Source of the DNA: a virus
Taxonomy: Duplodnaviria; Caudoviricetes
Direction: 5' to 3' (one strand)
DNA length: 42,784 nt
IMG/VR virus record: IMGVR_UViG_3300030329_004361
Coordinates: 1 to 42,784 of that record
Translations under genes and position numbers: made by a program
Notes under the pieces: model-generated
Told to the model about the DNA's origin: nothing
What the model saw: only the letters and a program-made list of their open reading frames with translations
Database searches by the model: none
Shown here: piece after piece, positions 1-42,784 of the stretch
Layout: every line of letters starts with the position of its first letter
How positions within the stretch are numbered: the first letter of the stretch is position 1

Positions 1-98
1 CCGTCCTTGGCGCTCTAATCTCTTCCTTCTCGCCTCGGCGATGATGTCGTCTCTTGCATCTATGGCGGCGTCAAATTCCTTCTGCTTGTCAACCGGCT
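1..98. repeat. Terminal direct repeat (circular assembly overlap), copy 1
   Basis: 1-98 is identical to 42684-42781. The next base differs (T vs C). A reading frame continues across the junction. Confidence 0.95.
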
Positions 99-1659
99 TG
101 TCAACCGGCGGGGCTACCTCTGTCGTGGTTGCCTCTGTCTGGGTTGCCGTGGTCGGGGCTGCCTCTGTCTGGGTTTCCGGTCCCGCTGCGTAAACGCCCA
201 CTTCTTCAGGCACAGGCGGGGCCACTCCCGCTTCCGCTGGGGTAGTACCCGGGGTGCCAGCGCCCGGGGACACCTCCTCTCGTGTGCCCGGCGGCGGGTC
301 CACAACGCCACCTGCTCCAGACCCGCGCTGAAGTATATTTTCGGCCCGGGCGATTGCCGTAGCAGAGTTCTTCGACAAAACGCCAATCATCCTCTCCATA
401 TCCTTGGCACTCAACTCCGTATTGCCCAGAATTTCCTGAATACCCTTCTGGAAATCAGAGTACGCCTCCATAGCCAAGTCGATGCCGGTCTGTAATTTTG
501 CCGCTCCAGCAGCATCCCCAGCCGCCCTCAGTTTGTTAGCCTCATGCTCCCACTTCCGCGTGTTTTCGAGGGTCGTGGTCACCCTGTTGAACATATCATT
601 GGTGGTGGCTCTCGATTCGGCTGATAAGTGAATCCTGTTCATCGTCTCCTGCATAGCCTGCTGCGTGTCAGCTAACTGCTTCTGCACGCCAGCCAAGGTA
701 TCCGCTGTGTCAGAGGCTCTCCCCATCGCCACCACCTCCGACCGCATGAGTTCTCTCTGGGCCTCGCCCATCTTCTCGGCCTCGGTCAACGGCCTCTCCC
801 TGAGACGGGCAATGTCCTCTCGGATATTTCTGTCTGACCCGCTGCGAATGTCTGACCATCCACCTCTTTCACTCTTGAACTTCCTGAACGCATCATCGCC
901 GTCATCGACGGGAGCAGCGACCGGCCCCATGGCAAGCGACTCCGCGTCTCCGACTGCCGCCCCTTGCGCTGGGTCGCGGTACTGTTGGCCTGCACCAGCA
1001 GGAGCAGAAACAGCAGGAGCAGCGCCTGCGGCAGAGTCGAACTCTGCCAGACCCTGTTGGTATTTTGCCTGTGCAGCCTGCTGCGCTTCTGGATTCCCCT
1101 GCGCAGCGGCCAGTTCTGACACAAGCTGTTGCTGTAGAACCTTCTTGTTTGCTTGGACCCGGTTGTCACTTTCAAGCCACGACTTGGCCTGAGCCATGTT
1201 CATGTCGGCACCACTCAAATGCCTTGCCTGATTGCGGGAAATATCCCCAACCCCAAGCGAGCGGGCCATGTCGCCACGGTATTGCTCCTCGTTTCTCCAC
1301 GCCTCCTTCCTCCGCTGGTCGCGGATGGATCTGGCGATCGTCTGCTCGTTTGCAGGCCGGAACTCGCCCTTGTGATAGACGCCTATCTGCCCGCCACGGG
1401 TGACAGTCCCCGCCGGCGCTCTGATCGACGGGTCAAGCTGCGAGGACTTGTAGAAATTCTGGTTGGCGGGGCTTACAGCAGGCGCTTGGGCAGCGGCAGT
1501 GTTTGCCGGTCGTGGCGTCATACCGGCAGACGCTGGCCTCGCACCGCCAGCGGGGTCAGCAGGGGCGTCCGCCACGGGAGGGCGAACGGAACCACCGCGA
1601 TTTTTCTTTGGCCGAGCAAAAAGCTGCTTGTTGGCGAGAGGGTTGTTATAGGAAGCCAT
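1..1659 (-). CDS. Putative internal virion/ejection protein, N-terminal 553 aa (continues at 42683-42207; 711 aa total)
   Basis: Absent from the ORF track because it runs off the edge. Manual translation from ATG 1659 (GAGGT RBS): MASYNNPLANKQLFARPKK... is open to position 1. A/Q/E/P-rich and helical. Lies directly upstream of the giant virion gene. Confidence 0.8.
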   Translation of the reverse strand, partial: MASYNNPLANKQLFARPKKNRGGSVRPPVADAPADPAGGARPASAGMTPRPANTAAAQAPAVSPANQNFYKSSQLDPSIRAPAGTVTRGGQIGVYHKGEFRPANEQTIARSIRDQRRKEAWRNEEQYRGDMARSLGVGDISRNQARHLSGADMNMAQAKSWLESDNRVQANKKVLQQQLVSELAAAQGNPEAQQAAQAKYQQGLAEFDSAAGAAPAVSAPAGAGQQYRDPAQGAAVGDAESLAMGPVAAPVDDGDDAFRKFKSERGGWSDIRSGSDRNIREDIARLRERPLTEAEKMGEAQRELMRSEVVAMGRASDTADTLAGVQKQLADTQQAMQETMNRIHLSAESRATTNDMFNRVTTTLENTRKWEHEANKLRAAGDAAGAAKLQTGIDLAMEAYSDFQKGIQEILGNTELSAKDMERMIGVLSKNSATAIARAENILQRGSGAGGVVDPPPGTREEVSPGAGTPGTTPAEAGVAPPVPEEVGVYAAGPETQTEAAPTTATQTEATTTEVAPPVDKPVDKQKEFDAAIDARDDIIAEARRKRLERQGR

Positions 1660-1667
1660 TGGTTACC

Positions 1668-2618
1668 TCATGCAATCGTGATTGTTCGGTCTGGTCCCCA
1701 GTCGAAATCTACGTCCTCCTTCGGACCCTTGTAGACCACGGGGTTTGAATACACCAACTTGGCTAACGGATCTTGGATCGTCCCGGCATGCAGGTCTGCG
1801 TTTGTAATTGTCTTCGGTGACGGGTTCTCAGAGTTGTCCAAGGTGCCACCACGGAGATTCAGCTTGGTGATGATGCTGCCGCCAGATGTTCCTGACGGAT
1901 TGTTCAGCTTGAACACGCCACCCCACAGATTCATGGTGGTGACCGAAGCAACCCCTTGCCCGCCAGTATGGTTTATCACACCACCATATTGGTGGACCAC
2001 GTTTACCACCGCCCCCAAGTTTACAGTGCCGCTCCGCAAATACAGGTTCTGCAAAACTCCATTGGCTAAGTCATTGCGGCAATTTTCTCCTATTTCCACC
2101 ACGGGGCTGTCTGCACCAGAGTTGGACCCAACTATCACATCGCTGCATTCGCAAAGTTTTTGTTCGGGGCCAAGAGAAACCTCCCCGCTATATACGGAAA
2201 CGGTTCCTACGTTGGTTGTATTCGCGCTCACATCATTCGTGATCATCTGAAACGCAGACTGGCCCACATTGCCAACCCCAGTCTTGCGAATATCAATAGC
2301 CACGGTCGCCAGCGTCTTTATAAAATGAAATTTGGCGAGCGTGCTGCTCCCCTCGAACATGAATCGCGTTGCGCCGCTGTTGGATATATCCACTTGGAAG
2401 AATCCACCAGATGTGTTTCCAATGTTCTTTGTGAACCCATCCTGAACCCAGAAGGATTTCAGCGTGCGAGAACCGATAGCGTCCATGCCATCAGTGATGC
2501 CGTTCGACGCATACGGAGGCACGATCACATCATCGCCGTTCGCTGGAAGACCCTCGGACCAGTTCGCGGCAAGGCTCGCATCCCCGCTTGTAGTACCTAG
2601 CCATAAATTCGTAGCCAT
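1668..2618 (-). CDS. Virion protein with beta-helix/autotransporter-passenger-like repeats
   Basis: 316 aa, G/N/T/V-rich, with 'WLG...ANWS.G.P..GDDV' start and repeated 'xLxGGxx' turns. Located in the tail module. Confidence 0.6.
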   Translation of the reverse strand: MATNLWLGTTSGDASLAANWSEGLPANGDDVIVPPYASNGITDGMDAIGSRTLKSFWVQDGFTKNIGNTSGGFFQVDISNSGATRFMFEGSSTLAKFHFIKTLATVAIDIRKTGVGNVGQSAFQMITNDVSANTTNVGTVSVYSGEVSLGPEQKLCECSDVIVGSNSGADSPVVEIGENCRNDLANGVLQNLYLRSGTVNLGAVVNVVHQYGGVINHTGGQGVASVTTMNLWGGVFKLNNPSGTSGGSIITKLNLRGGTLDNSENPSPKTITNADLHAGTIQDPLAKLVYSNPVVYKGPKEDVDFDWGPDRTITIA

Positions 2619-2627
2619 GGTTCGTTC

Positions 2628-2933
2628 CTAATGTATGCCGTCGCCGTTGTAGATTTTGCTCACGACCTTGTCCATCTGCTTCTCAAGCTGTAGCAGACGC
2701 ATGTTTTGTTCGCTGTCGTCGGGCAGGGAGCCGAGTTCGCCTCGGGGCCATCTCACCCGGAAGTCTGTATTGTCCGTCACGTCCTTAGCCATGATCTGGA
2801 TCTGGAAGTCGTTGTGGCTAACCCGGCTGTCAACCGATGCCAGCCACCAGATCCCCGCACCAGCCTGTACCAGCACGGCAAGTCCGATGGTCAGGATGTA
2901 GCTGTTGTCGGGCTTTTTGACTGCCTCTGCCAC
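2628..2933 (-). CDS. Single-TM coiled-coil protein (holin-like candidate)
   Basis: 101 aa. Hydrophobic YILTIGLAVLVQAGAGIWWLA followed by a heptad-rich C-terminus. Confidence 0.5.
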   Translation of the reverse strand: MAEAVKKPDNSYILTIGLAVLVQAGAGIWWLASVDSRVSHNDFQIQIMAKDVTDNTDFRVRWPRGELGSLPDDSEQNMRLLQLEKQMDKVVSKIYNGDGIH

Positions 2934-3253
2934 TTTCCACCTCCCATCTTCCTGCCGCCGGTCCAGAACTCACGCCTACACAGCAGGCGAGGGAGGCCAC
3001 GCCATCCGTGGTTGTTCATCATGTTCTTTCGTCTCTGACACTTGCCGCACCCCCGCGAACTTGCCCACTTTGCCATCTTCTCTATGCGAAGCATCCGACC
3101 AATGGCCGGAACCCATGCGTCAACCATGACCACAATAGTTAGCGCCTGGAACCATACGCCGGGAGGAGGAGCCATGGACGGTCGCCTTGCTGGCGTCGTC
3201 CTGATTTTTTTGCTCTCACCCTCGACAGGTATCCGCTTTGCGTAATACTTCAT
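2891..3253 (-). CDS. Hypothetical protein with GCGKCxxR motif
   Basis: 120-aa ORF filling the gap in the minus-strand operon. Confidence 0.5.
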   Translation of the reverse strand: MKYYAKRIPVEGESKKIRTTPARRPSMAPPPGVWFQALTIVVMVDAWVPAIGRMLRIEKMAKWASSRGCGKCQRRKNMMNNHGWRGLPRLLCRREFWTGGRKMGGGKWQRQSKSPTTATS

Positions 3254-3272
3254 GACAGTTCTCTTGCCAGGG

Positions 3273-4430
3273 TTAGGGGTCGAACGCTTCGATGATTACC
3301 TTCCCGCCCGAATACAGGGGGAAATTCACATGGTTTATCTGTTTCGTCTTGCAGAAGTATTCCTGTTCCATTGGAGATCCCGCCTCTCCAAGGCGATTGT
3401 CGATTACGTTTCTGCCGAAGCAGTCGAAGTTTGTGCTGACTCCACTAAATACATTTGCCCAATGCCAATTCCTCTGCTCGTTGAACCAAGAGATTCTCTG
3501 GACAGGATCAGTGTTGTGACATCGTGATTCAAAGTATGCGCCCGAATGTATGATCGTGTCCTGCGTTGCGGTTTGCTGACCGATTGCGCCTGAGTCTAGA
3601 GAAGCTCCTTGGCACCAGTCTCTGACGTAGCCGAGGGATGCGAAAATATACACCTTCACGCCATCTGGCACTTCATACCTTGGTGCGCCGGGAACTTGGC
3701 CCCATCTGCCGTAATTTCTCCCCCCAGTGATCGTTGACCCTCCCATATTCCAGTTGAAGATCCCCATCGAAAGTGTCCACTCGCGGTCGCCGTCGCCCCA
3801 ATTATGAGTGCCGCAGGAACCGTGTTGGCTGTCGTCTGCGGAGTCAATCAATGGAGATTCGTCAGAATCTAACAACTCAATTGTCGAGCAGCACTCCATC
3901 ATGGGGCCACTTCTGCTGGCGGCGGCGGGCATCCCCTCCCAGTGGAAGCTGTGGTTTATGTCTGTTGTGGGCCAAAACGGCGTTACATCCCAACTTATCC
4001 CGATGCCCGGATCGATGCACCTATATTTGGCCCCGGACTGACCGAAGTCACATTGGAATATGGCGTCACAGAATTTTGTTCCGTCTTGTATCGGCTCAAA
4101 ATCTTCTAGTTTTATTCTGTAGTGGCACGCCCTGTTGTCTTCCCCGCTACACATTGGAGATCGGCTTCTGGATGTCCCCGTAAGAACGGGGTTGCCGGGA
4201 TTTGCAGTCTCTGCCCATCCGTTTCCCAAGTTGTGTATAGAGTATGTATCGTCGCACCCGTCTGCGGTGCATTCTGTCGGCTTGCTATAGCCTCCATCGG
4301 TCGTTCCATCATCAATCACAATAATGTCGTCGGTGAAATCGGAACAGCTAGACGCAAGATGCTTATCGCCGCCGGTTGTCCTCCTGCGCAATACGCCGTT
4401 GTCGCCTGTTTGCAACCTCTCGTTGGGCAT
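3273..4430 (-). CDS. Cysteine-rich putative tail/receptor-binding protein
   Basis: 385 aa with about 15 Cys, G/D/S/T-rich. Start overlaps the stop of the upstream tail gene. Confidence 0.6.
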   Translation of the reverse strand: MPNERLQTGDNGVLRRRTTGGDKHLASSCSDFTDDIIVIDDGTTDGGYSKPTECTADGCDDTYSIHNLGNGWAETANPGNPVLTGTSRSRSPMCSGEDNRACHYRIKLEDFEPIQDGTKFCDAIFQCDFGQSGAKYRCIDPGIGISWDVTPFWPTTDINHSFHWEGMPAAASRSGPMMECCSTIELLDSDESPLIDSADDSQHGSCGTHNWGDGDREWTLSMGIFNWNMGGSTITGGRNYGRWGQVPGAPRYEVPDGVKVYIFASLGYVRDWCQGASLDSGAIGQQTATQDTIIHSGAYFESRCHNTDPVQRISWFNEQRNWHWANVFSGVSTNFDCFGRNVIDNRLGEAGSPMEQEYFCKTKQINHVNFPLYSGGKVIIEAFDP

Positions 4431-5338
4431 CAGGTTTCGCAGTCCTCTGGAGTGTCAACAATTGTTGCATACTCGCGAAGAACGCTCTTGACTTTCCCGT
4501 TGGGCAGTATGACGAGTTGCCTGTAAAACGACCGCAATGCTGGAGTCGTCTCGCTATGGCTATAGTTCGTCCTCTGGTCAACCTGCCACGCTATCCCCGC
4601 CCCATTGAGATATTCTCCTCCTACTCCCCGGCTGCCATTCAAGTCAGACAGAACATAACCCGTCGTGTCAGGAGTGACTGCGTGCCCCCCAGTCTCGTCC
4701 GTGTCAGTCGCGGGCGAGACTCCTACGTCGCTATATGTAATCGCTGACTCGCGAACATGATCTGAATTTTCTATATTCGTCCAATACAGAACAGACCCGT
4801 CCTGCCTAGATGATGTCCATATCGGGACGATTCTTTCGTGTTCCAAATCATTCTTGCCAGTAAAGCCCCCGCCCAGCGGCGCAACAAGTTCCATGCCGTT
4901 GCCCTGCTCGGTCGAAGCGCCAGCAGTGTTGTTGATCTCGGCAAGGTTTATCAGGTATGTTTTTTGTGCAGTGTCGCTTGCCAGTCCCCTCCTGAAATCG
5001 TCTGGGTCGCCGGGGGGGCTAACGTCTTGGTCGGGGTCAGGAACATTGCCGCTCGCCACTTCATCACCGATAATCACTTCTTCCCATGAATATCTCCACC
5101 TCTTCCCGTAACCTCCATGTGAAGCGGGGACAGACTCCCACCCGGTAATCTTCCCGAAGAACGGTGCCGCAGCCCCTCCGCCCAACTCGCCGATGAACGA
5201 GAGTTCCTTCCCGTGCGTTGTCTCGGTGACCAGTATGTTCTCGTCGCCTATAAGATTGATAGCTCTATTGATAGCCTGACGCATCTGCTCCAGATACTCT
5301 ACGAGGCTGCCAGAGGGTGGTGGTAGTGTGGATGCCAT
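4430..5338 (-). CDS. Putative tail protein
   Basis: 302 aa, beta-rich, tightly packed in the structural operon. Confidence 0.55.
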   Translation of the reverse strand: MASTLPPPSGSLVEYLEQMRQAINRAINLIGDENILVTETTHGKELSFIGELGGGAAAPFFGKITGWESVPASHGGYGKRWRYSWEEVIIGDEVASGNVPDPDQDVSPPGDPDDFRRGLASDTAQKTYLINLAEINNTAGASTEQGNGMELVAPLGGGFTGKNDLEHERIVPIWTSSRQDGSVLYWTNIENSDHVRESAITYSDVGVSPATDTDETGGHAVTPDTTGYVLSDLNGSRGVGGEYLNGAGIAWQVDQRTNYSHSETTPALRSFYRQLVILPNGKVKSVLREYATIVDTPEDCET

Positions 5339-5350
5339 GAGGAGGGCTAA

Positions 5351-6121
5351 TCAATGTATCCTGTTCCATTGCGATGCCGGATATGCGTCCCGCAGATACG
5401 GATTCCCATTCTCGTCAATGAGGCTCTCCTGCCAGTACATTCTGTCCGTTGGGGTGTTTTGCCACCTGTTGGTCATCCACACCTGTCTCCATTGAAATAC
5501 ATGGTGGTAAATCCAGCTATTCCTCTTGTTGACCAGCTTGACGCCCATATATTTCAGCGACTTGGGGTAGAACTTTTGCCCATTCATAAATTCAGTGTTT
5601 CTGTTTAGCGTCCCTCTCGCTGCGTACCCCTGAGTCGCCACGTCAGGTATCTCGTCGGAGTAGATAACCTTCTCCAGTGGATTCCATTCGATGGTTAGGA
5701 GAGGGACCGTGACATATCTCGGGGTGATTTTCGGTCCACCCGGTCCAACCACTATGTTTGCGACGTTTTTGTCCTCGGGAGAGTTCCACAGCTTGACCTG
5801 CGTCGAACCCTCGCGGATGGAGAACCAGACGAGGTCTTTGTCTGGGTCTTGTCCGTACCTGCCCCAGACGTATGCATCGCCGCCCGGCAACGCCTTCACC
5901 GTGATGTCGATGAGTGTCAGCCCGTTGACCGTCTTGTCGAACATGTCCTCGTAGTTAGAGACATTCAAACCTTCGAGGCTGTCCGCGCCTCCCTTGACAA
6001 CTCCCGAAATCACACCGCTGGCGGGGGTGATTTGCTCTCGGGGGAATACTCCTTTGGTAAATTGAATACCGGGCGTACCCTTGGTGGCAATCGTGTTTTC
6101 GATCTTTATTGGTACCGCCAC
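5351..6121 (-). CDS. Putative tail protein
   Basis: 256 aa, aromatic-rich. Start overlaps the upstream stop. Confidence 0.55.
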   Translation of the reverse strand: MAVPIKIENTIATKGTPGIQFTKGVFPREQITPASGVISGVVKGGADSLEGLNVSNYEDMFDKTVNGLTLIDITVKALPGGDAYVWGRYGQDPDKDLVWFSIREGSTQVKLWNSPEDKNVANIVVGPGGPKITPRYVTVPLLTIEWNPLEKVIYSDEIPDVATQGYAARGTLNRNTEFMNGQKFYPKSLKYMGVKLVNKRNSWIYHHVFQWRQVWMTNRWQNTPTDRMYWQESLIDENGNPYLRDAYPASQWNRIH

Positions 6122-6687
6122 TAGAGGTTTACCTTTATTCCGCTGCGGATCTCCGAGGTCAGTTCATTCATCGCCTGCAATAGTTGAGCGATCTCCCCGA
6201 TGATCGCGTTGTTGCCCTCGGTGATGGCGTCAACGAGTTCCGTATTGCCTTGGTCGGAGCCGGACTTCTCCTCCGCCGCCTGAGACTGTGTCTCATCTTC
6301 TGTTTGTTTTCCCCTAGCGTACTCGGACAAATCGTCCGTGTGTATCTCTTCCCCTTCACCAACCCCGGTCTCTTTTCCGGGTTCAGCCACCGCCGCCACC
6401 TGCTGACTGGCCTCCTCTTTGCGTTCTTCTGCGGCACGTCGCGCTTTTGCGACACGTTGCTCACTCTCCTCTTTGCGTCTTTCCTCCCTGTCAGCCTTTC
6501 TCCGCTGACGCTCGGCTTCAGCTTCCATGCCGTAGACTTCAACGTCCGTGGAATTTCCACGATTCACCCTCCCTCGCTCTTCCTTGTCATCGTCCTTGGT
6601 GCTTTGTTTCTGCGCACGGAGACCTGGGTCCAGTTCATCGTCTGGTATGGAAAACTCGCCGGTTTCGGGGGTGTCGAATGTTGCCAT
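6121..6687 (-). CDS. Acidic coiled-coil structural/assembly protein
   Basis: 188 aa, E/R/K-rich with an amphipathic C-terminal helix. Confidence 0.6.
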   Translation of the reverse strand: MATFDTPETGEFSIPDDELDPGLRAQKQSTKDDDKEERGRVNRGNSTDVEVYGMEAEAERQRRKADREERRKEESEQRVAKARRAAEERKEEASQQVAAVAEPGKETGVGEGEEIHTDDLSEYARGKQTEDETQSQAAEEKSGSDQGNTELVDAITEGNNAIIGEIAQLLQAMNELTSEIRSGIKVNL

Positions 6688-6690
6688 CTA

Positions 6691-7167
6691 TCAGCTACCG
6701 GCAGTGATCTTGGGGTTGCCCATGACGAAATTCAGAACCATGGGAACGATGTGCCGCTTTGGGTTACTTCCGAAGTTGAAAGTGACCTGCTTTTGGGTGA
6801 AGAAACAATTGCCAGTGGGGGACGCCGCCTGGGGAGTCCCATCGTGGAGACCAGCCTCTTCGAGGTCGTATGTCTGACCGTCCGAACTGATCCTTCCGCC
6901 ATCGTCGGTGGCGAGCGTGAGCTTGCCCTTGAACACATCCAGCGTGCCAAGGCCAGCAGACTGCAACGCCACGACCACAAGCTGCCCCTTTGCGATCACC
7001 ATGCCGCCAAGCTGCATGATCAACGTCTTGTCTCCGAGTCCAGTGACATCTTGAAGCTGTGCGTCCAACTGGACAGTAGCGGCTACGATTTTCAGCTTGT
7101 CCGTAATAGTATGACCAGCAGCGGTGGTGACCGTTATGTTGCTTTCGTCAGGTACAATTATTGGCAT
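6691..7167 (-). CDS. Putative tail (tube-like) protein
   Basis: 158 aa with GAAGG RBS. 'DVTGLGD' resembles tail-tube loops. Follows the adaptor-like gene. Confidence 0.45.
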   Translation of the reverse strand: MPIIVPDESNITVTTAAGHTITDKLKIVAATVQLDAQLQDVTGLGDKTLIMQLGGMVIAKGQLVVVALQSAGLGTLDVFKGKLTLATDDGGRISSDGQTYDLEEAGLHDGTPQAASPTGNCFFTQKQVTFNFGSNPKRHIVPMVLNFVMGNPKITAGS

Positions 7168-7180
7168 GACATCCGCCTTC

Positions 7181-8074
7181 CTAATCGTCTAGGGTCATCC
7201 GGTCGATACCCAGATCCCTAGTATCTCCGAGTATTGTGTCCAAGTGTTCCACCATCAATGACCACGCCGGGTCCGACCCGACTGACTTTTGGTCAACCAC
7301 GTTGTGCTGCAACAGCGCCGGTGCTCCCCACTGGAGCATGGGCCTGAGAATGTCGTCCTCTATATTGAAGCTGCCCACCGTGGTGGCGTCGGCAACGCCC
7401 GCAGTCCACTGAGTCGGCGCGTTCAGGTAGGTGATCGTGTAGGTATAAGCCGCGTCGGGTGCCGGGTGAAGGAAGGGCCGAGTAGACTTCGAGGTGTCAA
7501 AGGCAATTCTCAGAGGCTCCCCTTGCCCGGAGTCCGCAACGTGGTGCTCCATCATCAGGTCGAAGTTGACAAGTTCCAGCGGCTTCTTCATGCCCGTCCT
7601 TGCCCGGATGAACCGGCGGCGGGTGAAGACGTTCTGGACAGAGTCCCCGGACAGGTCCGGCATCGGCAAGTTGATGAGGGACACCGTGCCGTCAGTTGTC
7701 TTCGTGCCGGGGTCCGTCGTCAGGTCGTAGCCAATCGTGCCAGCGGACCAGTCGTACCCTGTCACCGTGTATTGCCCGTTCCACCCGTTCGGAACCATGC
7801 CATCCACGTTGATCATGTCGCCACCGAGGATGCCGTGGCTCGCCCCGATAGTCAGGGTGGCGGTTCCCCCAGACCACGACGCAGCCGTTGTGGCCTTGGA
7901 GATCGTGCTGGCGGTGCTGGTCGCGGTCAGGATCTTGTAGCGAGTGTTCGCCCAGTCCATGACGGACTGTATCGCGAGGTCGATCCGCGTGTTCGTCCAC
8001 ACGGAAGAGTTGGCGGACATCAGGCTCGCCTGCTTGACCGCGTCCCGCGCAGTTGTGAGAGAGAACTCAGCCAT
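7181..8074 (-). CDS. Head-tail adaptor-like protein with inserted beta-barrel domain
   Basis: 297 aa. Helical N-terminus and a 'LHPAPDAAYTYTITY' motif typical of podoviral adaptors. Inserted 'ATLTIGASHGILGGDMINVDG...NGQYTVT' segment (E1 FCCH-like barrel seen in tail proteins). Confidence 0.6.
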   Translation of the reverse strand: MAEFSLTTARDAVKQASLMSANSSVWTNTRIDLAIQSVMDWANTRYKILTATSTASTISKATTAASWSGGTATLTIGASHGILGGDMINVDGMVPNGWNGQYTVTGYDWSAGTIGYDLTTDPGTKTTDGTVSLINLPMPDLSGDSVQNVFTRRRFIRARTGMKKPLELVNFDLMMEHHVADSGQGEPLRIAFDTSKSTRPFLHPAPDAAYTYTITYLNAPTQWTAGVADATTVGSFNIEDDILRPMLQWGAPALLQHNVVDQKSVGSDPAWSLMVEHLDTILGDTRDLGIDRMTLDD

Positions 8075-8865
8075 CAGCTTGCCCTCCGTCTACACAGCAC
8101 GAACGGGTCGTTACCTAAAATGCGATGCTCCGCCTGAGAGAGTTGGCGGGACCACCACGCGATGGTGGAGAACGACACACCCCCTCTAATAAATTTATTG
8201 GCAGTCGCACTGCTGCTGTCACCATGATTTCTCGCACCAATAAATATTGGCAGATCGCTTTCCGCCACTGTGCTGAGAGATCCAGTTCCGCTTGATGTTA
8301 CCGCAACGCTGCCACCTCCTACAGATATGCCCCCCCCTTCGGTTGACCAATCCACAGACGCTATGAACGACACGGGACGCACGCCAGTCTCAATGTCTTC
8401 ATCCGTCGTACACCACAACTCCGTCGTCTCGGCATCGTCGTATCCAACGACCTGCCATCGTATAGCTGTTTCTCCAGCAAACTTCACCAATGCATACAGT
8501 CTCGGGCCGTCCGTGTCTTCCATACCCCACCATCTATCGTTGTTTGTGAGGGCAGATGCAGAATGGGTCCACATCATGTGCGAGAAGTCGGTGTCTATCT
8601 TATTTATGAACGCAGTGTTGTGCGTATTGGCATAACCAGACGAACCATCTGGCTTCCACATTTTGCCGATCTCACTGCCTATCCAACTGTATGTGCCATG
8701 GAGCGTGGCGTCCGTAGCCAATCGCCCATACCCCTTCAGCTTGTCCCCTCCCCCGTCATTGTGCGGGAAGTACGCCAGTTCAAGACCATCCCACAGCGAT
8801 GGATGCTCCAAGTCGCCACGGTTGGTCGTGAACATACCGTTGTGCTGGGTCGGTATGACCCTCAT
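8074..8865 (-). CDS. Concanavalin A/LamG-like lectin-fold virion protein
   Basis: 263 aa with LamG-type motifs: 'DGSSGYA', 'IFIGARN', 'IAWWSRQLSQAE'. Confidence 0.65.
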   Translation of the reverse strand: MRVIPTQHNGMFTTNRGDLEHPSLWDGLELAYFPHNDGGGDKLKGYGRLATDATLHGTYSWIGSEIGKMWKPDGSSGYANTHNTAFINKIDTDFSHMMWTHSASALTNNDRWWGMEDTDGPRLYALVKFAGETAIRWQVVGYDDAETTELWCTTDEDIETGVRPVSFIASVDWSTEGGGISVGGGSVAVTSSGTGSLSTVAESDLPIFIGARNHGDSSSATANKFIRGGVSFSTIAWWSRQLSQAEHRILGNDPFVLCRRRAS

Positions 8866-8877
8866 GTCAATCCCCCA

Positions 8878-9408
8878 TCACGGTGTCTCGATCGGAGGCA
8901 CAGGCCACATCTTGACCCAGCTATCGCCTGCGGTGGCGGTGGTGTGCTCGTCGGCGGTGTCGTTGTGGACTGCCAAGGAAATGTAGCGGTCCATGATCCT
9001 GACGAGTCCAGATTGAATACATTCAGTCTGCTGCGTCGTGTCCACGTTGCCGAAGTTGTCACAGTTCGCGAGGTCGGCTACCGTTATCCCTGCTGCGGCG
9101 GAGGCACCAAAGTCTCCGTCGATAACCGCAGCGTCGGTATCGTCGGCCCCGCAGATATAGAGTCGCATCAATTCCCCGACCACGGTCCCTGCGGTGAACG
9201 CGAATCGCGCACGCCACCTCCACCACTCCGATACCAGACCCTGCCTGCTTAGGATGTCGTACTGGTCGGAGATGTTTGCAACGCCGTCTTCAAGAGTCGT
9301 CAAGTCCAACGTGACATTCGTCCACCCGGACGGCATGCCGGTGTCGTTTTCTGAAAAGTACAGCCCCCACGGGATGTTCGGGTTATATCGTTTCTGTCGT
9401 CGAGGCAT
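8878..9408 (-). CDS. Putative virion structural protein
   Basis: 176 aa, beta-rich, GGAG RBS, within the structural operon. Confidence 0.6.
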   Translation of the reverse strand: MPRRQKRYNPNIPWGLYFSENDTGMPSGWTNVTLDLTTLEDGVANISDQYDILSRQGLVSEWWRWRARFAFTAGTVVGELMRLYICGADDTDAAVIDGDFGASAAAGITVADLANCDNFGNVDTTQQTECIQSGLVRIMDRYISLAVHNDTADEHTTATAGDSWVKMWPVPPIETP

Positions 9409-9420
9409 TTGTCGCTCCGT

Positions 9421-9951
9421 TCATAATTTTCCCTGTGCCTCGCGGATCGCCGACGTAGCGCCCGGCGACATCGCTGACAAGCGGGCCTTTGTAAGTTCGT
9501 CCTTGGTGTCGATCTTTCCGTCGTCCCCGGCAACACGCACAAGCACGTTGGCGAGTGATCGCAGATCCTTTCGTTTCTTCAGTGCCGTACCGATTCCGCC
9601 AATGCCGAGCAGAGCGCCTGCGATGCTGAAGATTGGGCCACCAAACAGGGAGCCGATGTCAAGAATCTTTGACAGTCCCCCGGCGTCAGATGACACAATC
9701 GTTGACACCGAACGAACGTCGTCACGCACAATTTCTAGAACGTCCTTCACGGCGGAAACGCGCTCGTCCAGTTCTCCAGAACTTGACCGCGTGCTCTCCA
9801 ACAACTCCACAGTCTTGTCGATGGGTGCCAGAGCCGCACAGCCTGACAACAAGACAAACCCAGCGATCCCAACCGCAGCAGCAGCGATGATGATCCACTT
9901 AGCGCCGATGGGTCTCTTCGGCATTTTCATATTCTTCATCCTTTTACGCAT
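9421..9951 (-). CDS. Lipoprotein with second TM segment (spanin-like candidate)
   Basis: Basic N-terminus, hydrophobic h-region, LLSGC lipobox, short coiled coil, Gly-rich TM and KKRK. Start chosen at 9951; the ORF track starts at 10014. Confidence 0.55.
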   Translation of the reverse strand: MRKRMKNMKMPKRPIGAKWIIIAAAAVGIAGFVLLSGCAALAPIDKTVELLESTRSSSGELDERVSAVKDVLEIVRDDVRSVSTIVSSDAGGLSKILDIGSLFGGPIFSIAGALLGIGGIGTALKKRKDLRSLANVLVRVAGDDGKIDTKDELTKARLSAMSPGATSAIREAQGKL

Positions 9952-10093
9952 TGCGTGTTCGACTCCCCGACCTGGAATTGGAGGTATTCCTTGCTGTCCT
10001 CGTCGCACTGCCACCAGATCCTCTTACCGCCGCCCTGTGGGCAGCCTTGCCTTTTTTCGTGTACGGATATTTTTTCCCGTTTAGCTTCGGCAT
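9944..10093 (-). CDS. Small highly basic protein (MPKLNGKKYPYTKKGKAA...)
   Basis: 49 aa, K/R-rich. The 'KKxPYTKKGKAA' type start is recurrent in phage structural operons. Confidence 0.55.
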   Translation of the reverse strand: MPKLNGKKYPYTKKGKAAHRAAVRGSGGSATRTARNTSNSRSGSRTRNA

Positions 10094-10170
10094 GAGTCGC
10101 GTCCAACCAAAACCCTCGGGCGAGTCCTTCAACATCCTGCGTCAGGACTCGCCCGGGGCAAAGGAGAGCC

Positions 10171-10968
10171 TCAAGTATAGTTCCGACCGCAGGCAACGTG
10201 GTGTGCCGTGATCGTCTTCGCCGCAGCAGCATTGGCTTGCACGTTGATCGACGGCTTCAGTGCCGTGATGTTCGCCGTCAATGCATTCTTCGTGCGGTGG
10301 TGAACGGCACTGCCGGGATCAGCCGCCCTCGCAAAATGGCAATCGGCATACCGATCAGCGTCCACCGCGATCTTGCACCAGTAGGTGGTGCTTACTGCCA
10401 ACTCGAACGAGAACGGATGTTCGTAGTCAGTCCCACCTACGGAGTAGGTCAAGACCACGTTGTTCCCGTTCGTGCCGTCGCCCGCGACGTACTCGAACTG
10501 GATGCGATCCGCATCACCGGACACGTCATACGGCGCGTCCTGAGCCAGAACGAACCCTGCCGTGATCGTAGCGTCCGACACGTTCGCACCCGTGGTGAAC
10601 GTCCACTCGACGGCGGGACTGTTGTCCGTGTCCCACTGAATGGCGTTCAGGCCAGTGGCGACAAGGGCTGAAGTGTTAGGAATAAGCCAGCAACTGTCGG
10701 CAGAAGCACCGGCAGTGGTGAGGCTGACCCCGCCATTCGCGACGGCGGCAACCACCTCTGTGTTGGTTCCGCCAGTCTCCCAGTCGTGGTTGGCTTCGAG
10801 TGCCGCCTCGACTTCCGTATGGCTGAAGGTGCCATTCAGGTCGAACGCCCCCGAAAGAATCGGAACCTTGCCGAACTTGTGGGAGTAGTAGTAGCGACTT
10901 CGCGGACCTGCGGCACCAACCTGTACCCCAGTATCCACATCAATATTTGCACTTGCTGAACGTGGCAT
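10171..10968 (-). CDS. Putative capsid-associated/fiber protein (lectin-like beta sandwich)
   Basis: 265 aa, A/G/T/V-rich, downstream of capsid and decoration genes, GAAAGG RBS. Confidence 0.6.
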   Translation of the reverse strand: MPRSASANIDVDTGVQVGAAGPRSRYYYSHKFGKVPILSGAFDLNGTFSHTEVEAALEANHDWETGGTNTEVVAAVANGGVSLTTAGASADSCWLIPNTSALVATGLNAIQWDTDNSPAVEWTFTTGANVSDATITAGFVLAQDAPYDVSGDADRIQFEYVAGDGTNGNNVVLTYSVGGTDYEHPFSFELAVSTTYWCKIAVDADRYADCHFARAADPGSAVHHRTKNALTANITALKPSINVQANAAAAKTITAHHVACGRNYT

Positions 10969-10986
10969 TTCATTGCCTTTCAATGT

Positions 10987-11019
10987 GGACGGGGCGTGAA
11001 TCCGCCCCGCCCGGTTTTT
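10987..11019. terminator. GC-rich intergenic hairpin with T-tract on the + strand
   Basis: GGACGGGGCG-TGAATC-CGCCCCGCCC followed by GGTTTTT. Confidence 0.5.
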
Positions 11020-11196
11020 CTAGAGCTTCACGACATACGGGCCGGAAGCGGTAAAGACTGTCAGAACCCCGTCATCAATGACCAACGCAGGCCATTCCTT
11101 GTCGGAGCCGTCGAACTTGTAGGTTGTCCACGAACCCACGGACGAGGCCGGAGCCGCCTTGGGTGCCGGGGACGCCGAGCTTTTGTATTTAGCCAT
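11020..11196 (-). CDS. Small hypothetical protein (58 aa)
   Basis: Below the ORF-track cut-off. MAKYKSSASPAPKAAPASSVGSWTTYKFDG...VVKL*, with GGAG RBS; exactly fills the gap. Confidence 0.65.
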   Translation of the reverse strand: MAKYKSSASPAPKAAPASSVGSWTTYKFDGSDKEWPALVIDDGVLTVFTASGPYVVKL

Positions 11197-11200
11197 CGAA

Positions 11201-11605
11201 TTAGCTCTCCGCAGTCCATGTTCCTACCTCGTCAATCGCCATCCAGTCATCGCCGCCTTTGCACTGGAGAGCCACTCGCTCCCCAGCAGCATTGGCCGTG
11301 ACGTACTTTCCGGCAGCCTGTGCGGCATACGTCCCACCCACCGTCAATTCGATTGTTCCTGTATCGGTGTGCGGGTGGATTCTGAGTTCCTGTGCGGCAC
11401 AGACAACGAAGCGGAATATCGCGCCTTTCGCAGCACCGGGCAGTGTGAATTGAATCGCACCGCCAGCACCACGATTGGTGTACGTCCCGCCCGACTGGGA
11501 GGCGAGGATCTGGTAGTCGGCGGTGTGATCCGCCGGTCCAAAATACCGATACCCCAGCACCCTCTTCCAGAGGGTGCGTGAGGTAATATTGGTAATTGCA
11601 GCCAT
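11201..11605 (-). CDS. Capsid decoration/cement protein
   Basis: 134 aa immediately after the major capsid gene, AAAGGA RBS, 'IQFTLPGAAKGAIFRF' motif typical of decoration proteins. Confidence 0.6.
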   Translation of the reverse strand: MAAITNITSRTLWKRVLGYRYFGPADHTADYQILASQSGGTYTNRGAGGAIQFTLPGAAKGAIFRFVVCAAQELRIHPHTDTGTIELTVGGTYAAQAAGKYVTANAAGERVALQCKGGDDWMAIDEVGTWTAES

Positions 11606-11663
11606 GTTTATTCCTTTCGGAAACCACGCTGATCTCAGCCAGCGTGGGGGCTTGTTACAAAAA

Positions 11664-12788
11664 TCAGGAAGGTGTCAGACCCGTGGTCTTGCAGTTCAGC
11701 CAAGGCTCACGGCAGGACAGGCGAAGTTTCGCATGCACCTGAGACCATTCGACGAACTCGCCACCCTCTTCGACCTCACTCTTGAGGACGAACGGTTGCG
11801 GCACGAAGTTGTAGCGGGGGTCAACTTCCAGCACCCACGACTCAAGACGAGTCGAGAACATCGTGGTGGTCGTTGCCGCACCGGCGATCTTCAGGTTGTC
11901 GTCGTAGGTGATCCAGTTGTCGCCGTACCGAATCGCAGGACGCTGCGTACCAACGGCAGCATTGCCCGGCATCTTCGGAACCTCGATCGCGTATAGACCC
12001 TGAGCTTCTTCGCGAAGAGTCTGCCACAGCCGAGGATGGACGATGTGCAGGTTGCACCCCTGACCATCTGAGGACTTCGCAGCACGTCCAGTCACCGTGG
12101 AGTTTCCGTGGTTGATCACGTCGATCAGGTCCAAGGAAATCGCCGTGGTGTCGAGGGCGGTAGTCGCGTCAATGATGAGCGGGTCAAGGTCACTTTCGGT
12201 GGCGCGATTGACGCGACCGTAAGTGTTGCCCGAAGTCATAACGTGATCAAGGCCGAGCAGCGATGTCCATCTCTGGTCATTCTGCTGGGCAGCGGTCAGC
12301 GTTCCGTTCAACATGTCCTCATTGACACGCTTGAGCAGACGCTCGAACGTGATCGCCGAGGCGTTGTCCATGATCGACATGATCGCAGACGGTCCGGTAG
12401 CGTCGTCCAAACTGGACTTGCCAACCTTCATCGGCTCCATGTAGTGGGTCCAACGCAGTTCGATCTGACCTGCGTTGTCTTCGCCAAACGTGCTTGCCGT
12501 TGGCGTCGAGTCACGATGTGCGACGGTCGAACCGTCGTTCGGCTCGTACTTCTGGTAGTTCCAGAAGATGGCGCTGGAATGTCCAAGACGACGGATCTCG
12601 CCTCGTCCCAGCTTGCCGAGATCACCAAACACCGCAGCGGTATTCGGGCGACCGAGTTTTGTTAGCTTCTCAACCGACGACAGTCCCAGATAGGACAACA
12701 TCGGGTTGAAGCGGGCGAATGGATTGTAGAGACGCTTTGTGAAATTCTCACGAACGTATGCTTGTAAACCTTCACGAACGTATGCCAT
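11664..12788 (-). CDS. Major capsid protein
   Basis: 374 aa in portal-scaffold-capsid order, with 'LLGLDHVMTSGNTYGRVNRA' motif and a C-terminal strand pattern typical of HK97-fold capsids. Confidence 0.8.
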   Translation of the reverse strand: MAYVREGLQAYVRENFTKRLYNPFARFNPMLSYLGLSSVEKLTKLGRPNTAAVFGDLGKLGRGEIRRLGHSSAIFWNYQKYEPNDGSTVAHRDSTPTASTFGEDNAGQIELRWTHYMEPMKVGKSSLDDATGPSAIMSIMDNASAITFERLLKRVNEDMLNGTLTAAQQNDQRWTSLLGLDHVMTSGNTYGRVNRATESDLDPLIIDATTALDTTAISLDLIDVINHGNSTVTGRAAKSSDGQGCNLHIVHPRLWQTLREEAQGLYAIEVPKMPGNAAVGTQRPAIRYGDNWITYDDNLKIAGAATTTTMFSTRLESWVLEVDPRYNFVPQPFVLKSEVEEGGEFVEWSQVHAKLRLSCREPWLNCKTTGLTPS

Positions 12789-12825
12789 CGGTGGTCACTC
12801 TCACACTAGAGTGCCACGGCTTTTT

Positions 12826-13716
12826 CTAGTCGGCCTGCCAAATGTCCGAATCTTCCACCATTGGGATGGAGTCAAGACCGGACGGCGGCGGGCCAGTCCT
12901 TGCCGAGGCACCGGGTTTTACAACGGTGCCAGTGACACGGGGTTGGCGAGATTGAGCAGGAGCTTTGGCGTTCACATTGTCGAGGATATGTTCAAGTTCG
13001 GTGTAGACGGCACCCTCGAATCGAGGATCGCCTTCAGCGTACCATCCCTTGTCCGTGACATTTTGCTTTGCCTGTGCAGCGGCTTCGAGCCTTTGTTCCT
13101 CCGTCACGCCCTTCGATGTCTCCAACTGTTTCCAGTAGTTGGCGGTCGCGGTTTCATTCAACTGGTTGCTCAGAGACTCAATCTGCTGAGACATACGCTG
13201 AATGGTGTCGTTGACCTGTGGGTCGGTGCCGGATGAATGAATACCGTTCACCACGTTAGACAGGGCTTCTTGCACGGCGTCAGAGTCTAGCATGTCAACT
13301 TCTTCAAATGCCGACTTGACAATATCGCCTGCTGATTTTCCCTGCGGTTGCGGTGTCTCCGTCTGGCCCTGTGTAGCATTGGACTGCTGCTGCATCATCT
13401 GGACGAGCGTGTCTTGAAGGGTGTCGAGACGCCCCGCAAGTTGCTCTTCCTTCTGACGACGTGCTGACAGTTCCTGCTGAACCTTCTGGAGTCCAGTGTT
13501 CCAGTGATCAACTGGCTGGGTGGGTTCTTGCGGCTGCTGATTTGCCGGAAGGGGATTGTCCTTCCTTGCGGCTTCAGAAGCGGCTATCTCCGACTCCGTG
13601 ATAATCGGATTGCCAGCTTCGGCATTCCGGTCACTGTCGGTAGACCCCGTCCCAGACAACTGAGACTGCGGCTCTGGATCTGCTGAGTACAACTCCTGCT
13701 GCGATGTTTCTGCCAT
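12826..13716 (-). CDS. Scaffolding protein
   Basis: 296 aa, Q/E-rich coiled coil between portal and capsid genes. Confidence 0.75.
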   Translation of the reverse strand: MAETSQQELYSADPEPQSQLSGTGSTDSDRNAEAGNPIITESEIAASEAARKDNPLPANQQPQEPTQPVDHWNTGLQKVQQELSARRQKEEQLAGRLDTLQDTLVQMMQQQSNATQGQTETPQPQGKSAGDIVKSAFEEVDMLDSDAVQEALSNVVNGIHSSGTDPQVNDTIQRMSQQIESLSNQLNETATANYWKQLETSKGVTEEQRLEAAAQAKQNVTDKGWYAEGDPRFEGAVYTELEHILDNVNAKAPAQSRQPRVTGTVVKPGASARTGPPPSGLDSIPMVEDSDIWQAD

Positions 13717-13746
13717 GACCCTCTGCTTTCGGTGTTCGCGTTGGTT

Positions 13747-13820
13747 CAGTGACCTGCGAGTGCGGCTGGGTTTGAATCAGTGACCTGCCGTGTACGCTCG
13801 GTATGAGACGCCAGTGACCT
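13747..13820. repeat. Three spaced CAGTGACCT direct repeats in the scaffold leader
   Basis: Copies at 13747, 13778 and 13812. Confidence 0.85.
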
Positions 13821-13907
13821 CCACTTGTCTCTGGTCCCTACTGCTCGGACGCCAACGAGGCGACCAAGACTTTCAATGACGCACGGCCCCTGTCAGGGGA
13901 CCGAGAA

Positions 13908-16226
13908 TTACTGCAACGACTGAGCTTGTAACCGCTCTGCATTATCCACGCCACCCGCCGCCCCCGGGATGTCCACCGGGGGCGATGGTCGAGCACCCCC
14001 GTCAGGGGTTCCCCCGGGTGCCGACATGCCGCCTCCCTGCGGCTGTTGCTGCTGCTGACCCGCTGCGCGGGTAGCGGCCTGCTGTTCCATAACTCCCTGA
14101 GCCATGGCGTCCTGTTCCATGTCCTGACGCTTCCGGCGTGTGATTGGGGAGGGGTCTCTTCCGTGGTCCTCCAAAGCAGTTTGCCGGTCAAGTAGCCCTA
14201 ATTGATAAAGCTGTTGCGCTTCTTCCCGGTCGATTTGGTGGAGGATTCCACGACCCATCGTGGCGTTCACTTCGACATTGTACCTGCCTAGTTCAAGACG
14301 CTTCATGTACTCGTCTACAACAAAATCAGGGTAAGCGTTCAAAATTTCATACGCAAGGCTCGGCCTCATCCACTTGACCATGGACTCCATACACAGCTTC
14401 GCGATCCTCGTCACCGTCGCTTCGAGATGCTTGGCTTGCAGACCGAGCGGGCCACGGGCTTCCTGCCTCAGTTGCTGGATGGTCCGGCCACTGGTCTGAG
14501 CACCGGGGGTCCGCCCCTGCAACGCCTCGACGTGTCCGCTCATCCGGTCGTGCTCGGACAAGAGCATCTGTAGCAGACCGACCCGGTCCCTAGACTGCGG
14601 CGGAGGCTCCTGCGTCACGCCAAACTTGCCGCCACGCTGGAGGATCGAGTCATACATCCGTCGAGGGATCGGGATGACCCTGCCCGGTCGAATGTGCAAT
14701 TTGAACCCTCGACTCCTGAGATCCTCCCAGAGGTCGGCAGGCCAGAACTCTACCGGGTATGCCGAGTACCTGCTATGGGTGCAGAGGACTGTAAGTTCAT
14801 TGTTGATCTGCTGTTGCAGAGCTTCAAGCCTGAATGGATCTCCCAGCCCCCACGCTTTGTGGAAGACCGGAATGTTCACCGTCCACCCCATTGGCTCTAC
14901 ATGGGAGGGGCAGCGTCGTTTGTCGATTGTCTTGCCGATCTGGGGCAGAACCTGAATCTGGAGGATTCCGAACGTGGTCGGCCAGTTCTCGCCGTCCGGC
15001 TCATCGTGCGTCGGCGGGGTTGCAGGCTCCCCTGTCTCGGCGTCAACGTACTGAGGGGGACCGGCTGGATTCTCCTGAATCACCACCTTCTCGCTCTGGA
15101 TCGCCTCCTCCTCGCTCATCGGCACCTTCGCGTTCTTGATCCATGCGGTACGCACGCAGACCATCGCACGCTCGTAGTCGTGGTCGCCGTAGATCGAAGA
15201 CAGGCGGGAGCTTTCCTTGCCGGAAGTGAGACGGCCCTCCTGAGCAGCCTCCTTGAACTTACGCTTCATCTTGGGGTAGACGGCCTCTGCCTTGTCGAGC
15301 GAGAGGTAGTAGTCCCAGACGATGTAGTCGAATTGCCCAATCCGGGTATGAACCGGGTCCGGGTAGACGCTCAGGCCGTGCGGGTTCTCCAGCCAGAACT
15401 TCTGGCCGTGCTCATCCCACTGGAAGAACAGGGGCTGAAACCCGAACACGCGGGTGTAGAACGCATGCTCGTTGATTACTTCATCGCCGTCAGACTCCGC
15501 CCAGCGGTTGTCGAACAGCCTCTTGCCCACCCTTGCCGTGGTCACGTCGTTGATAATGAAGAAGTCGTCGTCCCTCAGAAGCGGAGCGCCGGTGATCGGG
15601 TTCCGCAGGGCATCCATCAGGAACTCGGCACGGGCGTCGTCGATGAAGGTGTCACCGGCCAGTTCCTCCGAGGTAAAACCAGACAACTGCGGCTGGCCCA
15701 GAGGCATTCCCGGGTTGATCTGTGACACGAACTTGGGGTTCTGGGAGAACATCTCCACCCGACGTGCCGCACGTTTCTTCAGTACATACAACCACTTGTC
15801 TTCAGACTCTACGGGATTGAACGCGATCTGGACCGGCCTCTCGGTCATCGCGGCGTGGGTCGCCAAGATCGCCGTTTGGGTGCGGTTCAGTACAGACTTG
15901 ATCACCCCGGTCGTGCTGGCGGACGGGGTATCGGCGGGTAGCTTGTACCCCTCTTCGAGCATCTTGCTCTGGGCGCTGCCGCCGTTGTATGAAGTGGCGT
16001 GGTCACCAAGGAATCTGGCCGCATTCCGTGCAGCCATGTCGGCAAAGCTCAGGCTGTTCGATCCAGCCCCCCGCTCGGAGCGTGCCTTCTCCGACTCCCT
16101 GACAAGACGATCCAGAATCTCAATCTCGGGATCGACCTTTCCCTTCCCAGACCCATCCGACCCGGAGTACGACTTCCTGTGAAGTGCGTCACCGACCGCT
16201 TGGATTATGTCGCTGCCCATCGCCAT
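13908..16226 (-). CDS. Portal protein (P22-like)
   Basis: 772 aa after the terminase, with 'SVYPDP' and 'RMSGHVEALQG...TSGRTIQQL' motifs, a Q/G/P-rich tail and GGAGG RBS. Confidence 0.85.
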   Translation of the reverse strand: MAMGSDIIQAVGDALHRKSYSGSDGSGKGKVDPEIEILDRLVRESEKARSERGAGSNSLSFADMAARNAARFLGDHATSYNGGSAQSKMLEEGYKLPADTPSASTTGVIKSVLNRTQTAILATHAAMTERPVQIAFNPVESEDKWLYVLKKRAARRVEMFSQNPKFVSQINPGMPLGQPQLSGFTSEELAGDTFIDDARAEFLMDALRNPITGAPLLRDDDFFIINDVTTARVGKRLFDNRWAESDGDEVINEHAFYTRVFGFQPLFFQWDEHGQKFWLENPHGLSVYPDPVHTRIGQFDYIVWDYYLSLDKAEAVYPKMKRKFKEAAQEGRLTSGKESSRLSSIYGDHDYERAMVCVRTAWIKNAKVPMSEEEAIQSEKVVIQENPAGPPQYVDAETGEPATPPTHDEPDGENWPTTFGILQIQVLPQIGKTIDKRRCPSHVEPMGWTVNIPVFHKAWGLGDPFRLEALQQQINNELTVLCTHSRYSAYPVEFWPADLWEDLRSRGFKLHIRPGRVIPIPRRMYDSILQRGGKFGVTQEPPPQSRDRVGLLQMLLSEHDRMSGHVEALQGRTPGAQTSGRTIQQLRQEARGPLGLQAKHLEATVTRIAKLCMESMVKWMRPSLAYEILNAYPDFVVDEYMKRLELGRYNVEVNATMGRGILHQIDREEAQQLYQLGLLDRQTALEDHGRDPSPITRRKRQDMEQDAMAQGVMEQQAATRAAGQQQQQPQGGGMSAPGGTPDGGARPSPPVDIPGAAGGVDNAERLQAQSLQ

Positions 16227-16250
16227 GCGTGGTCCTCCATGACCATCTCA

Positions 16251-16661
16251 CTACCATGTCACCCCCGGGACTGGAGGCTGCTCTTCATCCGCCTCCCTTT
16301 GTCTGTCGTCATCCTCGGCCTCCAGCCTTTCCGCAACGTCCCGAAAGTCCACCGGACCCGGCTGGAGCAGTGGCACTGAAGGGGGTTCGCCCTCCTGCTT
16401 CTGCCACGTCAACGCCGCACCGGCAATCAACCCTAGCACGAAAACGGCCAGAGTCCACCCGGCAAACGCGATCGCCGTGGTAACCACTGCCCCGGCGTCA
16501 CCCGGGAGCCTACCAGCAAAAGAGGCAAGCAACCAGAACGTAAAGATAACCGGGGACGCCAGTACCAGCCAACGCCACCCATACTTCACGGAAAGGGAAG
16601 CCTCTCGGAGGCTAGACCATACCTTCCTGCCAATCCTCTTCGCCGTCGTATTCCAAGTCAT
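16251..16661 (-). CDS. Two-TM membrane protein
   Basis: Two long hydrophobic helices and an acidic tail. Start uncertain; overlaps the 3' end of terL. Confidence 0.55.
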   Translation of the reverse strand: MTWNTTAKRIGRKVWSSLREASLSVKYGWRWLVLASPVIFTFWLLASFAGRLPGDAGAVVTTAIAFAGWTLAVFVLGLIAGAALTWQKQEGEPPSVPLLQPGPVDFRDVAERLEAEDDDRQREADEEQPPVPGVTW

Positions 16662-18132
16662 CGGCTGTATCATATACCCCGGAGACACTGTTCACATAGG
16701 ACGGGTCTTCGCCGATCCACGCCTTCACGGCATCGCATGCATGGTTGTCCGTCCGGGCGGGCCTCTCACGCAAGTCGATCTTCTGGGTCTCGTCCATCAC
16801 CCACCGCCACGTCCGCATCTCTCGGATCGTGTTGATGCACTTGTCGTTGACGAACAGCCTCTTGTCGCGGAAGGCTGTTCGCACCTTGTTGATCATAGCC
16901 CTCTCGCCGCCTCCGAAGTCGCGGGTCCGCAACCACCTTCTGCACTGAATCCCCGCCTTGGCGTACTCGTCAGCGAGGGTCAGTTCGTTGCTCGGCGTGA
17001 CCGCCCACCCTGCGGGGTCCATGGCAACGTCGGTCAGGTTCTCGACCCGAAGCCCCCACAGCTTCAGCATGTCTCGGATCATGTCGCAGATTTCATCTAC
17101 GCGGAGGCCACGAACGTACACCTCGTCCCACACGATCATGTTCCCCTCTGGAGTTACTACGAGGAGAAGGGCGGCAGTGTGAACACCGCAGTCAATGAAC
17201 AGGTCGCACTTGCTCTGGTTGCGGTCATCGTCCTCCGGCAGTTTGTCGCCTGTTTCCAACAGGTTCCCTTCCGGGGCGAGCATGTTGTTGAACTCGGGAA
17301 AACACAAGCCGGTCAACGAAACGTACTCGCCGAGAATACGCATGCGGTACTCTTCCGGCGATAGCCCTGCGGCGATCTCCTCTATCTTTCCTTCCGGCAG
17401 GTTCTTCTTGTTGTCGTAGGTCGTGAACACTTCATGTCGGAACCGTTCGTTGTTGCTCTCTTCGATTCTCATCTTGAGCCATAGCTCTTCTGGGATCGTC
17501 GATATGAGAATCTTCCCCTTGCGGTCAAGGGTTCGCATCATCAATCTTCCGAACAAACTCTCTCGGTGTGCCTCGTCCCACCACACCACGTCAACAGGAA
17601 CGGTCTCGAAAACATTGAGACCCTGTTCCTCGTTCATAAAGTTGATCGTCACCTTCTCCTTCTTCTTCCCGTTCCCCGCGTTGTAGGTAACAACGCTTCG
17701 ATCGCCGAAACCATACTCATCGTTCCACGGCTTGGAGAAACGCTCCTGCGGCAGAGCTTCCCACAATTCCCTCTGCGGACCACCTACAGAACTCTTGAAC
17801 GTCTGGGAAACACACCACACCCTCGCGCCCGAATAACCCTTGTCACGAATCCACCTTGCAGTACAGAGACGCCCCGCGCCCCACGACTTGCCGGAACGGT
17901 TCGCGCCTACCCACGCGATCACGTCGAACTCGTCATTCCAAAAATCCTCCGCTAGCTGAATCTGTTTTTGGCTGGCCGTCAAAAAGGCTAGGTCGATCGC
18001 CGACTGGTTTTGTATTATTCCCTGAGCCTCTTCCAGAAGATCGAGCACTTCTTGTGACGGTCTTTCGATACTTTGAACGTGACGGTATATACGAAAGATT
18101 TCTTGTATTTGTTCCGTCGCTAGTTCTGTCAT
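16612..18132 (-). CDS. terL: Terminase large subunit
   Basis: Walker A GANRSGKS, Walker B VVWWDE, coupling motif STIP, RNase H-like FIDCG...DNHACDA. Confidence 0.93.
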   Translation of the reverse strand: MTELATEQIQEIFRIYRHVQSIERPSQEVLDLLEEAQGIIQNQSAIDLAFLTASQKQIQLAEDFWNDEFDVIAWVGANRSGKSWGAGRLCTARWIRDKGYSGARVWCVSQTFKSSVGGPQRELWEALPQERFSKPWNDEYGFGDRSVVTYNAGNGKKKEKVTINFMNEEQGLNVFETVPVDVVWWDEAHRESLFGRLMMRTLDRKGKILISTIPEELWLKMRIEESNNERFRHEVFTTYDNKKNLPEGKIEEIAAGLSPEEYRMRILGEYVSLTGLCFPEFNNMLAPEGNLLETGDKLPEDDDRNQSKCDLFIDCGVHTAALLLVVTPEGNMIVWDEVYVRGLRVDEICDMIRDMLKLWGLRVENLTDVAMDPAGWAVTPSNELTLADEYAKAGIQCRRWLRTRDFGGGERAMINKVRTAFRDKRLFVNDKCINTIREMRTWRWVMDETQKIDLRERPARTDNHACDAVKAWIGEDPSYVNSVSGVYDTADDLEYDGEEDWQEGMV

Positions 18133-18331
18133 GCCCCACCGATCTTTCCATGTGCGAAATAAACCCGCCGGTAATCATCGGTGCTCCGTCGTGAAACAGT
18201 GTGCCGACGTACTCCCCGTCGTATGAAACGAACACGCCGTGCAGGTCAATCTTCAGGTCCAGCTTCTCCAGATTGATAGACGGCAACCTACGCAATAGCT
18301 CACGTCGAACGCTTCCGTACTCCCAGATCAC
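17933..18331 (-). CDS. Hypothetical protein
   Basis: Coupled to the HNH stop (GTGA). Its 3' 200 nt overlap terL. Confidence 0.45.
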   Translation of the reverse strand: MIWEYGSVRRELLRRLPSINLEKLDLKIDLHGVFVSYDGEYVGTLFHDGAPMITGGFISHMERSVGHDRTSDGTNTRNLSYIPSRSKYRKTVTRSARSSGRGSGNNTKPVGDRPSLFDGQPKTDSASGGFLE

Positions 18332-18864
18332 GTCCTGCTACCCCTGTGTCGAAGCCCATGGCATTGCTTGCAGAGAAACACAACGTCGAGCGGCTTGTTG
18401 TAGTCCTCATGGTGAGCCTCAATATGTTTCGCCTTCTTCCCGCACGTCTGGCAGGAAGTCGGCTTCTTCAGCTTCCCAGTCTTCACCGCCCGGTACACTT
18501 GCGTTTTCACCCTGTTCATGAAGTGGTATTTCTCCGGGTTCTCCCTCTTCATCCTCTCCTTGTATGCGGACACCTGTGCCAGCAGCTTGTCTTTGTCCCT
18601 CACCAAGACTTCTCTCGCGTTCTTGCACTTCTTGCATTTGCTGGCAAGCCCGTTCGGGGTCTTCGTGTTCGACTTGTGATATTCCGAGGAAGGCTTGAAG
18701 CACTTGCAGCCGTGGCACTTCCAATGCGTCTCCCCCTTTATTACTGTCGATGTCCGCCCCCTGTGCTTCCACCCGCTCCTCATCGGTTCTTCTGACCGCC
18801 TTGTCATATTTTTGCTCCTTGTCTTTCTTCTTGACAGAGATCGACCAACACCAACTACCGTCAT
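18328..18864 (-). CDS. HNH-type endonuclease with zinc fingers
   Basis: CxxC...CxxC followed by 'CQTCG...EAHHEDYNKPLDVVFLCKQCH'. Exact start uncertain. Confidence 0.8.
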   Translation of the reverse strand: MTVVGVGRSLSRRKTRSKNMTRRSEEPMRSGWKHRGRTSTVIKGETHWKCHGCKCFKPSSEYHKSNTKTPNGLASKCKKCKNAREVLVRDKDKLLAQVSAYKERMKRENPEKYHFMNRVKTQVYRAVKTGKLKKPTSCQTCGKKAKHIEAHHEDYNKPLDVVFLCKQCHGLRHRGSRT

Positions 18865-19396
18865 ACTCGCCGTCTCCCATCCTCATGGACACGGAGTTGG
18901 TCTCTACGGGTATGGAATTATTCCTTATCCATGTGTCCCTCTTCGCCTTTTCCCCCTCGGTCCAGTTCTCGCGAGAGAGTATTTCGCTTGGCGGCAATCC
19001 ATGTATCACGCTATTGATTCTCCCCCGCCTACCAAACGGGGAACCATTGCGAACGTATTCTCTCTCTACATCCACTTGCCTCTCGGACCAAGTTGCGCGA
19101 TTGCTGTTGAACCTGAACACGCCTATTGGCCTCGCCAGCGTCACTGTATCATTGTCGATGATGCTGTTGTATTCATCGACGGAAACATTCACGGGAGGGC
19201 TGGCAAGCCAAACGCCATCCACAACCCAGCCAGAAGCAGTCTCATCCGAATACGGGATGGCTGACCGCACTCGGTAGGCTGGCCGATTGAACAACACCTG
19301 CTTCAAAATTCTTACATACTGATATCGAAACGTGCTGTTCCCATAAACATTGAACAGGCGTTTTACAGTTGCTATCTCTCCGGGCAGGTATGTCAC
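18419..19396 (-). CDS. Hypothetical protein
   Basis: ATGA-coupled to the upstream gene. First ~180 aa look globular; the tail overlaps the HNH gene. Confidence 0.55.
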   Translation of the reverse strand: MTYLPGEIATVKRLFNVYGNSTFRYQYVRILKQVLFNRPAYRVRSAIPYSDETASGWVVDGVWLASPPVNVSVDEYNSIIDNDTVTLARPIGVFRFNSNRATWSERQVDVEREYVRNGSPFGRRGRINSVIHGLPPSEILSRENWTEGEKAKRDTWIRNNSIPVETNSVSMRMGDGEYDGSWCWSISVKKKDKEQKYDKAVRRTDEERVEAQGADIDSNKGGDALEVPRLQVLQAFLGISQVEHEDPERACQQMQEVQERERSLGEGQRQAAGTGVRIQGEDEEGEPGEIPLHEQGENASVPGGEDWEAEEADFLPDVREEGETY

Positions 19397-19776
19397 TCTT
19401 CGTCCTCCTCTGAAAATCCATCAAAATTGAAGGGAGCCTCAATGATCACTGGCGTATGCGGACCCTGTTCGAGTCCGCGAAGCCCATCCATAACAGCCCC
19501 CACCGCCTCGGCTGGAATGTTGTCAGACTCCATGAGTTCCACCATCTTCGCCGCGTCATATACGAGTGCGGAGGATCGGCCATGCGTCTCCAGTTGCACG
19601 CCTATAACACATTCGTCGAACCCAATTATTCTCACCAACTCCTGCTTCAGCCGAGACCCGTCTCCAAACTCAATCTCGCAAACTCCGTGCTCTACAACCA
19701 AGGACTCATCAAGTTCCTGCTCTTCTTCTGTGGGTTCCCACTGATCTTTGCCGTTGTTTGTTGCTGCCATGATCAT
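19393..19776 (-). CDS. Conserved phage hypothetical protein
   Basis: 127 aa with a 'GFDECVIGV...VYDAAKMVELM...GPHTPVII' pattern recurrent in environmental phages. Confidence 0.7.
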   Translation of the reverse strand: MIMAATNNGKDQWEPTEEEQELDESLVVEHGVCEIEFGDGSRLKQELVRIIGFDECVIGVQLETHGRSSALVYDAAKMVELMESDNIPAEAVGAVMDGLRGLEQGPHTPVIIEAPFNFDGFSEEDEE

Positions 19777-20024
19777 ACCTTTGTCTCCCTGTCCATTGGC
19801 GAAACGCCCATTTCATAAGAATCGTGCGGCCCGGAATCCCCACACGAATCACATTTCTCAATGAGTCCTTCAATCGTGTTCGGGGTTTTCATCCTCATGA
19901 ACGATCCGCAGGCCCGGCAATACACCTTCAGGCGTTCCCGCATCTTCTCCAGATTTTCTACCTGACTGACCCTCCTTTGGTAGGACTTCCACTGTGGCGT
20001 CTCCCTCCAAGATTGGCTGCTCAT
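19773..20024 (-). CDS. Zinc-ribbon protein
   Basis: AAAGGAGCACAGCAG-ATG RBS, CRAC...CDSC, stop overlaps the next ATG. Confidence 0.65.
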   Translation of the reverse strand: MSSQSWRETPQWKSYQRRVSQVENLEKMRERLKVYCRACGSFMRMKTPNTIEGLIEKCDSCGDSGPHDSYEMGVSPMDRETKV

Positions 20025-20568
20025 CTGCTGTGCTCCTTTCGTGTTCAATGACTTCCGCTGTTATTTCGGGGACCATTTGCTTCATGCGTTCACTGATCTT
20101 CTCCAGACGCCTCGACGGGTCAGCGTCCGCCGTGACGGTTTCCACCTCAATCTGCTTGGGACTCTCAGCACCCCAGATCCGCCGGATGTCCTCCAGAGCC
20201 TTCAGGGCGCTGGACAGGAACTGGGAGTTGCCGCTGGATTGGCTGGTGGTCGTCTCCCGGTAGACCCCGTCCTTGGTGTCCCTCTCATGGACAACGACCT
20301 TCTCACCCTTGGAATCGTGCCATGCGGACATGGCCTCCATCGCAATGTGACGCAGGGTCTCCGTCTGCCCGGACTTGATCCTGACCACGTTGTCGGACAG
20401 GTCCTGATAGATCGCCTTCTCGATCCTCTTGAACTGCTTGGAGACCGTGTTCGGGTGGATTGCCAGAACCTCCGCAGCGGCACGCTGGGTGGTCCTGTGC
20501 TGGACGTACTTCTCGTACTCGTCGAGCAGAGCCTGAGATGGCCTCCACTCCGTATTACTACCTGCCAT
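19870..20568 (-). CDS. terS: Terminase small subunit (HTH)
   Basis: N-terminal HTH 'TQRAAAEVLAIHPNTVSKQF', helical core, 'IRRIWGAESPKQIEV'. Upstream of terL. Confidence 0.7.
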   Translation of the reverse strand: MAGSNTEWRPSQALLDEYEKYVQHRTTQRAAAEVLAIHPNTVSKQFKRIEKAIYQDLSDNVVRIKSGQTETLRHIAMEAMSAWHDSKGEKVVVHERDTKDGVYRETTTSQSSGNSQFLSSALKALEDIRRIWGAESPKQIEVETVTADADPSRRLEKISERMKQMVPEITAEVIEHERSTADEQPILEGDATVEVLPKEGQSGRKSGEDAGTPEGVLPGLRIVHEDENPEHD

Positions 20569-21034
20569 CTAGGTACCCCCGGCACTTGGCCCAGTACTGG
20601 TCGGTCCCACGCTTGCTCGGGCCACCATTATGGAGCCTACAAAGCTCCTCCGCAGACCAAGGCAGGCCGGTCGCGTACCGATGCCAGTACGCCAGCATGA
20701 CCCGCTTTGCGACCTCCACGTCCTTCACCTGCTCGTACTCCAGACCCGCCAGAGACGGATCGTGCTCCACGGCATCCAAGAAGTAGGGTTCTTGGATCTG
20801 CATTGGCCCCAGAGACCTCCCACCATCACCCACGGCGTTGGGCGGGTCTGGGTGGCCCCCGGTCTCTGCCAGCCTGATGGCCCGGAATACGTCCTCCAGA
20901 CCGATCAGGTCAGGGCCAGAAGCCTCCTCTACGGGCTGAGAATCGACCTCCACCACGGCGTGCTCATGCCCGTGAAAGGCCAACCACGCCAACGAGGACG
21001 ACAGGGCGGCAGCTAACAGCAGAATCTTGGTCAT
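20558..21034 (-). CDS. Lysozyme-fold endolysin (i-type/destabilase-like) with N-terminal signal/anchor
   Basis: 'AIRLAETGG...GDGGRSLGPMQIQEPYFLDA...RLHNGGP...YWAK'. Hydrophobic N-terminus from ATG 21034 with AAGGGAG RBS. Confidence 0.8.
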   Translation of the reverse strand: MTKILLLAAALSSSLAWLAFHGHEHAVVEVDSQPVEEASGPDLIGLEDVFRAIRLAETGGHPDPPNAVGDGGRSLGPMQIQEPYFLDAVEHDPSLAGLEYEQVKDVEVAKRVMLAYWHRYATGLPWSAEELCRLHNGGPSKRGTDQYWAKCRGYLDGR

Positions 21035-21104
21035 TTCGTGCTCCCTTGTAAGATGTGTACCACTGTATCGGCTGATTTTACCCCAAGCGATAAAAAATTC
21101 CAAT

Positions 21105-21629
21105 CTTTCGCTTAGCTTTCGCTTATCTTTCGCTTAGCTTCCGCTAAACTTCCGAACCATGGTGTAGCAGAGACGCAGAGGGCGCAGAATGCGCACAATG
21201 CGCAGAATTGCCGCATTGAATGAAAAACCCGGTTGAGGGTTATTCACGAAGGTGTAGCAGAGACGCAGAGTAGCAGAGGGTGCAGAGTCTTAGAGTCTTA
21301 GAAGTCATGACTCTGCTCTCTCTGCACTCTCTGCTACACCCCGGCTACTACCCGGCTACTACCCGGCTAAACCCGGCTGAAGTGGATACGGGGTGGATAT
21401 GAGGTGGATATGCTACTGGGCATGCCCACCAGCCAGAAAGCGGCCTCAGACCTCGTCAGTGGGGTTTTTGGGACCACCAAGTGGGCATGCCCACCCCGTA
21501 TCCACCCCGTATCCACCTCATATCCACCTCATATCCACCTCATAACCACCCCCCGTAAAACCCGTCACCTAGCTGTCGGGTTTTATCTACTCCCAGCCTA
21601 CTCCCAGCCTACTGACAAGCTACCCCCCC
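21105..21629. repeat. Cluster of unrelated short tandem repeat families (9- and 11-bp period), some with inverted copies
   Basis: CTTTCGCTTAG-type x5, GCAGAG/GCGCAGAAT series, CCCGGCTACTA x4, GTGGATA x3 with inverted TATCCAC x4-5, CTACTCCCAGC-type x4. Confidence 0.9.
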
Positions 21630-21898
21630 TTCTCAAAATTTGCGCGCAACGAGCGGGAAAACGCTACCTCCCCTAAGCCGGTTCCTGAACGGGGTGCAGG
21701 GTCAGAGGCAGAAGCGGAGCACGCTCGCGCGGCGACGTACGAAAAGAATTTTTTGGGACTCCGAAGGCATAGGCTATACCCCGCGCGATCCTCATAACGC
21801 GATGAGACCGGCCCAGATCCAGCCCTGGCGGTGATTCGATCGTTGCGATTCCCGATTTCCGCTGCGCCAGATACCGCTTTCTTCTGGAAGCGGTATCT

Positions 21899-22083
<185 letters not shown>

Positions 22084-22343
22084 GGCAGGCTAGGTGGTGC
22101 ATCAATATGAGTGCAGTTCCATCATCCCCCCGCCCAGACTTAGTCTGCCGCCAGATTCAGACCACGTCAAGCCACTGGGACACAACCAGCGTATTCCTGC
22201 GGAAGCAGCACCGCAGCGTCCCGGCGGCGGCTGAATCTGGGAATATTCAGGATTGGTGAAAATTATTTTCACTTGCCGCTATCCCTGCCCTGATCAGGGT
22301 TTGCGTCTGCCGGAGGGGCTGGATTGGTGCGTTTCCCCTCGTT

Positions 22344-22377
22344 TTGTCATTGACAATGGGTGAAGAGGCTCTATGCT
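22344..22377 (+). promoter_or_regulatory. Sigma70-type early promoter with overlapping inverted repeat
   Basis: TTGACA (22350-22355), 16 nt, TATGCT (22372-22377). TTGTCA-T-TGACAA palindrome covers the -35. Confidence 0.7.
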
Positions 22378-22383
22378 TCAGGC

Positions 22384-22702
22384 CGATGAGTTGGTTGGCA
22401 GGGTGACCCAGTCACCGACAACATGGGATGCAAACGGGCCGAACATGAGGGCAACCTCGAAACCGGCAACCTGCGTTTGGAGCCGCAAAGACACCGGCAA
22501 GCAGGCCAATGCAAAGTCCACGGTGAGAGGATCACCGGCACCCCTGATCAAACCCAGACGCTCACTACCCGCAAGGGGAAACGCTTCGGCCAAGGCGAGG
22601 CACCGCCTGGGGATAAACAATAGATCGCTGCCCCGTGGCATGAGCAGCGTGCAACAACAAAACCACTTGCAGCGACCGGCCTGACGGCTGGTCGCTGTTT
22701 TC
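22384..22702 (+). ncRNA. Candidate structured non-coding leader RNA (~320 nt)
   Basis: Lies between the promoter and a terminator-like hairpin. Many short stems with GNRA loops. No ORF with the operon's RBS motif. Confidence 0.5.
22669..22702 (+). terminator. Intergenic hairpin element copy 0 (terminator-like)
   Basis: GCAGCGACCGGC-CTGACG-GCTGGTCGCTGT-TTTC. Confidence 0.7.
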
Positions 22703-22742
22703 ACCGGCAGTGAAGCGGAGGTTCTCGCCCACTATTCCAGCA

Positions 22743-22825
22743 ACTGACCACAACCGCGCTGCACCTCGACGGGTGCAGGGCGGCTTTCACACCAACCGCC
22801 GGTACGACCGGCAAGGAGCAGCACG
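22743..22825 (+). repeat. Intergenic double-hairpin/RBS element copy 1
   Basis: CCGCGCTGCACC-TCGACG-GGTGCAGGGCGG-CTTTC...GCCGGTACGACCGGC-AAGGAGCAGCACG-ATG. Confidence 0.85.
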
Positions 22826-23113
22826 ATGAAAAAGCTGTGCATAGATCTTCGCCACGAGCCGACGATCACCGAGCATCTCAGTGCTTACCATCCCGGCGAG
22901 CACTACGAGATTGTGGATATTCGCGGAGGCGAGGGTACCTGTGCAATCGAGGCTGATGACGCCCTGCTCGACGCCGTGAGACAGTTTCTCGCCTCATGGC
23001 GGCTGGGGTGCTGGGACCACGTCTACGATCACCCCGACGAGGACGAGGATATTGATATTGCACGCTGGGACTGGGAGAGGGCGAATCCCCACCGGCCCCG
23101 GTACTACGACTGA
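22826..23113 (+). CDS. Small acidic early protein
   Basis: 95 aa with AAGGAGCAGC RBS. Confidence 0.8.
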   Translation: MKKLCIDLRHEPTITEHLSAYHPGEHYEIVDIRGGEGTCAIEADDALLDAVRQFLASWRLGCWDHVYDHPDEDEDIDIARWDWERANPHRPRYYD

Positions 23114-23191
23114 CCACAACCGCTCCAGCCCCCTGACCGGGGCGGGGCGGCTTTCGACCGGCAATTACGCCGGGCAACAAGGAGCAGCAGC
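23114..23191 (+). repeat. Intergenic element copy 2
   Basis: CCGCTCCAGCCCC-CTGACC-GGGGCGGGGCGG-CTTTCG-ACCGGCAATTACGCCGG-GCAACAAGGAGCAGCAGC-ATG. Confidence 0.85.
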
Positions 23192-23617
23192 ATGGCGCAG
23201 GCAACAAAAACCCGGTGGCAAGATCTGATTCTCTGGGACGGCACGTCTGAGATCGGGATCACGCTGGAGTACGACGACGAGGGGTTTGAGGAGATCGTCC
23301 GCAGGTATCGCGACACGGGCGAGATCCACGGCTACTGGCTCGTCGATCCTCGCGACTACGAGGACGACGACTACGACGGCCTCGACTCGGGACCGACCCC
23401 GGACGAGATCGACTGGGAGGGCCTCGACGAGATCACGCTCGACTGGGACTTGGCGGCGGACTGGGCCGTTCCCTGCCCCGGATGCGGCGGGGAGGCCCAT
23501 CCCCTCGGCGTGCTGGGGGATCTTTGCCACTACCGCTGCCGAGACTGCGGTGGGGAGCACTCGTTGGCGCTGACAGACCACCACGCCCCGCGCCCTGGCC
23601 TGACGGCCATGCGATAG
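23192..23617 (+). CDS. Very acidic early protein with C-terminal zinc ribbon
   Basis: 141 aa, D/E-rich, CPGCGG...CRDCG. Confidence 0.8.
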   Translation: MAQATKTRWQDLILWDGTSEIGITLEYDDEGFEEIVRRYRDTGEIHGYWLVDPRDYEDDDYDGLDSGPTPDEIDWEGLDEITLDWDLAADWAVPCPGCGGEAHPLGVLGDLCHYRCRDCGGEHSLALTDHHAPRPGLTAMR

Positions 23618-23704
23618 ACCACCACCTACTCCGGCCCCGCTCAGCGGCGGGCGCCGGGGCTTCCTCCCCTCGGAATGGGCCGAGGGGCAACCAGGAGAGC
23701 AGCT
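23618..23704 (+). repeat. Intergenic element copy 3 (divergent)
   Basis: CTCCGGCCCCGC-TCAGCG-GCGGGCGCCGGGG-CTTC, second hairpin CCCCTCGG...CCGAGGGG, then CAACCAGGAGAGCAGCT-ATG. Confidence 0.75.
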
Positions 23705-23908
23705 ATGAACAGCACCAATGACCGTGGCCTCGTCCGCACCCCCGCTCAGGAGGCCGCGCACCAGCGACGGCTCAAGGTTCGGCGCCTTCGGCGGAGGTTT
23801 CCGCCCGCCCGCTACACGTCGCAGCGGTCCTACCACGGGGGGGGGCAGCACTCGATCCAGTTTTTCGATGTTGTTACCGGCGATCTCGCCGCCGACTACA
23901 ACCTCTGA
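23705..23908 (+). CDS. Small basic early protein
   Basis: 67 aa from ATG 23705 after AGGAGAGCAGC. Confidence 0.75.
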   Translation: MNSTNDRGLVRTPAQEAAHQRRLKVRRLRRRFPPARYTSQRSYHGGGQHSIQFFDVVTGDLAADYNL

Positions 23909-23978
23909 CCGCCGCCGCCCAGCCCCTCAACGGGGGCAGGGCGGATTTCACCGCAATATCGCGGGCAGGAGAGCAGCC
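23909..23978 (+). repeat. Intergenic element copy 4
   Basis: CCGCCCAGCCCC-TCAACG-GGGGCAGGGCGG-ATTTC-ACCGCAATATCGCGG-GCAGGAGAGCAGCC-ATG. Confidence 0.85.
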
Positions 23979-24290
23979 ATGCTTTCAATCAAGGTTTCGC
24001 GCGGGTATTCCGGTCGCATCACGGCGACCAGTTCTAACGGTCACCGAGCGGTGACCAGCTACGACGGGGGGAAGGGGGGTCTTGCGGAGAACTGCGCCAT
24101 CGCGGCGCAGGCGTGCATCGACAAGCACGGCCTGAAGCTCAACCTTGCGGATGCCCGCTGGACTATCGTCGATGGGCGAACAAAGCGGGGATTCATCATC
24201 TTCGCGTTTGAGCCAGTCAAGCCCTGCTGGCTGGAGAGCCTCAAGTTCGCGCGAGAGGAGATCAGCAGGGTCAACGCCGCCGCTGGGTGA
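23979..24290 (+). CDS. Early hypothetical protein
   Basis: 103 aa (MLSIKVSRGY...) from the RBS-associated ATG. Confidence 0.75.
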   Translation: MLSIKVSRGYSGRITATSSNGHRAVTSYDGGKGGLAENCAIAAQACIDKHGLKLNLADARWTIVDGRTKRGFIIFAFEPVKPCWLESLKFAREEISRVNAAAG

Positions 24291-24456
24291 CACTGGTGAC
24301 GGTGGTGACACCGATTTCCGGTTAATCCCACGAATGGTGGTGCATGGCTGTTCAACCCGCAATTAGTGGCCGAAAACGTCACAAACCCACCTGACGTGAC
24401 GGAAAGGCATTGTTTGGTGTCATCTGGTGTCACCACTGACACGACTGGTGTCACCC
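24285..24456. repeat. 172-bp segment bounded by GGGTGACAC/GTGTCACCC inverted repeats, with internal GGTGAC iterations
   Basis: GGTGACACT-GGTGACGGT-GGTGACACC on the left and three GGTGTCA copies on the right. Confidence 0.8.
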
Positions 24457-24524
24457 GCCCTGCACCCTACCGGGTGCGGGGCGGCTTTACCGGCCATGCC
24501 GCCGGGCAACAAGGAGCAGCAGCC
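24455..24524 (+). repeat. Intergenic element copy 5
   Basis: CCGCCCTGCACC-CTACCG-GGTGCGGGGCGG-CTTT-ACCGGCCATGCCGCCGG-GCAACAAGGAGCAGCAGCC-ATG. Confidence 0.85.
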
Positions 24525-25775
24525 ATGGAAAACGAGACAGTGGAGTTGACCTTCCGAGTCCGCGAGCACGACGTTGAAACGCTCAGGACGAAGGTCGCGA
24601 AGATCAACCGTCGTGCGAACAAGCTGGGCGTTGCCCCAGTCGCGGTCGAGGAAGTTGGACGCACGTTCAGCAAGCCGATCCTCGACAAGGAGCGGTCGCG
24701 GCTCGCCCGGGCGGGGTTCTGGATCGTCGAGTTCCGAGCAGTCGGCGAAGCGCCGAAGTTGCCGGGCTGGTCACTAGTTGCCCGGCTCGAACATGACCCG
24801 GCCATCGGCACGCTGGTTCACGCAGTGCCGGGTCGCGACGTGCCGAAGCGGTTTCGAGACGGCACGTTCGTCGAGGGCAAGCCGGTCTGCGATCACTGCA
24901 AGACACGACGTGTCCGCAAGGACACGTTCGTCGTCCACAACGACGACGAGGGGTTCAAGCGGGTCGGCAGGAATTGCATCGTGGACTTCCTCGGCGGACA
25001 GTCTGCCGAGGACGTGCTGCGGCGTTTGTCGTGGTTTGCGGACTGGACCTCTGACCTCGGTGCGTTGGACTTCGACGAGGAGTCCGACGATCGCGAGTGG
25101 TCGAACGATCCACGCTTCGATCACTTCGACCTGGAAGTTCTCCTGGCCAAGGTCGTGCGAGTGATCCACGCCGAGGGCTGGTGCAGCCGAGGCGAGGCAC
25201 GGGACGCGGACAAGCTGGCGACCGTGGACTGGGCGGTCACGTTGTTGACCGCTAAGAACCTCAAGCTCACGCCGGAGGACGTGGAACGCTTCACCGTGAC
25301 CGATCAGGACGTGGCCGATGCCAAGGCCGCGATCGACTGGGCTGCTGGCCTGCCCGGCGAGTCCGACTTCGAGAGCAACATCTCGAAGATAGCGAGAGCC
25401 GGGATCACGTCGATGCGTTCGATCGGTCTGGCCGGGGCGATCCCGACGGCTCACGCTCGGCACCTCGAACGCGAGGTGAAGCGGAAGTTCGAGCGAGAAT
25501 CCACGCTCGACGAGTTCTTCGGGGCGGTCGGTGAGAAGATCAACCGGAAGCTGACGATCCTCGCGATCAAAACGATGGAGTCGCAGTGGGGCGTCACGAC
25601 GCTCTTCAACTTCCGCGACGATGATGGTCGCTTGTTCTCTTGGTTCTCGTCCATCGACCGGATCGACGAGAAGTTCAAGGTCGGGCAGGACGTGACGGCA
25701 AAGGCCACGATCAAGAAGCACGACAAGTTCAAGGGCGTGCGGCAGACGATGATCACCCGGGCCAAGCTGGCCTGA
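24525..25775 (+). CDS. Zinc-binding, OB-fold-like nucleic-acid-binding phage protein
   Basis: 416 aa with 'CDHCKTRRVR...VGRNC' and a C-terminal OB-like 'GAVGEK...FRDDDGRLFSWFSS...ATIKKHDKFKGVRQT'. Confidence 0.75.
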   Translation: MENETVELTFRVREHDVETLRTKVAKINRRANKLGVAPVAVEEVGRTFSKPILDKERSRLARAGFWIVEFRAVGEAPKLPGWSLVARLEHDPAIGTLVHAVPGRDVPKRFRDGTFVEGKPVCDHCKTRRVRKDTFVVHNDDEGFKRVGRNCIVDFLGGQSAEDVLRRLSWFADWTSDLGALDFDEESDDREWSNDPRFDHFDLEVLLAKVVRVIHAEGWCSRGEARDADKLATVDWAVTLLTAKNLKLTPEDVERFTVTDQDVADAKAAIDWAAGLPGESDFESNISKIARAGITSMRSIGLAGAIPTAHARHLEREVKRKFERESTLDEFFGAVGEKINRKLTILAIKTMESQWGVTTLFNFRDDDGRLFSWFSSIDRIDEKFKVGQDVTAKATIKKHDKFKGVRQTMITRAKLA

Positions 25776-25882
25776 CCCCCGCACCCTCCCTTGACGGGGA
25801 GGGGCGGGTTTGGCATTGACAAAGCATTGTGGTATCATGTACCCACAAGACCGGCAATTACGCCGGGCAAAGGAGCAGCAGC
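25776..25882 (+). repeat. Intergenic element copy 6 with an internal promoter
   Basis: CCCGCACCCTCCC-TTGACG-GGGAGGGGCGGG-TTT. The ACCGGCAATTACGCCGGGCAA 21-mer is identical to copy 2. Confidence 0.8.
25810..25838 (+). promoter_or_regulatory. Second early promoter
   Basis: TTGGCA, 17 nt, TATCAT with an extended TG. Contains TTGGCATTGACAA, one mismatch from the motif at 22344. Confidence 0.55.
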
Positions 25883-26092
25883 ATGTTTTTGAGATTGGAA
25901 TGGGACAAGCGGTCGGAAGTGGAGCGAAGCCAAGACGGTCGGCGAGTTGTTTTCGCCGTGCCAGTCGAAGGCGACGTGAGCAATACGGAGATGCTTGAGG
26001 CGGTCGCCGGTCAGATCACGACGGCCAACGTCGAGGGCATCAAGAGATTGGGTACGACCAAGGGTCTGGTTCTCGTCTACGTCCGGCAATAA
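25883..26092 (+). CDS. Small early protein
   Basis: 69 aa (MFLRLEWD...) with AAGGAGCAGCAGC RBS. Confidence 0.75.
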   Translation: MFLRLEWDKRSEVERSQDGRRVVFAVPVEGDVSNTEMLEAVAGQITTANVEGIKRLGTTKGLVLVYVRQ

Positions 26093-26115
26093 CGTCGGGA
26101 AAAAGGAGCAGCAGC

Positions 26116-26286
26116 ATGCGAATCATCATGACAGCGGCGGTCCTCGCGACCGCCATAGCGTCACAGGGTTGCGGGACCGTGCGTGCGACGTTGGACGCCT
26201 ACAGATCTGTCACGAACGCGGCGGTTGACGACCTGCTTGCAGCGGTCGATGGCGTTGCCGACAGGGAGGATGACGATGCCCGATGA
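26116..26286 (+). CDS. Small lipoprotein (entericidin-like)
   Basis: Not in the ORF track. MRIIMTAAVLATAIASQGCGTVRATLDAYRSVTNAAVDDLLAAVDGVADREDDDAR*, with AAGGAGCAGCAGC RBS and SQG-C lipobox. Confidence 0.7.
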   Translation: MRIIMTAAVLATAIASQGCGTVRATLDAYRSVTNAAVDDLLAAVDGVADREDDDAR

Positions 26287-26485
26287 CGTTGCGACGGCAA
26301 TCAGCGAGGTGGTCTGGAAGTCCGGGTCACTTCGGGTCGGCACCCTTCGCATTCGGGTGCAGATCATGGACGTGCGTGACCGCTGGGGCCAGATCGAATA
26401 CCTCGTCGAGCCGATGGATGGCAGCGGCGAACAGTGGGTCGGCGCCCAACTCGTAGACCTCAAGACGCAAGGAGAGCAGCGATGA
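26270..26485 (+). CDS. Small beta-barrel (SH3-like) phage protein
   Basis: 71 aa with GGGAGG RBS and 'VQIMDVRDRWGQIEYLVEPMDGSGEQWV'. Confidence 0.7.
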   Translation: MTMPDDVATAISEVVWKSGSLRVGTLRIRVQIMDVRDRWGQIEYLVEPMDGSGEQWVGAQLVDLKTQGEQR

Positions 26486-27096
26486 ACAACAGCAGCCACA
26501 AGGGGGAAAGGTTCCTCCCGCAGGTTCTGAGTCAGGACGAGGTCAACGCGATGATCTCGATCTGCAACCCGGACTCACTGTCCGGGGCGAGGAACCGCGC
26601 GATCGTCGCGGTCCTGTACCGTTGCGGTCTCCGGGTCAGCGAGGCGCTGGCACTGAAGACCAGCGACCTCGACTTCGATAGCGGCATCGTCCGGGTGCTT
26701 CACGGCAAGGGCGACAAGGCACGAACCGTGGGCATCGACGACGCCGCTTCGGAGATGGTGCAGCACTACCTGACAGAGCACCGGCACAAGGTTGACGACG
26801 GACCACGGGTCTTCGTGACCTACACCGGCAGGCCGGTGCTGCCCCGCTACGTCCACACGATGATGGTGAGGCTCGCCCGGTGGGCAGGCATCAGCAAGCG
26901 GGTTCACCCGCACGGACTGCGACACACGCACGCTCACGAACTTGAGATGGAGGGCGTGCCGGTCAGCGTGATCGCGAAGACGCTCGGACACGCCTCAATT
27001 CACACGACGAACACTTACCTCAATCACATCCATCCGACCGCTGCGGTGAACGCGATCCGTGGCAGACGATGGACAACCCAAGGAGCAGCACAATGA
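26482..27096 (+). CDS. Tyrosine recombinase, catalytic domain only (XerD/FimB-like)
   Basis: 204 aa with all catalytic residues: GLRVSE (R), GKGDK (K), HGLRH (HxxR), LGH, and TTNTY (Y). Confidence 0.93.
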   Translation: MNNSSHKGERFLPQVLSQDEVNAMISICNPDSLSGARNRAIVAVLYRCGLRVSEALALKTSDLDFDSGIVRVLHGKGDKARTVGIDDAASEMVQHYLTEHRHKVDDGPRVFVTYTGRPVLPRYVHTMMVRLARWAGISKRVHPHGLRHTHAHELEMEGVPVSVIAKTLGHASIHTTNTYLNHIHPTAAVNAIRGRRWTTQGAAQ

Positions 27097-27344
27097 CAAA
27101 GCTGGAAGGCAAACTGGCGTGGGTCCACTTCGGATCTGATCGCCGCAAGTGGATCGGGTATCGACAGGTGCAAATCATGCGAGTGGACCGGGATCGCAAG
27201 GGCAACATCAAGCGGCTCCGGGTTCAGGCGTACAACCCCTCGACCGACAGGTTCGACGGGCGAGCGTTCGCATTGAACAGCAGCGAGTGGACCGGCGAAG
27301 GACTCGGCGTCGTGTTCCGACGGAAGCTCAAGGAGATCAACTGA
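27093..27344 (+). CDS. Small basic protein
   Basis: 83 aa, AAGGAGCAGCAC RBS, ATGA-coupled. Confidence 0.75.
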   Translation: MTKLEGKLAWVHFGSDRRKWIGYRQVQIMRVDRDRKGNIKRLRVQAYNPSTDRFDGRAFALNSSEWTGEGLGVVFRRKLKEIN

Positions 27345-27556
27345 TGAACTGCCCAGTTTGCGGAGGAAACATGGAGCAGCAGGCGTGCGGTGCGGTGGCC
27401 TGCTCCTCCTGCGGTGAACACGACGTGCCTGCCGACCTGCCTTCCGTGCTCGCGACATGCACGGTCTGCGGGTGGCAGGCACCGCAGCGACCGAAGGCAC
27501 CGCAGTTTGTTTCGGACCCAGCGTCGGCGGAGCGTTCCGCCGACGACACACGATGA
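27344..27556 (+). CDS. Zinc-ribbon protein
   Basis: 70 aa with CPVC, CSSC and CTVC; AAGGAG RBS. Confidence 0.7.
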   Translation: MNCPVCGGNMEQQACGAVACSSCGEHDVPADLPSVLATCTVCGWQAPQRPKAPQFVSDPASAERSADDTR

Positions 27557-27578
27557 CCCTGACACAAGGAGCTACTCG

Positions 27579-27758
27579 ATGAAGACGAAGAACAAAGCCG
27601 GACGACGAGCAGAGAACGGAGTGAAAATGAAGTGCTACTCAACCTCACTGACCCCCATGGAGCGGCGACGGTGCGGAGCACTGGCGAAGGCCGAGGGCTT
27701 GACCTACAGTGCGTGGTCGAGGAAGACCCTGATCGCTAAGATCCCCCCATGCAAGTGA
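27579..27758 (+). CDS. Ribbon-helix-helix-like DNA-binding protein
   Basis: 59 aa with strand-helix-helix pattern 'CYSTSLTPMERRRCGALAKAEGLTYSAWSR'; AAGGAG RBS. Confidence 0.6.
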   Translation: MKTKNKAGRRAENGVKMKCYSTSLTPMERRRCGALAKAEGLTYSAWSRKTLIAKIPPCK

Positions 27759-27781
27759 TCCCCAGCCTTTCTCCTCTCTTG

Positions 27782-27819
27782 ACCCTCACCCGGGTTCGCC
27801 CGGGTGGGGGTTTTTTTTT
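27782..27819 (+). terminator. Intrinsic terminator ending the early operon
   Basis: CCCTCACCCGGG-TTCG-CCCGGGTGGGGG followed by T9, at the convergence point of the two operons. Confidence 0.9.
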
Positions 27820-28220
27820 GGCCTCATTTTCGCCGCAGCCTCGACGAACTCACGACGGTCCCCGTCCTGAAGATCGAACGCTGCCCTCAACATGTCCCTC
27901 GTCTCATGAGTGAGCAGGGCGTCAGGCCAGCGACGGATGATCGTCCAGCCGAGGGCAGCAGCCCAAGAGTACTTGTCGGCATCGTCCTTGAGCCGCTTGA
28001 CGCTGCTATGCCCTGACCGGGGAAGCTGTCGGCATGCGGGGCATCGCCGCCCGGAGCCGAAAAAACCACCCTCGATTTCGAGGGCCACCATGTGCTCCGG
28101 CCATGCGTAGTCGAACCGGAACCGGCGGGTCGATAGAACCCGGTGCTCCTCGACCGGGTCAGGCAGACCAAGCTGGGCCACCAGCGCCCTGATTTCCAGA
28201 CTGTAGTCGCGTCCACTCAT
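27786..28220 (-). CDS. PD-(D/E)xK endonuclease (DUF559/Vsr-like)
   Basis: 'EHRVLSTRRFRFDYAWPEHMVALEIEGG...DADKYSWAAALGWTIIR' with an inserted CPAC. Confidence 0.8.
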   Translation of the reverse strand: MSGRDYSLEIRALVAQLGLPDPVEEHRVLSTRRFRFDYAWPEHMVALEIEGGFFGSGRRCPACRQLPRSGHSSVKRLKDDADKYSWAAALGWTIIRRWPDALLTHETRDMLRAAFDLQDGDRREFVEAAAKMRPKKNPHPGEPG

Positions 28221-28273
28221 CGTCGCGATCCCTCAAAGCGACCTCGTCTCTACGAGATCAGAAAGATAGCAAA

Positions 28274-28383
28274 TCCGACCGTCGGAACCGACGTACCGTC
28301 GGGGCCGCCATCCAGTGCATCAGGATGCAACACGGCGCGGCATCCTGCACCCGACGGTTCCCCGACGGTTCCCGACGGTTGGA
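28274..28383. repeat. Convergent ACCGTCGG / CCGACGGTT repeat module
   Basis: ACCGTCGG x2 at 28278 and 28295; CCGACGGTT x3 at 28351-28380. Confidence 0.8.
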
Positions 28384-28384
28384 T

Positions 28385-28615
28385 TCACTCATCGTCACGC
28401 TCCCTCAACATGCCATCCGCTGCTCCACCGAGAGCCTTGGGATGGATTGATATTGGCCGACCTCTAGCCTCATGCACAGCGGCGTCCACGATCGCATTGT
28501 CCTGGTTTAGACGCTCCCAGAGGCAACGCTTGCAGAACAGGCCGTCAAAGGTAACGGCGTCCTTGACGCAGTCGTGGCAGCGACCATCGTCTCTAGCTAC
28601 CAGTGGAAGGGTCAT
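28385..28615 (-). CDS. Small zinc-finger protein
   Basis: 76 aa with CHDC...CKRC; AAGGAGG RBS. Confidence 0.7.
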   Translation of the reverse strand: MTLPLVARDDGRCHDCVKDAVTFDGLFCKRCLWERLNQDNAIVDAAVHEARGRPISIHPKALGGAADGMLRERDDE

Positions 28616-29651
28616 CGCCGTCCTCCTTCACCAGTTGGGCCACGGCTCTCTGCACCATCTGGCTCGACGCCGGGCGACCAGCGAGTACCGACCACCGGGC
28701 GTGAGCGCGGTTCACCAGCGACTCCAGCTTGGCAGGATCGTTAGCCTCTAGCTGGGCAACGAGGGCTGCTGCCCTCTCCTTGGCCTCAGACGCCTCCTGA
28801 CGGGCTTTCGCGTCAGCCTCGGCCTCGGCCTGCCTCTCCTGACGCAACGCCTCAGACGCCCTGTCCTGCCTCCTCTGGGCCTGCTCCTTCTTCTGCTCCT
28901 TGGGGTCGCGTCCGTGGGCACGCCACTCCTCCTCGCTCATCTCCCACCAGCCAGCGTCACAGAACGTCGCGAGGTGGGGGATGAACCCTGCCCCCTCGGT
29001 CGCGTGGGTGAACGCCTTCGTCCTCTCGACGGCGAGGGCAATGGCTTGATCGTTGGTCAGGTCACCGGAGGAATGGATCTTTTCGATCATCCGGGCGGCG
29101 GCGTCGGTTGCCTTGCCCCTCGGCCCGACGTGACGTGAGTGGTAGGCGCGGAGGATTGCTGGCGTGAAGTGCCGCCACCGGGTCCAGCCCCCTCCCCCTG
29201 CACCCCCTCCCAGAGAACCATCACCATCACAGTCATAGTCACAGGGAGGAGTCTTAGAAGACTGCACTATGGAGTCCACTGTGGAGTCCACCGTGGACTC
29301 CACCGTGGAGTCCTGTTTTCGCTGCGCTTTTCGCGTCTTGCCGCCCTGCGACTTTCGCGAATGGATACTCTCGGCCTTGTCTCGCTCGGCTGCGAGGCGA
29401 GGGTTACGGAGCCTACCGTCTTCCCCTTCCGGAAACTTGTGCGATAGCAGTTCCCAGAGGTATACGAATGAATCTTCGTCCTCGCCGGAGAGACGGGAGA
29501 GCGAACCAGTGCAACTGGGCAGACTGCCCTCAATCCACTGACGGCACAGCAGTTTGATGTAGATGCCCACAGCATCGTTGGGGACCAGGGCAACATCCTC
29601 GTCGTTCAGGAAGTCGCTGGCGTAGAGCGGGAAAAACGGCAAATTTGCCAT
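28593..29651 (-). CDS. Replication initiator, DUF1376/YdaU-like
   Basis: 'PFFPLYASDFLND...GIYIKLLCRQW..GSLP...LRNPRL'. AAGGAGGT RBS before ATG 29651. Internal iterons present. Confidence 0.8.
   Translation of the reverse strand: MANLPFFPLYASDFLNDEDVALVPNDAVGIYIKLLCRQWIEGSLPSCTGSLSRLSGEDEDSFVYLWELLSHKFPEGEDGRLRNPRLAAERDKAESIHSRKSQGGKTRKAQRKQDSTVESTVDSTVDSIVQSSKTPPCDYDCDGDGSLGGGAGGGGWTRWRHFTPAILRAYHSRHVGPRGKATDAAARMIEKIHSSGDLTNDQAIALAVERTKAFTHATEGAGFIPHLATFCDAGWWEMSEEEWRAHGRDPKEQKKEQAQRRQDRASEALRQERQAEAEADAKARQEASEAKERAAALVAQLEANDPAKLESLVNRAHARWSVLAGRPASSQMVQRAVAQLVKEDGDDPSTGS
29269..29313. repeat. Intragenic 12-bp iterons, probable replication origin
   Basis: TGGAGTCCACTG-TGGAGTCCACCG-TGGACTCCACCG-TGGAGTCC in the linker of the initiator gene, as in lambda O-type origins. 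Confidence 0.7.
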
Positions 29652-29680
29652 GATACACCTCCTTGGAGGGATGGTTGTAG

Positions 29681-29730
29681 AAAAAAGTGTTCCTCTCAGG
29701 GAGGTGCAAGGCCCTACCCTGAGAGGAACA
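29681..29730 (-). terminator. Terminator/attenuator between ssb and the initiator gene
   Basis: Perfect 14-bp stem (29688-29701 with 29717-29730) followed by C-U6 on the minus strand. Confidence 0.8.
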
Positions 29731-29741
29731 AGGAGCACAGC

Positions 29742-30140
29742 CTAGAATGGAATGTCTTCAGCAGCCACGGGCTGGTGCTGCTGCTGGGCCTGCTGCTGCA
29801 CCTCGTCCTGAGCCTGCTGGATTGGGGTATCGACCCTGACCCTGAGTCCCGGGACGGATCGGCCATTGTACTGCACCATCTGCGTGAACAGGACAACCTG
29901 CTGCCCGATCCAGTCGTTGCTCTCGTATCCGAGGGCGTCGATCAGGATGTTCGTGTTCGTCACGTTGAGGATCAGCTTCTTGTTCGCGGAGTGGAAGCTC
30001 ACGACCCACTTGTCCTCCAACCCGTTGTCGCCACGGACCTGCTCTGTGTCAACCCCGGAGATCGTCACGGTGATTTCGCCCTTCAGATCCTTTGCCCCGA
30101 GGTACGCACTAGTCCCGAACGCATTTCTCATGTCAGCCAT
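29742..30140 (-). CDS. Single-stranded DNA-binding protein (phage type)
   Basis: 132 aa, OB-like core, Q-rich linker and C-terminal EDIPF tail. Confidence 0.75.
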   Translation of the reverse strand: MADMRNAFGTSAYLGAKDLKGEITVTISGVDTEQVRGDNGLEDKWVVSFHSANKKLILNVTNTNILIDALGYESNDWIGQQVVLFTQMVQYNGRSVPGLRVRVDTPIQQAQDEVQQQAQQQHQPVAAEDIPF

Positions 30141-30170
30141 TGGTATGCTCCTTTTGTGACATGCCTAAAA

Positions 30171-30650
30171 CTAGCGGACAAAACGCTTGTCCACTTCTAT
30201 CAATGATTTCTTGGGTGCTTTATCCTTCAGCTTGGTGACCTCGACCCTCTCGAACAGCAGGTCGAACTCATCGCCTGCGGTCTCGGGAGACTCTCGCTCA
30301 AGCAGCTTCTTGAAGTGTCCCGGCTTGATCGCGTTGCTCGACAACGCCTCGACCACCGAGTCGAAGTCGCCGCCGGTCAGTTCAAGGATTCGCTCCAATG
30401 CCCGGGCGGGCTGGAGACACTTGGTCCGCTTCTCTATTCCGGGGAAGAACCAGCGGTCCTCCGAGACCCGGAGGTTTCCGTTCTGCTCGCACCACGCCAG
30501 CGCCTCCGCCTTGTAGGCGTCGAGCATCTTCGCGATCTGCTTCTTGGCGTCTAAAAGGTAGAGGAGTCCGTCGAGTACCGTGTCGTGCTCGGCGTCCATC
30601 TCAACCAGTGCCTGACCCTCGTCAGGCTGAACCAACTCTGGGATTGTCAT
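30171..30650 (-). CDS. Hypothetical DNA-metabolism protein
   Basis: 159 aa with AAAGGAGCACAGC RBS; first gene after the replication promoter. Confidence 0.75.
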   Translation of the reverse strand: MTIPELVQPDEGQALVEMDAEHDTVLDGLLYLLDAKKQIAKMLDAYKAEALAWCEQNGNLRVSEDRWFFPGIEKRTKCLQPARALERILELTGGDFDSVVEALSSNAIKPGHFKKLLERESPETAGDEFDLLFERVEVTKLKDKAPKKSLIEVDKRFVR

Positions 30651-30677
30651 GCTGTGCTCCTTTTTGATGACCCCCGG

Positions 30678-30705
30678 ATTCTAGCAGATCAGCCCGCCCT
30701 GTCAA
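30678..30705 (-). promoter_or_regulatory. Sigma70-type promoter for the replication module
   Basis: Minus strand TTGACA, 16 nt, TAGAAT with an extended TG; overlaps the end of the giant gene. Confidence 0.75.
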
Positions 30706-33700
30706 CCGCCTTGTCCTCCCGATCACGACGCTCGCGAATGATTGTGTCCTTGGCACGGCTCCTGCCACGGCGGATGAACTTCTTGATCCTTTCGATGTCG
30801 CGTTCGGTCGGGTTCTCGTAGTCGAATCCCCAGCCCGACGCACGCTCAAGCGCGTACTCTCCGGCAAGTTTCAAGAACCGATGATACTCGGGGTCGGACA
30901 TGACGTAGCTCTCGCCGTCACGCTTGAAGTTCTTCTTGGGCTGCGTTGGGTACAAGCCATCGTTGGGATTGGTGACGTTCCAGATCCTGATCATCGTGTT
31001 CAACTTGTGTGCGTCACTCGGATCGTAGTTATAGATACGGGTCATCGACGCGATCGACATCTTGAGAAGCCAGTCCCCGACAGGATTGCCAACCCAGTCG
31101 CCACGCTTCACGTCCCGGCCCCACAATTCCACCTTCGGTGACGGTGCAAGCTGGGCCAGAGGGAGAGCCTTCTTCCCGAGCATTGTCATGCCGCTAGTCC
31201 ACCACTCGCCGGTGCCGATCTCACCGCCCGTCCTGTACTCTCGATAAAACGGATCGGATTCCCTCGACGCCTGCCTGACGATGTTGGGAACGAACGCCAC
31301 GCCGGTGTCGGTGAGGAACCGCATGACGCCAGACTCGGTCGGCTCGGTCAGCAGCGTGATGATGTCCTTGAAACCACGCATCGAACTCTGGTCGGAAAAC
31401 AGGTTGACCGCACTTTTCAGCCCGTCCGCCAAAGCCGCCATCGTTGCCTTGTCGTTCTTCGCCTCCTTGATTGCGTCAACCGCATCAACCATTGTCGCCA
31501 GTGATATGTCCAGCGGAGAGAAGCCCTGGTAAGAAATTCTCTCATTGGTGAATGGAACCCGGATCGTGTACGGCGCGGCGACCCGGTACTGCTCGCCTCG
31601 TTTCGACGAGTGTTTTTCCGCCGAGCCTGTGATGTTGGGCAGACCATCTTCCTCGTCCGGCCCCTCCGCGTAGGCGACCATCGACATGAAGATTGTCCAC
31701 GCGATCAACTGCTCGGCCACGTCCTCGACCACCGCTTGCCGTGTGCTTACGGACCCGAGGTTGTTCATCGTGTGGTAGTCGTAAGTCGAGTCCCATCCCA
31801 TCTTGGCCCGGCCCAGCCTGCCTAGCTTCCACGCCAGACGCAGTGAACCGATCGGCGTCTTCTTCCCAGCGACACGGGCAATGTTCCACGGGGTCGTGAA
31901 GAATGGCAGCTTGTACCTGATGCCGGGTATCAAACCTCGACCCTTCAGCAAGAACTCTCCGACAGGGTCCAGCTTCTCCTGATAGGTCAGACGCAACGCC
32001 TCGTCATAGGCTGCGACCCACGCCTCGCTCTGCTTGTCACTGGTTAGTTCGATCATGCGGTTCGTCATAGCCTGACCCTGCTTCTTCTCTCGAAGCGCGA
32101 TGCGGTGGGCCATGACCTGAGCATGTTGCGTTGCGATCGCCGTCTGGAAGAACTGATCCATCGAGAGGGCCATACGCTGCGACCATCGCCAAGCCCTGCC
32201 CCTTCGCCCTGCAATCTTGGGTCCACGCCTGCCCTTGCCGGTAAGCTCCAGCCGGGCGGAGCCGAAGCGGTCGGTCGCGGAGCCGACCTCGTCGCTGAAC
32301 ACGACACGCTCCATTGCCCAAGACTCTCGGAAGTTCTCTATCGCCTCCGGCATGGACTGGATCAGTCCCTTGATGATGTGCTTGAACTCGCCAAACGTAG
32401 CACCGCCTGCCCTGCTTCCGGGCGTGACCGTATTCAAAAAGGCGGAGGTGAAACGCTGTGCGGTAAGCTCCCACGTCGCGTTCAACGTGTTACCAACTAC
32501 GTTGCGAAGCACCGTGCCGGTGCCGGACATCAGACCGGAGCGGAAGAACTCAAACTGTTTGTCGAAGTAGGTCGAGTCGGCGATGCTGATCTGGTTGATC
32601 ACGTTCGACACAAATCGCGGGTCTTTCCAGTTGTTCTTCGCCGATGCGAGGTCTACGCCCGCCGCCTTCAACTTCTTCTTCAACCCAAGAACACGCTTCT
32701 TCGCAGACTCAAGAACCTCGTCGATTCTCTTCTTCGCATGCTCATGTGCCACCGAGCCGTCAGGGTTGGCACGCAGGATCTTCTTCAGTTTGCGGAGCTT
32801 GTTCTTCTCGGGGACGGTGAAGGCAAGCAATGCATCAAGAGCCGCTTTTCTGTTGGCTATTGATGGGTTCTTCTCTTGGTCCTGCCGCATGCGACCGGCC
32901 TGCGACCACTGCTCGCCAGTGTCACGGTAGCCGGACCACATCCGCAGAGCTTCCTCGACCGCCTTCTCAGAGTCCGTGTCACGCCCAAACTTCTGATGTT
33001 CAATGAGCGCGTTCCACGACTTGGCCTCCAGAAGTTTGCGTGCAGCCCATGTCTCCCATGGTTCAAGATCCTCGCCGCGTTCAACCTTCTTGATAAGCTC
33101 GTCCACCTTTGCCTGCTTTGTCTCGTCGGTCGTGGCGTCCTCAAGGAACTGCTCGGCACGTTCCCTCACCGCCTGATCGCTCTCGCTTACCTTCCGGCCT
33201 TGGTATCCAGCGCTGGCCCTGATCTCATCCACTGCACGCAGGGACTCAACAGACTCCGGCGTGAACAGTGCCTCGGCAAGGTCCGCGTCCTCGGCACGCC
33301 GCTCTCCACGGTCACGCCGCTTGGCACGACGCTCCATCACCTTCCGCCACTCGGCGGGAGTGATCTGCTGGAAGCGGGTGTCCTCCGTGGACGGGTCGAA
33401 CCGCTCGGACAACGGGATCACGTTGCCAGCGTCGTCGCGGGTCACGGGTTCGGCGGATTTGATTTGGGAGGGGTTGCGAACAGCGACTGTGTTGGGGGGC
33501 TTCCCTAGCGTTTCCTGAATGATCATCCCGTCGTAATCTTCCAAGACTGCATCAACAACAGCGCGAGCCTCCCATATCAAATACCCTCCATTCTCTACCG
33601 CGTCTCTCACTTGCGAAGACCAGTTATTTTCTTGCTCACCAACAACGTCCTCAAGCAGGGGCAGATACTCCCTCCAATGTTTTCTGGGATCAAACAGTTT

Positions 33701-36700
33701 GGGGGCTTTTATGTGGGCGTTGACTATGTTGATCCCCATCTCCATCTCTGCTTCGCCAACAGTCATGCCATCCAACCGCCTCCTTTCAAAGGCGTCTCGT
33801 TTCTTGAAAATATTTTCGTACCGCCCCATTGCCCCCGGCTTTTTTACATCAAACTTGCCATGCTTTTTTGCATCTTGTTCAAACAGCCTGTCGGTATGGA
33901 TACTGGACTCTTCTTTGACCTTGCTGATTCGCCTTGCGATCTCGGGAGGAGGAACTCTATGCCCTCCGGTTCCCCTAGCATAATCCTTTGCGAAGTCCTC
34001 GCTAAAGGAAAAGTAGAACAGGTCGGAGGGATCGCGTCTATGCTCAAACGTATGGAACTTCTGTTTTGTTCCATGATATACCGGGCCAACGTTATACCCC
34101 GCAGCCTCCGCCGCATCATCCACCATCTTCTGCAACTCGTCCCGGTTGGCTTCGGGATCTCTAGCCAGTTCCATGTACCTGCGGTTGACCGCTGCGGGTA
34201 CTGGCTGGAAGCGTGGGTCGTGCTTCCCGCTTCCCCGTTTCTTCGCAGGTATTCGCTTACCTTCGTCGTCCTTGGTGACGGGATCTGTGAGCTTGTATTG
34301 TCTCGCGTCGGACTTCTCGGCGACTGCGTCCCTGTTCTCTTTCACAAACTTGCCGCCGTCCACACGAAGCTGCGGCCTGACCTTCTTGCTGCGTAGAATC
34401 TTGTTCGCCTCTTCATGGGTCAAGAGCCTCTTTACCTTCAGGCTCCCGGCGATTGACCATGTCCCGGGGGCTTCAGCCGTCGTGGTATTCGTGTCGTAAT
34501 CGTAATAACCATCTACGGGAACATCTCGCAGCCCGGACTCGCGAGGGTTTATATCACCCTTGCCCGTTCTCTTCGCTGTTCTCTCGTATTCCTCTTGATA
34601 GTTTTTGTCAGCCGCAACTTCCACTTCCGCAAACACGACGTTTTTATAAAGTTTGTATTTCCACGGGCTGGTCTTGCTTGGGGTGACGACTTCTCCTGCA
34701 CCCTGCGGGTTGAACGGCAATGTCCCCGTGTGCCACCCGGGCCGAAACGCCAGAAACTTTGCGGTCCTGCCCTTGATCCCGGCCTTTCTCAGCCTTTTTA
34801 TGGACTCTGGCGTAAACGTGCTCAAGCTGCGAGACTGTCCAGTTTCGCCAAGAACGTATTGCCTTTCGCCAAGTGTTTCGTATGCTCCGCCGCCCTGCTT
34901 GGCGTCGAGCCATACCCCCATGGGTATGTTGTCTTTTGCCCCAACGTAAAGGGGACGGAGGTGTCCTTCTACTATCCTGAACGCCTTGTACCTCGTCACC
35001 GTTTTCTTGGGGGTAGCACCGCGACGGACAGAGTACGCCGGAACATCCGAGGCAAACCCTTCGTCTTCGGGGTTGTCAAACGTCAGGGTTCCCTGCTTGT
35101 GCTTGAACGCGGGAGGCCGCTGGGCCTCTTGGAATCTGGCGGCCTCTGGATTCCATTTCCCCTCCGCATCACGGAACGCAGCCTCGCCTTCAACCGACCG
35201 ATGAGTGTCTGCATCACCATAGTCGTCGAAGACAGGGATCTGCTCCCTGATAGAAGCAAATCCTCCGTCCTTTCTCGCGGGAACCTCGGGAAGGCCAGTC
35301 AACCCGTCCACGTCCCGCACCATCAAAACTATGTTGGGCTTGCCTGCGAGGTCGTACGGCCAGTTAGGAGGCGCGTACTCATCGTTCCATGTGAGGATGG
35401 CCGCTGGGCGAAATCCGTGGTTCCCGTACAGCGTGGGCAGGAAGCCATCAATGTCGTACCCGTCGAGGGTATTTGAAGACTTCCCCGCTTCATTCAACAG
35501 AAGGTTGATGTTTGCCTTGGAGTCCGGGTGCTTGAATACCGAAACAAGATCACCCCCGTCCGTTACCGCAACGCCGGAAAGCAAATCCTTCGTCAGGTAC
35601 AGATGGTTATCTGGGTCTTGGTAGAAGTCGAGATCCTTGACTTCTACCGCCGCGCCCAAGGGGTGGTCCCTTGCGGTCGCTGCTATTCCATCTCGGAATT
35701 GTCGCCCCCGAACTGTAGGGTCAACCCTGCCCCCAACGACCTCATCTTCTCGCGGTGTATTTTCTGCGACTCTTCCTTCGTCCTCGACCGCACCCTCTGT
35801 AGATATTGCTGCACGGTCTCTCTCGAAGCGGGTGAGGCCCGCTTCTCTTGTTCTTCGTTCCGCCGCTTGGAATTTTGCTGTTCTGACATTGCGTGGCTCC
35901 TGTTTCTCTAGTGTAGCTCGGGCCTTGGCCGCAGGCAAACCAACAGCGGTCTCTGGGTTTTCCTCCGCCCCCTTCGCCCGGTTCTCCTGAAACTCCCGAA
36001 CGCTGGCCCGCATCTCCTCGGCGGTTGGTGGTCTCAGAACGTCGCTTTCATCGTCGTGAACGGCGGACCCCGCCACGCGAACAACGTCGTTGAGTTTGCT
36101 CGTCCCCACTCCCCCCACCCGCTTGGACAGAGGGGTCGGCCCCATACCAGCCCGGGTTTTGATTTCCTTCTCCAGAGCCTCGTTCTCTACTTTCTCCAGT
36201 TGCTCTAGTTTTGCTCTTATGTTTTCGTCGGTGATCCGTCCGCGATCCACCGCGCCATCGCCTTCTTCAGCGACCCCGGCTCGTAGTTTTCGTCGAACTC
36301 CCTTTGCTGGGCGTTTAGGTTTGGCGTCGGAAGCGATGCGTTTGCGGGGCTTGGTGAAGGCTCCGCTCTTGTCTTTCTTTCCTTGGAGTTCGAGGACGCC
36401 TTCCTTGTACTCTGTTGTGACTGCCCTTGCTGCTGTGCCATAGTCCAAATCCTTTTCTGTTTCTTCTGACGAATCTTCGCCTTCGGAGGTTGTGATCCCG
36501 GTTCCCTTGACACCAAGGTTCGTCCACAACTGCTTCTCATGATACCACATCATCGCCTGAAAATCAGCCATCGTGATCTTTGTGGGAGCACCTTTCTTTG
36601 TCCCGTAGATAGCCTTGATGTCTTCGGCGTGTTCCTCTGAGAACTTGTCGATGGCCTTGGCGGTTATTTCCCTTTGCTGGACGCGGTCGTTGCCGTTCTT

Positions 36701-39700
36701 CGGCGTGGCGTACACGCCGAACATGCTGCTGTATATTCTGCCAGCGGCCTTGAACTCATCGGTAGTGACGGCGGCTCTCTCCTGCTGACGCCACAGCGCC
36801 GCCTTCAACACATTCTCCATCAAGGCATCTGTCTTTTCCTCTGTATTTCCCGTGTATTCTTCAAGCCACTTGCTGTCTTTCTCTTTAGCCCTTGCTTTTG
36901 CCCATCTCAACAGGGAGTTGTAGTATTTTTTCCCTTCCTTGTCTAAGTCTTTTTTCGTGCCGGTAACCTCTCGCCCCTCGATTCCCCGACCCTTCAGTTC
37001 CTTGTTGTATATGTTTGACGTTGCGGTCGAGGTAAAGACGCTACCGTTTTTGGCATTCAACGCAACTGCGTAGCGGACAATGTTGCTTCCCACAAATTCC
37101 TCGTCGGACATACCTTTGATGACTGACGCTTTCTCTGTTTGCACGCCTTTGCCCAAGTACCTCGCGACGTTGGCAGGATCTATCACACTGACAAAACTCG
37201 GCAGCGTTTTGTTCTTTTGCTTCTTCGTCTCAGTGGAGTTCTCCCTTGCCAATTTGACGTTTCTCGAAAGAAGAGTTCCTCTGAGCCTTCCAATCGTCCG
37301 AGACCACCACAAGTCCATCGTCAACGTGTCGAACCGTTGGTTCAGGTTATTGAAGAAACTCCCCAGTTTGGGACCGATCATCGACGCGGCAGGAACCTCC
37401 GTGTCTACAAGCTCGCTTTTGATGTCGAACCCAAGTTCCTGATTCATGTACTTGACTTTGAACTTCGCCGCGAGGAATTTATCTGTCGCCTCCCACCCAT
37501 AGGTATCTATGAGGTCCAAGGCTTCTTTCATCTTTTCGGGAAGGTCGCCCCTCTTGAACTTCCCTTTGATCCCCCCTGAGTCCCGCCATATTGCATAGGA
37601 GTTGATGGCGTTTCGGAAGTTGGCACCGACCTTTTCGCCGTCGCTCGTTATGGCGAGCATCAGCTTGAAGACCAAGCGTGCCTCGCCAGTGGTCTTGCCG
37701 TTGGGGAGAATCTCGTCCGTAATGACAATCCCCGCCTTCTTGGCGGCTGGGTCTGTGTTATATGTGTACGCAAGCTCGGGGAAGATGAATGAAAGCTCGT
37801 CGAGCGCCTCTTCAATTATTCTTCCGTACCAGCCAATGGCCTTGTCCCTATCTTCTTTTGTGATGTCCGACTCAAAAGCGACTGCGCCCTCCGCCGCCAT
37901 CGCCTCCGCCAGCAATTCCTTCTCGTCGGCGGACAAATCCCGAACTTTTGCCCCCGGGATTGGGAGAGGAGCAAATCCCGTCTTCTCCATGTTCGATCTG
38001 ATTTCATTCTCAAGCCATGACGCAGCCTCGAACACGACAACCGTGTCGGAGTCTTTCTGGGCCTCGCTCCTCACTGCTTTTATCACTGGGATCTTGCGGT
38101 TCTTTAGAGACGCGCGATCCTTCCACCTCCCGTCGAGGATGCTCTTGACCAAATCTATCTGTCGCGTGACATACGCCTTCCGCTGATCCTCGCTGATCGT
38201 CTGCAACTTCACGCCTTCGGCTCCGCCTTCACCCGGCTCCCGTGCCGTCTCTATGAGGCGGGGCAGGTCGCGGAAGATCCGTCTCGCCTCACGCGAGTCG
38301 AAGTTGAGGAACAGCCTGTCGGCGAGGTTACGCCAGAAGTCTGCGAACTTGCGGAAGATTGGATTCTTCGCCTGCGAAAGACCATAAGCCTGATACGCCT
38401 CGGCTACCGTTTCCTCCGCGTCCCTTGAATACCGTCCAGTCTGTGGGTCTCGCGATTCTCCGGGGGCGTACTTGCGGAACAGGTAGTCCTGCTCACTCTT
38501 GGTAAGAACCAGATCCATCGCGAGGTGGAAGACCTCATGCGGGATCGTGGTCAAGTCGCTCACGCCGGTGAGTAGGATGATGCTCTCGGCATCTATCTCC
38601 TTGCCGCCCACATTCAACTTCGCCCCGACCAAGTCTTCTTGACCAAGGTAAACCCCAGCGCCCATAAGATCCGGTCTGTCCTCCGGCGTGAACGCGCCGA
38701 ATGTTCTCTTCGTCAACGGCTCGCGGACCCTAGCAATGCGGACCTTCTTGCCAGCGACCTCTACCTCTACCTCGCTGCCCTCCGACCCGGGGACTACCTT
38801 TACCTCCGCGCCCCGGAACATCCTCCTGATCATGTTCACTTCGTTCTTGGAGAAGCGATCTCTTGTCAGTTCCGTTCCGATCACGCCTTCCTTGCCCGGC
38901 TTGCCTGCCGTGCCAAGGATCTGCTTGTTGCTCAGGACGAGGCGGTCCCGAGTTGCACGGTGCTTCTTCGCTTGTTCCTCCGACACGCCCTTCTCAAGAA
39001 GCTGATCAACGAGAACGATCTGGGCCTCGTTCTTCAGAAGCTGGTCAACCTGAGCCTCTGTAATATCAGGGACTCCCTGAATCCTGGCCTTGATTCTCCT
39101 CGCTGCCTCCAGCCTGACACGGGCGTCAGCACGGTCCTGCTGCTCCAGCGCCGAGATGAGGCTGTCGATTCTCCGGTGTCCGGCGCTGCGGGGCGTCGGT
39201 GCCGGTGCCGGTGTCGTGGCCTGCTGCTGCCTGCCCGGCGAGAGGATGTCGCCAAGGCGGGAGACGGCCTCGTCCCTTGTCTCGCCAAGGGGGGCGGCTC
39301 TCATCTCCGCCTCAATCAACTTGTCCACGGCGGCGATGTCGTTTACCAGCGACTCAATATGAAGACCTTCTTGGTGCGGTCTGCCCTCGAAGGGAGCCTC
39401 TATAGCTTTAGGATCACTCTCGATGTCCTCAAGCTGTGACTGGAGTTCGGCCCTTTGTGCTCGCAGGTCTGCGAGAGCCTCGGACTCTTCGGCTGCTTCC
39501 TCCTGAACCCCGGTCTCTGCGTTTACGATATTGCCTTCCGCATCAACCCTGTACCACTTCCCGTCAATCCTCTGCACCTGCGCCATGCTGTCACCAGCGG
39601 TGACCGTGATTCGCGTTGGCTTCCCCTTGGTTCTCTCGGTAGTAACTACTACCTCCGGCGGCGGCTCCGGCTTCTGATCTTCCTCTTCCACCTCTGCCTC

Positions 39701-42187
39701 TGCCTCTGTGGCAGAAAGTTGCGCGTTCAGGCTTTCTAGCTTTTCATTCGCGGCATTGATTTCCAGTCCAAGGTTTTCTATTGCCTCGTCAATCTCTGCC
39801 GTGTCGGCACCCGGCGTCTCTTCGAGAGCCTCCCCTCGCTGCATCTCTAACTCAGATACTTCCTCCTGTAGCTGGTCTCTCGCATCTTCCTCCTCTTGTA
39901 TTTCGTCAAGCAACGATTCGGTGGTAACGGCTGGCGATTCCTGCTCGACCTCCCGAACATCTTGTTGCTCGACCTCCCTCGCAGCCAGATCGTGGAGACT
40001 GTCGAACTTCTCGGTCGCTTCAGACGCCTCCTTAGTATCGGTCCAGCTTCCATCCGCTTGGATGTGAAAGACAACGCCGTCCTCTCCCGTGATCTCGGTG
40101 ACCTCGTCCTCCATCTCGGCGAGCCACTGGCTTCTGCGAAGCGACTCCTTTATGACAACTTCTTCTTCGCTTAGTTCGCCATTCTCAAGAGCCTCCGCGT
40201 CCTCCTGCCGAAGTGGTGCAGCGAATGCGTTGTATTCCTCGTCCTGCTTCTTGACCTCATCCCAAGTGGTTTGCCCGCCCGGGGCGCTGATCTCTCCGAG
40301 GATCTTGCTGCCGCCCTTGGTGAGGATCTTCTTGCCCATGGGGACGACGGAGAACGCTACGCCCATCTCAAGGATCTGGGTCCATGTGAAGTCTTGGAAC
40401 TCTTCGATGCCGAGACCGGCGTTGATCGCCATGTCGGCATACTCTTCAAGAATCTCCTCAAGTGGTCCGTGGATGCCAGCCATCGCCATGAGCTTTGAAT
40501 ACCTAGCACGACCGGCGGACGTGGGGTTCAGTTCAAAGAACTTCCTCATCACACCAGCCTTGAAGGCACGCTGGGCCGGGGCGCTCGTTATTCCGCCGAG
40601 TCTCATAGCGGTCGGAGATTTTGAAAGTATCGACCACGCCCCACGCTTCAGCAACGGCATGCCAATGCCGCCAAGCTGTTCGGAAAAGTTCGCGGTCATC
40701 GACCTGATGATGCCGTTAGTTACGTTCTCCATGAACGTATCGGGATCGTCAGGGTCTGCGTGCATCACCGCCAGCTTCCCTGCCTCGTCCTTGTCGAACC
40801 CGTAGTCGTCTTCAAATTCCGAGGCAATCATCCTCGCGGTCATGGCGGGATTGGTCACGACCATCAAGCCGCTTCTTCCAACAGCGGAACCCAGCTTTCC
40901 TCCGGTCTGAGCCGCTAGTCTCCTGCCAACGCCGGGTATTCTTGTCGCCTGTGAAATACCGGCGACATTCTTTGCCGCTGCACCAGAAGCCGTGGCCTTT
41001 CGGAACGCTTTCAGCAACCTCTTGCGTGCGGAACGGGTCAGCAGTTTCAGCCCCTTCCGGCCAGCCATTGAAGCAGCAGTTGCTATGGGGGCAGCTATGG
41101 TTTTAGCACCGGCAAATGCCACTGCGAACTCAACGCCCATGCCGGGGATTGTGCTCATCAACTCGGCGGAGTTTTCCAGCCAAGACCTGTTCTCTTTCAG
41201 TTGCCCGACGCGAACGAATCTCGCGAATATGTCGTAGTCTTCCTCGTCCGCCGTGCCGTTCATTATGTTGAGGCCAGCCTTGGCAATGAACCCCGACTTC
41301 GTCGCAGCGGCACCGCCTGCAAGCCACGGGACTCCGGCGGCGATCGCCTCGTAGGGGAACCACCCTCCCCACATCTTGCCCCAACTGGTCAGGTCTCCGC
41401 CCTTGACCTCCTCCTCTATCCTCCTGAACGCAGCGGCCATCTCCGGTGTCTTGAACATCTGCTCCAGAACCTCGTCTGGAGTCTCCATCAACATCTTCGC
41501 CCACGAATCCTCCGGCGGCTCCTCGGTCGGGGCTGATGGATCGCCATCGTCGGCGCGACGAATCGCGCCACGGTTTGCTACAACCGCAATCTCCGCGTCG
41601 GAAAGCGGTCGCATCATTTGCTCGTAGATGCTGGGTTCCCTTTCCTTCGACTCGTCCGCCAAGGCGGCGAAAGGACTTGGGGAACCTGACGGCTGGGGAA
41701 GAAAATGAGCAGCCTCGCCGTGGTTGCGGGCGATCCACTGCTCGGCTTCCTCTGTTGTCGAGAACGACGGGAACATGTTTGGCCCGACACGCTTCGCGTT
41801 GTCGATAGCCTCGTCGATCGACCTCTGCTCCCCGTGCCACATGGTGGGGATGACACGCTCCACGCCATCCATGTTGACCGAGGTCAACCGCACGTTGCTT
41901 ACCGTGCCGTCCTCGTTCTGAACGAATGGGTACGGCTGGTACACTCCCTCTACAGGAGGCGGAGGCTGGGCCGGTGCCGCCATCGGGGAGGAGCCTATTG
42001 GGGGCGTGGAAATAGGGGGCGGCAACTGGACCGGAGGCGGAGGCGACAACGGTCCACCGACATCCAACGGGTTGATCTCCGGCACTGGCGGGAGAGTCGC
42101 CGTCATGGAGTCGAGCACCGATGGCGGCGATACAGGCAAAGACAGTGCCTGACTGTCGTCAATAATGTTTCTGCCAGTCGTTGCCAT
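30689..42187 (-). CDS. Giant polyvalent virion/ejection protein (zincin, HhH-GPD-like, GNAT-like, ART-PolyVal-like domains)
   Basis: 3832 aa. Motifs: HEVFH...EETVAE; IGPKLG...TMDLWWSR; LDGYD..FLPTLYGNHGF; VYHGT...FYFS...AKDYA...NPSQIKSA; and a helical C-terminal 'PFFTTPWNI' region. Confidence 0.85.
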   Translation of the reverse strand: MATTGRNIIDDSQALSLPVSPPSVLDSMTATLPPVPEINPLDVGGPLSPPPPVQLPPPISTPPIGSSPMAAPAQPPPPVEGVYQPYPFVQNEDGTVSNVRLTSVNMDGVERVIPTMWHGEQRSIDEAIDNAKRVGPNMFPSFSTTEEAEQWIARNHGEAAHFLPQPSGSPSPFAALADESKEREPSIYEQMMRPLSDAEIAVVANRGAIRRADDGDPSAPTEEPPEDSWAKMLMETPDEVLEQMFKTPEMAAAFRRIEEEVKGGDLTSWGKMWGGWFPYEAIAAGVPWLAGGAAATKSGFIAKAGLNIMNGTADEEDYDIFARFVRVGQLKENRSWLENSAELMSTIPGMGVEFAVAFAGAKTIAAPIATAASMAGRKGLKLLTRSARKRLLKAFRKATASGAAAKNVAGISQATRIPGVGRRLAAQTGGKLGSAVGRSGLMVVTNPAMTARMIASEFEDDYGFDKDEAGKLAVMHADPDDPDTFMENVTNGIIRSMTANFSEQLGGIGMPLLKRGAWSILSKSPTAMRLGGITSAPAQRAFKAGVMRKFFELNPTSAGRARYSKLMAMAGIHGPLEEILEEYADMAINAGLGIEEFQDFTWTQILEMGVAFSVVPMGKKILTKGGSKILGEISAPGGQTTWDEVKKQDEEYNAFAAPLRQEDAEALENGELSEEEVVIKESLRRSQWLAEMEDEVTEITGEDGVVFHIQADGSWTDTKEASEATEKFDSLHDLAAREVEQQDVREVEQESPAVTTESLLDEIQEEEDARDQLQEEVSELEMQRGEALEETPGADTAEIDEAIENLGLEINAANEKLESLNAQLSATEAEAEVEEEDQKPEPPPEVVVTTERTKGKPTRITVTAGDSMAQVQRIDGKWYRVDAEGNIVNAETGVQEEAAEESEALADLRAQRAELQSQLEDIESDPKAIEAPFEGRPHQEGLHIESLVNDIAAVDKLIEAEMRAAPLGETRDEAVSRLGDILSPGRQQQATTPAPAPTPRSAGHRRIDSLISALEQQDRADARVRLEAARRIKARIQGVPDITEAQVDQLLKNEAQIVLVDQLLEKGVSEEQAKKHRATRDRLVLSNKQILGTAGKPGKEGVIGTELTRDRFSKNEVNMIRRMFRGAEVKVVPGSEGSEVEVEVAGKKVRIARVREPLTKRTFGAFTPEDRPDLMGAGVYLGQEDLVGAKLNVGGKEIDAESIILLTGVSDLTTIPHEVFHLAMDLVLTKSEQDYLFRKYAPGESRDPQTGRYSRDAEETVAEAYQAYGLSQAKNPIFRKFADFWRNLADRLFLNFDSREARRIFRDLPRLIETAREPGEGGAEGVKLQTISEDQRKAYVTRQIDLVKSILDGRWKDRASLKNRKIPVIKAVRSEAQKDSDTVVVFEAASWLENEIRSNMEKTGFAPLPIPGAKVRDLSADEKELLAEAMAAEGAVAFESDITKEDRDKAIGWYGRIIEEALDELSFIFPELAYTYNTDPAAKKAGIVITDEILPNGKTTGEARLVFKLMLAITSDGEKVGANFRNAINSYAIWRDSGGIKGKFKRGDLPEKMKEALDLIDTYGWEATDKFLAAKFKVKYMNQELGFDIKSELVDTEVPAASMIGPKLGSFFNNLNQRFDTLTMDLWWSRTIGRLRGTLLSRNVKLARENSTETKKQKNKTLPSFVSVIDPANVARYLGKGVQTEKASVIKGMSDEEFVGSNIVRYAVALNAKNGSVFTSTATSNIYNKELKGRGIEGREVTGTKKDLDKEGKKYYNSLLRWAKARAKEKDSKWLEEYTGNTEEKTDALMENVLKAALWRQQERAAVTTDEFKAAGRIYSSMFGVYATPKNGNDRVQQREITAKAIDKFSEEHAEDIKAIYGTKKGAPTKITMADFQAMMWYHEKQLWTNLGVKGTGITTSEGEDSSEETEKDLDYGTAARAVTTEYKEGVLELQGKKDKSGAFTKPRKRIASDAKPKRPAKGVRRKLRAGVAEEGDGAVDRGRITDENIRAKLEQLEKVENEALEKEIKTRAGMGPTPLSKRVGGVGTSKLNDVVRVAGSAVHDDESDVLRPPTAEEMRASVREFQENRAKGAEENPETAVGLPAAKARATLEKQEPRNVRTAKFQAAERRTREAGLTRFERDRAAISTEGAVEDEGRVAENTPREDEVVGGRVDPTVRGRQFRDGIAATARDHPLGAAVEVKDLDFYQDPDNHLYLTKDLLSGVAVTDGGDLVSVFKHPDSKANINLLLNEAGKSSNTLDGYDIDGFLPTLYGNHGFRPAAILTWNDEYAPPNWPYDLAGKPNIVLMVRDVDGLTGLPEVPARKDGGFASIREQIPVFDDYGDADTHRSVEGEAAFRDAEGKWNPEAARFQEAQRPPAFKHKQGTLTFDNPEDEGFASDVPAYSVRRGATPKKTVTRYKAFRIVEGHLRPLYVGAKDNIPMGVWLDAKQGGGAYETLGERQYVLGETGQSRSLSTFTPESIKRLRKAGIKGRTAKFLAFRPGWHTGTLPFNPQGAGEVVTPSKTSPWKYKLYKNVVFAEVEVAADKNYQEEYERTAKRTGKGDINPRESGLRDVPVDGYYDYDTNTTTAEAPGTWSIAGSLKVKRLLTHEEANKILRSKKVRPQLRVDGGKFVKENRDAVAEKSDARQYKLTDPVTKDDEGKRIPAKKRGSGKHDPRFQPVPAAVNRRYMELARDPEANRDELQKMVDDAAEAAGYNVGPVYHGTKQKFHTFEHRRDPSDLFYFSFSEDFAKDYARGTGGHRVPPPEIARRISKVKEESSIHTDRLFEQDAKKHGKFDVKKPGAMGRYENIFKKRDAFERRRLDGMTVGEAEMEMGINIVNAHIKAPKLFDPRKHWREYLPLLEDVVGEQENNWSSQVRDAVENGGYLIWEARAVVDAVLEDYDGMIIQETLGKPPNTVAVRNPSQIKSAEPVTRDDAGNVIPLSERFDPSTEDTRFQQITPAEWRKVMERRAKRRDRGERRAEDADLAEALFTPESVESLRAVDEIRASAGYQGRKVSESDQAVRERAEQFLEDATTDETKQAKVDELIKKVERGEDLEPWETWAARKLLEAKSWNALIEHQKFGRDTDSEKAVEEALRMWSGYRDTGEQWSQAGRMRQDQEKNPSIANRKAALDALLAFTVPEKNKLRKLKKILRANPDGSVAHEHAKKRIDEVLESAKKRVLGLKKKLKAAGVDLASAKNNWKDPRFVSNVINQISIADSTYFDKQFEFFRSGLMSGTGTVLRNVVGNTLNATWELTAQRFTSAFLNTVTPGSRAGGATFGEFKHIIKGLIQSMPEAIENFRESWAMERVVFSDEVGSATDRFGSARLELTGKGRRGPKIAGRRGRAWRWSQRMALSMDQFFQTAIATQHAQVMAHRIALREKKQGQAMTNRMIELTSDKQSEAWVAAYDEALRLTYQEKLDPVGEFLLKGRGLIPGIRYKLPFFTTPWNIARVAGKKTPIGSLRLAWKLGRLGRAKMGWDSTYDYHTMNNLGSVSTRQAVVEDVAEQLIAWTIFMSMVAYAEGPDEEDGLPNITGSAEKHSSKRGEQYRVAAPYTIRVPFTNERISYQGFSPLDISLATMVDAVDAIKEAKNDKATMAALADGLKSAVNLFSDQSSMRGFKDIITLLTEPTESGVMRFLTDTGVAFVPNIVRQASRESDPFYREYRTGGEIGTGEWWTSGMTMLGKKALPLAQLAPSPKVELWGRDVKRGDWVGNPVGDWLLKMSIASMTRIYNYDPSDAHKLNTMIRIWNVTNPNDGLYPTQPKKNFKRDGESYVMSDPEYHRFLKLAGEYALERASGWGFDYENPTERDIERIKKFIRRGRSRAKDTIIRERRDREDKAVDRAG

Positions 42188-42206
42188 GATTGGTTTCTGT
42201 TTTTAT

Positions 42207-42683
42207 CTAGCGGTTGCTGTATGCCCTTGTCCGCCCAACAGGAGGTTGAATCGGACCCGTCTTGTTACGGACAGTTACGAAGGAAAAAGGCTTGGCGGGA
42301 AGTTTACGCACATCCCTCTTGGGTCTCCGCGTTGTCACCCCCATAAACTTCTCCCACTCCTTCCTCCTCTCCCTGAGCCGTCTCATGTTCGGACCCTGCC
42401 CCCTTCCGCCTCTCTCCCTGATGGCGTCTTCCTCCCTGTCCCAATCTTCAGGCGTTTGCGTAAACGCCCACTTCTCGTAGTCATATTTCTTTCGTAGAGC
42501 AGCCAGCTTTTTCCCCATACTTCGCCCGCCTTCCGCCCGAATAGCTTGCGCCTGCTTCTCCCATTCGGCGTTTGGCGTCGGCGTCCTCGGACCTGACGGA
42601 GCTTCCGCCGCAGTTTCTTCAGCAGCAGGTTTGACAGGAGGTTCGACAGGAGCGGATGCGGTAACCGCCTCACCCGGCTTCGC
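42207..42683 (-). CDS. C-terminal part of the junction-spanning ejection-type protein
   Basis: In frame with 1659-1 after removing the terminal overlap (...ERQGR|AKPGEAV...MGKKLAAL...). Confidence 0.8.
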   Translation of the reverse strand, partial: AKPGEAVTASAPVEPPVKPAAEETAAEAPSGPRTPTPNAEWEKQAQAIRAEGGRSMGKKLAALRKKYDYEKWAFTQTPEDWDREEDAIRERGGRGQGPNMRRLRERRKEWEKFMGVTTRRPKRDVRKLPAKPFSFVTVRNKTGPIQPPVGRTRAYSNR

Positions 42684-42781
42684 CCGTCCTTGGCGCTCTA
42701 ATCTCTTCCTTCTCGCCTCGGCGATGATGTCGTCTCTTGCATCTATGGCGGCGTCAAATTCCTTCTGCTTGTCAACCGGCT
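42684..42781. repeat. Terminal direct repeat, copy 2
   Basis: Identical to 1-98. Confidence 0.95.
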
Positions 42782-42784
42782 CGT

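Follow-up and report, generated by a model that had tools for sequence, protein, structure and literature searches.

A repeated two-hairpin spacer between early genes of a podovirus-like phage as a probable mRNA element and recombination linker

The early gene array

The window (the whole stretch of 42,784 nucleotides of a Caudoviricetes genome that was analysed here) carries an early region in which small genes alternate with a repeated intergenic unit. On the sense strand, each unit runs in the order hairpin 1, two to four U, hairpin 2, SD and ATG. The features of the region are as follows, with the first position of each copy being the start of its hairpin 1.

21866..21901, no strand assigned: perfect palindrome, lox-like (14+8+14), a candidate double-stranded DNA recombinase site outside the array
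22350..22377, + strand: predicted sigma-70 early promoter, TTGACA-16-TATGCT, by consensus match only
22669..22753, + strand: copy 0; hairpin 1 (22669-22698; loop CTGACG, no stem defect), T run, degenerate hairpin 2, gene-less unit
22754..22828, + strand: copy 1; hairpin 1 (loop TCGACG, G.G at 8), CTTTC, hairpin 2, SD, ATG of g1
22826..23113, + strand: g1, 95 aa
23120..23194, + strand: copy 2, 5' of g2 (loop CTGACC, 5' bulge at 6)
23192..23617, + strand: g2, 141 aa
23629..23707, + strand: copy 3, the most divergent copy, 5' of g3 (loop TCAGCG, 3' bulge at 6)
23705..23908, + strand: g3, 67 aa, Arg-rich N-terminal helix and three-strand sheet
23915..23981, + strand: copy 4, 5' of g4 (loop TCAACG, A.A at 6)
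23979..24290, + strand: g4, 103 aa
24455..24527, + strand: copy 5, 5' of g5 (loop CTACCG, wobble)
24525..25775, + strand: g5, 416 aa, phrog_2319, function unknown
25778..25885, + strand: copy 6; hairpin 1 (loop TTGACG, 5' bulge at 8), TTT, predicted promoter, hairpin 2, SD, ATG of g6
25810..25838, + strand: predicted second sigma-70 promoter, between the last hairpin 1 and the recombinase gene
26078..26286, + strand: hairpin-2-only linker and g7, 56 aa, lipoprotein-like, missing in a relative
26482..27096, + strand: tyrosine recombinase, 204 aa, catalytic domain only
27781..27819, + strand: canonical intrinsic terminator closing the operon, TTCG loop, 9 T

The gene-less unit of copy 0 looks like the remaining 3' end of a gene that has been lost, and forms a 73-nt, 74% repeat with the end of g3 and copy 4. 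In copy 6, the predicted promoter parts hairpin 1 from hairpin 2, which begins about 5 nt past the predicted transcription start. Hairpin 1 is absent from every gene 3' of this promoter. The g7 product gives a weak, below-cut-off match to NF038104, and the RNA run X14 holds one 261-nt contig across g7-g8 that says nothing on expression.

Conservation of hairpin 1

Seven GC stems with related six-nucleotide loops had been reported in a sequence-only reading of this DNA, and a direct re-scan finds all of them at the same positions with the same loops. When the 16.6 kb surrounding the array are scanned for GC hairpins that have a short T tail, whatever their loop, the seven copies and the operon terminator are returned. 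Pairing is retained at 82 of 84 stem positions when the copies are anchored on their loops and bulges are taken out by hand, and the C-G closing pair is invariant in all seven. The 5' arms have just 3-11 of 12 letters in common between copies. Seven hairpins fit a motif derived from the copies themselves, compared with a mean of 0.003 and a maximum of one in 300 dinucleotide shuffles. Most stems were said to carry one bulge or mismatch, as five of the seven do, and the 15-nt junction common to copies 1 and 2 is an exact match. The statement that most copies begin right after a stop codon is true of four (gaps of 6, 11, 6 and 2 nt) and fails for the others; copy 5 sits 164 nt 3' of the preceding gene, and copy 0 comes after the leader rather than a gene stop.

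Several properties favour the sense strand as the one that folds. The + strand has five G.T wobbles in the stems, four T.G loop closures and no A.C oppositions. Predicted RNA folding is equal or better on this strand for all seven copies, and DNA folding is better for six.

No Rfam family reaches its gathering score, and the six sub-threshold hits in 20500-28500 all lie off the seven copies. Among viral contigs, a pattern for hairpin 2 plus SD has no matches, and a hairpin-1 pattern has 11, all single and unrelated. No earlier description of the element was found in the open-access literature. Similar loops cap single terminators in unrelated phages (L003, L004 and L008), occur on 4 of 65 canonical terminators (1.2% expected), and are present on hairpins 3' of the portal gene in both the window and the relative L020. 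Conservation of the loop in seven of seven copies exceeds this generic preference, and has to be put down to either common descent or a binding protein.

Hairpin 1 could be a boxB-like RNA site that is bound by the Arg-rich g3 product and steers read-through of the early operon or its stability, as in N/nut systems but repeated for each gene. In lambdoid N/boxB systems, an Arg-rich protein binds a GNRA-like hairpin. An operon normally has a single nut site, which argues against this arrangement, as does the presence of the loop class on ordinary terminators. The g3 product also has no sequence or fold match to N proteins (no fold match of any kind at E<=0.001, and a blank Atlas entry), and the 280-nt leader does not exceed its shuffles in structure (z -0.56). 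The same value led us to reject a put-like structured leader. On the other side, the Arg-rich helix is conserved in eight homologue clusters, two of which have unrelated C-termini, and in other phages the N-terminal module also precedes C-termini that are unrelated (a ninth homologue hit is a frameshifted g3). In one relative, g3 is the first matched gene past the leader. The copy 2 loop, CTGACC, is one letter off the phi21 boxB hexaloop CUAACC, as given in the accessible part of one report (PMC12550061). On balance, we consider a boxB-like role quite unlikely.

A probable role of the spacer in early mRNA and in gene exchange

The element is probably best described as a repeated stop-hairpin-U-run-hairpin-ribosome-site spacer that acts on early mRNA and also serves as a linker for ordinary recombination, much like the PeSL elements discussed below, with the nearby recombinase acting on a separate palindrome. 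At the RNA level, an RNase E-type nuclease may cut the transcript in the U run, or the transcript may sometimes end there. After a cut, hairpin 1 would guard the 3' end of the upstream gene and hairpin 2 the 5' end of the downstream gene. With both ends protected by hairpins, each small gene would thus become its own stable message.

Between these two possibilities, processing and stabilization is slightly favoured, and weak termination is a close rival. The T tails comprise 2-4 T at all seven copies, compared with 9 T at the operon terminator. At least five U are taken as a mark of intrinsic terminators in the portion consulted of a recent source (PMC13714241), and a GC stem followed by such a run is found at none of the seven copies. 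RNWUU, given as the RNase E motif in the section used of another (PMC5222698), fits six of the seven tails, although it is so short that a TTT behind any GC stem would satisfy it. The linker between hairpins is just 4-7 nt in most copies, which counts against this reading of the spacer, and the promoter right behind copy 6 suits termination better than processing. The place of hairpin 2 of copy 6, at the predicted 5' end of a transcript, is in its favour. In-frame read-through of stop codons across the elements was considered and rejected, as two of four tight junctions are in frame, within chance.

Selective RNA processing and stabilization elements, as far as the available parts of two papers describe them (PMC10667835; PMC5222698), are similar in that stem-loops between the cistrons of a polycistronic message lie on either side of a short, U-rich stretch that may be cut. 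The unit described here differs in recurring at nearly every early phage gene and in marking gene-swap points, and is known from sequence.

The copies might instead be mere decayed terminators that spread passively with gene acquisition and have little present function. Such decay would be in keeping with the short U runs, with the degenerate hairpin 2 and empty unit of copy 0, and with the 31-34 bits that a hairpin-1 covariance model gives to ordinary terminators at loci picked by a pattern derived from the copies. (This model was built without copy 3, which misaligned and scores 16 bits against it.) However, pairing persists at 82 of 84 positions through many compensatory changes, and relatives carry a hairpin 2 of the same shape built from a different stem. 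Kept pairing and same-shape replacement imply selection, and we consider simple decay unlikely.

These relatives are represented only by joints and 30-nt loose ends, often with the sequence between them not known and mostly from one run, and joints of low likeness may stem from other organisms. At this level of detail, the cassette-like variation proposed earlier is seen: contigs of relatives lack, replace or re-pair genes at array boundaries. Run X12 has a joint from 22642 to 23705 and a different hairpin 2 in front of g3; g7 and g10 are missing and g12 is replaced, with breaks at SD/ATG of genes without hairpin 1. In run X7, the hairpin 2 of copy 3 is preceded by another hairpin 1, and in run X4, a hairpin 2 with a different stem lies ahead of g5. 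Divergence and exchange are indistinguishable for the hairpin 2 variants, and a joint from 23691 to 25068 is weak. Same-strain runs X3 and X4 contain no hairpin-to-hairpin joint in their contigs, which lose rare forms, and terminase-based scans find close relatives just on contigs too short to include the early region. Overall, breakpoints are spread across the linker, hairpin 2 and SD/ATG, including those of genes without hairpin 1. Genes may be exchanged by homologous or micro-homologous recombination over identities of 11-24 nt, and the shared element sequence likely lets ordinary recombination swap genes between copies.

The comparison with PeSL, together with the RNA alternative that the sequence-only reading itself had offered, is the best fit. 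In the accounts of T4-type phages, so far as they are accessible (PMC2839356; PMC4122927), PeSL are repeated intergenic units of stem-loop, SD and ATG in a variable early region, with indels at the units, crossovers spread over the -10, SD and ATG, and no dedicated recombinase identified. The array likewise has repeated stem-loop, SD and ATG units in a variable region, and joints and loose ends place gene indels and swaps between relatives at these units. In contrast to PeSL, which have a single hairpin in the same accounts and a sigma-70-like promoter per element, the units here have two hairpins and a conserved loop, and a promoter is predicted at copy 6 only (1/7). The genome also differs, being podovirus-like, 42.7 kb and not T4-like. 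Terminator activity and mini-circles are further marks of PeSL, and the array described here is known from contigs.

The recombinase and its candidate site

The tyrosine recombinase had been called complete. All catalytic residues are present (R47, K76, H144, R147, H170 and Y179), but the N-terminal core-binding domain is missing; alignments start at residue 102 of XerD and residue 130 of XerA. The protein scores 51-54 bits against FimB/FimE (cut-offs 221-222), and the tree of its homologues is mostly unresolved at the base. Scans of viral contigs with single proteins yield no locus for the recombinase and one distant locus for g5. A tRNA-targeting integrase role for the homologues was rejected as not general, with tRNA genes at 5 of 32 loci. 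One homologue locus, L229, carries a separate 326-aa integrase.

A link between this enzyme and the hairpins as an attC-like system was the most far-reaching earlier proposal. The recombinase would recognize single-stranded DNA folded into these hairpins, and would excise or insert single genes. Integrons, in the sections consulted of two reviews (PMC8618304; PMC8138268), similarly combine tandem promoterless genes, intervening hairpins conserved in structure and a nearby tyrosine recombinase. In the array, structure is kept while sequence changes, a gene-less unit and a shared 15-nt junction exist, boundary gene content varies, a CCGC/GCGG core is common to the stem base and the recombinase box described below, and the catalytic residues are intact, with homologues of at least 92% retained in related contigs. 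The details nevertheless depart from integrons. RYYYAAC/GTTRRRY ends are absent within 15 nt of all seven copies, as had been noted, and a 12-13 bp stem would have room for one half-site only. The copies do not show a bottom-strand fold in which the extrahelical bases are fixed: wobbles favour the top strand, and the defects vary in side, type and position. Breakpoints do not fall at one position and also occur at genes without hairpin 1. The IntI insertion is missing, in agreement with the earlier reading: query 89-128 covers IntI4 170-251, XerA and XerD align gap-free, and the TIGR02249 match (86.5; cut-off 265) is split in two around the insertion. Unlike IntI, the enzyme has no core-binding domain and lies co-oriented downstream, and no attI is seen. 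None of 24 homologue loci adjoins an array, the closest clade (57-61%) being outside these loci. The proposal is not supported, and we regard an integron-like role as very unlikely.

A better candidate site lies elsewhere. The palindrome at 21866-21901 has the core TACCGCTT-N8-AAGCGGTA, with 14-bp arms and an asymmetric 8-nt spacer, and so has the inverted arms and 6-8 nt spacer of lox and dif sites. No perfect inverted repeat of the genome that has a spacer of 4-10 nt is longer, and the palindrome is the sole match to its core at up to five mismatches. A box seeded from L217/L222 is present 5' of 14 of 17 viral recombinase homologues (two near-duplicate pairs included) and in 95 of 760 control windows. 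With a matrix made from the boxes upstream of homologues, the palindrome arms take ranks 1 and 2 of 85,548 positions, whereas the array hairpins rank just 99-633. A fixed-seed retest with chromosomal homologues fails, the box being found at 2 of 10 loci and in 19 of 87 controls. The core recurs in five viral contigs, three of them without a clade homologue in the fetched flank. No paper on the box was found in the open-access literature.

We take this layout (a palindrome with 14-bp arms and an asymmetric 8-nt spacer, a circular-mapping phage genome and a tyrosine recombinase) to resemble Cre/loxP and Xer/dif-type sites. The putative recombinase differs from Cre and Xer in being catalytic-domain-only, like FimB/FimE. 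Judged from these sequence matches, the recombinase likely acts on this separate palindrome outside the array. The most likely purpose of binding there would be to resolve circular dimers of the genome. There is only a slim chance that the two systems meet in a gene-capture platform run by a minimal catalytic-domain-only recombinase, with 21866-21901 as an attI-like double-stranded site and the hairpins, through their CCGC/GCGG stem base, as folded single-stranded partners. If true, phages would have evolved an analogue of the integron on their own.

On the preferred reading, a spacer acting on mRNA and as a recombination linker, PeSL-style shuffling also takes place in a small podovirus-like phage of marine origin, where the linkers have two hairpins and mostly lack promoters. 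Such a layout suggests that the autonomy of swappable early genes is post-transcriptional rather than promoter-based. The more useful result may be the candidate DNA box and candidate lox-like site, which make the activity of a widespread family of catalytic-domain-only tyrosine recombinases directly testable.

The early block and its hairpin units

The window is a complete circular-mapping genome of 42,784 bp from marine metagenome runs, and its products include a terminase, a portal, a DUF1376-type replication protein and a very large polyvalent protein. Nearly all of its genes lie on the minus strand. The exception is one plus-strand block of ~12 small early genes (g1-g12), and the double-hairpin array sits inside this block. 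The main landmarks are:

21866-21901: longest perfect palindrome of the genome (14+8+14)
22350, plus strand: predicted sigma-70 promoter, start of the early block
27781, plus strand: canonical terminator, end of the early block
30689-42187: polyvalent protein of 3832 aa, carrying an ART-PolyVal domain

The gap that separates the divergent late and early blocks contains, at 21103-21620, several groups of tandemly repeated 11-nt units and an inverted repeat of 33-36 nt (TATCCACC units), which look like an iteron/origin region or a genome end.

All seven hairpins listed by the sequence-only reading are present. The unit (copies 0-6) opens with a stop codon and a short spacer rich in C and A. Hairpin 1 follows, with a stem of 12-13 bp, then 2-4 T and hairpin 2, whose stem is 4-8 bp long and whose loop is frequently AAT-NN-C; an AGGAG-CAGCAGC-type ribosome-binding site leads to ATG. 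Exact identities between copies extend over 11-24 nt. In a loop-anchored alignment, with three bulges taken out by hand, 82 of 84 hairpin 1 positions pair; compensatory changes are numerous, and a C-G pair is invariant below the YYRVCS hexaloop. Nine G.T pairs (five in stems, four closing loops) all fall on the plus strand and A.C oppositions number zero, which marks the sense strand as the one that folds.

A motif derived from the copies themselves yields a mean of 0.003 hairpins over 300 shuffles, compared with seven real copies. A loop-agnostic scanner finds seven hairpins in 4 kb at the array and no more than two in any one of 249 further sequences (total 3.09 Mb). The covariance model, built from six copies with copy 3 left out, detects no other strong copy genome-wide; it scores copy 3 at 16 bits and the operon terminator at 18.5. 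No Rfam family matches the elements, and no description of them was found in the main texts of open-access papers.

The frame at 22640-22747 is open except for a TGA within the copy 0 loop, and its second half resembles a small-protein C-terminus; it may be what is left of a lost gene. The 175-nt module at 24284-24458 is self-folding, with inverted GTGACAC/GTGTCAC repeats 9-12 nt apart. A relative keeps it with 19 differences between unrelated flanks, and it may serve as a protein-binding array, an origin or a small RNA.

Proposed roles of the hairpins in the transcript

In copy 6, a predicted promoter sits between the two hairpins, and hairpin 2 lies ~5 nt away from where the transcript is predicted to start. 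This arrangement suggests that hairpin 1 behaves as a 3'-end element and hairpin 2 as a 5'-end element. The hairpin 1 loop class also occurs outside the array. It tops single terminators in unrelated phages, occurs on 4 of 65 canonical terminators, and is also found on hairpins 3' of the portal gene in the window and in the related locus L020. It is similar to the UMAC loops that mimic GNRA, phi21 boxB among them, described in PMC12550061. In L007, an unrelated viral contig, one unit is bracketed by a pair of nearly identical GC hairpins (201-235 and 737-772), each with a CTCACC loop and a short T tail.

Weak termination at the hairpins is slightly less favoured than processing and stabilisation of the mRNA. 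The copies' U-runs (2-4 T) fall short of the five U that mark an intrinsic terminator in PMC13714241. Six of the seven U-runs match RNWUU, the RNase E motif of PMC5222698, a match of low specificity. Processing and stabilisation are slightly preferred because six serial strong terminators without re-initiation would presumably silence the block.

The recombinase and a candidate site

The sequence-only reading had placed a complete tyrosine recombinase downstream. The catalytic residues are indeed all present, but the 204-aa protein is a catalytic domain that lacks the core-binding domain. It also lacks an IntI insertion, in line with that reading. Its family is large (1601 matches, mostly ~200 aa), with some members named from Acidimicrobiia/Actinomycetota. 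The array is absent from all 24 homologue loci covered (18 viral, 6 chromosomal), where full-length matches stand at 39-49% and those of L225 and L227 are partial or weaker; the closest clade, P0002-P0004, stands apart from these at 57-61%.

The palindrome at 21866-21901 is likely the recombinase site, judging from sequence comparisons. Its core recurs in palindromes at 3 of 19 loci (L217, L221 and L222, with 0, 2 and 0 mismatches) and is absent from 2.56 Mb of control DNA at up to three mismatches. Of 17 viral homologues, 14 have half-sites in the 300 bp before the gene, versus 95 of 760 control windows, with a seed derived from two of the same loci and two pairs of loci near duplicates. In the half-site matrix, the top two ranks among 85,548 window positions go to the palindrome arms; the best-placed hairpin position ranks only 99th. 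The same seed is not enriched at chromosomal homologues (2/10 versus 19/87 controls), several of which carry a GTCACG-type variant noticed post hoc. Five viral contigs have the exact core; two are loci already known, and no clade homologue was found in the fetched flanks of the other three.

The 300 bp upstream of recombinase genes (L210-L226, L237-L241) show one box near the promoter and an inverted pair near the start, a recurring layout that suggests autoregulation by the short recombinase family. Around and past the palindrome, 21833-22180 is a strain-variable, CAG-repeat-rich stretch with assembly bubbles in runs X3 and X4.

Probable gene exchange in relatives

Among the matches listed, runs X3 and X4 contain the same strain with the window's gene order. 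Strains in run X12 are ~90% identical. In one X12 contig, the leader (22642) is joined to the start of g3 (23705), which is preceded by a different hairpin 2 and ribosome-binding site. Equal-depth joints connect a hairpin resembling copy 4, an element resembling copy 1 and the C-terminal portion of g2. A 2869-bp X12 contig is missing g7 and g10, and its g12 is replaced; the deletion of g10 has start codons at both ends. In X7, the hairpin 2 of copy 3 comes after a different hairpin 1, and in X4 the hairpin 2 ahead of g5 has a different stem (GGGCA/TGCCC). In two other clusters, the N-terminal module of g3 is fused to C-termini that are unrelated. The G-run of g3 (~23837), where the window's Gly is Ala in homologues, is frameshifted in five contigs (P0166) and intact in eleven, reflecting either assembly error or slippage.

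Gene content differs at these boundaries in relatives, as anticipated; breakpoints are scattered and also involve g7, g10 and g12, all three without hairpin 1, in relatives seen as assembled contigs, mostly from one run, whose joints and 30-nt loose ends leave many intervening stretches undefined. These varied joints, deletions and replacements indicate that exchange points probably scatter rather than fall on one fixed base, resembling the scattered crossovers of promoter-early stem-loop (PeSL) cassettes reported in PMC2839356.

The window system differs from integrons in all three features tested, which leaves an attC-like system unsupported, and a phage analogue of integrons, combining array and minimal recombinase, is improbable. 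Although six of the seven copies lack the promoter of a PeSL cassette, the array probably acts as a PeSL-type linker system.
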